Program-made: the position numbers and the translations under genes | Source of the DNA: Mizuhopecten yessoensis | Lineage: Eukaryota | Direction of reading: 5' to 3' | Assembly: GCF_002113885.1 (NCBI RefSeq) | Contig: NW_018406858.1 | Location: 561,363-625,362, forward strand | DNA length: 64,000 nt | Notes under the pieces: model-generated | Seen by the model: only the letters and a program-made list of their open reading frames with translations | Told to the model about the DNA's origin: nothing | Database searches by the model: none | Shown: one piece after another, positions 1 to 64,000 of the stretch | How the letters are laid out: each line of letters opens with the position of its first letter | Numbering within the stretch: the first letter of the stretch is position 1

Positions 1-870
1 CATTGTGTTCAAGGGGACTTGATAGCAACCACCTCACACAATACATTGTGTTTAAGAGGGCTGGATAGCAACCACCTCACACAATACATTGTGTTCAAGA
101 GGCTGGATAGCAACCACCTCACACAATACATTGTGTTCAAGGGGCTGAATAGCAACCACTTCACACAATACATTGTGATCTAGGGGGCTGGATAACAACC
201 ACCTCACACAATACATTGTGTTCAAGAGGCTGGATAGCAACCACTTCACACAATACATTGTGTTCAAGGGGACCTGATAGTAACCACCTCACACAATACA
301 TTGTGTCCAATGGGGCTGGATAGCAACCACCTCATACAATACATTGTGTTGTTTGGGACCAGCAAGCTTCCACTTCACACAAAACATTGTGTTCAAGGGG
401 ACTAGATAGCTACCATTTCACACCATACATTGTGTTCAAGAGGGCTGGATAGCAACCACCTCATACAATACATTGTGTTCTTTGGGACCAGAAAGCTTCC
501 ACTTCACACAAAACATTGCGTTCAAGGGGACTAGATAGCTACCATTTCACACAATACATTGTGTTCAAGGGAACCAGATAGCAACTTCATAATACATTGT
601 TTTTAAGGGGGGTGGATAGCAACCACCTAACACAATACATTTTGATCAAGGGAACCAAAAAGCAACCACTTCACACAATACATTGTGTTCAAGGGGACTA
701 GATAGCAACCATTTCACACAATACATTATGTTCAAGGGAACCAGATAGCAACCACCTCACACAATACATTGTGATCAAGGGAACCAGATAGCAACCAACT
801 CACACAATACATTGTGATCAAGGAAACTAGATAGCAACCACCTCACACAATACATTTGTGTTCAAGGGGA
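1..870. repeat. Minisatellite, ~42-43 bp unit (CATTGTGTTCAAGGGGACTAGATAGCAACCACCTCACACAATA), ~20 copies, truncated by the window start
   Basis: Directly visible head-to-tail repeats with no unique spacers. Confidence 0.95.
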
Positions 871-2000
871 CATACAACCATTATTTTACAACCCCACTAT
901 GTTATATGTATAATCAGTTTATATTTCTAGCTGTCATCCAAAGCAGCACAGCAAGTTTTACGATCAGAAGTGAACCAGTCGGTGGGTATACTGGTTTTTA
1001 TCTAGGATAGCCAATGTTTAGTGCTTATCTCCAAGTTATTCTGCAAGCAAATGGCAAACTAAACATTGTCCACCTTTAAACATATCTTCAGTTTTCCTCT
1101 TTAAGTAATTGTAATCGTTGACATTTTACACAGAACATTTTTAGCTTTTCCCTATTTAAACATAAGCACAGTAGCATATTTTTGTCAACATTTGAATTAT
1201 GCTTCATGCTTTGTGAATAAATATCAAATGATCAAGATTGCACCAAAGAAAGATACAAAGTTAACTTTTAAATCATCATTTTACTTTTGTGGCATGTTGG
1301 TTAGATCATCTTATTCCAGCTGCAAAATATTAATGAAAGCAAGCCAGTTCAGTAATTTTTAAACTTCAGCTTTGATTATGTGTTATCTATGGTAGGGGAG
1401 ATAACTCCTGTACTGTGGTTTCCAAGTTTATTAGCCCTATTTCCCATATATTTATATGTATTATCTAATAAAGTAACTTCCTATTTAACTGCCTTGGAAG
1501 GTAGAAGTAGCCTAAACCTACTGTACTGTATCTCTACACTCCTATACAAGGGGATGGTAATGCGACCTAGAGAACAACATGTTGGCAAGAGATAAATGTC
1601 TGAATTCAACACTCATTTTACTTGTCACTTGATTGATATAGCTAACACATTGTGAGGTCCTGTTTTCCTATTTTCTTAACATTTCCTTTATACATCTCCC
1701 TAAATGTATCACCAAACCTGTTTATGACACCAACATTTTGTTGAACAAATGTGGCAGAATAACAAGGTTTGAACTTCTGAACAAAAACCTATTTCATGTT
1801 TTCCTGAAAAAATAGATATCTCCCAATTTCATACATCTGTTTGCATGTATAACAACACCACACATTTCATTTTTGTTTTCTCTTCGTCATACATGTACAT
1901 GATGTACATATACACAAAGACATTGAAATAGGGAGTAGTAATTTAACAACCTATCCAAAATGGGCCAGTACAAATGGAAATATATTTGATTTATTACATA

Positions 2001-2263
2001 TGGGGCAAAGAAGTAATTCCAACAGTGTGGACAAGTTTAGGTTGTCAAATTTTCGGAGCGATCCCCTCCTTTTTCAAGACACAGTGAAACAGAACAGTTA
2101 CATGTACATATACATCATATTACAAGAAGATAGAACTGATATACTATAATTGAAAATATAGCTATTATATAAAACAGATAGTCCCCTCGGCTAAAGACAG
2201 CCGAAGGCAGCAATTAAGCTGAGAGCAGCGTGGACAAGGAATGCTGATGTAGAGGACCTATTC
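2001..2263 (-). mobile_element. Short Penelope-like retroelement (pLTR) fragment flanked by a 14-bp target-site duplication
   Basis: Identical TGATTTATTACATA at 1987-2000 and 2264-2277. Contains a minimal hammerhead-like motif on the minus strand at 2043-2081. Confidence 0.6.
2043..2081 (-). ncRNA. Minimal type I hammerhead ribozyme motif (Penelope-type, U3-A8 core variant)
   Basis: Minus strand reads UGUC UUGAAAA A GGAG gggaucg CUCC GAAA AUU U GACA: stem I UGUC/GACA, stem II GGAG/CUCC, GAAA core and palindromic AAUU stem III. Confidence 0.55.
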
Positions 2264-2667
2264 TGATTTATTACATACATATACTTTAATAACAAGGGTT
2301 CTTATTTTACTAGTACATGTTATCATATTTTAGTTATTTTTGTGTTATTTGGAAACCACTAAATTATGATAAAAATGTTTTAGCTTTTTTATGCCCTTTT
2401 TGGAAACCAACAAAATATGATAATTGCTGAATAAAAGTGACTGTATCCATGTATATTACACGAGGCCTTATAACGTGATCAAAGACATGACGCCTGATAC
2501 ATGTATCACTCAACCTGTGTCAATAGAACACCTGACTAATCATCAGCACCTCTCTATACATAGATGTTGTCCTGAACACCTCACCAATCATCAGCACCTC
2601 TCTATAGATAGAGATAACAATTTGCTTCTCTTTCCTGAGATATGTACATATCATTTCACACAATTAA

Positions 2668-2750
2668 CTCATTCACCCCTAAAGACGCATTTGACTTCCT
2701 CCATTTCAAAGGTCGGAATAGTTCATTATGAAATTTCAGGGGTGAATGAG
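2668..2750. mobile_element. 83-bp MITE with TTAA target sites (piggyBac-like)
   Basis: TTAA|CTCATTCACCCCT ... AGGGGTGAATGAG|TTAA; perfect 13-bp TIRs. Confidence 0.7.
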
Positions 2751-3191
2751 TTAAAATGTCACAGGAACAGAAAGTCATTTTTCACACTTGCCAAACCGTT
2801 TATTTCCTCATTCATAAAATAGAAATAACTGTACAATGTAGTAACAAACATGGTTTACATAAGTGAGGTCAGTTGGTGCCTTAATTGTCTTTAAAGAATA
2901 AACCTCCTTTAACTTTTCCTTGTAAAGGGTCATAATTATGATTTTCAGTGGAAAACAGACCCACTACATGCTTTCTGATAGAACAATACACATACCAACA
3001 TTAGACATTTTGAATGGTAAAAACATCTAGGTCACAACCTGACTTTCTTTATAGCAAGCATTGTCCAATCCTCAAACTGTCACTTTTAACATGTTATTTT
3101 ATGACATGTGACATGTCATATCTCTTCTGATGAAGGTGTCTTTAAGTGTAATGTCAGATCCTAGCTTATTCTACACACTGTTGTCCTGAGT

Positions 3192-6100
3192 CTACATCAT
3201 CTCTCCTCCTCCATCAACCATCTCAGCTTCAGCAGCACCTTTCTCCCTCATCCTTCTCTCATGTACCATACGATGCTTTTGTTTCATGAAAGCATTCACT
3301 ACATCATAGTACACAGGTAAGTGTCCATCTGTCAACAAAATACACAGGTAAGTATCCATCTGTCAACAAAATACACAGGTAAGTGTCCAACTGTCAACAA
3401 AATACACAGGTTAGTGTCCAACTGTCAACAAAATACACAGGTTAGTGTCCATCTGTCAACAAAATACACAGGTAAGTGTCCGACTGACAACAAAATACAC
3501 AGGTCCACAGGTGAGTGTCAATTTGTTTAAAGTGATAGAGAAATTATCAATTTACTTGTTCATATTAGTTGTATCTTGCATCATCCTTATCATATCTTTA
3601 TGATAGCAACAACTAATAACCAATATATAAACATTTCTTGTTATGGTATAATAACAAGAGGTCCAATGTGGTTGTGTTGCTGACTATTTACTCATCTCAC
3701 ATTTTCACCTTCAAAGTTGGTTAATTCAAATTGATTTAAATAGACTTAAAAATCATTACTCTACACATAAAGGATCTTTGTTGTGAGATTGAATTTTTCT
3801 ATACCTTCAGAATCTTTGTCGTAAGATTTCAGCTTATTTCAATAAAGGGACACTTCACAAATTAGGCATAAATATCCATTCATCAATTGGAAATCAAACT
3901 TACTTGAGACCAAATTTGGTTGAAATCAAACAATTCTTAAATCTAAAGGTAGTTATTGTAACAAGAGATCCCAGAGGAGTCTTGGCGCCCACCATTGTAC
4001 CATCTTCATTAGTTCTTTGTCAGTTTGATCTTTTCTCTTCTTTCCTCAAATCTGTTTGATCGAGTCATGTTAACAGTAAATGCACCTTGGGGTAACTTTT
4101 GATCTAAACTTAATACTGATGTGTATGAAAGCCAACATTTAAAGTGAGTTTGTCATTTCACATATTTATTAGTACAGTACTAAATGTGAAAGAAATAGAA
4201 TCGATCATTGCAATATGAGAAAGATCTGTTTAGTATTTCCTTTAGACATTTCGTTTTTATGATCAGTCTCAAAATACAACATGTACAACGAGGGATCAAG
4301 GGGAACCTACATATCAAATTTGAGAAAAATCCCTCAAGTTATTCTTGAGAAATAGTACTAACAAACCTTCAATGTCAAAAATCAAAGATGGCTGTTGGTA
4401 GGCCATTTTGTTTAACTGATCAGTTTCAAAAGTTAACATGAATAATTAAGGAGAGTGGGGAATCTGCATTGGACAACTTTTGGTCGCTCAAGCAGGATTT
4501 TAAACGCCATTGGCGAGCAGGCGACCGTCCATTTCAGACACTGCTGCACAACAAGGGAACAAGGGGAACCTACATATAAAATATGAGTAAGGTCCCTTGG
4601 GTACTTCTTGAGAAATATCAATAACAAGAATTGTTTACGGAGGGACCACGGACGCAGGGTGATTTGAATAGCCCACCATCAGATGACGGTGGGCTAAAAA
4701 ACTTGCCATTCAGAATAAGTAACCTCATAAGTACTGTAAAACCTGCATGTAAATAGTCAGCAACACACATCACATTGGCAATTGAAATTAGCTTGAGAGT
4801 TCCAAATTGTTTGGTATTTCTGTACTTTTAGTTACCTGCCCTTTTATTACAGCAAAGAGTTATATACTTTCAAGTAATACTAGTATATTGATAATGTTTT
4901 CCTTTTCCACATACACATCTCCGCTCTGCCACAAGAGCTTGACCTCTCTCATCTTGGTTATAAAGCAGGGATTTTATTTACTCTGCTACTGGTAATATTT
5001 TTATGTTAATAATTTTCTACAACATTCATGGAAATCATTTCAAAATGTTGAAATTCCCTAAACAGGTCCACAAATTCAATTTATCTTATTCCGAAACCTC
5101 AATTTGTCTTTGTTGATATAGAGGGAATAGCTTACATTTTAAGGAACTTTTCAAGGCCTGAATAAGAGAAACAATGTGGGACTTTCTACCTTATATTTTT
5201 AAAATAAATTAACAGTTTTAAACTTTATTTATTTTACAACATTTATGAAACAAAAGGCAATATTCAATCACAACAAGCTCAGAATAGGTTGGTTTCCTTA
5301 TTTGTAAGGAGATACAAATAAAGAAACCAAAATAAAGAAACCAACCTATCCTGAGCTTGTTGCGATTGAATATTGCCTTTAATTTCCCGTTCCTCAATCG
5401 CCCTGCATACCCCTGGGTATCGAACCTAGAAGTACGGCGTTGGCTCTACACCCCGATAATTAATTATGAAACAAGTTACATGTATACCATCTTATATTAC
5501 CGTATACAGAGAAATTTTGTCCAGTTAAACTTTCGCATTTCGAAAGATAAATCCATAACAAATATTTGTGTATTGTTAACTTCATCCTTAATCTTAATGT
5601 TAGAGGAAACCAGAGGACTCCAAGTAAACGTTTTTGGTTGGACAGGTGACCTGCTATCTTTTAATGTCTGATTAAGGAATCAAACCCTGGTCATATACCA
5701 CACAGTACATACTTACATTTTAGCATCCATTCATCACTTGTCTCATTGTATGTATCCTTCATTACTTTACATTTTGTATTTCTGTTGCTGTAATCAGAAA
5801 ATACGCAATGCATCCACCGTTTCCTTAGAATAAACAATATGTCATTGTCCACTTTTCTGTAAAAAACAAATGCATTGATAATCAATAACATCAGTTCTTG
5901 AAAAACTGCCTCAAGCATATATGTCAGGTTAAGTAAAAGACTGTCTTGTTGAGAAATTAACTGACAAGTGTAAACACTGCATACACTTGTCAATGTAAAT
6001 GGGAAAACAACTTACAACAAGTCATACACAGCAAATTAAAACCTTGATGGTATAACAGTACCTGTACAGTTAGTCAAGCTTGCTTTTATACAAATAGGTT

Positions 6101-9100
6101 TCAAAAAAAGAGAGAGAAAACAAGTTTTAGTGGGGGGGTTTTCATTTTAAAATTAACAAATGTTACGTAATCTTGACAAAAGGTAATGCCCAATAGTAAT
6201 GGATTGCCTGGGAGTTAACACAAATAAACAGGCATAGGGTCATTGTGGTGGATATCAAAATTACATGTATAAGCACTAAGGCTGTGTAAACATTATCAAC
6301 AGCAAACAAATGATGCAAAAATAAATAATAAATGGCTCACAATCAAATTATTTATCACACTGATTTTTTTTTTATACAAAACAGACAACGAATGAACTAT
6401 CAAACATTTTGCAACAATGCAATAAGGATTGTACTTGTAACTTAACCTTAAGGTAAAAATATTTTGTTTTAGTGAATAAATCTGTGATTTTGTATACACA
6501 CTGCAGCCCAATTTGTTCAACGTTCTTACTTGTCTCTTTTGAACTGTTGATCTGCTTCAAATCGGCACATTACATCATCTGTATAGCACTCATCAATGGT
6601 AGGTACCCTGTTGAACCTTCGGTGATAATAGGGAACAGTTTTCCTATCACCTTGAAACTTTTCTGCAGTACCTTGATAAAAAAAAAATCCATAATAAAAT
6701 TTTAAAATTATGCATTAATTGCTTCATTAAAATATTCAAATTGAATAAAACCTCTCACACACAGGGAGATTTTAGGGAGGGAATCTCTCCTGTTAGTTTC
6801 CATGTTGTTATCCTGGGACTAGATTATCCAAGATGGGGCCAAACCCCAGATTCAATTGAATTCTGTCTGATAGCATGCATATGATTTGTGTTCATAGACT
6901 CACAACCATTTGTATGTTATGACCCTAGGAGTAGTTATGACCCTTGTCCTTGGATGAGCTCCCAGGACAGATCAACCTCCAGGCCTATCCTGGGAAGTGG
7001 TGGCCTAGGGAATTTTCAATTTCAAAAGTATTTTATTGACAATACATATATAATACAAACATATAAGTTAACATTAAAGAAGATATTAGAACAGTATTGA
7101 CAAAAGAATAAGAAAACAGGCTTTGCCTATATCAGTCTTCTTATAATTCCGGTAGCTACGTACAATGCTTAAATATATAAAATGTTGTGATTCGTTTTCC
7201 TCTCACACTCATGCTCACCCACACCCACACCAGCTTATGTCTAATACTCGTTATTTAAGGGATAAAACTTGCCTGAATAACAATAATAATAACAATATAT
7301 ATGAATATTCATTTGGAATTTATCTAGCACGTATAAGTAACGAAACGTTTTGATGATTTAAGATAAGAGTCAAAATGTATAAGAATAGTTTTATTTAATT
7401 GGTCGGATGCATTACTAATACCATATACTAAACAGTGCAGATTTAAATATCCTAATAGATTATAAATAGTGGTAATATGATGCCTAATATTTGAATACAG
7501 AGGACATTGAAAGAAAAAATGTATTAGATCTTCCCTCTGTACACCACATACACAGGAAGCATCATCAATCAGATGGTCTTGTATCAGAGTTAAGATCACT
7601 TTTAAAATTTCTTAGCTGACATAAAATTGTGTTAAGTTTCCTCGGAACACAGTTAATAAAAGTTTCTGAGACGGATGTATCAAAGGTTTTTTTAAGTTTC
7701 TTTTTAAAAGATGAAATTGAGATGGAGTCTCGTACAGTGCTATCAAGTGCATTCCATTTTACCATTGTAGAAGGGAAGAAGCTATTCATATAAGTAGTAG
7801 TTCTTGTCTGTGGTATATTAAAGAATCTGTTATTTCTGAAGGTATAGTTATTATTTACATTTAGAAATGGTTGAATGATATTATCGAGATAAGTTGGAGT
7901 GTAATTATTAAGAATCTTATACATTAATGTTAGTTTATGATTTTGTCTTCGTGTGTGTAATGTTTCAAGTTGTGTTTCAGTATACAGAATGTGATGAGAT
8001 GTACCTGGCCAGTAATTAAACGCATAGCTTCTAGTTGAACTGATTCTAAAAGATCTGATTCCGATTTGGTACAATTATCCCATACTGTATCAGAATATTC
8101 TAGCACCGGTCTTATATAAGAGACATATAATGTTTTTAATGTATCCCTATCAACTGTAGTTTTTAAAATTCTAAGAATACTTAGTTTAGAGTTTGCTTTC
8201 TTATAAATATTTGAAATGTGATCTGACCATGTCCCTTAACTGTTAAATGTTAGTCCTAAGTGAGTATGGTGTTCATGTTGTGGAATTGGAGTATTGTTAA
8301 ATAGCAGTTGAGGATGACTGTTAATGTGTCTACGAGAGAAGTTAATAGCTACAGTCTTATTCGGATTGAATAGGATCTGCCATCGCTTTGACCATTCAGA
8401 GATTGAGTCAAGATCATCATTAAGTATGTTAGTAGGTGTTGTAAGGTCATTGTTATTATTTACTATTACATAGAGAGAGGTATCATCTGCAAAGAGTTTT
8501 ATATGAGAAGTTACATTATTAGTAATATCATTAATAAAAAGAAGAAAGAGGAAGGGACCAAGGACAGATCCTTGAGGAACCCCTGCAGACATAGGTTTGG
8601 TACTAGATTTATAACCTTCAAAGATAACCCTTTGTTTTCTGTCAGATAAGTAAGCTTTAAACCAATTATATAATTTACCTTTAATACCATATGTTTTTAG
8701 TTTATATAATAGGCCCAAATGCCATACTCGATCAAATGCTTTACTTATGTCACAGAAAACAAAACGCAAATCTTTACCTTGGTCTAAATTGCCACTTATA
8801 GTATTATAGATATCAGCTAGTTGATTAGTAGTGGAGTCTTTGGGTTGAAATCCTGACTGATGTACACATAACATATATTGTGACTTGAAATATAATTAAA
8901 CGTATATTTAAAAATATTTTTTGCCAACATTTTGATAAAAATAGATGTAATAGCAATAGGTCTATAGTTATTGAGATCACTGATATCTCCTTTACCTTTA
9001 TAGAGAGCAGTAACATTAGCCGTTTTTAGTACATCAGGTATTATTCCAATAGATAAAGTTCTATTAAATAATAGTTTGAATGGGTATACTAAAGAAGAAG

Positions 9101-10847
9101 AAATGTTCTTTACAATCATAGGTAAAATACCATCAGGACCCACTGGTTTGTTTTTATTAAAAATGTCAAATTGGTCAGTTATATCTTGTTCAGTTATGTT
9201 AATGTCAGAAAGTTCAAATGGACATAAGGGAGGTAAATCAGGTAGGTTAGTGTCAGTAGTATCAGTAAAGAAGTTATTTAGTGCCTCAGCTTTATCTTGT
9301 GGATGGATTAATATTTTATTGTTAGATTTTAGAGGATAGGAATTAGTGCTAGTGTTATTCATTTTTCCTATAGATTTTGCTATCTGCCACCATTTTCTTG
9401 GATGCACTGTTTTGTCGGCAAGACAATTTTGAAGTTTCTTAAAGTAATTTTCTTTGGATTGCCGAATAATTTGTATAGTGTAATTGCGACAAGTTCTAAA
9501 TTTTGCCCAATCTTGTTCCCTATTTTTATTTTTAGCTATTTTATGTAATCTATTCTTATATCTTAATTTATGCCGAATTTCACCAGTCATCCAAGGTTTA
9601 TCATCAGGATGGACAGTAATTGTTTTATGAGGGATATGGGAGTAAGTAGCAGAGTTTATTTTGTTTATAACAGTAGAATATAGTTCATAGTTCATTAATG
9701 CTAGTAGTGTTATTAACTATGGAATCCCAATCATTACTAAGTAGTTCATTATTAATAGCATCCCAATTAGCTTCATTGAACTTATATATAGGTTTCTTGA
9801 ATGGTTTATTTTTTAGTGTCTTAAAACAAATGTTAGCAAGGATGGGGCAGTGATCACTACAGAGAGGGGAAAGTACATTTGTCGAGGTAAAAATGTTAAC
9901 ATCATTACTAATAAATACATCAATTAAGGTAGCAGTAGTGTTTGTAATGCGTGTTGGTGATTGTATTAAGTTTTTTAAGTGATATTTAGTAATTAATCTT
10001 GCTATATGTGAATTAGGTTTCATTGTGATAAAGTCAATATTTATGTCACCAGTGATAATGATATTAAGATTAGTATTAGAAAGATTATCCAAAATGTTAT
10101 CAAGTTCATTCCAGTAATCTATTTTTGTATTAGGAGGGCTATAAAGACAGCAGAGAAGCATTTTTTTGTTAGAAGTGTTAATTTCTAGGATGACAAGTTC
10201 TATGACTTCAGTTTCAAGATCAGTTCTGTGATTTATTAAGAGGTTGTTTTCAGTATATATCATAATACCACCACCGTGTTGCCTAGGGAATACCACAGGT
10301 GCTGGACACACTGGTCAATGGTCTTATGGTTACTTACTGTTTAAAATGCATGCAAAATTTATCTTACATCTTAATAATTGTGATGAGGAATTAATATATA
10401 CAATGTACCTTATTTCAAATGAGCATTCCAAATTTTTTCATTCCGTATTTTTAAATATTGATCGACCATTAGTAACGTTACCAAATGGCACATTTGTGCG
10501 GTGCACAATGACCTAACATACTCATGCATATGATGTATGTTTATGTATAAACAGACGACTGATCAGATTTTTGAAGCCTTCAATTATAGTCAGTTTTAAC
10601 GGACTAGAATGATTACTGTAGTCTGCTAAAACTGGCCATAATCGCAGGCTCAAAAGTTCTGATCGATCATGACATAGGCCTACCCCTATGTCATTTGATA
10701 CCTTAACTATTAGTTAAGTTTTTGTGAGCTTCATCAATTTATGTTACCCTTTATCAAAGTGGCAGGAGCATCAAAAAGTAGAGATAAAAAAGTCCTTGTA
10801 AACTGTGTGTATCTCGAAAGGGTTGAATCGTCGTCCTTTCCCGACAT
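3192..10847 (-). CDS. NDUFB10: NADH dehydrogenase (ubiquinone) 1 beta subcomplex subunit 10 (PDSW), 4 coding exons, 172 aa
   Basis: Exons 10847-10748, 6671-6530, 5856-5717 and 3328-3192, all GT-AG with compatible phases, 519 nt in total. Protein MSGKDDDSTLSRYTQFTRTFLSLLFDAPATLIKGTAEKFQGDRKTVPYYHRRFNRVPTIDECYTDDVMCRFEADQQFKRDKKVDNDILFILRKRWMHC...YGHLPVYYDVVNAFMKQKHRMVHERR. The YYHRRF.RVP.I.EC...D..C.FEA..QFKRD..VD motif is the PDSW signature. Confidence 0.93.
3311..3503. repeat. 31-bp minisatellite, 6 copies, spanning the NDUFB10 intron 3/exon 4 junction
   Basis: Unit ACACAGGTAAGTGTCCATCTGTCAACAAAAT starting at 3311, 3342, 3373, 3404, 3435 and 3466. Confidence 0.95.
3960..4700 (+). mobile_element. 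Probable non-autonomous Helitron/Helentron-type (HINE-like) element in NDUFB10 intron 3
   Basis: Starts AACAAGAG and ends in the hairpin TAGCCCACCATC-AGAT-GACGGTGGGCTA followed by an A-run. Internal duplicated CAAGGGGAACCTACATAT blocks. Architecture typical of bivalve HINE-like repeats; family assignment is inference. Confidence 0.5.
5253..5380. mobile_element. Foldback/MITE-like element, ~51-bp inverted arms with 3 mismatches
   Basis: AAAGGCAATATTCAATCACAACAAGCTCAGAATAGGTTGGTTTCCTTATTT (5253-5303) versus its near reverse complement at 5330-5380. Confidence 0.7.
7014..10280 (-). mobile_element. 5'-truncated, frameshifted non-LTR retrotransposon (CR1/L2 group) ORF2: APE endonuclease plus reverse transcriptase, in NDUFB10 intron 1
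   Basis: EN motifs GGGIMIY, LYSPPN, GDINID, SDHCPI (9685-10311). RT motifs NYRPI, QSGF, DISKAFDRVWH, GVPQGSVLGP, LFADDT (8236-9695). C-terminal C-CG...HFFFQCP. AATAAA plus TTTGAAATTGAAA tail near 7015-7037. Flanking 11-bp direct repeat GCCTAGGGAAT at 7003-7013 and 10281-10291. Confidence 0.93.
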
Positions 10848-11270
10848 TGTGGATAGTGACCTACCGGAAATGTGACTGTATGGCACTGGCTACGACATCA
10901 GTCTCCAGCACAGAAATATATTTAACATTTTTGTTTACAGTTTTTCATTAATTTCTAAATTGGACTTAAGTTGAATAACATATTTTAACGTTTTTTAAAT
11001 TATTGTTTATTTGCTGTACAATAAGTATCTGATTTGTATGTCGTAAAAACCGGTTTGAGGTTAGATTATAATATAAAGAACACATACACAAGTAATGCTT
11101 TTTCTTTTAAACTAAAGTGGTGGATACCCAAGTACCAATGTGTGAAACAAAAGATTCTCAAGTTGATTAGTTTCTCTTACGATACGATACGATCCAGGTC
11201 AAAGGTCACAGATCCCAGGCACTATCGGACCGACATACGGCAGCTCTTCCTTTTTGAGTCGACGGCCATC
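10848..11270. promoter_or_regulatory. Bidirectional promoter shared by NDUFB10 and RPL3
   Basis: Divergent ATGs at 10847 (-) and 11271 (+). ETS/GABP-like CCGGAA at 10864-10869, perfect DR1 AGGTCA-A-AGGTCA at 11196-11208, TCT/5'TOP tract CTCTTCCTTTTT at 11244-11255 and YY1-like GCCAT just before the RPL3 ATG. Confidence 0.75.
11244..11255 (+). promoter_or_regulatory. TCT initiator / 5' terminal oligopyrimidine (TOP) tract of RPL3
   Basis: CTCTTCCTTTTT ending 15 nt upstream of the ATG-only first coding exon, typical of ribosomal protein genes. Confidence 0.8.
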
Positions 11271-14200
11271 ATGGTAAGACGTGAACTATTGATGTGAATT
11301 CAATCTAGCGTCATCTGTCATTAAATCGAACAAATTGGAAATTGCACGATGAATTGTAATGACTTATATAGTTACTGTGTAATGTACCGAAAGATTTTTC
11401 TTCTTAGATGGAAAATATAGCAGTATTGTGGTTATATATATATTGCACATCATGATCTTTTGACACGCACTTATACACGTGTTAGACAAGCGGGTTTTGA
11501 TGATGAAAAACCCCCAAAAGGGCCTTTAATACATACGAAACGAACATTCAAAAAAAATCTGAATTAGAACTTCAGAAAAAAAGCTGACTCTTGGGAATAT
11601 GTTTTCTGATAACTTTATTTTCGACTGCAGCTTCAGTGTACATGTTGATTCGCCCTAAATCCCGAGCCCCCTGGGTTGGTTAAGGTCGAATTTGAACATG
11701 TTTAGTAGGGAAAATCCTGGAATTTGAGAGAGCAGTGGACCATTTCCAGCAGTTTTTTAGGCGACATCAAAATGATGATAAAACTGGTCAATTTCAGTTA
11801 TGAAGGGTCAATGGCCCCCTCCAGGTTTAGTAGTGAAGGCTTTTACAATCGCATCTCGCGTCCTGGTCTTGTTAACTGATGCATTCTCACTTACGGTAAC
11901 TAGCCACTGGCATGGCGACCCATAGGTACTAGCCTCAACGTTTATCCATACTAGTGCCGTCAGAACTGGAGAAAGGGGGGGGGGGATCTCTGAACTAGAT
12001 TTCTTGGTGACTCGTAGCCATTGGGCTTGATGGTCATCCTTGACTATTGGTGAATTGCGCATAAGTTGCGAGTTGTACATTCAAACAGACAATTCACATG
12101 TTCCTAGAATATGCAATATGATGTAGATTAAGTCTCGCAAACTCTTTTTGATGTGCAGGATTTTAATTGAAGAAATGAGGGGAAAAAATGCAGCTGTTAA
12201 AATTACCAATAGAAAACTTAAATTGTCCCTTTTTGTTTTTTCAGTCACACAGGAAATTCTCAGCACCCCGTCATGGGTCGAAGGGCTTTCTACCAAAGAA
12301 GAGGGCCAGCCGTCATAGGGGCAAAGTCAAGGCTTTCCCTACAGATGATAAGAACAAGCCTGTCCATTTGACAGCTTTTATCGGTTACAAGGCTGGCATG
12401 TCCCACATTGTTCGTGATGTAGACCGACCTGGTTCGAGTAAGTACCATGTAGACACGAGGTCTCCTTAATGTAATTAGCATAACCTGGATGTCGTCTGGC
12501 CGTAGCTGCGATAACGTAGCTTTCTGACGACCGCCATGACAGATCATCCGTGACGTTATCTCAATTAGCCTTTCTATATATGGCCTGCATGGCCAAATAA
12601 AGTATTACTACTGATGTTTACTACAATTTCCACATTAGGTCATGACACCTATATGTGGACATCGGACCTATATCGGAAGAGAGACAACCTTTCCAACACT
12701 GCGGTCAATTCAGATTTCGATTACGCTTGCTACATTTACTTGATTATTTAACGACATTTTAGGCAGAGTTAAACTTCAAGTTGTGCAGGATATCAACAGA
12801 AATAGTTCATACGAAAACCTTATTTATGGATGCAGACCAATGTGCTGTCAATTAATGCTAAAATCGCCCCGGTGTGATTCACACCGGGCTTGCTCCATTA
12901 CAAGGCATGGGATCGATTTAATACCCGGCCGGGGCAGAGGAGGCCGGGTATTAATATTAGTTCTATCTGGCCGCAGCACCAGACACTTCGACAGACAGGT
13001 GTTTGGTCTGGAATCCGAGTGCACTACTCCATCAAAATGAAATACTTCTCCATCATTTTATGTACAGATTTAACGGAATGCAATTTTTAACTAAATTGGC
13101 AGTTTTAACAAGACCAAAACAAAAAATCTTGGGTTTCCGCTAACCCTACCTATCCTAAATTTTTATTTTTATTTTAGATATGCACTGTTAAAGTCCAAAC
13201 TTCCGCCCTAAAAAGACGACTGAAACAGGAGTAAAATAAATTTGGTCCGAATAATTGTCTATTAGTACATGCAAGGTACAATATGTTTGTTAATAGTACC
13301 CTGAAGCCTTGCAACATTAAATGCTCCAATACAGTAGTGCACTCTATTCCCAAACCAGATATCATTGATCAAAATGACGAAGCCTATCAATTGGCCCAGG
13401 GTTTTTCCAAGAAAATTTAACCATCATGTTCAAGTATGCTGTATGTTTTGAATTGGGCAATACAATTGTTCGAAAAATAATGCATACAATATCGATAATT
13501 AGAAGATGCTGTCTGAAAGATCTTTTATGCATCATTGTCTTTCAAAATAACTATTTCAGTTTTGAGTGCCAATGTTCATTAATCTTGCATTTGATAACGA
13601 TTCAACGGGTGAAAGTTCTGTAAAACTTGTGCAAAGTGGCCAAAATTGTTATTTTGTTTTACCGAAACGGAAATGAAATTATTCCAATAGTAGTAATGAT
13701 TAATATGATAACTGAACAGGTTGTCAAGTCCACCTTTTGTATTTTAGAATCCAACAAGAAAGAAATCGTGGAGGCAGTCACCATCATTGAGACACCACCC
13801 ATGGTTATTGTGGGTTTGGTAGGCTACATTGAAACACCAAGTGGTCTGAGGTCATTCAAGACTTTGTTTGCTGAGCATCTGAATGAGGATTGCAGGAGGC
13901 GATTTTACAAAAACTGGTATGATTTCAAATGTTGTAAAAGTGCATTATATTAAGACAATATTTAGATTTATGAAATACAGGCTACTACATTTGCATGTAA
14001 ACCGTGTATTGCAAAAACAATTTGGAAGAAATTTATAATCTGAAACTGAAATTTGTGATCCAAAATATGACTAGCTTTCCTTTATTGACTATTTTATGTT
14101 GCATGATTTTGTAATAAGAAATGTTGAATTGTGCTATACCTGAACTAATGATGATGTCATTCCAGCTCCTACCATGGTTATATGGTGAGCTGTGGTACTC

Positions 14201-16609
14201 CTCTTGGTCAGTGTCCTGCTGTTGCCTAATTCTGTACTTGCTAAACTTTCACGGTTTTTGACAGCAGTACTGAGTTGGCTTGCTTGGTTCACGGCTAACG
14301 AGTCCATGTTTAATGTTGTGGTTTTCCTCCACTGGTCGGCATCCGACTACGAGGCTAACCACATGCTTCTTAATCAAAAAGGTACAACTGCAAGAAGAAG
14401 GCATTTACCAAGTACGCCAAAAAATGGACTGATGAGAGTGGAAAGAAGGAGATTGAGCGTGACTTCCAGAAAATGAAGAAGTACTGCAAGGTCATCCGTG
14501 TCATTGCCCACACACAGGTAAATAATTTAGACATCTATAGGATTCGGTTTAATATTTTCTAAGTCTTTTTACAAATCCCAAGGAACATTAAAAGTCAAAT
14601 TTATTTAAGTGCTCTAGGGAGTCCTTACTACAAATAAAGGATTGTTCAAGGTAGCTCTCTATTTGTAAAATTGTTGATTTATTTTAATATGCTAGTTCTT
14701 GCATTACTGACGAGCTCAAAGCTCGCACCTTTTTGGAAAAACAAAATATTGCAATGTAAGCAAGACTAATATTGAAAGGATTCTTTTGAAACGTGGGAAA
14801 CTATTTTGTTGACGTACATTATGCAAACTATACTTTTTTGTAGACTAAGTTGATGAAGAAGCGTCAGAAGAAGGCACACATCATGGAGATCCAGGTGAAT
14901 GGAGGCACCATTGCACAGAAGGTGGACTGGGCTAGGGAGAAGATGGAATCATCTGTCCCTGTTGGCTCCGTCTTTGCCATGGATGAAAACATTGATATCA
15001 TTGGTGTAACCAAGGGTAAAGGAGTCAAAGGTGAGATGAATACTGATTTTATTAAATTTCATGGCCTTTGAAAGAAAATGTGAATTTTGTTGGGCCAGAA
15101 TTCCTTGACTAACTTTCTCTCGAGTGATCAAACTGCATTGATGCATGATGAAACACATGGTAATGCTCCTGCCAGAGCATGCTGACTTTCAGTGGTGACA
15201 CAATCCATGCTGCCTTCCTTCTGACAACAATGCTTGAGAATGTCTTGAAAAATCCATTTTTCATTGCCCTACCTACCTTTAAAAAATTGGTGCCATGTTT
15301 AAATGCAAATTTTAATCCATTCTTGTTTACATTACTGTTATTAAACAAAGAGCTAAAGCAAGCACACATTTTGCTTAATAACATAACTTGCCTAGCCGAG
15401 ATGTTTTTTTCACAACTATTGCTTAAAAAAGTAATTCCATTTTGGCCTGATCAGGGATAAAAAAAAAATCTGATTTATTTACTACCAAATTAAAAGTATT
15501 TTTAACTACAAAAGTTTTCCTTTATTTACCTGACAGGTGTGACATCCAGATGGCACACAAAGAAGTTGCCCAGGAAGACGCACAAGGGTCTAAGAAAAGT
15601 TGCCTGTATTGGAGCCTGGCATCCAAGTCGTGTTCAGTTCACTGTTGCTAGGGCTGGACAGAAGGGTTACCATCACCGTACAGAGATCAACAAAAAGATC
15701 TACCGTATGGGTGAAGGTACACACACTAAGGACGGAAAGCTGGTGAAAAATAATGCTTCCACAGACTTTGATCCCTCAGAGAAGAACATCACCCCCATGG
15801 GAGGATTCCCCCATTACGGAGAGGTCAACAATGACTTCGTCATGATCAAGGGCTGCACCATGGGACCTAAAAAGAGGATTCTGACCCTCCGCAAGGTTAG
15901 TCTTCTATAAGAACAGCAAGGTGAACTTTGCAAAGGATGATGTTTTTTGTATCGAGAAATTGGCTCAAGTTTCAAGAAATGAAATGTTTTTGTTATAGAA
16001 TTCAAAAACCTTTATCTTTTTCCTGTGGTAGTACTGCGACTTTCAGTTAGATACCTGTATGTTTTACTCGAGAAAGCATGAACACCAAAGGCCATGATTT
16101 AATCTCTTTCTTTTTTTTTTACATATTTTAAGTGGCTTAGTTTTCATTTCAGATATGCTGTTGCTATAGTAGTAGGGCATTGGTGAAAAAGTGTTTTTGT
16201 TTCCAACTTTCTTTGCTATTTTCACCATAACAATGTTAAATTTTGTAGTCACTGCTGCCATCTTTCAAGAAGAAGCAGATGGAGAAGATCAACCTGAAGT
16301 TTATTGACACTGCCAGTAAATTTGGTCACGGTCGCTTCCAGACATTCGAGGAGAAGAGTAACTTTATGGTAAGTTGAGGTGTCTAAAAAAAAAATGTCGG
16401 AGATGACAAACAGATATTATTTAAAATATTTCTTTTTTAAAAAGAGCTCTCGACAATATTATTGCAATGTCGGCTTACTTGTTTTGTGAAAAATGTCTTC
16501 ATCTGCATTATTAATGGAATATTTTGACCTTGAATGAAATAACTAATAGTTCTTATTTGTCTGTTTTCAGGGACCTCTCAAGAAGGACCGCAAGGAAACT
16601 CCTGCATAA
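11271..16609 (+). CDS. RPL3: 60S ribosomal protein L3 (uL3), 8 coding exons, 401 aa
   Basis: Exons 11271-11273 (ATG), 12245-12437, 13748-13916, 14382-14517, 14844-15030, 15537-15895, 16249-16368 and 16571-16609; all GT-AG, 1206 nt. Protein [21 protein letters not shown]...[27 protein letters not shown]...[13 protein letters not shown]...[18 protein letters not shown] at 16633-16638. Confidence 0.97.
14143..14276 (+). ncRNA. Candidate box C/D snoRNA-like structured element in RPL3 intron 3, overlapping an alternative 3' splice site
   Basis: Box C ATGATGA at 14148-14154, box D CTGA at 14270-14273, short terminal stem AAC/GTT, hairpin at 14163-14192 and a 15-pair stem 14208-14224/14259-14273. 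I recognised no rRNA guide. Confidence 0.45.
15135..15233 (+). ncRNA. SNORD83: Box C/D snoRNA of the SNORD83 (U83) family in RPL3 intron 5
   Basis: Box C ATGATGA at 15145-15151. Guide GCTGCCTTCCTT immediately before box D CTGA (15221-15224) is complementary to the conserved 18S rRNA sequence AAGGAAGGCAGC. Terminal stem GCATTGATG/CAACAATGC. The TGCCTTCCTTCTGA end matches vertebrate U83 as I recall it. Confidence 0.85.
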
Positions 16610-19450
16610 GTGCTTTGCTTGTGGATTTCCAGAATAAAAAAAATCTAAAAACATACATGTTTACTTGTTTTGTTTCAACAGTGTAGGTGATGTACGACAG
16701 TTTTGAAAAAGTTATTTAAGATACTTGTAGAGCAATGGCATGGGAGAAAAGCTTTAAATAATGCACACAACGAAAATTTGCAAGTAGCAGCGAAATATTC
16801 TTGAAATTATGAAAAAGAGATTTAAGAACCTCGAAACAACAACATTTTAATGCAATTTGTTCCGTAGGATCTGGCTCCAGAAGCACCACGTGTCAAGTGC
16901 ACAATGTAAGGTTAGTTTTGTTATAACCTAGTAAATTATTGTTCATTGAAGACCCCATATAATTGTAGATTCTACACAAGTTGGCGACCATAAAGGATGG
17001 CGGTCCAACTGTTAAGTAGCTACATCATTGTCCAGAATAGATTATTTGAGAACGAATAGCACCTATTTCAAATTTATTACATGGATTGCTATGTTGGTTA
17101 GGAAAAAAAAAACGCTTTAATTGCTTATATGAAATGGGTATTTTCAAGTTGCACGGGGAAGATGACCATCACCTTGTATAGTTCGATAAGCAATATCGTC
17201 GTTAGTGTTTTTCTGGTACAATATACATAAATAGATGCATATTTTTGTTCATACTCTCTTACACTCATTGGCACGCTCACTGCATTCACATATACTCGCT
17301 CATCATTTCATAATGTTTTGTTATCATCCTCACTCCAATATCTTTATCATGACGATTACATCATTGTCGTTTAGAGTTGTCTCCCATTACATCAACCAAA
17401 GTGCAAAATTGTCGGTAAATTTCAAAACCCTTGAATCTTGCGAGGGTACCGAAATCATCTGCATGAGGTGTGCAGTACACTGTAATCTATTAGTCGAGGT
17501 TTTTTTCTTATCAGCTCTTGTCAAAATTAGAGCAACATTTTCCGTTAAGCCGGGCCTGGGTTGTCTTATTGAATCTTGAAATATGCCAGCTGCATCGTAC
17601 TAGAATTCGACCGCGCTGACCTTCACCTAATGACCAAAGGTTTAATAAATGCCACATTTTCAATAAATTCTTTTTTGTCCCTGATATGGGAAAAAATGAA
17701 GTATATCTGGCTGTATTGCCAATCTGCGCCTACTCCATACAGACATGCCTACTATTATTAATATATATATAAATGCTTATTATGGCCAATAATATGATAC
17801 ATTTTTTATTCACAAAAACAAAGCGAACGAGCATTGTCCACACCGTGTCGCTCGCATTCTATCGTCTATTGGTTCGACATGACGAAGCTGCCGTTTCCAT
17901 CAAACTTGCAGCATGTTTAGTGATTGATGCTGGATTTTCCTGGTATTATAAAGAGTGGATTGCATGAATTTCCACGAACGCGGGAACAAAGGCTGAGGCG
18001 TACTTCCTTGTTCTTGGACATGTCACAAAGGCCTTTGTTTATAACAATTCAAAAAAGTTTTTATATATGTATGGCTATTTACACAGTTGACGGTTTACTG
18101 TTGTTATGCGTCATCTTTAGATGGGTACTGTCTAAAGTTACTTATCGAAATTTGTTTCTTCTACGTTCATTTAGGCTCGGGATGTCATTAGCAGGATGGG
18201 TGTACAAGTCAAATATTAACACGAGACGCAAGTTAATTATACCTGTAACGCAGTTTATTCCTAAAGCTCAGGTTGAGTCGTGGTCAGCTGTGGTGATCAC
18301 TACCAAACATCTTTATATATAAATTTTAACGCACTTTTGTAAAGATAGAATGCTTTCCGATAACCTTTTTTAGTGTTCAAATATCTTTCGTTATTTATCA
18401 CCAGCTCTTAAAGTTACGAAGGGCACGAGAAAAAGTGCAAAATATACTTCTAACGTGGAAATGCGCTAGCAGGATACTTTATACGAGTTATTTCCCTTAC
18501 AATTAACAGTAAAATAAATACTGATTACTTGTGTCGCATCAAGAAAAGGTATGGCGTATTAAAAAGGCAAGTTTGAGTAAAACCAGATATGTTGCAAATT
18601 TTGTCCAAATACTTCGGCCACTTTTGTACAGCCATCAACAGATCTAGACATTGATTTACAATTATTTCTCCTCAAAGTACTGGGTGACAAATCGGAATTT
18701 AGAAATTAGTATTGTTTTTTTCATCGCATGGAAATGCCAGGGTTTGTTAGCCTGCGACTTTTCTTGTCTCAACATTAACCCATTACTGCAACTACATCAG
18801 CAATTTGTAGACAACTTCACAAAAGGTCAGCCAGTCGAGGTCAATTTTAAATATCAAAAGTAAAATATTTTTTAATTTACTAATTAACTAACATTTAAAT
18901 CGCAGCGGAGGCATTCATAACAACGCAGTTCTGTTGAGAGTAAAGCTAGCTAAAATGTCAAAGAAAATCAGCTCAGAACAGATCGTTGTGTACATGTAGT
19001 GTTTCAGAACTTTCTACAGGCATTTGGGGAAAATCCTGATAAATTTAATATTTCATGCAGTAGCGTAAGTGCCTTAGGCTCGAGTAGGCACTAGCCTGTT
19101 CATTGTCAGTGAAAATTCAAGAAATTCAAAAAAATATAATATCTGTATTTATAAGAATGAAAGATTACACTATATCCAGGATGTTTTGTATAGATCTAGT
19201 ACAAATTACGAAAAGTCCGTCTTTAACTCAGTGACTTAACTAGCAGGTATAAGTTGAACCCTAAGTGCAAAACCAAATTAGCCGCTTGTATTCCTGAAGG
19301 AAAACAAAACACAACGTCTCCCTGACCCCGATGTGTAAATCACACTCAGCATTGAAGGCATGCATCTGTCTATGCAGACAAAGCATTTGATATTTTAATC
19401 TTTGTCTGCAGAAATAAAAGAATGCTTGATAACCAAGGTAACGCTACAAT

Positions 19451-19562
19451 TAGTCCGAATTATTCTGACGTTTATCGACTTTTTTCATATCGGTCTGTCG
19501 TCGGTTAATCGACGACAGACCGATATGAAAAAAGTCGATAAACGTCAGAATAATTCGGACTA
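19451..19562. mobile_element. 112-bp palindromic MITE with 9-bp target-site duplication
   Basis: Perfect 53-bp arms at 19451-19503 and 19510-19562 around GTTAAT; CGCTACAAT at 19442-19450 and 19563-19571. Confidence 0.88.
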
Positions 19563-22500
19563 CGCTACAATGTACCTTTACACATTCCAGCTTTTCGAAC
19601 GAAAAAATAGCTAATCTCGCTTCCGTATTACACTCTTTCCTAATACCCATTACAGATGGTATCCATCATAATGCAAATTATGCAAGTTATGCAATAAGAC
19701 ACGAGGATCTGCCTCGTTTGTATTTAATTCCGAAATTTTACCCCGTGTTACAGTTGATTCGGTCGGTAATTGAGACCTCGATAAAAAAAAAAAAGGCATG
19801 ACTTCATCATGATATCACAAATTTTGACTACTGACAGACAAACTTACAGCGCAGAGTTTCCGAAGACGCAGGTTAATGGAGTCTACTGGCAAGTGTTATG
19901 GTCGCCATCATCAATTACATGAAATAGGGAACTAGGCTATCTCTTTGATTATGCTCATAAGAGTGGTTTTGTTGTCACTACCCAACTTCTCACGATGAGG
20001 AGGACCTCACATAACATGGCGTTGACCAATATTTTTTGAATGCCGTAGGTCATCGATGACGCAGAAGATGCTTAACCTTCCGGACCATCTGGTCTTATTC
20101 TCCTTGTATTTTGCAAGTCTCCATGCCTTTGTTCATATTTCCCCCAAATTTTATCCATTTTGATCAAGTTCACTCTGCGATGCTGTTGACTCTGATATTT
20201 TCTTTTTTAAGGAACCATCTTACCACCAATAAAAAGTTGAAGTTTTAGATAACGATTCGTGTTTATATAACTTTTAAATGATTTTTATTCATAAGATAAT
20301 GTCAGTGAGAAGTTGAAAACTCCTGCTAAAATCATCATACAGTGAATTTACATCATTACCACTCATTCTTATAATTTGCATATTTTATTATAAAACGCAT
20401 TATCAACTGATTGTATTTAAACTTTAAAACTGTTGTCGTTAAACTAAAAAAATACATATTTATCAGCCAATAATTGTTCAAGTGCCTACACAAGATTTAT
20501 ACCCCAGCTACGCCCCTGTCATGTATTATCCTAGGGATTAGAAAACTTGAAATCATCTGACTGGAAGCGCAGTGTAGTGGATAAGCGCGGTACTTTACAA
20601 TATATTCGTGATCGAATCTTCGTAGCGAAAGGATTTGTTTTTGTGACAAAGAAAATTATGATCAATTCGTCTTTTACATAAAACTTTGCTATTTTACATA
20701 CTGTAAGTTGGCAAGCAGCAATACATTGTTTGTATCAACCACACTGAACTCCCCCGTTTGAGATACAACACAGTGCTGTGACTTACTATATAAGCTATTT
20801 CTAGCATGTTGATGATATTGGGCATAACAATAACAACAGAGGTAGCGTAAGATTTTTAAGAGCACGGTCAATTTTGATTAATTACTAGTATTTTTTTAAT
20901 ATTTTACATGTATTTTATTCCAAGCCTTAAAATGTTATCAGTTCAATAGAGGAAGGGCTGAACTCCTATTATAACGGCATCATATATATAATTTTCTAGA
21001 GTTTTTTCTTTGTGTAGTTATATCTTGTTTTAACCTAGACTGCGAGAGGATAACAAACGACTGGTCCGTTCTCTCGGCCACGCTATATAGATATAGTCAC
21101 GTTTTCATTATAGAATAGGTAGTGTATTTTAATCGTGAACGAACTCACTCGGTTTTACCTGTATTGCATCAATATAAGGTCAAACTGCTATCATTATGTT
21201 CTCTTATAGAAATGTTAATTTGTGTTCACGTTCTGTATTTAACTGTTTACATCAAACTCGATTACCTACTATGTAAATGATATTAAGATAAGTTGAAAAG
21301 TTTTGGATTTCGCTATGAAGATGTTATGTGTACCGGGTTTGTGTTTACTGCCCGGCCCGTTAGATATGTGTGACGTCTCCGTTTGTCAACTGACTTTATC
21401 GTGGCGATAAGGGTGAGTGTTGATCATGGTAAGTATACACGGGTAAATCACGGGGCTACACTGCCAGTACACATCATCTGGCCCAGCTACACCTCTCAAA
21501 GGGCATTTTAATTCCTCCAGGTAACCTACACAAACAGTCGATACAATCCGATTTTAACACGAACAATTAGACCCGAGCTACAGATCGCCCCAAGGTTTCA
21601 ATACACACATGTATGTTTGTGAATGTCTTATGGAAAGTGAATCAATATAGCTCATGTATAACAATACTTGTCGTCTATAAGACCTATCTTCGGCGTCAAG
21701 CATGCGCAGATAACCCTAAGCGATCTCTATTTAATGTCTTAGCACCCGTGGAACAGTGAACACACATTGAATGGAAGTTGTAGATATGTTGTGTATATGT
21801 AGCACTCTCGTGAAACGACCGATTAGTTGGTTTGTCAGCTAGTCAGAAGGCAGCCCACCTTTATAACAGATTCCAAGGTAGTGTGGCTTTATTTCTCGTT
21901 CATTGGACGAAGGGTGGATATACTTTAAGTAATTTGTGTTCTGGATAAACTTTTAAATTGATCTGTGTAAGGTCAAACGGGAAAACGTATTCAAAGCACA
22001 TTATAGACAGGCTCGAAAAACGCATAAATCCCGAGGCAATATTGAATTTCTACGCCTGATTTCAGTTCTACAACAGAATTTAATTATCAGTTTGTCGTTT
22101 ATCAGCTCACCAGTGTACATCGAATTAACTTTGAACATTCTCTGCACCATTTTGCGTGAACCTACCTTGAGTATATGTGACTGTGCCACTACTAGATGTT
22201 ATGTACACCACGAACACGTCTGTAATAAACTACAGGAGGATGACAGACGTTACGGTAAGCCGTTTGACTGTAAACCCTGCCAGCAGTATATAACGGTATC
22301 GGTCATTCTTACTGAAACTTAAGGACTGTCACAACACACTGGAACTAAGGATTAATATTACGACATTATCACATAACGTTTAAAAGTAACAGAGATCTGT
22401 GCTTTTATTGTTAGACGTTGTGACACGTTGGACCTCTGACGACAGCACGTGTGTGATTCTATGATGTAAGGACGCTTCCGAGTTTTGACGGATTTTTGTA

Positions 22501-22630
22501 GTTTGGTTTAAACTTTGTTTTATTCAGAAAAGGAAACAAAAACAAGTGTCGTGACACTTATGTAAATTTGTTACCTGTGTAGGTAAAATAGGTAAATGCT
22601 TGTAGTTTGTTTTGAAATAATCGTGAAATC

Positions 22631-23995
22631 ATGGTCTTACGGGAACAAACCGTTGTCCAAGTAAGTTCATTGGTCAAAGACTTGGACAGGACGATGAAAA
22701 TTAACGGTGGGTTAGAGGACATCGTCCTCACCAACAATCGCCAGCATATGCGGAGGGAAAAACCCCAGCTCAACTTCGGCAACAACGATCGAGTGAAAGC
22801 GTGTATAGGAAACCATCTGTTTCATGCTGTGTTTAAGTGTCGGTTTAAGAAGGTGAAGCTGTTGTTGGACCGTGGCTTTGACGTAAACATGAGGAATAGT
22901 TACGGCTACAGCGTTCTTGTGGCAGCCCTGCACATCGACGATAACGACCAGCGAGAGAAAATGTTCCGAACGCTTATCAACCGTAACGCTGATCCCCTCC
23001 AGAAGGACCCTAAGCATGGCCGACACGTCCTGTGCTGGGCATGCCTTCTAGGTTGTGTTAATGAGGTAAAGTTCCTAATGGATATGTTCAAGGGAGACTT
23101 TGATCTTCACGAGAAGGACAAGGAAGGGATGACCGTTCTCCACCATGCCACACAGGCTGGCCAAGAGGAAGTGGTAACCATGCTTGCTTCAGAGTTCCGG
23201 CGCTTTGGTTTGACAGTGGACATTGTTGACAATCTAGGGCTGACACCTTATCTTCACGCGCGGCGGCTCGGCTACACTAACATCACGCGTATACTACAAG
23301 ACCAGGGCCGCGCATGTCCCGGACAGGGCGACATGTTTACCTTCCGGACCGGTCGGGAGTGGTCTTCCCTTGGCCGCGAGGAACGGCACGTTCAACAAGA
23401 ACAAGAACGCTTTGGGGATTACATGAAAGCAGCAATTCTTGGTCGAAGTCGAGTTATACACCGATATCAGAGTCGAGCACCTCTTATAAAGATAACACCA
23501 CCCGCTGATGGAGATGTTGTAGATAGTCGAATCAAATTTGTGGTCAAGGAGAAGACTCCTGCAGGTGGCACAAAACGCGTATCATTCGCCCCGCCCCCTG
23601 CGGAACCTCGATCGACACATCTAACTTTACCGTCGGATGTTACCCAGAGGCCTAGTTTGGCACTAACCATGATTGATATGACTCCTGGAAGTAAACAAGT
23701 TGATCATTTCAAAAGTAGTCATGCAGAAACAACAAAACCGGAAACAGATCGTTCGAACAGCCATGGAGCGACCATTTCAAATATGTTCGGAGTTTTAGCG
23801 CAACAGAACGCGTCGTCCTTTCGCCCAACGGTGGTGATTCCGACGGCGGAACCGGAAATCACACCCAGCAAACAAAAGCGGTCAACATTGGCTATACTCT
23901 TTGGTAAACAAAATAAAAAGAAGGTTAAATCACCAAGGGGATCGGAGAAAAAGAAAACCACAAAGGAAAAGAAACCAAGTAAGGGACGTAAATAG
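22631..23995 (+). CDS. Ankyrin-repeat protein, ANKRD63/ANKRD34-like, intronless ORF, 454 aa
   Basis: About 5 N-terminal ankyrin repeats (GYSVLVAA, GRHVLCWAC, GMTVLHHA, GLTPYLHA). EFRRFGLTVD resembles ANKRD63 SFRRLGLRLD. Low-complexity tail ending in a Lys-rich segment. The start could be M1 or a downstream Met. Confidence 0.85.
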   Translation: MVLREQTVVQVSSLVKDLDRTMKINGGLEDIVLTNNRQHMRREKPQLNFGNNDRVKACIGNHLFHAVFKCRFKKVKLLLDRGFDVNMRNSYGYSVLVAALHIDDNDQREKMFRTLINRNADPLQKDPKHGRHVLCWACLLGCVNEVKFLMDMFKGDFDLHEKDKEGMTVLHHATQAGQEEVVTMLASEFRRFGLTVDIVDNLGLTPYLHARRLGYTNITRILQDQGRACPGQGDMFTFRTGREWSSLGREERHVQQEQERFGDYMKAAILGRSRVIHRYQSRAPLIKITPPADGDVVDSRIKFVVKEKTPAGGTKRVSFAPPPAEPRSTHLTLPSDVTQRPSLALTMIDMTPGSKQVDHFKSSHAETTKPETDRSNSHGATISNMFGVLAQQNASSFRPTVVIPTAEPEITPSKQKRSTLAILFGKQNKKKVKSPRGSEKKKTTKEKKPSKGRK

Positions 23996-25974
23996 CGAGA
24001 ACACATAACAGGATATTGGGAAAGTTGTCTGTGTACATTCTTGTCAAACCGGGATGGGAACCTATGGTTTCAGTCACACACGTCATTGGCATTTAACGAC
24101 GACGAGGGTATATTAATGAGAACTGATAGAACGAGTCATGTGTACCTGTTTGGTGTGGTGTCGCCCATTATTAAGTCCGGGCAACGCTCCTAAACATTAT
24201 GTATGAATGTGTTTATTGCAAGTCCGCGCATGATGCTGCATGCTTTTTCGCGCCTGGAGTTGTGCACGTGACGATAGCAAGCAGTACGTGATATATGTAT
24301 AACTTATAGTCTAGTCCTCCAGATCGTGACGTGATATCAGGGAGTAGCCGAGAACACGTTATTAGTATCTATAGTAATAGATAGGTTTTTCATGTAATAT
24401 GAAGAAATAGGTTTTTATCAAATTTTATCACATTTCCTTTATGAATGTTGATATAAAGTGTTGCTAATACCTATTCTCGCGAGTTGGTTTGTTTGTACAT
24501 GTGATATATTCATTTATGTGAGTTATGTATTTTTAACATGCTAATGGAAATTAACTCACGTTTCCAACACCATGTTTTGTAGTTATGCTAAGAGTTCAAT
24601 AGGATTTAAAACAGTTTCGACCGAAACTGTAGCCTGTTTAACGGAACAAAGAGCTCGTCCTGAAAAACCAGTATCTATGCCATTATACAACACCGATTCT
24701 CCGGTTTCGAGTAAAATATCAATCGGAAAATGGGACCAAATACGTGGGCGGTTTAACACTATTATACACACTGATGATTTAAGTCACAATACATTAAAAC
24801 ATGATGTTATGTCAATACATGTTACAATATCTATACAGTCAAACGCTAAATAGGTGTAACCGTGACTTCCCATTGCTAGACATCCGCGCCTCTATCTCAA
24901 CACGACGAGAGAGTCAAAATTCAACGGAACACAAATGCCAAACCAAAACACAACACTTGAGTCAAAACCTAATACGGATTATGAGAAGTTCTTATCAATA
25001 ATCCATACTTACCAACCTGAAGAAAATGTTTAGAAAAAACCTCATACGGCAAACACCGTGACAAGGGTCAAAATGACACAATAATTATACCGATTCTAAA
25101 ACACTATTCAAGCCTTTATACCCCCACATGATATCGGAGTATAACACTTCCCAACCGCGCCGTTACAAGAACCAAAATAATACCTGGTTAATTCCCACGT
25201 TCTCTCGCCCCACACCACACCAGTGGTACACCTGATTCCCAGCAGACAGTATATTTAGTTAAAAATGTAATGACGGAGGATGGTACTCCTCCTCCATCCC
25301 CCATGTACTACACACGGTAACTGTGTACATCCGTCTCCGTTCCACTCTCAACTAGTGAGCCGGTAGCTCTTACACAAGATAGTGGCTGATCCACGTCCTA
25401 TTGACAGTACCTGACTTTCCTGCCCCCTTCCCCTTCCCCTTCCCCCCAAAGACAGCAAGGTGATACTAAACTCCACCCGAGGAAGGCGCATTAGCAGGTT
25501 GCCACTCATCCTTCATCAGAACCGTAGACTGATTATTTCGCCCCCCCCCCTTAAGGACAGTGGGACGACCCCCTCCCCCTTCCCAAAGATAGTAGGTTGG
25601 CACCCCTCCCCTGCGAGTAGGTACTCCCTAAATGACAGTAGACTGATGATAGCCATCCCTCCTCGGGACGTTTGGGTGGTACAGTACCAATCACCTCGAG
25701 TTATGCTGTACCCCGTCTCCATAGACAGCAGAATGGCTCCCCGTTACCATAGACAGTAGAATGTCCTGTGTCTACTGTAACAGGTGGTACCCTATCTCCT
25801 AATTCAAAACAACAGAGTAAACCCCCTCTTTTAGCCCAGCATGTTGTTGACTAACCCTCTCCTCCCGTTTACAGCATCCATTGTGATACCCCCTCTCATT
25901 TCAGGGTGGTAAATATACATGTACCCATTCCAATGACAAAAGGATACACATCCTCCCATACGTCAGCAGCAGGA

Positions 25975-26946
25975 AGGTGATACTCCCTCCCGGGTACAGT
26001 AGGGTGATACCCTCCTTCCCACGACAACAGGTTGTTACCCTCGTGTAGTCCGACTCCTTCCCGGGTACAGTAGGGCGATACCCTCTTTCCCACGACAACA
26101 GGGTGTTACCCACGTGTAGTCCGACTCCTTCCCGGGCACAGTAGGGAGATACCCACGACAACATGGTGTTACCCACGTGTAGTCCGACTCCTTCCCGGGC
26201 ACAGTAGGGTGATACCCTCCTTCCCACGACAACATGGTGTTACCCATGTGTAGGCCGACTCCTTCCCGGGTATAGTAGGGTGATACCCTCTTTCCCTAGA
26301 CAACAGGGTGTTCCCCACGTGTAGTCCGACTCCTTCCCGGGTACAGTAGGGTGATACCCACGACAACATGGTGTTACCCACGTGTAGTCCGACTCCTTCC
26401 CGGGTATAGTAGGGTGATACCCTCCTTCCCACGACAACATGGTGTTACCCATGTGTAGGCCGACTCCTTCCCGGGTATAGTAGGGTGATCCCCGTTTCCC
26501 TAGACAACAGGGTGTTACCCACGTGTAGTCCGACTCCTTCCCGGGTACAGTAGGGTGATACCCTCCTTCCCACGACAACATGGTGTTACCCTCGTGTAGT
26601 CCGACTCCTTCCCGGGTACAGTAGGGTGATACCCTCTTTCCCTAGACAACAGGGTGTTACCCACGTGCAGTCCGACTCCTTCCCGGGTACAGTAGGGTGA
26701 TACCGTCTTTCCCTAGACAACAGGGTGTTACCACGTGTAGTCCGACTCCTTCCCGGGTACAGTAGGGTGATACTCTCTTTCCCTAGACAACAGGGTGTTA
26801 CCCACGTGTTGTCCGACTCCTTCCCGGGTACAGTAGGGTGATACCCACGACAACAGGGTGTTACCCTCGTGTAGTCCGACTCCTTCCCGGGTACAATAGG
26901 GTGATACCCTCTTTCCCACGACAACAGGATGTTGCCCTCGTGTAGT
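25975..26946. repeat. GC-rich minisatellite with 71-bp and 63-bp unit variants, ~14 copies
   Basis: Unit CGTGTAGTCCGACTCCTTCCCGGGTACAGTAGGGTGATACCC[TCTTTCCC]ACGACAACAGGGTGTTACCCA. Confidence 0.93.
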
Positions 26947-27877
26947 CTGTATTGACCGTCACCTGGTATCTTTTAGTGTGTTTACTGAGCGATACATATA
27001 CCCTTTAAATGGTGATATTTCCCATACACTCTATAGAAATTAAGAGGTTGACATCCACTACACAGCCTTTAAATTAGTAACACCTTATGTCAACGACTTT
27101 CTTTTTACAACGCGCCATCTTCTAGTTTATGTGGAAGGAAATTCAAACAAATCTATTTGTTGAAGAATTTGTGGAAATGTGTATTCAATATTGTGAAGGC
27201 GGATGCAGGTTCGTAACACAAGTTTATTGTTATGAATAGACTGTGTTTACCTTGTGTCCTGGCCGGTCGATAGGATTTAAGCTTATATTAAACACAAACA
27301 AGGACTTAATCAGTCAAAGGAATTAAGCTGATGGCTCTTGTAACGCTGACCTGTCTTGGGACCCTGGCTCTACTTGGAACGGGGACCTACATATTGTATA
27401 TAGAATTGGAACTCATTCCAAACAATACCTGTAGCTTTAAATTATGCCGGTCAAGTACCCAACATAAAACAGCACATATTTCATTCTGGAGTATTTCCAT
27501 TATTTTAATTACATTTTTAATTCTCGACACCTGATACGGATGAAAGAGCAAAGGTTATTAGCTACTATATACGTCATACCTGTACTTTAGGTTACAGGTA
27601 TATGCTACCTTACACATTTTTTACCTGTACTTTGGGTTTGGGTCAAATTATATGGATATATCTTATATAAACTTAGGAAATAATAATTGAAACATAAAAC
27701 CCCCATTATATGCTACCTTTCACATCATACTCAAAATCGTAGTTTACTCCCATAAATTAACCACCCCAACTTCGGAACACTATAAAATATTTAAACAAAA
27801 TATTTTTGGGCCAGCCGACTGTCCTACACTGTTAAGTATTATGATGTCATTGCTAGGTTTGTTAGCTTGTTCAAGTA

Positions 27878-28620
27878 TGGTCGATTGTTGAGTAAATGTT
27901 ATACAGTAATTACTAGATTTGGTCGATTGTTAAGTAAATGTTATAAAGTAATTACTAGATTTGTTAAGTAAATGTTATACAGTAATTACTAGATTTGGTC
28001 GATTGTTAAGTAAGTGTTATAAAGTAATTACTAGATTTGGTCGATTGTAAAGTAAGTGTTATAAAGTAATTACTAGATTTGGTCGATTGTTAAGTAAGTG
28101 TTATAAAGTAATTACTAGATTTGGTAGATTGTTAAGTAAGGGTTATAAAGTAATTGCTAGATTTGGTCGATTGTTAAGTAAGTGTTATAAAGCAATTACT
28201 AGATTTGGTAGATTGTTAAGTAAGTGTTTTATGGTAATTCCTAGATTTGGTCGATTGTTAAGTAAGTGTTATAAAGTAATTACTAGATTTGGTCGATTGT
28301 TAAATAAGTGTTATAAAGTAATTACAAGTTTAGTAGATTGTTTGGTAAGTGTTATAAAGTAATTATCAGATTTGGTCGATTGTTAAGTAAGTGTTATAAA
28401 GTAATTACTAGATTTGGTAGATTGTTCAGTTAGTGTTATGAAGTCATTACAAGTTTAATAAGTGTTTTAAAGTAATTAATAGATTTGGTAGATTGTTCGG
28501 TAAGTGTTATAAAGTAATTACATGTACAAGATTTGGTCGATTGTTAAATAAGTGTTATAAAGTAATTACAAGATTTGGTCGATTGTTCAGTAAGTGTTAT
28601 TAAGTAATTGCAAGATTTCT
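27878..28620. repeat. 42-bp AT-rich minisatellite, ~17 copies
   Basis: Unit AGATTTGGTCGATTGTTAAGTAAGTGTTATAAAGTAATTACT; decays rightwards. Confidence 0.93.
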
Positions 28621-29664
28621 TAAATTGTTCAGCAGGCGTTTTAAGTACAATGTTACCGCTTGATTTGGTATATGTTTTAGTTTAGCGTTGTAAGGTAAAT
28701 TCAAGATTTGGTAGAATATTCATTTTTGTGGAATGAAGTGATTGCTAGATTTTGTGGACTGTTCAATAAGCAACTGATGATTTCCAAAGTAAAAGAAGAT
28801 AAAAACAAATATTGAAAAAGTATCACTAAGTGTTTTTGGGAAAATGGAATTTTTTAATTAGTTCAATAAGTGTTATGAGGAATTTGACAGATTTCGTAGA
28901 TTGCTCAGTAAAAATCTTGAGCAGGTAACTAGACTTTGTACAATGTATGTTATACATGTAAGTTGTCCAGTAGCGACATGACCTGATCGAGTGTATGCAT
29001 TTGCCAAAAAATACCAGATGCACTTAAAAGAAAATGCCAACTAATAACTTTTGTTAATTTAGTAGATCAGGTTATAAATACCTCGGACAATTAGTTGACC
29101 GCAGGTCAGCCTGGTGAGATATATCCGTATAATAAACTTTACTGAAAGAATTTATGAACATTTAAGTTAAGAGGATTGTGGATCATGTATATTGTATTGT
29201 TATAGAATTAGAGACTTGTGTGAGTATAAGCTAGAGTAATCGGGACTTAACAGGTAGACTGGTACCAAAGTCGTCATCCTCCATACATCACGGGTTACAC
29301 TCACTTACGTGATGAGAACGTAACTGAGCCTAGAATTTCGGGGACGCAAACTCGGACATAGAACATCTTTATGTAGTCGTACATTACATTTTTACACACA
29401 AACAGAAAAAAATCTGCCTCGTTTTCTTGATTTCATTGAATTGAAATAACCAGCAGCATATTTCAATAATTACACTCGTGTTGGCGTGAAATATGTACCT
29501 GTATTGTGCCAAACACGTGAGATGTAATTGAATGGTATTAAGTGGGTAATCATTAGATGTCATATGAAATTACCACATTAATGATAGTTTATTAGTATGT
29601 TTTTTAACTTAAAACTGGTTGATCTCATATATAGAGTCTAATATATTCTGGCGTGATTATTGGA

Positions 29665-30054
29665 GGCACATGCCATATCTGCCCGGAGCGCGCCATATCC
29701 GTGTTATTTCCGGTTCAGCAAATTTAAAAATCACGCCTCAATGCTACTCTGTTTGGCTAATTTTGAAGTATATGTACGTTGTTATATGACCTGCCAAGTC
29801 TATCCCTCCTAAGATAAAATACATGTACATCGTATATATCCTCCATGGTCACTAGAGGTTATCATGTGACCATTTCTATATCCTGCTCCGTATCAGCTCG
29901 TATGATCTCATTTAAAATTAAATAAAACACGATCAAAAAATTGGCAAATATCAGTTTGAGGTGGGTTTTTTCTTAAAGGTTTTGAACCGGAAGTTAATAT
30001 GATACGGGCGTGCCGGGCAGATACGGCGTGTGCTTGGCAGATATGCCATGTGCC
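29665..30054. mobile_element. Non-autonomous DNA transposon remnant (~390 bp) with terminal inverted repeats
   Basis: GGCACATGCCATATCTGCC at 29665 versus GGCAGATATGCCATGTGCC ending at 30054 (18/19 inverted match). Inner TTCCGGTTCA/TGAACCGGAA inverted pair. Confidence 0.55.
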
Positions 30055-30164
30055 GGTCGAATATGGTTTGGTTCGGGATATCGCCTACGAAAAGGATGAA
30101 ATGCATTGTAAATATATCCTCCATATTGTAAAATATATACTTCGGGAATTAAAAGCAGATGTTA

Positions 30165-33100
30165 AAGTTACCGTCAGAACAAGGAGTGGCTGTAATTGTT
30201 ACTGTCAGAGTCAGAACCAAGAGTGGCTGTTATAGGTACCGTCAGAATCTAGAGTGGCTGTTATAGGGACCGTCAGAATCTAGAATGGCTGTTATAGGTA
30301 CCGTCAGAACCAAGAGAGTGTGTTATAGGTACCGTCAGAACCAACACTGGCTGTTATAGGTACCGTCAAATCCAAGAGTGTGTGTTATAGGTACCGTCAG
30401 AACCAACACTGGCTGTTATAGGTCCCGTCAGAACCAACACTGGCTGTTATAGGTAGCGTCATATCCAACACTGGCTGTTATAGGTACCGTCAGAATCTAG
30501 AGTGTCTGTTATAAGTACCGTCAGAATCTAGAGTGGCTGTTATAGGTACCTTCAGAATCTAGAATGGCTGTTATAGGTACCGTCAGAACCAAGAGAGTGT
30601 GTTATAGGTACCGTCAGAACCAACACTGGCTGTTATAGGTACCGTCAAAACCAAGAGTGGCTGTTATAGGTACCGTCAGAATCTAGAATGGCTGTTATAG
30701 GTACCGTCAGAACCAAGAGTGGGTGTTATAGGTACCGTCAGAACCTAGAGTGGGTGTTATAGGTACCGTCAGAACCAACACTGGCTGTTATAGGTACCGT
30801 CAGAATCTAGAGTGGCTGTTATAGGTACCGTCAGAATCTAGAATGGCTGTTATAGGTACCGTCAGAACCAAGAGTGTGTGTTATAGGTACCGTCAGAACC
30901 AACACTGGCTGTTATAGGTACCGTCAGAACAAAGAGTGGGTGGTATACGTACCGTCAGGACCAAGAGTGGCTGTTATAGGTACCGTCAGAACCAACACTG
31001 GCTGTTATAAGTACCGTCAGAATCTAGAGGGGCTGTTATAGGGACCGGCAGAACCAAGAGTGTGTGTTATAGGTACCGTCAGAATCTAGAGTGGCTGTTA
31101 TAGGTACCGTCAGAATCTAGAGTGGCCGTTATAGGTACCGTCAGAACCAAGAGTGTGTGTTAAAGGTACCGTCAGAACCAACACTGGCTGTTATAGGTAC
31201 CGTCAGAACCAAGAGTGGCAGTTATAGGTACCGTCAGAACCAAGAGTGGCTATCATAGGTACAGTCAGAACCAAGAGTGGCTATAATAGGTACCGTCAGA
31301 ACCAAGAGTGGCTATTATAGGTACCGTCAAAATCTAGAGTGGCTATTATAGGTACCGTCAGAACCAACACTGGCTGTTATAGGTACCGTCAAAATCTAGA
31401 GTGGCTATTATAGGTACCGTCAGAACCAAGAGTGGCAGGTATAGGTAACGTCAGAACCAAGAGTGGCAGGTATAGGTAACGTCAGAACCAAGAGTGGCAG
31501 TTATAGTTACCGTCAGCACCAAGAGGGGCTGTTTTAGGTACCGTCAGAACCAAAAGAGGGTGTTATAAGTACCATCAGAACCAAGAGTGGGGGTTATAGG
31601 TACCGTCAGAACCGAGAGTGGGTGTTTTATGTACCGTGCGAAACTAGAGTGGGTGTTATAGTTACCGTCAGAACCAAGAGTGGGTGTTATAGGTACCGTC
31701 AGAACCAAGAGTTCGTGTTAAAGGTACCGTCAAAATCAAGAGTTCGTGTTAAAGGAACCGTCAGAACCAAGAGTTCGTGTTATAGGTACCGTCAGAATCA
31801 AGAGTTCGTGTTATAGGTACCGTCAGAACCAAGAGTGGCTATAATAGGTACCGTCAGAACCAAGAGTGGCTATTATAGGGACCGGCAGAATCTAGAGTGG
31901 CTATTATAGGTACCGTCAGAACCAAGAGTGGCAGTTATAGGGAACGTCAGAACCAAGAGTGGCAGTTATAGGTACCGTCAGAACCAAGAGTGGCAGTTAT
32001 AGGTACCGTCAGAACCAAGAGTGGCTGTTATAGGTACCGTCAGAACCAAGAGTGGCAGTTATAGGTAACGTCAGAACCAAGAGTGGCAGTTATAGTTACC
32101 GTCAGCACCAAGAGTGGCTGTTTTAGGTACCGTCAGAACCAAAAGTGGGTGTTATAAGTACCGTCAGAACCAAGAGTGGGTGTTATAGGTACCGTCAGAA
32201 CCAAGAGTGGGTGTAATAGGTACCGTCAGGACCAAGAGTGGCAGTTATACGTACCGTCAGAAACAAGAGTTGCAGTAATACGTACCGTCAGAACCTAGAG
32301 TGGCAGTTATACGTACCGTCAGAACCAAGAGTGGCAATTATACGCACCATCAGAACCAAGAGTGTGAGTTAAAAGTACCGTCAGAACCATGAGTGGGTGT
32401 TATAGGTACCGTCAGAACCAAGAGTGGGTGTTATTCGTACCGTCAGGACCAAGAGTGGCTGTTTTAGGTACCGTCAGGACCAAGAGTGGCAGTTATACGT
32501 ACCGTCAAAACCAAGTGTGGCAGTTATAGGTACCGTCAGAACCAAGAGTGGCAGTTATACGTACCGTCAGAACCAAGAGTGGCTGTTTTAGGTACCGTCA
32601 GGACCAAGAGTGGGTGTTATAGGTACTGTAAGAACTTAAAGTGGGTGTTATAGGTACCGTCAGAACCAAGAGTGGGTGTTATAGGTACCGTTAGAACCAA
32701 GAGTGGGTGTTATGGGTAGTATCAGGACCAAGAGTCGGTGTTATAGGTACCGTCAGTACCAAGAGTGGCAGTTATTCGTACCGTCAGAACCAAGAGGGGG
32801 TGTTATATGTACCGTCAGAACCAAGAGTGGGTGTTATAGGTACCGTCAGAACCAAGAGTGGCAGTGATACGTACCGTCAGAACCAAGAGTGGGTGTTATA
32901 TGTACCGTCAGAACCAAGAGTGGGTGTTATAGGTACCGTCAGGACCAAGAGTGGCAGTTATACGTACCGTCAGGACCAGGAGTGGCAGTTATATGTACCT
33001 TCATAACCAAGAGTGGGTGGTATACGTACCGTCAGAACCAAGAGTGGCAGTTATAGGTACATGTACCGTCAGAACCAAGAGTGGGTGTTATAGGTACCGT

Positions 33101-33270
33101 CAGAACCAAGAGTGGGTGTTATAGGTACCGGCAGAACCAAGAGTGGCAGTTATAGTTACCGTCAGAACCAAGAGTTGGTGTTATAGTTACCGTCAGAACC
33201 AAGAGTTGGTGTTATAGTTACCGTCAGAACCAAGAGTTGGGGTTATAGTTACTATCAGAATTAAGTGTGT
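30165..33270. repeat. 31-bp satellite, ~100 copies
   Basis: Unit GGTACCGTCAGAACCAAGAGTGGCTGTTATA with regionally clustered variants. Confidence 0.97.
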
Positions 33271-34094
33271 ATGTTATATATATACTCGTAACCAAGGTTT
33301 GATGTCCGATACTTGCTGATCTAGGATTGTGAAGCACTTCCTACATGTACATGTACATCCACGTGCTATTATATAAATGGACCTGGACATATTTTCCTTT
33401 TGTTCTTTCGATCATAACCCCTTGATATGGTCGATCGTTAAATTTCGATGGATAAGGGTTTAAGAATTGTTGTTTTCTACCGTTTTAATGATTACAAACT
33501 GTCCCACACAGGAATATGAACCTGATGTATTGAGTAGCGCCACAGGATCCCGACACACTAAGTGAATATCCATGTAGGACGCTGACTTCTGATTGACTAT
33601 AGTTTACGGCTGACTGATTACAAGTCAGGAGACAGTTAATGTCGCGTGCAGAGGCTACTAAGAAAGGATAGCGATTAATAATTTAATTCAATTTCTTCTA
33701 TCGATAAAAAATATATAATATTGTGTGCAGTCATCCGTTATGAATCAAGTCAAAACATATGTACACACCTCTGTTGGCCTTGTGACTTTATAGCACAGCT
33801 TTTCTGCTTTAATTACATACATACATACAAACATGGCGTGGAGGAAGTCAATAGCGCCGATGTTGACGTTCCTATTTTGTTGTGAGTCATGCGTTGAGTC
33901 ATTTTTATCTTTTATTTTGAAAATGGAAATCAATAAAAATACTTTTAAATTCGATTATCTATTAATTAATATTAAACTATCAGGGAAACACGCCGCTAAA
34001 GTTAATTTATGACTCGGATAAGGTACATGTATATTTATCTGCGATCTCATGTCTTCTACACTAAGTGTATATAGTAACCAGTGTACTCATGGTT

Positions 34095-37000
34095 TAGGTA
34101 CTGCATAGTTACTGATGACCTCGTGTCTTAGGTACTGCATAGTTACTGATGACCTCGTGTCTTAGGTACTGCATAGTTACTGATGACCTTTTATCTTAGG
34201 AACTGTATAGTTTCTGATGAACTCGTGTCTTAGGAACTGCATATTTACTGATGACCTCTTGTCTGATGTACTTCATAGTTACTGATGACCTCTTGTCTTA
34301 GGTACTACATAGTTACTGATGACCTCTTGTCTGATGTACTACATAGTTACTGATGACCCCTTGTCTAATGTACTGCATAGTTACTTATGACCTCTTGTCA
34401 GATGTACTGCATAGTTACTGATGACCCCTTGTCTAATGTACTGCATAGTTACTTATGACCTCTTGTCAGATGTACTGCATAGTTACTGATGACCTCTTGT
34501 CTAATGTACTACATAGTTACTGATGACCTCGTGTCTTAGGTACTACATAGTTACTGATGACCTCTTGTCTAATGGACTTCATAGTTACTGATGACCCCTT
34601 GTCTAATGTACTTCATAGTTACTGATGACCCCTTGTCTAATGTACTGCATAGTTACTGATGACCTCTTGTCTGATGTACTACATATTTACGGATGACCGC
34701 TTGTCTGATGTACTACATAGTTACTGATGACCTCTTGTCTAATGTACTACATAGTTACTGATGACCCCTTGTCTAATGTACTTCTTAGTTACTGATGACC
34801 TCGTGTCTAATGTACTTCATAGTTACTGATGACCTCTTGTCTGATGTACTACATATTTACTGATGACCGCTTGTCTGATGTACTACATAGTTACTGATGA
34901 CCTCTTGTCTAATGTACTACATAGTTACTGATGACCCCTTGTCTAATGTACTGCATAGTTACTGATGACCTCTTGTCTAATGTACTACATAGTTACTGAT
35001 GACCTCGTGTCTTAGGTACTGCATAGTTACTGATGACCTTGTGTCTTAGGTACTGAATAGTTACTGATGACATCGTGTCTTAGGTATTGCATAGTTATTG
35101 ATGACATCGTGTCTTAGGTATTGCATAGTTACTGATAACCTCGTGTCTTAGGTACTGTATAGTTACTGATGACCTTTTATCTTAGGTACTGTATATTTAC
35201 TGATGACCTCTTGTATAATGTACTTCATAGTTACTAATGACCGCTTGTCTGATGTACTGCATAGTTACTGATGATCTCATGTCTGATGTACTGCATAGTT
35301 ACTGATGACTTCGTGTCTTAGGTACTGCATATTTACTGATGACCTCTTGTCTAATGAACTTCATAGTTACTAATGACCGCTTGTCTGATTTACTGCATAG
35401 TTACTGATGATCTCTTGTCTGATGTACTGCATAGTTACTGATGACCTCTTGTCTAATGTACTGCAGAGTTACTGATGACCTCGTGTCTAATGTACTGCAT
35501 AGTTACTGATGACCTCTTGTCTAATGTACTTCATAGTTACTAATGACCTCTTGTCTGATGTACTGCATAGTTACTGATGACCTCTTGTCTAATGTACTTC
35601 ATAGTTACTAATGACCGCTTGTCTGATGTACTGCATAGTTTCTGATGACCCCTTGTCTAATGTACTTCATAGTTAACGATGACCTCTTGTCTAATGTACT
35701 TCATAGTTACTAATGACCTCGTGTCTAAGGTACTGCATAGTTACTAATGACCGCTTTTCTGATGTACTGCATAGTTCCTGATGACCCCTTGTCTGATGTA
35801 CTTCATAGTTACTAATGACCTCGTGTCTAAGGTACTGTATAGTTACTGATGACCTCTTTTCTAATGTACTTCATAGTTAATGATGACCTCTTGTCTAATA
35901 TACTGAATAGTTACTGATGTCTCCTTGTCTAATGTACTGCATAGTTACTGATGACATCTTGTCTAATGTACTACACAATTACTGATGACCTCGTGTCCTA
36001 GGTACTGCATAGTTACTGATGACTTCTTGTCTAATGTACTTCATAGTTACTGATGACCTCTTGTCTAATGTACTTCATAGTTACTTATGACCGCCTGTCT
36101 AATGTACTTCATAGTTACTGATGACCTCTTGTTTTATGTACTACACAATTACTGATGACCTCATGTCTTAGGTACTGCATAGTTACTGATGACCTCGTGT
36201 CTAAGGTACTGCATAGTTACTGATGACCTCGTGTCTTAGGTACTGCATAGTTACTGATGACCTCGTGTCTTAGGTACTGCATAGTTACTGATGACCTCGT
36301 GTCTGATGTACTACATAGTTACTGATGACCCCTTGTCTAATGTACTTCATAGTTACTTATGACCTCTTGTCTAATGTACTTCATAGTTACTAATGACCTC
36401 TTGTCTGATGTACTGCATAGTTACTGATGTCCCCTTGTCTGATGTACTGCATAGTTACTGATGACCCCTTGTCTAATGTACTGCATAGTTACTTATGACC
36501 TCTTGTCAGATGTACTGCATAGTTACTGATGACCTCTTGTCTGATGTACTGCATAGTTACTGATGACCCCTTGTCTAATGTACTGCATAGGTACTGATGA
36601 CCTCTTGTCAGATGTACTGCATAGTTACCGATGACCTCTTGTCTAATGTACTTCATAGTTACTAATGACCTCTACTTCATAGTTACTAATGACCGCTTGT
36701 CTAATGTACTTCAAAGTTACTGATGACCCCTTGTCTAATGTACTACACAATTACTGATGACCTCGTGTCTTAGGTACTGCATAGTTACTGATGACCTCGT
36801 GTCTGATGTACTACATAGTTACTGATGACCCCTTGTCTAATGTACTTCATAGTTACTGATGACCTCTTGTCTAAAGTACTTCATAGTTACTAATGACATC
36901 TTGTCTGATGTACTGCATAGTTACTGATGACCTCTTGTCTGATGTTCTGCATAGTTACTGACGACCTCGTGTCTTAGGAACTGCATAGGTACTGATGACC

Positions 37001-37680
37001 TCTTGTCAGATGTACCGCATAGTTACTGATGTCCTCGTGTCTTAGGTACTGCATAGTTTCTGATGATCTCTTGTCTAATGTACTTCATAGTTACTCACGA
37101 CCTCTTGTCTGATGTACTGCATAGTTACTGATGACCTCGTGTCTTAGGAACTGCATAGTTACTGATGACCTCTTATCTAATGTACTTCATAGTTACTAAT
37201 GACCTCTTGTCTAATGTACTGCATAGTTACTAATGACCTCTTGTCTGATGTACTGCATAGTTACTGATGACCTCTTGCCTAATATACTGTATAGTTACTG
37301 ATGAACTCGTGTCGTAGGAACTGCATAGTTACTGATGACCCCTTGTCTAATGTACTACATATTTACTGATGACCTCTTGTCTATTGTACTACATATTTAC
37401 TGATGACCTCTTGTCTAAGGTACTACATATTTACTGATGACTTCGTGTCTACTAAAGTACTTACTGGTGACCCCGTGTCTTAGGAACTGCATACTGGTAG
37501 TTAAGGGTGACCTCATGTCTAAAGTACTTATTGGTGACCCCGTGTCCTAGGTTCTACATGATTATTGATGACCCCGTGTCCTAGGTGCTACATAATTATT
37601 GATAACCTCGTGTCCTAGGTGCTACATAATTATTGATGACCTCGTACATGTAACTTTGGTAGTGCATAGTTACTGATGAC
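34095..37680. repeat. 34-bp satellite, ~105 copies
   Basis: Unit TTACTGATGACCTCTTGTCTAATGTACTGCATAG. Confidence 0.97.
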
Positions 37681-38896
37681 TTCCAAGTGAATTACATTAC
37701 TCTTCATGACATCCTGTCGTAGTTTCCGGTTACAGCATGTCTCCTATGTTGTATGGCAATATTTTACATACTTTCTCGTGAACTTTATGGTAACCAGTTA
37801 CATCGTATCTCGTTAGCTTGTTTGAGACCGGTTATAGTATGCCTCGTTTGTTGTATGATAACCCGTTACGTCATGTCTTGGGTAAAGTATGGTTACCGGT
37901 TACGTGTTGCATTGCCCTGTTATATAATTACAGAACTTCAAACGATAACGAACTACACCGACCTTTTGTTGTCTCGTACAAGTACACATTAGTAATACGC
38001 GTATACATGCTATCAGAACCTGAAGGAAACGGGACCAAACTATCGAAGTGATTGTATAAACAAAAAGTATGCAATTCCTTTACACATTTCAAAATCCTAA
38101 ATATTTGCCTATCCACCTAGCGCAAACCAGAGTGTTGTCAGATCTAAAGAGGCCCTTAGCATGGCCTTGGAGAACACAGGAACAAAGACTTCGGCCTTAG
38201 ACTTCCCGACAAGTGTTAGAACACCGCCAGGTAGCGCACACACGTTGGGTGAGGTGTGGGTGTGGACGGTCGTTTGTCACCCTTACAGTATACAAAGGCC
38301 ACAACTATAGTGAGTATAGACTCAGAAGTCACAATCATTGTAATCTGTACTACATATTAAAGCTAATAACCTTCCATTATCCAACAGAGGGAACAGTCCT
38401 GCTAATAAAACGCTTTTTTCTTGCTCATATCAATAACTTTAAATGAATAATTTACAGTCTATTAGCCTTTTAAGAACACAGCCTAGACTTATGAATTCTA
38501 TTGTAGAAATACATATTTAACACTTTGTGGGTAAACAATACGTCATTCTACCGTAATGATCCTTATAAACTCTGTAAATGCCTTAGTACCACAAATCAAG
38601 TATCATTCTGTCTGTCCGCAGGGACCTGAAACGTTTTTAAAGCTATACCTCATTTAAGGTGTTCAGAGTTATTTTGCACGTCCTATGGGTTTATATCAAC
38701 TCTCGGTTGAAAAATGCTACTCCAAAATTAATCTGGTATATATCCTCACTGGGTGGAGTTTTTACCGAAATCTGATATTGACATTTTGCTGAACTTTGTC
38801 TCCTTTTTCTTCTCCTCTCTTTTACCAGTTACAAATGTATATCTTATTTGTCCATTTTGTGGTATCGGTATGTTTCCGATACTCCGGCGGCACCTT

Positions 38897-40165
38897 ATAC
38901 CGTAATGTCCCTGTACAATGTCCGTGTTATGATACCGTAATGTCCCTGTACAATGTCCGTTATTATGATACCGTAATGTCCCTGTACAATGCCCGTGCTC
39001 TGATACCGTAATGTCCCTGTACAATGTGCGGGCTATGATACCGTAATGTGACTGTACAGTGTCCGTGTTATGATACCGTAATGTCCCTGTACGATGTCCG
39101 TTATTATGATACCGTAATGTCCCTGTCCAATGCCCGTGCTATGATACCGTAATGTCCCTGTACACTGCCCGTGCTATGATACCGTAATGTCCCTGTACAC
39201 TGCCCGTGCTATGATACCGTAATGTCCCTGTAAAATGTCCGTTCTATGATACCGTTATGTCCCTGTACAATGTCCGTGCTATGATACCGTAATGTCCTTG
39301 TACAATGTCCGTGCTATGATACCGTAATGTCCCTGTACAATGTCCGTGCTATGATACCGTAATGTCCTCGTACAATGTCTGTGCTATGATACCGTTATGT
39401 CCCTGTACAATGTCCGTGTTATGATACCGTAATTTCCCTTACAATGTCCATGCTATGATACCGTAATGTCCCTGTACAATGCCAGTGCTATGATACCGTA
39501 ATGTCCCTGTACAATGCCCGTGCTATGATACCGTAATGTCCCTGTACAATGTCCGTGCTATGATACCGTAATGTCCCTGTACAATGTCCGTGCTATGATA
39601 CCGTAATGTCCCTGTACAATGTCCGTGCTATGATACCGTAATGTCCCTGTACAATGTCCGTGCTATGATACCGTAATGTCCCTGTACAATGTCCGTGCTA
39701 TGATACCGTAATGTCCCTGTACAATGTCCGTGCTATGATACCGTAATGTCCCTGTACAATGTCCGTGCTATGATACCGTAATGTCCCTGTACAATGTCCG
39801 TGCTATGATACCGTAATGTCCCTGTACAATGTCCGTGCTATGATACCGTAATGTCCCTGTACAATGTCCGTGCTATGATACCGTAATGTCCCTGTACAAT
39901 GTCCGTGCTATGATACCGTAATGTCCCTGTACAATGTCCGTGCTATGATACCGTAATGTCCCTGTACAATGTCCGTGCTATGATACCGTAATGTCCCTGT
40001 ACAATGTCCGTGCTATGATACCGTAATGTCCCTGTACAATGCCCGTGCTATGATACCGTAATGTCCCTGTACAATGTCCGTGCTATGATACCGTAATGTC
40101 CCTGTACAATGTCCGTGTTATGATACCGTAATGTCCCTGTACAATGTCCGTATTATGATACCACG
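38897..40165. repeat. 35-bp minisatellite, ~36 copies, with a homogeneous core
   Basis: Unit GATACCGTAATGTCCCTGTACAATGTCCGTGCTAT; run of identical units at ~39520-40040. Confidence 0.97.
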
Positions 40166-41619
40166 TAATGTGACATAACTTTGTCAACGCCATTATGCCG
40201 TAGCGTTTATTGTGGCAATGTCTTTCTATATAACCTATATTTTACGACCATGCGAGAGCAGATTCCCCTGAACATGTTCTAACCGTGGTTGTTATTTGCT
40301 TGGTGCAAAACTACCAGGACTTGCAAAAACTATGCATATCATGATATATAATAAGACGGTCTTTATAGCGATTTATAGCTCTTTAAATTCTGCTAGGTGA
40401 ATTTAATTCGTTTTAAAACTTTGAACTTCTTATATTTTGCACATTTTTAAAAAACACTAATGAATCAAAAAGATAGCGTCTTCTAACACGTGGTGTCAGC
40501 TGTCCTTTTTATGCCGTCCGAGATGTAGACATTAACGTGACGATATTGCGAAGATAACTTATATTTCGGCACAGCGATTTTTTTCTTTAAAAAATATTAA
40601 AAAGAAATTACATTTGTACCTATAGATTCAGCAGACTTAGTGGTTAAACTAACACTTTGTCTAAGCCGGGGTAATTTTCCATCACACCTTACCATGCTAT
40701 CGTATTGTTACAATGTATTTAACATTGTCTACTTCATTTACCTTATAATGTTACCTAACTTTGTCAGCATCACGATACCGTTGTGTTATTTACACCCTGT
40801 GCACCTTAATGTTACCGTAATGTTACTAAACATTGTCCTCAACACGATATCGTAATGTTCACTTCAAGTTACCGGAATGTTACTAAACATCGTCAGCATC
40901 AGCAATTTCGTAATGTTACTTGCACTTTGTCTGCTATATATGTTACTGTTGTTGTTATTCACTTTGCGCCTTATGTGAAGGTCATTTGCCCGCATTTTAA
41001 CATCTAACAGGCAATAAAAGGTAATTCAAACTTAAATGAAGTGATATAAATCTAGGAGATTGTGTAAGCCTGTCAAACAGATAGGTGTTGGTTTTCAGGA
41101 CTAATTATTTTTATTTTGCAAAACGTGTATTTTATTGTCAGAAAACAAATCGAATGGCTGTTTAATGTCCGTGCATGGCATTGTTACGCACACCAGGATC
41201 CTAACGCTCGTTAACACAGCTCCTCTATAACCACGATCTGACAGATATCGCCTGTCTATTTACCCTGTTACGGCCCTGGGTGTGGTAAGTGTCTATTTCA
41301 TCATCCGATTTTCTTACAGGTGAACGTTTTTTTTTTGTCGTAATGAAAGCTCTTCCCAGCGTTTGTGTGACAAGAAGGCAATGTTATCACGGATTCTATC
41401 GATTTCGAAAGTGTAGTGCTAATATTATTCTATATTCATATTTCATCAAAGGCATACACGATTGCTTTAATTAAGCTTCCTGTATGCTTTTTTTCTCGCG
41501 AAACAGGATTCCATCGATCGGCGCATAGTGTAGACAATCGGGTCTTTTGAGAGTTTCCATCATAATTGCACTACAACTTGAACAGATATATACCTTCTCA
41601 ATGAAGAAACACCCACACA

Positions 41620-42195
41620 TAAACAAAGAGGCAAATTTGCTTGTATCACAAATATTGTCTAATTAAAGGACAATGAACAAAAAGGCGGAATGTGCCTGTA
41701 TCACACATAATAAATAATCATAGGACAATGAACAAAGAGGTGGAATGTGCCTGTATCACACATAATAAATAACCATAGGACAATGAATAAAGAGGCGGAA
41801 TGTGCCTGTATCACACATATTAAATAATCATAGGAAAATGAACAAAGAGGCGGAATGTGCCTGTATCACACATATTAAATAATCAAAGGACAATGAACAA
41901 AGAGGCGGAATGTGCCTGTATCACACATATTAAATAATCATAGGACAATGAACAAAGAGGCGAAATGTGCCTGTATCACACATATTAAATAATCATAGGA
42001 CAATGAACAAAGAGGCGGAATGTGCCTGTATCAAACATATTAAATAACCATAGGACAATGAACAAAGAGGCGAAATGTGCCTGTATCACACATATTAAAT
42101 AATCAAAGGACAATGAACAAAGAGGCGGAATGTGCCTGTATCATACATTTAAACTAATTATAGGACAATGAATTTAGAGGCGGAATATGCCTGTT
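41620..42195. repeat. 55-bp minisatellite, ~10 copies
   Basis: Unit AGGACAATGAACAAAGAGGCGGAATGTGCCTGTATCACACATATTAAATAATCAT. Confidence 0.95.
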
Positions 42196-43442
42196 TAACA
42201 CATTTTAACTTGATATAGACCAATGTAAGTTTTACGTGCTACATTGGTAAGGTAGCTCACAGTTATATACCTACACGATGTGTCACGACAGCGCTGAATG
42301 CTGACCATGCGTTGCTCGTCGATTAATACTATTCGCCCAGGAAACCATGGCGTCACAACAGACAGCGATTTATAGTGCCACATTCTACCGTTCCTCAGTA
42401 TGTCATCCGGTTAATACCCATCGCAGTGTAAAATAACTCCATGTAAATAACTTGATAACAAAAATGAACAGCAGGTGAGTTAGGAAAGTAATTACCCGGC
42501 CTGAATACTTATGGAGGCGTTGCGGTCCCTGAAAGGCACATTGCTGTGTGGTTAGGGTTGACATGTCCAGTTTATATCAGAGTTTAATATAAGTAGTCTG
42601 ATGAATTTTCGATCTAAAGCGAGACAAGTAACAATATTTCACAAATTATGCCGATAAAGGCACACTATACGCTGTCTCTGATAGGGGAACTCGCCATAAA
42701 AATACCTATGCAAATGGCTTTTGTTTTGGAGAAGACGGGCCTTCTCTATACTACTACGGCAGAAAATAACAAACATATCTATGCGTTTGCCTGACTAGCC
42801 TGTCGCATGCAGTAGACAGAGTTTAATGAGTATAACACATTAGCATATTACATGTACAATCAACCATACACCCTTAACACGATATACTCACATCCTTTTC
42901 CCAGTTCTCCTTCTCATACATTATCAAAATCCTATCCCTATAGCAGATATCGAAAACAGTTCTCTGAAAAGAAACCAAGCGAGCCACCCAATTTGAAACC
43001 TTTCTGGGACTACAAGAGGTGCACCAGACCTGAATTATTAGGCTTAAAAATCTGGGATTCTACCTAAAACTGTACTGCTTCTAACACTGCCATACGGAAA
43101 CGCAAACAAAACTGATCTAAACCTAATCAAACCTCAAAAATTCTTTAAATCTGTGTTTGAAAAATATTCCGACTACAAGAAATACATATAACGTGTTACT
43201 GCGACCGACGCGCTAGAAAAGTGGCGTACCTACCCGCGTACCATCGCACCCACACGACAATGTACGTGCCAAGTTCCAACACTCTGATTGGCTGACCAGA
43301 TCTGACTCGGTCCACTCGTAATTCCACCCCTGACTTCCCGCCATTACTACGAAACGCAGGAATATTTTATTATCGTTTCTGCATATGGAGAAAACATTTC
43401 TTTAAAAGAAAAAAACCCATGTGTATACATTTAGAGTAATTC

Positions 43443-43660
43443 CTGGTTTATCCGTTGTCAGTACATTGCACAATGTGGCCGGGTAAAATACTGTGCTGGG
43501 TGCCTTCGGCATCACAATGGGCATTGTATTTCATGATCAGTATGGTAGAAGTCAAAAGTCGGCATCAGATCCACGTTATTGCAAGGTCATTACACCAACA
43601 TAGCGCCTGCAGCACACGTGCATACATTGCACAGACGGAGGCGCGCCCTCGGGGATCCCC
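43443..43660 (+). mobile_element. Degenerate SINE body, related to the copy at ~46160
   Basis: CTGGTTTATCCGTTGTCAGTA...ATGTGGCCGGG...TACTGTGCTGGGTGCCTTCGGCAT is shared with 46160-46230. Confidence 0.45.
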
Positions 43661-43815
43661 GCATGTACAGTAAGTATTTGAAACTCTTTTATCCAGTATG
43701 GCTATAGATTTGATAGGCCATTTCGGGACTCATTGTGGGACTTTCATGAGAAATGATAAAGATGAAATTAAGAAAAGATAGTCAACAACAGTGTTCTGAA
43801 CGTAAAATTATTAGC

Positions 43816-43889
43816 GGGGCTAGACTGGGATTCGAACCCTGTACTTCAGATTGTTTTACTACCGTTCTAACCGATTGAGCTACCGGGTC
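43816..43889 (-). mobile_element. tRNA-derived SINE head or tRNA pseudogene
   Basis: Minus strand GACCCGGTAGCTCAATCGGTTAGAACG...GGGTTCGAATCCCAG has Pol III A and B boxes; anticodon and acceptor arms do not pair. Confidence 0.6.
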
Positions 43890-43995
43890 AACGGAAGAGT
43901 CCTTGCCCAGTAGTGCTACAGTTATTTCCAATCAGAAGTGAAAGGTTGTTATTGTATATAGGACAAACATAGTGCAGTGGGACAGGGATCCTTAA

Positions 43996-45434
43996 GGTGG
44001 CTCCACACATCGTCATCAGCGTCCATTTTCGTGACGTACTTCCGGAAAAAGTACAGCTCGGACTCAATTATCTTGATCGAAATGTGCATATATACCGTGT
44101 CGTCATTTCCGTATTGCGTATCGGGCATTCAATATCGTAGTCAAATTATAGTAACACCCCAGGGCCGTTTTCGTTTAAACGGTCAAACCGATCGGACCAC
44201 TGTTGTTCGTTTATTAAATAATGTCGGACCTAGTAATCTGATGCTGCTTTCAGGCGAACCTTGAAAAAGCCATGCAAGGCATGCATACACATTAGCAGGT
44301 CCGCCAGGATTTATACCCGAAATTGTTACATTTATAAACGGTCAAACCGATTGTTCCGCATACACGAACAGGCCTCTTGTAAACAATAGCACACGTGCGT
44401 GCCGATGATATGTCAGCACCCGCTATCGAGATTTTACCGGGAAATGTATAATCACACGTACTTCAGGAATAAAGCTTTCCAATTCATAGACATAAACAGA
44501 CTCACGGGAAGACAGTGACATGAGACCAGACGACCTCAAGAAGGTCATATAGGAAACACATGGAATGCGGACGTACCAACCTCACATGTGCATATCACGT
44601 GCTTACACGAGTTCATAAGCTCGAGGTCGTTACGACTGTCGATTAAATCGTGTTTACAAATGTGTGTAGTCTACTTATCAAGATACCTATGAAATGCATG
44701 TGTGAGTGCACGTGAAAACGGCATACCATGCGATAGCCTCTGGTCATATATGTACCGGACATGTAATTATAAATATACCGTGAGTTAGCGGACTGTGGAA
44801 TGATGTCCAAAGTGTACATGACTGAGGGTTATTTGGTCTCATTAAAGAACAATAAATTGATAATTTTGATATCACATTTTTGATTTATTTCCATCATTTT
44901 TGTTATATATAAACAGAGACAACTGTCATTGTGTAAATGTCATACCTCTGCAAAGAGTTCCGATTTTTTTCAAGGAAGATAACTCTCACCCGGATCAAAG
45001 TAATTGTAAAATGTAAAATAAATTAATTATAAAGCCATTGTGTATATTTTGTTCAATTTCCCATTCTATATGTATAGATCTTTGTGTCCTGTTTGCTTTT
45101 AGCTCGTAGATAATCACCTTTATCCGTACAAATTCAATAAAACCACTTTGTGTAATATGTGTTACATATTTTGCGATAAATAAAATATTTGTAGGGTTAA
45201 TTAGAAATGCTTTTTTTCATTTTATTATTGCTGTTATTTTTCTGAACAATGACACACACAAAAAAAAAAACGGAAAATATTAAAATTGACGAAAATTCAA
45301 TTTTTTGGTATTTTTTCCAAAAAAGTCCCCAAACTAGTTTAGATTTTCATAAAATCAACTCTACATAGTTACACAACCATTATATGAAAGTTTCAACGAA
45401 TTTTGCTGGTTAGTTGCGAAAGTATGGAACCACC
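43996..45434. mobile_element. ~1.44-kb non-autonomous DNA transposon with TTAA target sites (Kolobok-like)
   Basis: TTAA|GGTGGCTCCACAC ... GTATGGAACCACC|TTAA (11/13 TIR match); no transposase ORF. Confidence 0.6.
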
Positions 45435-46159
45435 TTAAAGGACCCGAGCTGTTAATTTAATGCTCCCCCGCCCCCCCCCCCTCCCCCCTAAAAAAACAAA
45501 AACAAACAAAAATAAAAAACATAAACCAAAATCAACGGTACCAAGTTTTTTGTACAACCACCAGAAAAGTTAAGTTTGCTATAAAAAAACTTACTGCAGA
45601 AAGGGTCAATTTGTTTTCATTTTAGTATATATATATAAACCATTGGAACGCCTGGCCTTACTTTCTACCTTAGTTATGAACACAAGACAACGACATATAT
45701 ATACTACTCAACTGATATATACAGACAGTTTATAATTAGTTTGTGGTCGTTTCGCTGAGCCAAAGGTTGGGTGTTTCTCACGGATATATATCGGCGTAAA
45801 TGGATTTAATTTGGAAGCGATATCATCGTAAAGGAGTTTGTTTTCTCTGACAACAAGCTTTGGTTATATATAGGACGGGGCTTGGTCTGCCAGAGGACAG
45901 ATGAACAAGTTTTACACACAACGGTCGATACTATTGCACGAGGTTGTCCCCCAAACCAATGATAACCCCTCAACAAAAGAACATGTTACATATTTAAGGA
46001 AACCGTACTGTTAAAATCGATTTATAATTAACAAAAAATCATATGTCCTCTGATTTGGGTCTTGTTATAGAGTATTATATCAATAAATAATGTGAAATCA
46101 AAATATTCGCATTCTTAATGATATGTTGTGTTTCACATTAGGCATGTATGGATCGCAAC

Positions 46160-46430
46160 AACTGGTTTACCCGTTGTCAGTATAATGTGACCAGTTGGAA
46201 TACTGTGCAGGGTGCCGTCGGCATGGTATTTCAGTGAGGTTACACTCTAAAGTCAGCATCAGATGAGCGCTGTACTAAGGATGCACATACACCAACACAT
46301 CCTGTATCCGGCATACATACATTCATGCACACATGCATTTCACACATGCACACCTGTATTACACACATGTAGGCACATGCTTAAATGATCCTAGCTGTTA
46401 ATGGAAGTTAAACCTAATAAAAACCAAACG
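46160..46430 (+). mobile_element. SINE remnant (MetaSINE-like)
   Basis: ACTGGTTTACCCGTTGTCAGTATAATGTGACC...CGGCATGGTATTTCAGTGAGG...GCTGTTAATGGAAGTTAAACC plus an A-rich tail. Resembles bivalve Meta-domain SINEs, from memory. Confidence 0.5.
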
Positions 46431-47319
46431 TATGAATCACACCTGTCCTCATGACATTCGATTCAGTAAATGAATAAACAAATATTCGACAAAACCATGA
46501 AGGAGTAAATGAACAGATAAATAAATTAAATTTGATGATAAGTTATCTCCTTATTTTTACTGAGCATGTGTAGTAACATGCCGCTGGATTGTACAAGCGT
46601 GTTGGAGTTTTCTCCCTTTAAGAGAACACAAGACTACCACCATTATTTCAATTTGCATTGACTGACCCCCCCCCCCCTAAAAAGAAATTCACAGGTGTCC
46701 CTTCAAGTGTGTGGCCAAATTAACTGTTTGTCTTCTATATACTCTAGTAAACACCAAGTGTTATACATTATGACCCTAGAACCACCTGTTACATTAAATA
46801 ACAATACGTATTTACTGTTTTAGGACCCGATGCCGCATTTGTTGATTTTTTTTTTTTTTTGACGGCATTACACATAAAAAACCCTTTGACGTCATATCCG
46901 TTATTCCACGAACAGAATAAGGACACTTTCACAACTGATTCCTGTTCGATAAGACCAGTGTGAGTTGATATGTGTTAACGCCGAACTAGCCATATCCTTC
47001 TTCATAATCGAGGAAATCTATAATTAATTGACCAAAGGTAGCAGAACAGTATGACAGTTTAACTGGTGCGATATGTTTTTGCGTGTGACCAGATGTAGGT
47101 TGTGTGGTAGTCTGTTTTCATTGCTGATTAAATAAATGAGAGTGTTGAGTTTCTAGATATATATAAACTGATCACTTCCCATCAACTAATTATATAGTCA
47201 TTGATTGGTTGCTTGCATAGAACGTCTTGAAACAAGCCAAAACAAAGAACATCGAACACAGTATACAGTCTACAACACGACCCTTTGGCTGGTGCTTAAT
47301 TGTTACTCGCGCACTTTTT

Positions 47320-47520
47320 GAACAAAGAGAAACAAACCTGGTGTATACCATTTTATCCTAATAAATGCACCTCTCTTTTCATATCTAGATCAAGAATCCA
47401 AATCCAGACTTCTTTAAATGTAACTCTCTCTCATAACATGAGCTGGGACTTACACATCCAACGCCAACAAAAAATAATATATCTTAAAATGAATTGTCAG
47501 GAACCAGACATCACCTCATA
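47320..47520 (+). mobile_element. Highly decayed LINE ORF2 C-terminal fragment
   Basis: Translation WCIPFYPNKCTSLFISRSR...NVTLSHNMSWDLHI resembles the post-RT W.M.F...KC...LGV.....LSW..HI motif. Confidence 0.5.
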
Positions 47521-49095
47521 GTCATTTATCATGAACATTATTTACAATATGATGATACAGACATAAGATCAGTTACTCCATGTCAATATCAACCTTATCA
47601 GACAAAAAGTGAGTATCATCAGCCCAGCTTCGTTAAATACTGGGTCCTCCTTCTGGAAGTCTCTTCCTCGAAACATGACTCTGAATGCTGTCAAATTATA
47701 ACTTACGAAATATCAAATGTAAACAGACACCCCTTGGTTTTAACTCCTATTCTTTTTATTTATTTCATATACATGTACATCACTTATCTCATAAACTCTA
47801 TTTTTAGCCGACGTGTACTTAATCTGGATAACAACTGTTATCAATCTTATGCAAATGTTATGAACAACGAAGCAAAAGGGATTAGCTGTGTTAAATAAAT
47901 ATATAAATGTCGCTAATCAATTAAGAAAGACCGTGATGCAACGATTAACTTTATGTAACTATGGGCTGTCAATTGTCGACTGCATTATTGCAATGTCTGC
48001 CACGGGAATGATTTTTTATGTTATATATATACTGCTTAGCTGAGAAACGTAACATAAGGTTAATACAATTTTAGAGTTTTAATTATTTGCCTTTTTTGAA
48101 TTACGTATTTATTTATTTCCGTTATTAAATTTTGTCTGTTCACGCCGCCGCAAAATTATCATCTCAGATGGAGCAACGTATTATACAGATGTAGATGTAG
48201 ATTAAAAGAATACAAGATTACAGTAACTTCTCTTTCATAACCATATCATAAGTCATCAGAACATTCTAACGTATGAATAACTCACGACGAATACATTTTA
48301 TTCCTGCTAAAAAAAATTGAACCACGTTAAAATATAACTGTATTATAAATGTTTAAAGAATAGGACAGTAAAACAGTTTACGATGTCCAATATGTAGCTA
48401 GAGTAAATAAAAACGAAAACCATAAACATTAATCCGGAAACAATGCTGATAAAAGTTCCTGTCCAATTTTAATATTAAACACGCTACGATATATATTCAA
48501 TGCAAATTCCCGTTCAAAACGTGACTATACGTTACCAACAACAATAATAACAACGACCTGCAGTGATACAAAACTTAGTTCGTAATAGTATAAAACCAAC
48601 CTTACCCTATGGAACATTCTCGCTCTCTCTAGATGTCTTCTACCATGAAGACGTTAAATTATTCTTTCTTGATTAATAATTTTATAATACACAAGTAAAC
48701 ATCAATAACATGGCACCAGTCTATAAAACAAAGGCAGGCAGCCTTCCTGTTCCCGACCCCTTTAAATTTACATTCTGTTGAGTACGACTGCGCTTCAATG
48801 TTTTTGACTATTTGCAATTACAATTTTGCTGTATGTAAAGTTTTTGTTATTAATATGTGTTGTCAGTTCTATCCTCACTTATGCCTTATTCAAAGCCATC
48901 ATTGCCTATAATTGTCCTATTTATTTCCTCCTGTTGTCAATATGGGCCTACCTGCTGTTCCTTAAGCAGTTCTTCATGCTGCTATTGCGTTGTGTCTTTC
49001 TACATTCTTATGCTATCGCTTTTTTTGGGACTCCTGATTGCTTTCCTGCTGTTGAGTGATGTGATGTCCTCGTTTATGATGTACACTATGCTACA

Positions 49096-52000
49096 TCAAC
49101 TATTAAAGGTAAGTCCGTTTACCCGCTGACCATTGTCCACGATGTAAACACCACCAGGGGTCGTGCCGAGTGACTGCGTGGTTGGTCTATGCTGCACTCT
49201 TGTAGGGATATACAAAGAATGTAAATTGGAATCTCGTCTGTTTTGGTCATCTGTCATATCAAACAGATTTCCCACTTCTACTTCTTTGTAAGCCAACAGA
49301 AACGTGTCGGGATGGGTGCACGGGTCCTCATCGCCCTTTATGATGGATACACTCCTGCGGAAAGACGTTTCTCTGTTGGCCCTCGTTGCTCCTTCCGACG
49401 TTAGACCCAGCGTAGTTGTCGAGTCGCTTAAATTACTGATCACACTGGACACGTCACTGTTGACACTCTCCGTACGCGTCACACTTCGCTTGCTACATAC
49501 CGATGTTCGGAAATCAGCTTTTTCTTTTGGCTTACAACAACAAAATAACCAGGGAACCCGCTGATATAGTGCTTTGCGAAATTTTGGATGGCTGAGAGCA
49601 TATACCACTGGGTTGTGCATGGAGCTTGACTTGGCGAGCATCATCGGTAGTTCTGACACGAGTGGTGTTATCCAGTGTGCAGGTCCAAACTGTGCGATCA
49701 AAGCAATAATAGCATACGGACTCCACGAAATAATGAACAGACATGTGACGGTCATGGCAATCTTGGAAATTCTCAATTCTGAACGTGCTCTCTTATTATT
49801 TGCACGAGCATCTTCGGTCTTCATACTCCTGGTAATAGTTAGCATCTTCTGGTCATGGCGTCGGACACCTCGGATGATCAGTACATAACAGACGCCAATG
49901 ATTATCAGGGGTATAAGAAATCCAAACAGATACAGAACCACGATATAAGTTCGCGTCCGCGCTGTCTTGGTGAGATAGTCGAAGGTGCATGACGTTTGGA
50001 AGCCCTCGGGGATGTAGGCGCCCCAGCCAAAGAATGGTGGAATACTCAAGAGGATGGACAGGACCCATACAATGACGATCATAAGGTGGACCTTGCGTCT
50101 CGTCATGGTCTGCGAGGCCTGCAGTGGTTTAGTGATGACGATGTAACGATCAATGGAGATAGCTGTAAGTGTATTGATGGACATCAGACCAAAAACACCT
50201 CCTACAAAGCCATATAGCTGACAGACTGCAACACAAAACACCACAACTGTAACTCGTGTATCAAGACAACAATGCTGTGGTTAGGAAATTTGTTCTATTA
50301 CGGTAGCCTTTGATTTAATTTAACCTACTCCTATTCTGTGATTTATCACACTTGTAGTTTTTGAGAAACAAGGACTTGTTTATCATTTTCTTGGTGTACA
50401 TTATGCAGTTTATTGGTTATGTAAGCAGTATTTTGTTCACGAGTAGAAAGAAATATAACTTACACAATGATCCAAATATCCATTTCTGGTGGAATGACGA
50501 TACAGTAAGGAGAGGGAAGCCATTGACTGCAGAGAAGATGAGGTCACTGACCGCCAGATTCACCACGAACAGGTTAGATGGTGACCGCAGGCTCTTGGTG
50601 CTGAAAAATGGACACAAAGACAATGTTAATATACGTATAACTATTCTTACACTAATGTATAGTAACGTATGGGTCAGATTGTTCTTGGAGGACGAAGAAA
50701 AATAACAAAAACAAATCGTGTGAATCAAGCGTAGATTGCCTACAGCAAAGGAATTTAACTCTTCGACAAAGGTTACAAATAAACAAATCATTTTTCTCTT
50801 GATGCTAGTATTAACCTTACTAAGGACTTTTCCATTGTTCGATACATAGATAAGCATACCGGTAGAACTGAAAATCTTCATGCAGAAAACCCCCAAAGAG
50901 ATTTGGCTCAGCTCCCAACCAAAATTGAAGTTTTAAGAAACACCAGTGCAGTACTCTGGGTTTTTTTCGCCAAGGTCACATCCCCATTCCCCTTGCAGAT
51001 TCGGGTTTATTATTGTGTTCTGCTTAAGGGACATTACATAATCCTCACTTGATCTGCTATCTCCATCATAACACCCTGGATCTATATCTTTTCTCTTCTT
51101 ACTTTCCCCCAGACATACGTCTGTTTTGCAACTTCGATAAAAAAAAAGCCCGGTATAATAACAAATAAACTAAATCAGCGCATGAACACATCATCTGAGT
51201 GCGTTAGTTTTGCTGTTATTTTCAAAATAGCTGGATCTAAAAAGTAAGTACAGATGTACAATTCCAGAGTATCTTGATTTATAAGAGAGGTTCCCTCAAA
51301 TGAAATAAAATATGAAATATATAAAAATGAAGAAGGAATTACACGATTCCATTACGGACAGACGGACAGATAGATAAATTGATTCAATTATACACTCCTT
51401 ACATCATTGCAGGGATATTACTCAATCTATCACTATACCTTGATTATTCATATTTACTGGATGTTCAAATATCAACATTGAAAACTGAATTATAAATGTG
51501 CTTTTATCATTTTATAATTGTTTCTGGTCCGCAAATACCACAATGACATATAAATCACTTTAAAACCGGATTTTGCGTGCCAAAAGCAGGTATTATACAA
51601 GGCTATCAGGCTAACATGTTCGACGAGGGCCATATTGATTATTTTGCCTAATGGCAACCAAGAGTTTTTCCTAACTTGTACTAGAGTTCTTTTTGAAAGC
51701 TTATGTCCATTCCTAACACTATGCAAAATATTAAAACTCTTAAAGACAGAGCGCACATTTTCTTTCTGAACTCAATTCTTAAAATCCAAATATTGATGTA
51801 TTGATCATTTTCATGAAAAAAAGCGGCTATTGCCATCAATATGTCTATTTTCTGTTACTTGACATTGCTATTCAAAACAAAACATGACGCAACATATATA
51901 AACATTATTTGAATTCAGCACTGATCGATTTCGACAGCAATACATTTCAGATAGGCTACATATATATCTGAATTATTTACAAGTAGGTTGAATACATTAC

Positions 52001-55000
52001 AAATTAGGTCACTATATTTAATGAAATATCTGTATGCGTAAAATGTTGTGTTGGTTATATATGTAATTATTCTATATCTTTTAAGGGTTCAAGGTTGATT
52101 ACAAGTCCTTTGTTTATTAATCTTACTCAGAACAAGTGCACTGGGTGCATTGACCTTTCGAACGTCTATCGTGCTGGTGTGTGACCTGTTGTTCGTCTAT
52201 CGTGCTGGTGTGTGTCCTGTTGTTCGTCTATCGTGCTGGTGTGTGATCTGTTGTACTTCTATCGTGCTGGTGTGTGACCTGTTGTTCGTCTATCGGGCTG
52301 GTGTGTGACCTGTTGTACGTCTATCGTGCTGGAATGTGGCCTGTTGTTCGTCTATCGTGCTGGTGTGTGACCTGTTGTACGTCTATCGTGCTGGTATGTG
52401 GCCTGTTGTTCGTCTATCGTGCTGGTGTGTGGCCTGTTGTACGTCTATCGTGCTGGTGTGTGACCTGTTGTTCGTCTATCGTGCTGGTGTGTGACCTGTT
52501 GTACGTCTATCGTGCTGGTGTGTGACCGGTTGTACGTCTATCGTGTTGGTGTGTGACCTGTTGTTCTTCTACCTGCTGGTGTGTGACCTGTTGTACGTCT
52601 ATCGTGCTGGTGTGTGGCCTGTTGTACGTCTATCATGCTGGTGTGTGACCTGTTGTTCGTCTATCGTGCTGGTGTGTGACCTTACGTACGTTTATCGTGC
52701 TGGTGTGTGACCTTGTGTACGTTTATCGTGCTGGTGTGTGACCTTGTGTACGTCTATCGTGCTGGTGTGTGACCTGTTGTACGTCTATCGTGCTGGTGTG
52801 TTACCTTACGTACGTCTATCGTGCTGGTGTATGACCTTACGTACGTCTATCGTGCTGGTGTGTGACCTTACGTACGTCTATCGTGCTGGTGCGTGACATA
52901 TTGTACGTCTATCGTGCTGGTGTGTGATCTTACGTACGTCTTTCGTGCTGGTGTGTGACCTTTCGTACGTCTTTCTTGCTGTGTGTGACCTGTTGTACGT
53001 CTATCGTGCTGGTGTGTGACCTGTTGTACTTGTTACCGATATAATCAGAAATAATTACATCAGTTCTCACGTAAATATATTTTAGCCTTCAATTGATTTC
53101 TGTAGAACTTGGAGGCGTCTGCCTTCCATTAAATTCGATCGATGGTCATGCAATGTTGTATACTCAACTAAGACGGTATGAACTAAGGTATTTTCTCCGG
53201 GCATTCTAATAGATTTGCAGCGCGTTCATATTTTTCATGATTGAACACACGCAGAGCCTAAAATATTACAAATAGTGGAATATTAACCACAAACATGGAC
53301 AGTTGAAATATTCATGTTGTTCCTATTTTCGAACTGTCCAGTATGATGTCTTGTGTTTCTTTGAGACGCATAACAACTGATTATGAACCTAGCAAAGTGA
53401 AACGTAGGAGCCCAACTAGTTTTCGTGTGAGTGTGCTCCCACACCTGTACAAAGGCTTTGTGAAGCCTCAATGTAACAGTGTTCACGTATCGGATGTGTT
53501 TTCTCATCTTTCTTATGGTTTGTTGGTTTTGTGCTTAATTGACCCATATCCAAACGGAGCAAATGTCTTTATTCTTGATATTTGAAGCTTTTACCTACAT
53601 TTAACTCTATGATATGAACTAGATAATTGCTTCAAGAACAGAAGGTTGTGGTTATAAATAAGTAATTGTAGCATCCAAGGCTCTGTGTCTGTACTCATAA
53701 ATCCTGTGATCAATTACCACTTTAAACATGCAACAAAAACATTTTCAATTAAAAGTATCACTAATTGTCATAATGTTATTAATACATTTATACCAAACTG
53801 CCACCGTTCATACTTTCTCTGAGGACAAATGATTAACCCAGTACAATTCCACACTGATATGTGCCCGGAGAAAGGCTAAACAAAGTTATTCAGGGACGGT
53901 TTTAAATTTGGGTTTCAAACCCGGAATTATTGGCTCTGCCGTCTCCCAACATTTCGTGGTCCAATTTATATGAATGCTTGGAAATAATATAATATGTCCT
54001 GCCTCACAACCGAGACAATGCTTATTTCTCTGTCACAACACAGCGGTGATATGAATGTATATATTTCTCTGTCACAACACAGCGGTGATATGAATGTATA
54101 TATTTTTCTGTCTCAACACAGCGGTGATATGAATGTATATATTTCTCTGTCACAACACAGCGGTGATATGAATGTATATATTTCTCTGTCACGACACAGC
54201 GGTGATATGAATGTATATATTTCTCTGTTATACAAGAAAGGTTATACTTAGTAGGCTTTATAGTGTGACGCACTGGAAAGCGCATTTGCCTTTCAATAAC
54301 GCGGCCGGTGTTCGATTCCCCGATCGGACGTGAAAAGGTATGGGGTCACCTGCCCGACCAAGGTTTTTTTCTTCGGGTACTTCAATTTTTCTCCCTTATC
54401 AATACCCCCGTGCGCTAATATCCGGGCCAAGGGGAGTGATTGATATAAGTTGAAACAAGTTTTTTCATAATTGTGGTAAAATAAGTAAAGTTTGAATTAA
54501 GGTGTAATAACTTGAGCCCCGTCTGATTTAATCAACTACAACTGTATTTCACCGAAGTGTAGACGATGATCATGTCTATTTATATAACAGCCGAAATCAC
54601 AAAGTTTGGAATTATATTGTGTTCATATATATTCATGTGTCCTTATGCAATTCATAACATACTTGCTAAAAATGTAGACGACTGTGGTATTTCCCATGAT
54701 CCCGAGCAGGCCGACGATGGTGATGTAGACGCCGATAATGTAATGCCACTCCTCTGTGACGGGTGGAAACTGTGTCCAGTGCAGATGAACGGACATATCG
54801 TACGGACCTTCCCAGCCAGTGTTTGGCGTCATAGATCTGTTCAAAGTTCCATTTATATCCGGTAATCCGGGCAACGTCGACTTATCTGTAGCAGGAAACA
54901 GGAAAATGAACAAGGACGTCCACGACGGCGGCGCCACAAACACCAGCAACACCAACCCAATATATGGACCTTAACTCTTTTGTGGCGTTTTGATCAAAAT

Positions 55001-57669
55001 ATGCTTTTTGCTGTCGACTATTAACGTTTTAGAAATTAATTGTACATTTAAGTCAAGGAAATCACTGTAATCTATGTTGTTTTGTATTTGGTAAGTAAAA
55101 CAATCCACAGGAATCTGGTTCACGATCTGCTAAACATAATAATGTACCAGCTGGGAGGTGCAGTTTTGTTGAAAATAGACTTTAACAAAATTAGAATTCT
55201 ATACATGACATCACACTAGGAATATATAATATACAAATGCATTATATTGGGATGAAACCCATTTGCTTACAGACATATTCCTGTATGCGATGAACGCGAT
55301 TTGAAGAATGTATTTGAAAGCAACAGCAACAACAACAAATACGTTCAAGTTTCCTGGCTGGTTTTGTTCAGTTCATTTTTTGCGGGGTAAACGTGTTTGA
55401 AAGTCATATTTGATATTGCCACAATATTGGTTCCCGATTACTCTAAAATTACTATATGGTGGCACAGAGGAAAACAATAATCACAATAATAATGGTACCA
55501 CATATAGTGACATAGTTATACCATATAGCGGGATCATCAAGTCAAGATAGTAAGAGTCATGGTGATACCTCTCCGTAATAAATGCAAAACAGATATCACA
55601 AAACTGTCAAAATTGGTATCACGTGACTTCCATTCGGAAGTTTCTTAGGCAGTTAATTTTTGTTCTGTCCTGTTGCCTAGCTCTTTTCTTGGCGTGACAT
55701 AAATATGTATTTAGAAAGATAAGATGATTGTTTAAATTGAGAAATGTTGTTACATAAGTCAATACATTTCCATGTTGAGTAATAATAATTATTCAGGTTT
55801 GGATGGAATCCTGATTGAATGTCTAAAATTAACATTTAAATTTTTCAAATGTTGTTTAACATTTATAACACAAAGAGTTAAATATGATATTTAGAGAACA
55901 GTGGTTTCTCTTGTCTTATTTGACATCAACACTTGACCAATTGAACGTCTTATGAAATATATCTAATCAGTAGTTCACGCTGTGTTCGAGGAAGTCTTCT
56001 GATTCGGTCTGATAATTGATATACTGAAATGGTGATGCGTTTCCTGACTGTTCTATCCCGGCATTGAACATTTCAGTTTTTCATTTCTATGTTTAACACA
56101 AAATATAATATTTGCAAACAGATTGTAAATAGTTTTGGCGACTTCCCACTGATATCTCTTACCATAAATTAAATCGAATCAAAAGCCTTAAATCTATATA
56201 AAAAGAACAACAAATTTTTAAAATGAAAAAATAAATAAAAATAAGATCTGTAAAAGAAATAATTATCAGATGTAGATGTAGAATGACTTTTCATTGAGAC
56301 TTTTAATTATCTAATATTACTAAAACTCCTGTCAAAGTTGGTGACTTTGAAAACATATGTGCTATTGATAAATCGTTAATATAATGTTAAAACATATCCT
56401 AGGCATTCAAAGGAATGCACCAATCATTATATTGCTAGATTGTCGCATTTAAAAAGTAATAATACTCTTTTCAGTATTTTGTATAAATTTACGTTCACTC
56501 TGTATGCGAATAGAACCAAAACGTTAAACTAGTAAAGGATGGTAATACGGTTTTATTTAAACTTGTCTTAGTTATATTTGGTCATGTCGGAAAGGTTTAT
56601 TTAAAACTCATTTATAACCAAAGTTTACATAATCAATTAATCCAAAAATTGTGTAATGATAAGGACACACCGAAGCATTTTCTAAGAACGAATTTCGAAC
56701 TTGAAAAATACCGCAGACTTAATCCAAACGACAAACAAAATAATGCTTAATTTAGAACTTAAAATGTGCATTTACCAATACAACTGGAAGATGGTTAAGA
56801 TCACACAGAGTTTTTAATCTATCTTTTATAACGAAGTTGGCAATGAGTATTGTTTAAGTTTGGAAAAACAAAATTATCGGTTAAACAAATTGGAGTAATT
56901 TATAACAAAATTTTACTGTACTTACCCAAGCCGTTCCAAAATGCAAAGGTTATGTACTATTTGTAATGTAGCAGTGCTATCAAATATGAGAAAAATAGTC
57001 GAAATATTGCGATTTATATAATCCATTTAGTCAAGATTTTAAATACTGCAACAACGGATGGAAAAACAAACCTACAGTTTCTTTAAATTTCTTTTCGTAT
57101 GGAAACGCATTAAAAGAGACTATACTGACTAGGGCAATTAGAAACAGTTTGCATTTCATTTTATCATTATGCACATTAGAGCACTTAGAATGACAAAAAG
57201 GAAGCACTATTTGATTATGAAATATAAGCTATCTAGGAATAAGCACAAAAGAATTGCAATCGTAGACCACACCTGTAAGGTCCTACCTACATTTAACTAG
57301 AACCATTATAATGTATTGTTTAAGACATACTTGCTGTACTTATACAAATTCGTCAACTTGCATGTTTATCTTGAACACTTTCGGCCAATTACAGTTTCTG
57401 TTACGGGCATATATCAAAGAAAAATACGCCTGTCCTTAGGTGAGAAAGATATATAAATACATTTTTGAAATTCTGCCAAACTACTTTGGTTTTTCATCGA
57501 TATGGTGCATTTGGTCTAATTCATTGTATAATAATTATAACAAATACCGGTTGATAACAATATTTTGCAATTTCAGACTATGTATCCTTTGTATTGCATT
57601 GTCGTATTGAAAATGAAACCAATAACTTAATTAACAATAAAAAGTCACTATTTACTCACTGTCAGCCAT
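49096..57669 (-). CDS. SCOP1: Gq-coupled (rhabdomeric) rhodopsin, 4 coding exons, 499 aa
   Basis: Exons 57669-57660 (ATG GCT GAC A), 54885-54663, 50600-50464 and 50225-49096; GT-AG, 1500 nt. Protein MADNKSTLPGLPDINGTLNRS...; 7TM motifs GN, NLAVSD, DRY, EGFQTSC (E181-type counterion), retinal lysine LAKSS, HNPVVY, Gq-opsin HPKF, and CCC palmitoylation site. Confidence 0.96.
52164..53029. repeat. 31-bp minisatellite, ~28 copies, in opsin intron 2
   Basis: Unit CGTCTATCGTGCTGGTGTGTGACCTGTTGT(T/A). Confidence 0.95.
54023..54227. repeat. 39-bp minisatellite, ~5 copies, in opsin intron 2
   Basis: Unit ATTTCTCTGTCACAACACAGCGGTGATATGAATGTATAT. Confidence 0.93.
54262..54490 (+). mobile_element. tRNA-derived SINE (V-SINE-like) in opsin intron 2
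   Basis: B-box GTTCGATTCCC at ~54310 followed by a GGTTTTTTTCTTCGGGTACTTC...TTTCTCCC V-domain-like core. Confidence 0.5.
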
Positions 57670-57788
57670 GTATATTGTTTCGCACCCTGCTCCACCTGCA
57701 TCAGCACAGCGATTGATCTGGCACTGTCTACAACGCCGATTGCATTAGTAAATTACCATTACTTATAATAATGTCTAATATTACATTG

Positions 57789-57796
57789 TTTATATA
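57789..57796 (-). promoter_or_regulatory. Candidate TATA box of the opsin gene
   Basis: TATATAAA on the minus strand ~120 nt upstream of the opsin ATG; the AT-rich context makes it weak. Confidence 0.3.
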
Positions 57797-58291
57797 CCGC
57801 ATGGAACAAATTGTGTCGCACCGGGAACGATGATGCTGAAGTAAGTAATTTTGAAACCGTAAACACATTAAAAACACATTTGAGGTGCGGCAGCAACATT
57901 TTAAGATGTCGAAGAAAATGAGGCTTTTTTATGCTTTCTTTTTGGTAGATTCGATTGAAGGAATATGTAAATGCGTGGTTATGAATGTCGCTACAAAATA
58001 TACTGTTTGCGTGTGATAGATATCCATTTTATGGTTTAATATATTACAACAAGAATTGAATGTGGAATCCTCGATACCAGACTGAAATATGATATGAAAA
58101 ACTCTTAATTACGGCCATTACTTGTCATCACTGAAAAATAAATCAGTTTTCTCGGTGCTTGCCTGACTTTTTCGTGTGTGTGAAAATGACACGGTTAATG
58201 TAGACGTTTTAGTATTTCGGGTAATTAAAAATGTTCCATTTCTGAGTTAAATAAAATTTACCTCCTTTGTACGCCCTCGATATCCTTAATA

Positions 58292-59856
58292 GTTTAGTTT
58301 AAACATATTTTTATTGTCGTAAATAAGGACAATTAGGATTGAGCACAAGTTTTGCCAACTTAGTAACGCCCTCTCCTTAATACATCATGTTGTATAATAC
58401 ATAATGTAATTATATTATATTTATTTATATTAAGTATAAAGGATATTAGAAACGAATAAAAATAAGAGGNNNNNNNNNNNNNNNNNNNNNNNNNNNNNNN
58501 NNNNNNNNNNNNNNNNNNNNNNNNNNNNNNNNNNNNNNNNNNNNNNNNNNNNNNNNNNNNNNNNNNNNNNNNNNNNNNNNNNNNNNNNNNNNNNNNNNNN
58601 NNNNNNNNNNNNNNNNNNNNNNNNNNNNNNNNNNNNNNNNNNNNNNNNNNNNNNNNNNNNNNNNNNNNNNNNNNNNNNNNNNNNNNNNNNNNNNNNNNNN
58701 NNNNNNNNNNNNNNNNNNNNNGGGGGGGTGGGGGAAGTGCTCAAAATGTCAAAACCTGCCAGTACCGTCGATATAGACTTGTACCGTTCTTGCAATGTTT
58801 GAGTTTGCCTCATTATTTAAATCTATATCACCCTTTAGAATTAGGTCTAATGACATATCTCCTGGATACCATGCTAAATTCTGCAATAAGGAAAGGCGTC
58901 GGATGTGGTATTTAGGGCATGTGAAGAAGAAGTGATACGAGTCCTCGCACGTGTGTCCACATTCACATTGTGCTGAAAAATTAAGATTAGCCCTAAAAAG
59001 ATCATAATTGAGAGTACTTGCCCTGTTTCTTAATCTACAATGAAGAATATTTAGCCTACGCGGACCAAAATTGAGAAAGCATGGATTACATTTAGTTATT
59101 ACATTATTCAACTTATGTATATTTGATTTGAACGACTTCAGAGTTTGGGAGTTACTTATGGTTGTGTCTAATTTATTCCAAAGATCAACAGTTGAAGGAA
59201 AGAAAGAGTTGCGCATAGTTTGGAGTCTATACCGTTGCTGCCGCAATTGCTGAGAATTTCTTAAATTATAATGAGTCAGATCTCCAATATTTTGAGGTAG
59301 GATATTACATAAGTATGAGGGTGCAGTGCCATGTTTTATAGTATAAAGGAGGGACAGTTTTCTGATTTCTCTTCGTTTTGACAATGGTAGCCACCCAATT
59401 TCTGCATATAACAATTCGTTTTTTGTGTACATTGGTAATCCTGTGACAATACGGGCCGCATCTAGTTGTAGTTTTTCAAGATTATTTGAATTGATAGCAC
59501 CACAGTTATCCCATACCTCACAGCCATACTCTAATATTGGTCTAATATATGTTAAATACAATTTCTCTAAGTTATCCCTATTAAGTATAAATTTCAATTT
59601 GCGAAGTGTTGCTGTGTATTTTGATACTTTCTTGATAATTTCATCTATATGTTTGGACCACTTGGCATCACTACTTAGTAATACACCTAGGTGCTTATGT
59701 TGATCGGTTATTTCAATAGGGATGTTATTGAACGTAAACAGAGGTTGATAGGGTAGATTTGAAAAGGATACTAACATAATTTCCGTCTTCTTAGGATTGA
59801 ACGACATTAGCCAATCTTTTGACCATTTTTCTAGAGTTTGTAAGTCGTTGTTTACN
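58292..59856 (-). mobile_element. 3' part of a CR1/L2-group LINE (post-RT region and 3' UTR), interrupted by an assembly gap
   Basis: Open frame NNDLQTLEKWSKDWLMSFNPKKT...HKHLGV...YIRPILEYGCEVWD...SFFPST...CECG...HFFFTCP (58749-59855). AATAAA plus TTTAAACTAAAC tail at ~58292-58314. Confidence 0.9.
58470..58721. other. Assembly gap (N run)
   Basis: Run of n characters; there is also a single n at 59856. Confidence 0.99.
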
Positions 59857-60837
59857 GTCTTATATTGGAACCAAATATGACTCACATATCAAGACAAGCT
59901 CTAACTAGAAAAATGTTGTGTATATATATATATATATTTGTCTATTAAGGAGGTGTGTGTGTAAAGTAGTGACATCGGTAGTGTGTCGAATCAGTAATGT
60001 AATGGTCATGAGTTCGCCCCACACAGGTAGTTTTTTATTTTTTATTTTTACTTATTTTTTATTATTATTATATTATTTCTTTTGTAAGTAATATTATTAC
60101 TAGTATATCTACATCCTAAACAAATAGTACTCTTTGCATTAAGACCATAATTAATATATTTATATTGCTGTGCGTACGTATATGGCGGACGACGTTATAG
60201 CGAACTATTATGTAACGTCATAGTTTATGACATCAATACTTCAAATAAACAGTCTGAAGAATCTCCTAGAAGAGATGAAAGTACTAAAGACTCGTTGTTA
60301 AGATTTTTTCTTTATATAGTGCTAGGATTCTGGGAAGATGGACTACTTTTACAGTAAACCTTAATGGAACTGAAACAGTACTTAATGACTCAGATATTGA
60401 GACATCAAAGCAACAAAGTTGAATCGATATAATTCTACATCAGAAAGCATGTGACTGAATTTAAACCTAGGCGTGTATGTTATCTTTCTTAATTGAAAAC
60501 AACAGGGATGAAGCTCTTCCGGACAATGACGTCACAACTCAAATGCCCACCCTCAAATTCCCAGGTAGGCGATCGTTTGGCATACAATTCATCCGATTCC
60601 AAGGCGAGGTAATGGGCCGCGGTTTGGAATTCATAATAAGTCACTTACTCTGTGACGTGCCCGTGTCCACATATAACCGATAGAGGTACGGCCCGTCCAA
60701 ACAGTTCTATATACGGTGTCATCGAGTTCACCGTTATCTACAGCTGGACACTGATACTCAACCGAGTTTACTCAGGAGGATGGTTTAGAGGTCACAGACG
60801 TATATCGTATATTACTACAAAATTATCACAATACGAT

Positions 60838-63797
60838 ATGCATTCTGTAGCATTCGTGGTCATTTTAGCTGTTGTTGGACGGTGTACTCCTGCTCCTCGA
60901 ACAGAAGGTAAGACGACGAATTACCTACTTAACAAAACCGTGATTAAAAAAGATATAAAATTTCAAAGCGAAGCGGTGTTAGTGAGGAGAAAAAATAAGA
61001 CGACGATTTATGTAAACATTGAATTTACTTCCTATTAGTTCTCATTTAACTTCATAAAACATTTGAAAACAAGTCGACAAAAAGGTAGCAAAATAAAGCA
61101 AAATATCAACAGAAAGAAAACAGTTGTACTAAATAATATTGTTTGCTGTTTGAGTTTTCTGCTTAAAAGATGAAGAAAGGAAACAAAGGGAATTTTCACT
61201 AAAAGTAATAATTTATATGATGCGTTGGGAATGTCACCACTTCTTCGCCATCTCCTGTGATATGTTTTTGTTCTGGATAGTTGTAAAGGCTATTTAAACT
61301 CGCTATAGATAGCTGTTGTTATACAATTGTCCACGTTTATATCTCCAGTGTAGTTATAAATATGATAGTATGACCTTCGTATAAGTCAACCTTCTCTTTG
61401 TGTTAGTATATATTTCAGTGATATTTTGCTATGTTATAAAAGGTACATGTCATAAACCATCTCGTATGGTAATGAACTAATCAAGCATTTCACATAGATA
61501 AGAACAAAACTTCCTATACCATTGTAACCCAAACATTAAATGATCACGAATTTTCTATAGATTATTCCAAATGAGGTGTGCGTTAGCGCATGACTTCACT
61601 TTCGGTATTTTATAGGAGGTCATCACGCCTTCCTTTTTTGTTGGTGTCCTTGGTTCTTAATTTTCTTGATTTTTTTTTTTGTTTATCGATACGTTGTGAT
61701 TATGCGGTATACTTTCTTTCGAAAGAAGAATATATATTACTGATAATGCATAACTGGGTTGTTCATTGCTGGAAAAGACATATTTTACAAGATATGGGTT
61801 TTTATTAAAATCTGTTGATATCAAAAGCAAGGAACTGTTTTTGCATGTTTTGCTTTACAAGCATTACATTTCCTATTAACATTGGAGGTACACATAACAT
61901 ACACAAAACATCAGGATTCATACTACGAAAATCACGTACCAGATATAATAGCATACCAAAGTAAGACTGTATGTACGCTTCAGTGTGTGTCATCGACTGA
62001 TAAAAGGAACGAAAAGGGTCGCTTTACTCCTAATTGTAGAATTTTGACCTACGCATCTATAAACTACACTGTTTTAACAATTCAAAAATATAAAGCTACA
62101 CTTTACAAGATATTCAATGAAACAATATAGGGGAGGATGTGTTAAAATTAATGGCATCAAACACTCGATAACGATATCAACAAAGGGAAATATGACCACA
62201 AAAACACATTGGATGTTAAAATAAATCTGTTAAGCGAAACGTCGTGATTAAGATACGTACATATACAAAGTGAATAGCAAAGTCGCTTACATCAAGAACG
62301 GTGAAAGCTTAGTTTGAATGTTGGATATATATTAGAATTGTTTTCACAATTACTTAGATCTGGGGGCTTTTAGTGATACAAGTTTATTTAGTAATAATCG
62401 TTTACAAAGATATTTATTATCCAACTTTATGCTAAAAATAAGTAGTAATATAAGTTTATATAATCACTTTTAATGTATGTTATGATACGTTTTCGATTCG
62501 TAGTTCATTCAAAGATAATTTGGAGTTCACACTCCATAAACCTCAACAGAACAGGAATCAATCCTTATATAACAGCTGTCACATGATAAAAGAACGAAGT
62601 TGAAATAAGTGTGACATGTTAGAATACCATCAGAGATTTATAACGTAGGAACTACTTCGGATATCCCGTTCTTTTTTTTCTTATTAAATGAGTTGTGTAC
62701 CTTTATGCGAATAGTCAGTGACATTTTTGTTTTGACTGCCCTTTCAATACGATGAGTGTACTAGCACACCAGTAGGATAAAGTTAAGACAGTGACCCGCA
62801 TTCGGTGAGAGATAAGACACTCACGCTAAATTTCAAGTTCATTCATTTACTCGAGCCAAATGCTCATCAGACATTTGCATTAAGCTAAACAAAATGTATT
62901 CGTTCATCGCCATATGTGCCCTGCTCACTATTACAATTATACGGTAAAGAAACTATCTTCATATAGTTGTTGTATTGCCAAATAACTGTTTTATGCGTCA
63001 TGGCAATTCCATTGTATTAATTTTATTGTCATGCTAACATTTCCTTAATCCACAAATGGAAAAAGAATAACAACAAAAAAAGAAAAAAAAGTTTAGACCA
63101 GTAGAAGTTTTTTTTTAAATGATTAAATCATCATTTATTAATTTATTAAAGCCTGTTTTGAATATACATTTACGTACCAGTGCGTTTTAGTTTAAACGAA
63201 TAATTCAAGACGGTTAGATGGTATAGCGTACCTATAATTTAGATAGTAATCTCGTACGGCGTACTTTTATTCGGTAAGCATTTGATGTAATAACGATCCA
63301 TTATATACCAACATCTGACGTTGTTTTTGGCGTTACTTTCAGCGTGGAACCGGGTACGATTGGTAGGCGGGGACAGATACAGCGGTCGACTAGAGGTCAA
63401 GGTGACGGGGGTGTGGGGCACGATTTGTAACAAGGGATGGACCAATGCGAATGCACGCGTTGCATGTAGACACCTCGGATTTTCTGGAACGGTCAACTCA
63501 CTTTTACACGTAAATAATTTAGGCATAACATATCATTTTTCATATTTTAACGGAGTTTATTGACAAAATTTTACAATATGAATAAGACTGGACGGCATCC
63601 GCAAGAAACAATATTTAGAATAAAGTCTAATATTATATAATGACTTCTGCTCGGATTCAAAAGGCAGCGATTAATTCTTTAATGTGCGTTAACCTTTCAG
63701 AGTGACCAATATGACTTAGGAACTGACCACACACACCCCGTGCGATTGTCCTGCAGTGGATCAGAGACAGACCTCGGCCGATGTACCAGAACCGTGG
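60838..63797 (+). CDS. Secreted/membrane scavenger receptor cysteine-rich (SRCR) domain protein, first three coding exons; continues beyond the window
   Basis: Exon 60838-60907 encodes signal peptide MHSVAFVVILAVVGRCTPAPRTE|GTAAG. Exon 63343-63509 encodes VRLVGGDRYSGRLEVKVTGVWGTICNKGWTNANARVACRHLGF. Exon 63701-63797 encodes VRLSCSGSETDLGRC. Phases are compatible (1, 0). Confidence 0.82.
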
Positions 63798-64000
63798 GTA
63801 AGCCACCGTTATTCTATAAATAATTACTTTGAAAAGTTTTTTTACTTTAAGTGCCCATTTTTTACATCATTGTCTAATTCATAGAAATACAACAAATCAT
63901 GGACTATATTGTCTGTTTGTTATTGAAACAACTTACAAGTGCATTACATTAAGCAAGTAAACAAAAGTGTTTCTTTCGTGGCATAAAGTCAAGCCACACT

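What the first reader, a model, noticed from the sequence alone, without database searches (positions are those of the whole stretch)
3192..16609. NDUFB10 and RPL3 are head-to-head on a ~420-bp promoter, echoing human RPL3L-NDUFB10
Seen: NDUFB10 (mostly missed by the ORF track) starts at 10847 on the minus strand and RPL3 at 11271 on the plus strand. Established, from memory: human NDUFB10 is the divergent neighbour of the striated-muscle paralog RPL3L on 16p13.3. Inference: the pair is an ancestral bilaterian microsynteny linking a cytosolic ribosome gene to a complex I subunit. After vertebrate duplication RPL3L kept the neighbour and RPL3 kept the intronic snoRNAs; this locus shows both ancestral traits together.
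Basis: partly seen in the sequence, partly recalled or inferred. Interest (0 to 1): 0.7.

Follow-up and report, generated by a model that had tools for sequence, protein, structure and literature searches.

The report
Ancient RPL3-NDUFB10 head-to-head gene pair
In this scallop the genes for a ribosomal protein (RPL3) and a mitochondrial complex I subunit (NDUFB10) point away from each other only 423 bases apart, and database numbering suggests the same two genes are neighbours in several insects and a crustacean as they are in humans, so this is likely an ancient animal gene pair of a known kind, probably kept because the two genes share a short promoter region.

Summary
Observation confirmed. 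NDUFB10 (minus, 4 exons, ATG 10847, Pfam PF10249, reciprocal match to mammalian NDUFB10) and RPL3 (plus, 8 exons, ATG 11271, U83 snoRNA in intron 5) are head-to-head with 423 bp between start codons. No animal genomes could be searched, so synteny was tested by record numbers, calibrated on this locus (difference 1). Numbers differ by 3 or less in 8 of 18 comparisons: two other scallops, a dragonfly, a cricket, a locust, two bees and a mantis shrimp. Three are near and seven are far apart; Artemia has the genes on different contigs. Papers give the human order RPL3L-NDUFB10-RPS2. An ancestral bilaterian pair is therefore likely (about 0.88), but orientation in arthropods is untested and no invertebrate deuterostome, annelid or cnidarian was testable. 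A special ribosome-complex I link is not supported: in 4 animal contigs from metagenomes NDUFB10 instead faces CCT, TBCB, casein kinase 1 or NudE. It fits the known class of conserved ancestral microsyntenic pairs (Irimia 2012), whose table I could not read.

The parts
10748..10847 (-). NDUFB10 coding exon 1 (ATG at 10847)
   Evidence: joined model identical to P0001; tblastn-type match in G000
6530..6671 (-). NDUFB10 exon 2
   Evidence: Pfam PF10249 E 6e-18; only match of mammalian NDUFB10 in G000
5717..5856 (-). NDUFB10 exon 3
   Evidence: Pfam PF10249 E 2e-7
3192..3328 (-). NDUFB10 exon 4 to stop codon
   Evidence: Pfam PF10249 E 5e-5
3329..3470 (-). Five tandem 31-bp copies of the exon-4 splice acceptor; only the last gives the full protein
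7014..10277 (-). Broken LINE (endonuclease and reverse transcriptase pieces) in NDUFB10 intron 1, between 14-bp direct repeats at 7000-7013 and 10278-10291 (likely target-site duplication)
   Evidence: Pfam PF14529, PF00078; repeat D6
10848..11270 (.). 423-bp divergent intergenic region: two GC/CpG-richer ends around an AT-rich middle; inferred shared promoter region
   Evidence: function inferred, no start sites measured
11244..11255 (+). Pyrimidine tract (TCT/5'TOP-type start element) 16 bases before the RPL3 ATG
   Evidence: sequence; motif scan; motif definition recalled
10864..10871 (+). ETS-type site (CCGGAA core) just upstream of the NDUFB10 ATG
   Evidence: motif scan; consensus match only, motif recalled
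11271..11273 (+). RPL3 exon 1 coding part (ATG only, then intron)
   Evidence: model equals P0374 as printed
12245..16609 (+). RPL3 exons 2-8: 12245-12437, 13748-13916, 14382-14517, 14844-15030, 15537-15895, 16249-16368, 16571-16609
   Evidence: Pfam PF00297 for exons 2 and 6; joints for introns 2-7
15137..15231 (+). U83 (SNORD83) C/D-box snoRNA in RPL3 intron 5
   Evidence: Rfam RF00593 42.5 bits; the only match in G000 among 52 scored candidates
14148..14273 (+). Unclassified C/D-box-like element in RPL3 intron 3 (candidate only)
   Evidence: box scan; no Rfam family near its cut-off

Best explanation
RPL3 and NDUFB10 sit head-to-head 423 bases apart in this scallop, and they are likely a gene pair inherited from the last common ancestor of molluscs, arthropods and vertebrates, probably kept because two essential genes start from the two ends of one short open promoter region that is hard to break. 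Shown: the gene identities, layout, RPL3 splicing and the U83 snoRNA. Shown by proxy: adjacency in other scallops and four arthropod orders (record numbers). From papers: the human order RPL3L-NDUFB10-RPS2. Inferred: divergent transcription from a TCT-type core promoter (RPL3) and an ETS-bearing core promoter (NDUFB10) across an AT-rich spacer. A breakpoint must land in about 400 bp and leave both promoters working, so the pair decays slowly. When it does break, NDUFB10 ends up facing another housekeeping gene, so the constraint is likely promoter geometry rather than a need to match uL3 to complex I. After the vertebrate duplication the copy that became muscle-specific RPL3L kept NDUFB10, while the ubiquitous RPL3 kept U83 (inferred). 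I put ancestry at about 0.88 and passive retention, given ancestry, at about 0.75.
For: Calibration: this pair has consecutive records in two annotations (XP_021357487/488; OWF48480/479). Difference <=3 in 8 of 18 other comparisons: Argopecten 1, Ylistrum 3, Ladona locus tags 008458/008459, Gryllus longicercus 009086/009087, one Schistocerca record set 2, Hylaeus volcanicus 2, H. anthracinus 2, Oratosquilla 2; six of these eight also share a contig length. Chance of a difference <=3 is 0.0002-0.0004 per comparison. Expected scallop pairs re-created by chance in both a vertebrate and an arthropod: 0.0002-0.13 per genome depending on the null, against about 600 real ancient pairs, mostly 5'-5' (68.6% in the mollusc Lottia) (PMC3514665). 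Human adjacency; both promoters overlap one interval that lies between the genes, which implies head-to-head (inference). One animal-type RPL3 and one NDUFB10 found in G000. Partner swapping: CCT (L020, 632 bp), TBCB (L021, 293 bp), casein kinase 1 (L025, about 495 bp), NudE (L031, 2.4 kb).
Against: Record numbers give neither strand nor distance, so head-to-head orientation in arthropods is untested. 7 of 18 comparisons are far apart in number (three Polistes, two Schistocerca, Neocloeon, Cloeon RefSeq) and 3 are ambiguous (Pecten 12, Cloeon GenBank 13, Ornithodoros 19); some far ones share a contig, and congeners give both 2 and 3558, so large differences are uninformative in both directions. 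Artemia has the two proteins on contigs of different length. 0 of 31 metagenome loci hold RPL3 (most are transcripts or short). Where a species had several RPL3 records I used the nearest. No invertebrate deuterostome, annelid, other mollusc class or cnidarian pair could be compared (one search gave no partner). No start sites, chromatin or co-expression data were obtained, so a shared promoter is not shown.
Confidence: 0.66

Rival explanations
1. The pair is ancestral and is kept by selection for co-regulation: a truly bidirectional promoter ties the supply of an essential ribosomal protein to a complex I subunit, matching protein synthesis to respiration.
For: Very short spacer. Ancient 5'-5' pairs are enriched for co-expression (PMC3514665). 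Persistence in three phyla. Human NDUFB10 has a second ribosomal-protein neighbour, RPS2. A GGTCAC hexamer points toward each gene (P about 0.004 uncorrected, one of 15 motifs tried).
Against: NDUFB10 faces four unrelated housekeeping genes in other animals. In humans the neighbour is muscle-restricted RPL3L, not the ubiquitous RPL3, and the promoters are kilobases apart. The intron-bearing RPS2-type match in G000 lies on another contig. One of about 80 ribosomal proteins and one of about 45 complex I subunits (recalled) cannot set the ratio of the two machines.
Confidence: 0.2
2. The pairing arose independently two or three times, because housekeeping genes often sit head-to-head and both genes may lie on the same ancient linkage group.
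For: NDUFB10 readily pairs with housekeeping genes (4 of the 8 loci inspected upstream). The most generous nulls give about 0.1 such chance triples per genome. The pair is absent or unproven in many arthropods, and RPL3 and NDUFB10 are unlinked in Drosophila and C. elegans (recalled).
Against: The same partner recurs in Malacostraca, Odonata, Orthoptera, Hymenoptera, scallops and humans. Real ancient pairs outnumber chance ones by orders of magnitude (false discovery rate under 0.0002 in PMC3514665). Patchy loss is typical even of HSPD1-HSPE1.
Confidence: 0.08
3. The arthropod signal is an artefact of how records are numbered, leaving only a scallop-human resemblance of uncertain meaning.
For: RefSeq numbers are not always positional: identical proteins give a difference of 2 in one Schistocerca set and 2418-3558 in two others, and Cloeon gives 13 and 1633.
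Against: Non-positional numbering hides adjacency but gives no reason to place two unrelated genes together. Consecutive locus tags on one scaffold in two separate GenBank annotations (Ladona 1.06 Mb, Gryllus 5.3 Mb) and differences of 2 in four RefSeq sets agree.
Confidence: 0.04

Closest known systems
Conserved ancestral microsyntenic pairs (CAMPs), co-regulation type (Irimia et al. 2012, PMC3514665), e.g. HSPD1-HSPE1
   Same: Two unrelated genes, adjacent in distant phyla, 5'-5', spacer under 1 kb, patchy losses in fast-evolving lineages.
   Different: HSPD1 and HSPE1 form one machine; uL3 and NDUFB10 do not. This pair is not named in the main text; the supplementary list could not be read, so it may be listed there.
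Human RPL3L-NDUFB10-RPS2 locus, 16p13.3 (10.64898/2026.06.23.733628; PMC7170856; PMC6132288)
   Same: Same two gene families adjacent; orientation inferred head-to-head; scallop exon 7 (c.1048-1167) equals the RPL3L exon 9 deletion S350-M389 given in the preprint.
   Different: RPL3L is a muscle-restricted paralogue, the human spacing is kilobases, and RPS2 is not beside scallop NDUFB10 (a TRPA-like gene is, by my reading; RPS2-type matches are on other contigs).
Human RPL3 as snoRNA host (SNORD83A intron 5, SNORD83B intron 7; PMC3412847)
   Same: U83 in the fifth intron of the uL3 gene.
   Different: One copy here, two in human; no U43 match at E<=10; sponges carry U83 in RPLP0 instead.
Vertebrate divergent pairs of mitochondrial and housekeeping genes, e.g. 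NDUFB5-MRPL47, NDUFB1-CPSF2, NDUFB9-TATDN1 (PMC2871058 supplement)
   Same: An NDUFB subunit gene head-to-head with a housekeeping gene.
   Different: Those rows list vertebrates only; NDUFB10 terms had no hit in the six files.

Membership tests
NDUFB10 (PDSW) family | Match to Pfam PF10249 above cut-off, conserved cysteines | tested here: met
   152 bits against 22.2; C62, C69, C98, C110 invariant in 57 sequences
NDUFB10 (PDSW) family | Reciprocal best match with vertebrate NDUFB10 | tested here: met
   PDB hits are NDUFB10; mammalian P0411 matches only exon 2 of this gene in G000, E 7e-7
uL3, pro-orthologue of RPL3 and RPL3L | Full-length uL3, single animal-type copy | tested here: met
   the second G000 match is an intronless 1247-bp contig 66% identical, closer to a fungal uL3, likely contaminant. 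No tree with RPL3L was built.
CAMP (Irimia 2012) | Non-paralogous genes | tested here: met
   Different Pfam families
CAMP (Irimia 2012) | [quoted passage not shown] | tested here: inconclusive
   Direct in scallop, from papers in human, by record-number proxy in four arthropod orders. Met if the proxy holds; three phyla only, and not the paper's species set.
CAMP, co-regulation type | 5'-5' orientation conserved across lineages | tested here: inconclusive
   Shown in scallop; indirect in human; unknown in arthropods
CAMP, co-regulation type | Co-expression above matched neighbours | not testable with these tools
   Only assembled contigs were available; depth cannot rank genes
Bidirectional promoter | Divergent start sites under 1 kb apart | tested here: inconclusive
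   Start codons 423 bp apart, so start sites are under 1 kb apart unless there are upstream non-coding exons; no start site measured
Bidirectional promoter | Shared elements drive both directions | not testable with these tools
   Needs a two-way reporter
SNORD83 (U83) snoRNA | Rfam RF00593 above gathering score, C and D boxes, intronic | tested here: met
   42.5 against 35 bits, full model 1-94

The most novel reading that the evidence does not exclude
The muscle-specific expression of vertebrate RPL3L is a legacy of this ancient pair: after genome duplication the uL3 copy that stayed beside NDUFB10 lost its housekeeping start element and came under regulatory DNA that raises complex I genes in oxidative muscle, while the copy freed from NDUFB10 stayed ubiquitous and kept the snoRNAs. 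The 'specialised muscle ribosome' and the atrial-fibrillation haplotype spanning RPL3L-NDUFB10-RPS2 would then trace back to a bilaterian ribosome-respiration promoter whose undivided state survives in scallops, crickets and bees.
Probability: 0.15. Interest if true: 0.7.

Novelty: new member of a known kind. Interest (0 to 1): 0.37.

Why it matters
It adds a probable ancient bilaterian gene pair and fixes the history of a medically studied locus: RPL3L, not RPL3, sits beside the ancestral neighbour, and invertebrates keep the pre-duplication state with both the neighbour and the snoRNA. That offers a small, testable 423-bp promoter for asking why such pairs persist, and a hypothesis for how RPL3L became muscle-specific. 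It is not a new kind of system: about 600 such pairs are described, both genes are annotated, and the partner swaps argue against special biology.

Tried and rejected
Direct synteny search in animal genomes: none held beyond G000. Metagenome scan with a 57-sequence NDUFB10 alignment: 31 loci, 0 with RPL3 at E<=1e-3 and only noise at E<=5; 14 are transcript-like or under 2 kb; Rfam found nothing in 9 of them. Ten unnamed NDUFB10 representatives looked up for other phyla gave names (Lingula, Tubulanus, horseshoe crabs and others) but no RPL3 partner in my 120 listed of 6307 RPL3 hits: uninformative. Species with only one of the two genes listed (Vespula, Dermacentor, Ixodes, Microplitis and others) and one Schistocerca RPL3 record without a listed partner were left out of the count. 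U43 in intron 1: no Rfam match. Intron-3 C/D candidate: unclassified. A second RPL3 in G000: rejected as a paralogue, likely contaminant. Extended synteny with RPS2: not found. NDUFB10 splice joints and 5' ends from sequencing runs: not obtained; this leaves start sites and NDUFB10 splicing without read support. Papers: searches returned 0; two returned only unrelated listings; one returned human and livestock gene lists; others gave background. Supplement term searches in PMC4504502 and PMC7269912 found nothing. Scan notes: nothing relevant. Structure and complex prediction were not run: no binding is claimed.
Full report
1. The observation. The minus strand carries a four-exon gene from ATG 10847 to stop 3192 with GT-AG introns and a 172-residue product. 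It is identical to database protein P0001, named NDUFB10-like of Mizuhopecten yessoensis by its source. It matches Pfam NDUFB10 at E 1e-44, hits only NDUFB10 chains in the PDB at E<=1e-5, and a mammalian NDUFB10 finds only this locus in G000. The plus strand carries RPL3 in eight exons from ATG 11271 to 16609, 401 residues; six of its seven introns are seen as joints in RNA-type contigs and none in the DNA run. The start codons are 423 bp apart. Both genes appear single: P0001 matches only its four exons, and the second uL3 match is an intronless 1247-bp contig, 66% identical and closer to a fungal protein, likely contamination.

2. Anatomy of the spacer. GC is 46-56% in the 50-base bins next to each gene start and 18-36% in the middle. 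A pyrimidine tract of the TCT/5'TOP type lies at 11244-11255, 16 bases before the RPL3 ATG, which is followed at once by an intron. An ETS-type site lies at 10864-10871 and a GGTCAC hexamer points toward each gene (weak, one of 15 motifs tried). Motif definitions are recalled. This looks like two core promoters around an open AT-rich spacer; that is inference. No start site was measured, and no NDUFB10 joint was among the 15 of 132 joints shown.

3. snoRNA. Rfam snoU83B scores 42.5 bits (cut-off 35) at 15137-15231 in intron 5, the only match among 52 scored candidates in G000. Human RPL3 has U83A in intron 5 and U83B in intron 7, while sponges carry U83 in RPLP0 (PMC3412847, passages). Scallop exon 7 spans c.1048-1167, matching the RPL3L exon 9 deletion S350-M389 (bioRxiv 10.64898/2026.06.23.733628, passages); that the first five introns are at the human positions is recalled. 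No U43 was found.

4. Is the pairing conserved? No other animal genome could be searched, so I compared record numbers and contig lengths of the two proteins within species. Calibration: the pair in this window has consecutive numbers in two annotations. Of 18 other comparisons, 8 differ by 3 or less, 3 by 12-19 and 7 by more than 100. Close: Argopecten, Ylistrum, the dragonfly Ladona (locus tags 008458/008459, one 1.06-Mb scaffold), the cricket Gryllus longicercus (009086/009087), one Schistocerca set, two Hylaeus bees and the mantis shrimp Oratosquilla. Near: Pecten, Cloeon (GenBank), the tick Ornithodoros. Far: three Polistes, two Schistocerca, Neocloeon, Cloeon (RefSeq); five of these seven share a contig length. 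Artemia has them on different contigs (no accession looked up). Congeners give both 2 and 3558, so large differences do not show separation. Where several RPL3 records existed I used the nearest; species with one gene listed were left out. By order, 4 of 7 arthropod orders show close numbers, 2 are near, 1 is apart. A difference of 3 or less has probability 0.0002-0.0004 by chance. The proxy gives no strand or distance.

5. Human. The order HS3ST6, MSRB1, RPL3L, NDUFB10, RPS2 is listed in PMC7170856 (passage) and the 'RPL3L-NDUFB10-RPS2 locus' in the preprint. One 3.6-kb interval is assigned to both promoters, defined as -1500 to +500 of each start (PMC6132288, passages); given the order, that implies head-to-head genes some kilobases apart (inference; about 5 kb recalled). 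RPL3L is restricted to skeletal and cardiac muscle (PMC10313321, passage) and is an old DNA-level duplicate (PMC4219774, passages).

6. Counter-evidence and a control. A metagenome scan gave 31 NDUFB10 loci, none with RPL3. Of the 8 inspected upstream, four have a different divergent partner: a CCT chaperonin subunit (L020, 632 bp between start codons), tubulin cofactor B (L021, mite-like, 293 bp), casein kinase 1 (L025, about 495 bp) and NudE (L031, termite-like, 2.4 kb); L028 resembles L031 but is too short, and L015, L016 and L017 showed no identified divergent partner. So the pair is often lost, and NDUFB10 tends to face some housekeeping gene. This raises the chance of convergence, but even nulls restricted to one linkage group give about 0.1 chance triples per genome (assumed pool sizes), against 595 described ancient pairs (PMC3514665, part 2 of 7 and passages).

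7. How it likely works. Two essential genes start at opposite ends of one short region; rearrangements rarely land there without harming one, so the pair lasts. The swaps, and the fact that the human neighbour is the muscle-only paralogue, argue that no ribosome-complex I coupling is needed (0.66 overall). Active co-regulation (0.2), convergence (0.08) and a numbering artefact (0.04) are the rivals.

8. What is known. The class is known (CAMPs; 68.6% are 5'-5' in Lottia). This pair is not named in that paper's main text, and its supplement could not be read, so it may be listed there. NDUFB10 terms had no hit in six supplementary files of PMC2871058 (main-text passages), nor in the supplements held for PMC4504502 and PMC7269912. 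PMC10287911 has no mention of NDUFB10 or synteny (term search); PMC7521544 lists both genes only in an enrichment table. Nine full-text searches (listings only) did not show the invertebrate pairing; most subscription papers and bioRxiv supplements are not covered. The scan's notes held nothing on it.

9. Verdict. Real, likely ancestral to bilaterians, a new member of a known kind; interest 0.37. The boldest open reading, that RPL3L's muscle expression derives from staying beside NDUFB10, is untested (0.15; 0.7 if true).

Noticed in passing
window 3329-3470, minus: The last splice acceptor of NDUFB10 is repeated five times (31-bp unit); the four upstream copies would give truncated proteins. 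An Argopecten NDUFB10 isoform (P0004) ends in the same repeat-derived peptide, so the repeated acceptor may be shared between scallop genera.
   Followed up: partly
window 7014-10277, minus: Broken LINE in NDUFB10 intron 1, same strand as the gene, with a 14-bp flanking direct repeat; high depth in all four runs shows a repeat family.
   Followed up: partly
window 14148-14273, plus: C/D-box-like element with a short terminal stem in RPL3 intron 3, no Rfam family. Human RPL3 intron 3 hosts a C/D snoRNA (recalled).
   Followed up: partly
window 12244: One RNA-type contig has 181 loose letters before RPL3 exon 2 that end like exon 1 but differ further 5': an alternative leader or an assembly chimera.
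   Followed up: no
window 12531-12965: Repetitive element in RPL3 intron 2 with many variant joints in DNA and RNA runs and a 13-bp hairpin.
   Followed up: no
window 49096-54970, minus: Rhodopsin-family gene (Pfam 7tm_1) that I recognise as the scallop Gq-coupled visual opsin (name recalled).
   Followed up: no
window 22616-23995, plus: 459-residue single-frame ankyrin-repeat gene downstream of RPL3.
   Followed up: no
window 58749-59888, minus: Second LINE reverse-transcriptase remnant next to an assembly gap.
   Followed up: no
L034-L037 (G000:C3531:511363-551362): Multi-exon ankyrin-repeat and membrane-segment gene on the minus strand, TRPA-like by my reading, next after NDUFB10; not scanned against Pfam.
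   Followed up: no
L032 (G000:C73517) and G000:C69612: Short contigs with intronless uL3 (fungal-like) and uS5 frames, likely contamination in the assembly.
   Followed up: partly
L020, L021, L025, L031: NDUFB10 is head-to-head with four different housekeeping genes (CCT, TBCB, casein kinase 1, NudE) in different animals, suggesting its promoter is repeatedly shared.
   Followed up: yes

What the first reader, a model, noticed from the sequence alone, without database searches (positions are those of the whole stretch)
14143..14381. Candidate RNA switch in RPL3 intron 3: a snoRNA-like fold hides a poison 3' splice site in front of a weak canonical acceptor
Seen: the canonical exon 4 acceptor is atypical (CTAAC branch at 14355-14359, then CTTCTTAATCAAAAAG with an A-run where the polypyrimidine tract should end). 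117 nt upstream is a better-looking acceptor TTTTTGACAG|CAG (AG at 14263-64 and 14266-67). Using it keeps the frame but hits TAA at 14296-14298, a premature stop with four downstream junctions. That acceptor sits inside a 15-pair stem (14208-14224 with 14259-14273; 3 G-U pairs, 2-nt bulge). The stem also captures a box D CTGA (14270-73), whose partner box C ATGATGA is at 14148-54 with an AAC/GTT closing stem. Established: mammalian RPL3 autoregulates through an alternative 3' splice site in intron 3 coupled to NMD, nematode rpl-3 also makes NMD isoforms, and SNORD86 controls NOP56 splicing in cis. Inference: mutually exclusive folds (K-turn/snoRNP versus acceptor-masking stem) gate productive versus poison RPL3 splicing in a mollusc. 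I do not know this to be described in lophotrochozoans.
Basis: partly seen in the sequence, partly recalled or inferred. Interest (0 to 1): 0.82.

Follow-up and report, generated by a model that had tools for sequence, protein, structure and literature searches.

The report
Ancient hairpin array in RPL3 intron
The end of an intron in the gene for ribosomal protein L3 carries a row of small RNA hairpins with one shared kink, kept from shellfish and insects to fish and birds, which probably lets the cell throttle this gene by mis-splicing its message on purpose; the snoRNA switch first proposed is not supported.

Summary
The proposed snoRNP-versus-stem switch is not supported. The poison AG stays paired in both folds, the K-turn state costs 15 kcal/mol, no guide lies next to the D box, and the box geometry occurs in 1 of 28 orthologous introns. 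What is conserved is an array of 2-4 hairpins, each with a 3x1 internal loop UC[CNC]U/A[N]GA of C-loop geometry, at the 3' end of RPL3 intron 3 in mollusc-, rotifer-, arthropod-, echinoderm-, fish- and bird-like loci (41 hits against 0.8 expected, covarying stems). The last hairpin covers the branch-point zone of a consistently weak productive acceptor. In a bird locus its 3' arm is Rfam snoU82P (the SNORD139 region), a 'snoRNA' reported as not expressed. Best reading: the shared cis-element of RPL3 splicing-NMD autoregulation, possibly read by free uL3. I found no paper describing the motif, and the scan had not noted it elsewhere.

The parts
13748..13916 (+). RPL3 exon 3 (donor GT at 13917-18)
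14143..14276 (+). C/D box look-alike: C box 14148-54, D box 14270-73, 3-bp terminal stem; seen only in this locus, no guide
   Evidence: no Rfam hit
14145..14165 (+). Second candidate poison acceptor (CTAAT 14145-49, AG 14164-65, stop TAA 14227-29); same position as the best upstream AG in the closest relatives, but weak score (0.1)
14163..14192 (+). Hairpin A, degenerate copy of the motif (loop CUA 14169-71, bulge U14186, C-G inner pair)
   Evidence: pair probability about 1.0; similar degenerate first copies in L002, L045, L067, L098
14197..14303 (+).
   Evidence: strict hit; probability 0.97-0.99 in three folding windows, 0.10-0.18 in two
14241..14267 (+).
14296..14298 (+). Premature stop TAA reached from AG 14263-64 or 14266-67
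14318..14362 (+). Hairpin C, consensus motif (loop CAC 14330-32, bulge C14350); its basal stem pairs the predicted branch A14358
   Evidence: strict hit; pair probability 0.95-1.0 and A14358 unpaired 0.00
14363..14381 (+). Weak productive acceptor ending AAG
   Evidence: score -6.7; intron-3 acceptors weak across 28 loci, p = 6e-9
14382..14517 (+). RPL3 exon 4

Best explanation
14163-14381 is the scallop copy of a bilaterian-wide cis-regulatory RNA structure at the 3' end of RPL3 intron 3: two to four hairpins, each with the internal loop 5'-YUC[CNC]U / A[N]GAR-3' (C-loop geometry). Shown here: the motif, its position, its covariation, the weak productive acceptor, and that the last hairpin covers the branch-point zone. 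Inferred: when a feedback protein, most simply free uL3 alone or with partners, binds and stabilises the hairpins, the branch point of the weak productive acceptor is hidden. The spliceosome then uses an upstream AG (in scallop 14263-64/14266-67, or 14164-65) or keeps the intron; a premature stop follows and NMD removes the message. When uL3 is taken up by pre-ribosomes the hairpins open and productive splicing wins. The vertebrate 'snoRNA' SNORD139/snoU82P is most likely the 3' arm of the last hairpin plus the acceptor, not a guide RNA.
For: Strict descriptor: 41 hits in the last 300 nt of intron 3 in 22 of 30 non-redundant loci against 0.79 expected from shuffles, and 11 hits in the other 121.8 kb; annelid-like loci carry a variant with C-G outer pairs. 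Pairs not imposed by the descriptor covary (outer 4-5, inner 4-6; p <= 0.002); 94% of cells paired, 83 two-sided changes, slid controls 31-50%. A covariance model over 278 kb gave 49 hits; 48 are on the sense strand within 344 nt of this acceptor, including 12 loci not used for training. Intron-3 acceptors are weak across taxa (mean -0.5 against 3.6; AAG 12/28 against 2/68). The closing A of the last hairpin sits at -24 to -57 in a branch-like TRAY in 12/17 loci against 6/27 upstream copies (p = 0.004). Bird-like L062 matches Rfam snoU82P, a model without base pairs, from the hairpin's 3' arm to the acceptor AG. PMC10324135: SNORD139 holds the predicted branch point, pairs with the upstream intron in crosslinking data, and its mature form is not detected. 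Human RPL3 NMD isoform 1.4% rising to 42% without NMD, driven by RPL3/RPL3L (PMC12811116; PMC3177206). Loop geometry equals the C-50 C-loop G[CAC]U/A[G]C (PMC2441787).
Against: No binding data. The model finds no copy of the motif in 18S or the 28S pieces held, so rRNA mimicry is not shown. RPL3L CLIP signal was reported upstream of the human alternative acceptor, whereas the hairpins lie downstream of the best upstream AG in most loci (PMC12811116); the human circuit is ascribed to G runs, hnRNP H1, NPM and KHSRP (PMC3177206). PMC10324135 predicts the duplex makes the branch point more accessible, the opposite sign. Loci are related by descent and most taxon labels are inferred. Hairpin B is window-dependent in the scallop.
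Confidence: 0.55

Rival explanations
1. The hairpin array regulates the same splicing choice but is read by another factor (a splicing factor, helicase, uL3 chaperone or another ribosomal protein), or acts without a ligand by presenting the branch adenosine and favouring productive splicing.
For: Branch-like TRAY at the closing A next to a bulge; PMC10324135 predicts better branch-point access in the duplex; no rRNA copy of the motif; RPL3L CLIP upstream of the alternative acceptor.
Against: Two to four copies, most far from the branch zone, keep the same loop, which fits repeated ligand sites better than one splicing signal; confined to this intron in the loci held; feedback by the gene's own protein is the documented output in mammals.
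Confidence: 0.3
2. One reading: snoRNP assembly on the C/D K-turn and the acceptor-masking stem are mutually exclusive and gate poison splicing, as SNORD86 does in NOP56.
For: Canonical K-turn spacing with a 3-bp stem, P = 0.006-0.016 by shuffle and the only strict case on the window's + strand; RPL3 introns host C/D snoRNAs (U83 at 15137-15231); the K-turn state would break hairpin B, so an indirect effect is possible.
Against: The AG stays paired in the K-turn state; the state costs 15 kcal/mol; geometry absent from 27 orthologues; uL3 is not a snoRNP protein, so the feedback logic of NOP56 is missing (own knowledge).
Confidence: 0.07
3. A lineage-restricted orphan C/D snoRNA of about 134 nt overlaps hairpins A and B and is processed from the intron independently of the splicing element (can coexist with the best explanation).
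For: Box geometry; an arthropod-like locus (L079) has a separate C/D box pair upstream of its hairpins.
Against: Longest Watson-Crick guide next to the D box is 7 nt against 18S, partial 28S and U1-U6, while U83 gives 13 nt; no room for C'/D' after the only 10-nt match; no Rfam match.
Confidence: 0.12
4. Chance features of a GC-richer intron stretch.
For: Upstream AGs followed by stops occur in almost any intron.
Against: 41 against 0.79 hits, covariation, positional restriction, single copy in the genome.
Confidence: 0.01

Closest known systems
Human RPL3 intron 3 alternative 3' splice site with NMD (PMC3177206, PMC12811116) and SNORD139 / Rfam snoU82P RF01151 (PMC10324135)
   Same: Same intron position; structured 3' end holding the branch point; upstream acceptor giving a premature stop. 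In the bird-like locus the Rfam family is the 3' arm of the last hairpin plus the acceptor.
   Different: The papers read describe a snoRNA-intron duplex or G runs in mammals, not a repeated C-loop-type motif, and nothing in invertebrates. The scallop does not match RF01151.
L10ARE in RPL10A/rpl-1 (PMC4937301)
   Same: Metazoan-wide element in an orthologous, unproductively spliced intron of a ribosomal protein gene.
   Different: L10ARE is one 39-nt stretch with proven protein binding. This is a multi-copy structural motif at a 3' splice site with binding untested. That paper says no conserved stretch was found for the RPL3 intron.
C-loop RNA motif (rRNA C-50 as used in PMC2441787)
   Same: 3x1 internal loop, C-N-C long strand, U-A inner pair, one bulged base.
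   Different: Here the outer pairs are fixed as UC/GA and copies are tandem in a pre-mRNA; the non-canonical pairs were not tested.
SNORD86 in NOP56 (cis-acting snoRNA switch; as summarised in PMC10324135)
   Same: Intronic structure that overlaps splice signals and yields an NMD isoform.
   Different: There the host protein binds the snoRNA and the fold changes splice-site use; here predicted folding does not free the acceptor and the boxes are not conserved.

Membership tests
Box C/D snoRNA | C box and D box with terminal stem in K-turn spacing | tested here: met
   14148-54, 14270-73, 3-bp stem; P 0.006-0.016
Box C/D snoRNA | Guide of 10 nt or more directly 5' of D or D', complementary to rRNA or snRNA | tested here: not met
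   best 7 nt Watson-Crick at D box; control U83 13 nt; 28S set incomplete
Box C/D snoRNA | Conserved boxes in orthologous introns or match to a known family | tested here: not met
   1 of 28 loci; no Rfam hit to E 10 over the element apart from a weak archaeal C-box match; no pectinid relative available
Box C/D snoRNA | Stable small RNA bound by core proteins | not testable with these tools
Rfam snoU82P / SNORD139 | Score above gathering threshold | tested here: not met
   no hit in scallop; hit in L062, 44.2 bits
Rfam snoU82P / SNORD139 | Position at the 3' end of RPL3 intron 3, overlapping the branch zone | tested here: met
   hairpin C and acceptor are the positional equivalent
C-loop motif | 3x1 loop C-N-C opposite one base, closed by U-A and a Watson-Crick pair | tested here: met
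   compared
C-loop motif | Flanking helices supported by compensatory change | tested here: met
C-loop motif | Crossed non-Watson-Crick pairs in three dimensions | not testable with these tools
   needs probing or a structure
Ribosomal-protein autoregulatory intron element (L10ARE type) | Conserved in the orthologous intron across animals | tested here: met
Ribosomal-protein autoregulatory intron element (L10ARE type) | Lies between productive and unproductive splice sites | tested here: inconclusive
   true for predicted AGs in L004, L008, L098, L103, L062; in scallop the best AG lies inside hairpin B; no reads
Ribosomal-protein autoregulatory intron element (L10ARE type) | Direct binding by the encoded protein | not testable with these tools
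   literature only, and mapped upstream for RPL3L
Ribosomal-protein autoregulatory intron element (L10ARE type) | Resembles the protein's rRNA site | tested here: inconclusive
   no model hit in 18S or partial 28S; shape mimicry not testable
Cis-acting snoRNA switch (SNORD86/NOP56 type) | snoRNP-compatible fold changes splice-site access | tested here: not met
   opening cost 7.9 against 7.2 kcal/mol

The most novel reading that the evidence does not exclude
Bilaterian RPL3 genes share an undescribed, ancient array of C-loop hairpins that free uL3 (and RPL3L in muscle) binds directly to hide the productive branch point; the annotated snoRNA SNORD139/snoU82P is a mis-annotated arm of this sensor.
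Probability: 0.4. Interest if true: 0.85.

Novelty: new variant of a known kind. Interest (0 to 1): 0.7.

Why it matters
RPL3 feedback through splicing and NMD has been known for about twenty years, yet no element shared across animals was found (PMC4937301). The motif gives exact nucleotides to mutate (the two loop Cs, the closing U-A, the bulge) in fly, fish or cultured-cell minigenes. It bears on how RPL3L represses RPL3 in heart muscle, which matters for RPL3L cardiomyopathy (PMC12811116). It suggests that an Rfam/HGNC 'snoRNA' is a splicing element. It would also be a rare case of C-loops used in tandem in a pre-mRNA.

Tried and rejected
The spliced gene was searched exon by exon; the joined model was left out. 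For one local tree I joined exon peptides of other loci only. No human contig was fetched knowingly; L062 was taken as a bird (exon 4 residues by my own knowledge; intron 3 of 857 nt against about 620 in the table of PMC10324135), and P0040 was left alone as possibly mammalian. The N run in L093 was not filled. No pectinid relative was found in three exon searches; two look-ups gave no DNA and one contig ended too early. A genome-wide search with the 33-position model scored 150 of 123,945 candidates and missed even the known site, so it says nothing. A first acceptor matrix with a wrong offset was replaced. The two 10-nt matches to 28S inside the element are near chance level and not next to a proper box. 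An H/ACA reading was considered (ACA at 14361-63) and dropped: no H box, no Rfam hit, hairpins explained by the motif. PMC1270949 and PMC1087784 are not held. Nine paper searches found no description of the motif; subscription journals are mostly not covered.
Full report
Setting. The window lies in a 988-Mb animal assembly of 82,659 contigs; from my own knowledge this size fits the Yesso scallop. The gene is RPL3/uL3 (Pfam PF00297 on each exon): exon 1 ends with ATG at 11272-74, then exons 12245-12437, 13748-13916, 14382-14517, 14844-15030, 15537-15895, 16249-16368 and 16571 onward. The finding covers the 3' half of intron 3. It is single-copy in the genome and matches no Rfam family; U83 sits in intron 5.

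Observation. The productive acceptor is the weakest kind (score -6.7 against a leave-one-out mean of 3.6 for 68 other RPL3 acceptors), and AG 14263-64 is the best-scoring AG in the intron. The C/D geometry is unlikely by chance alone (P = 0.006-0.016).

With the boxes held open and the terminal stem closed, the ensemble is 15 kcal/mol worse and the AG remains paired; opening the acceptor costs 7.9 kcal/mol in that state and 7.2 in the free state. So the two folds do not gate the acceptor in this model, which ignores protein binding energy. The D box has no guide: 7 nt at best against 18S, the 28S pieces held and U1, U2, U4, U5, U6, while the true U83 gives 13 nt. Among 28 orthologous introns only this one has a free C box with a D box and a 3-bp stem in that spacing. 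The nearest loci are only about 80-86% identical at protein level, so a pectinid-only snoRNA is not excluded.

What the relatives show. Exon searches, contig look-ups and a metagenome scan gave about 30 non-redundant genomic loci with the same intron. Their 3' ends share little linear sequence but repeat one hairpin motif, 5'-YUC[C-N-C]U ... A[N]GAR-3'. A strict descriptor finds 41 copies in the last 300 nt in 22 of 30 loci, against 0.79 expected, and 11 in the other 121.8 kb. In the 64-kb window the only well-paired sense hits are 14201/14299 and 14330/14350. The descriptor was read off these data, so the innermost three pairs on each side are circular; the pairs further out are not, and they covary through all pair types. 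A covariance model from 23 hairpins found 49 hits in 278 kb, 48 of them sense-strand and within 344 nt of this acceptor, in 12 loci outside the training set as well. Four annelid-like loci carry a variant with C-G outer pairs; L050 (91-nt intron, groups with vertebrates, perhaps the RPL3L paralogue) and mite-like L076 have none.

Taxonomic reach. Cluster names tie L016 to Brachionus rotifers, L038 to the brittle star Amphiura and L034 loosely to the mite Leptotrombidium. A quick tree groups L002, L099, L004, L008, L098, L102 and L103 (97% SH-aLRT), and puts L053, L060, L079, L083 and L075 with arthropod-like rows. L004 and L102 share the scallop's fused 119-codon exon, which is why I call them bivalve-like. 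L097 and L062 are fish- and bird-like by protein signature (own knowledge) and Rfam content. No non-bilaterian and no nematode intron was obtained. Labels other than the three cluster names are inference.

Link to splicing. The intron-3 acceptor is weak across 28 loci (mean -0.5 against 3.6, p = 6e-9; AAG in 12/28 against 2/68; small matrix, related taxa). The last hairpin ends a median of 32 nt before the AG, and its invariant closing A lies in a branch-like TRAY in 12 of 17 loci against 6 of 27 upstream copies (p = 0.004). In the scallop the predicted branch A14358 is paired in the base of hairpin C in every window folded. In L004, L008, L103 and L062 the best-scoring upstream AG lies 5' of the first hairpin (in L098 a close second-best does) and leads to a stop or frameshift.

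What is known. Human RPL3 uses a cryptic acceptor in intron 3 to make an NMD isoform, 1.4% of transcripts rising to 42% without NMD, promoted by RPL3 or RPL3L; RPL3L crosslinks to intron 3, reportedly upstream of the alternative acceptor (PMC12811116). hnRNP H1, NPM and KHSRP take part (PMC3177206). SNORD139 lies at the end of this intron, holds the predicted branch point, pairs with the intron upstream and is not found as a mature RNA (PMC10324135). Its tabulated duplex spans about -22 to -51 with -62 to -89 from the acceptor, close to the arms of the last hairpin in L062 (-75 to -35); this comparison uses coordinates only. L062 matches Rfam snoU82P from the hairpin's 3' arm to the acceptor, and the model has no base pairs: the 'C box' UGAUGA is the motif's 3' strand and the 'D box' overlaps the acceptor. 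That snoU82P and SNORD139 are the same locus is my inference from position. PMC4937301 states that no conserved stretch like L10ARE was found for the RPL3 intron. The loop has the geometry of the rRNA C-50 C-loop (PMC2441787). The model finds no copy in 18S or partial 28S, so I do not claim rRNA mimicry.

Mechanism and odds. Shown: motif, conservation, covariation, position over the branch zone, weak acceptor. Inferred: that it controls productive against NMD splicing (about 0.8), and that uL3 itself reads the loops to hide the branch point (about 0.5).

Verdict. A real, deeply conserved element. The kind of system is known, and the human site has been noticed under another name, but I found no description of the repeated C-loop-type motif or of its reach into invertebrates (open-access literature only). 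Earlier scan notes did not bear on it. Interest 0.7; new variant of a known kind.

Noticed in passing
window 15137-15231 (+): U83-family C/D snoRNA in RPL3 intron 5 (Rfam snoU83B, 42.5 bits) with a perfect 13-nt guide to 18S; also in RPL3 introns of L002, L004, L062 and L097, so the host-snoRNA pairing is old.
   Followed up: partly
window 11500-11562 and 11772-11879 (+): Two more C/D box pairs in RPL3 intron 1, without Rfam match or a clear guide in the incomplete rRNA set.
   Followed up: partly
window 8236-10311 (-): LINE-type retrotransposon remnant: endonuclease (PF14529) and reverse transcriptase (PF00078) split over three frames, about 1 kb upstream of the RPL3 start.
   Followed up: partly
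G000 contig C76260 (L093, L094): Its 28S differs from the copies on C890 and C4985 around the sarcin-ricin loop and looks like flowering-plant rRNA (own knowledge): likely a contaminant contig in the assembly.
   Followed up: partly
window 15537-15895; L004, L102: One 119-codon exon where fish- and bird-like loci have several; shared by bivalve-like loci, a possible intron-loss marker.
   Followed up: partly
L050:2900-3000: A vertebrate-like RPL3 relative with a 91-nt intron 3 and no hairpin motif; may be the RPL3L paralogue, which would fit repression running from RPL3L to RPL3 only.
   Followed up: no
L060:3175-3779: Three tandem SNORA73-like (U17) matches, below gathering score, in the intron after exon 4 of an insect-like RPL3 locus.
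   Followed up: no
L079:885-990: A separate C/D box pair upstream of the hairpins in intron 3 of an arthropod-like locus, without Rfam match.
   Followed up: no
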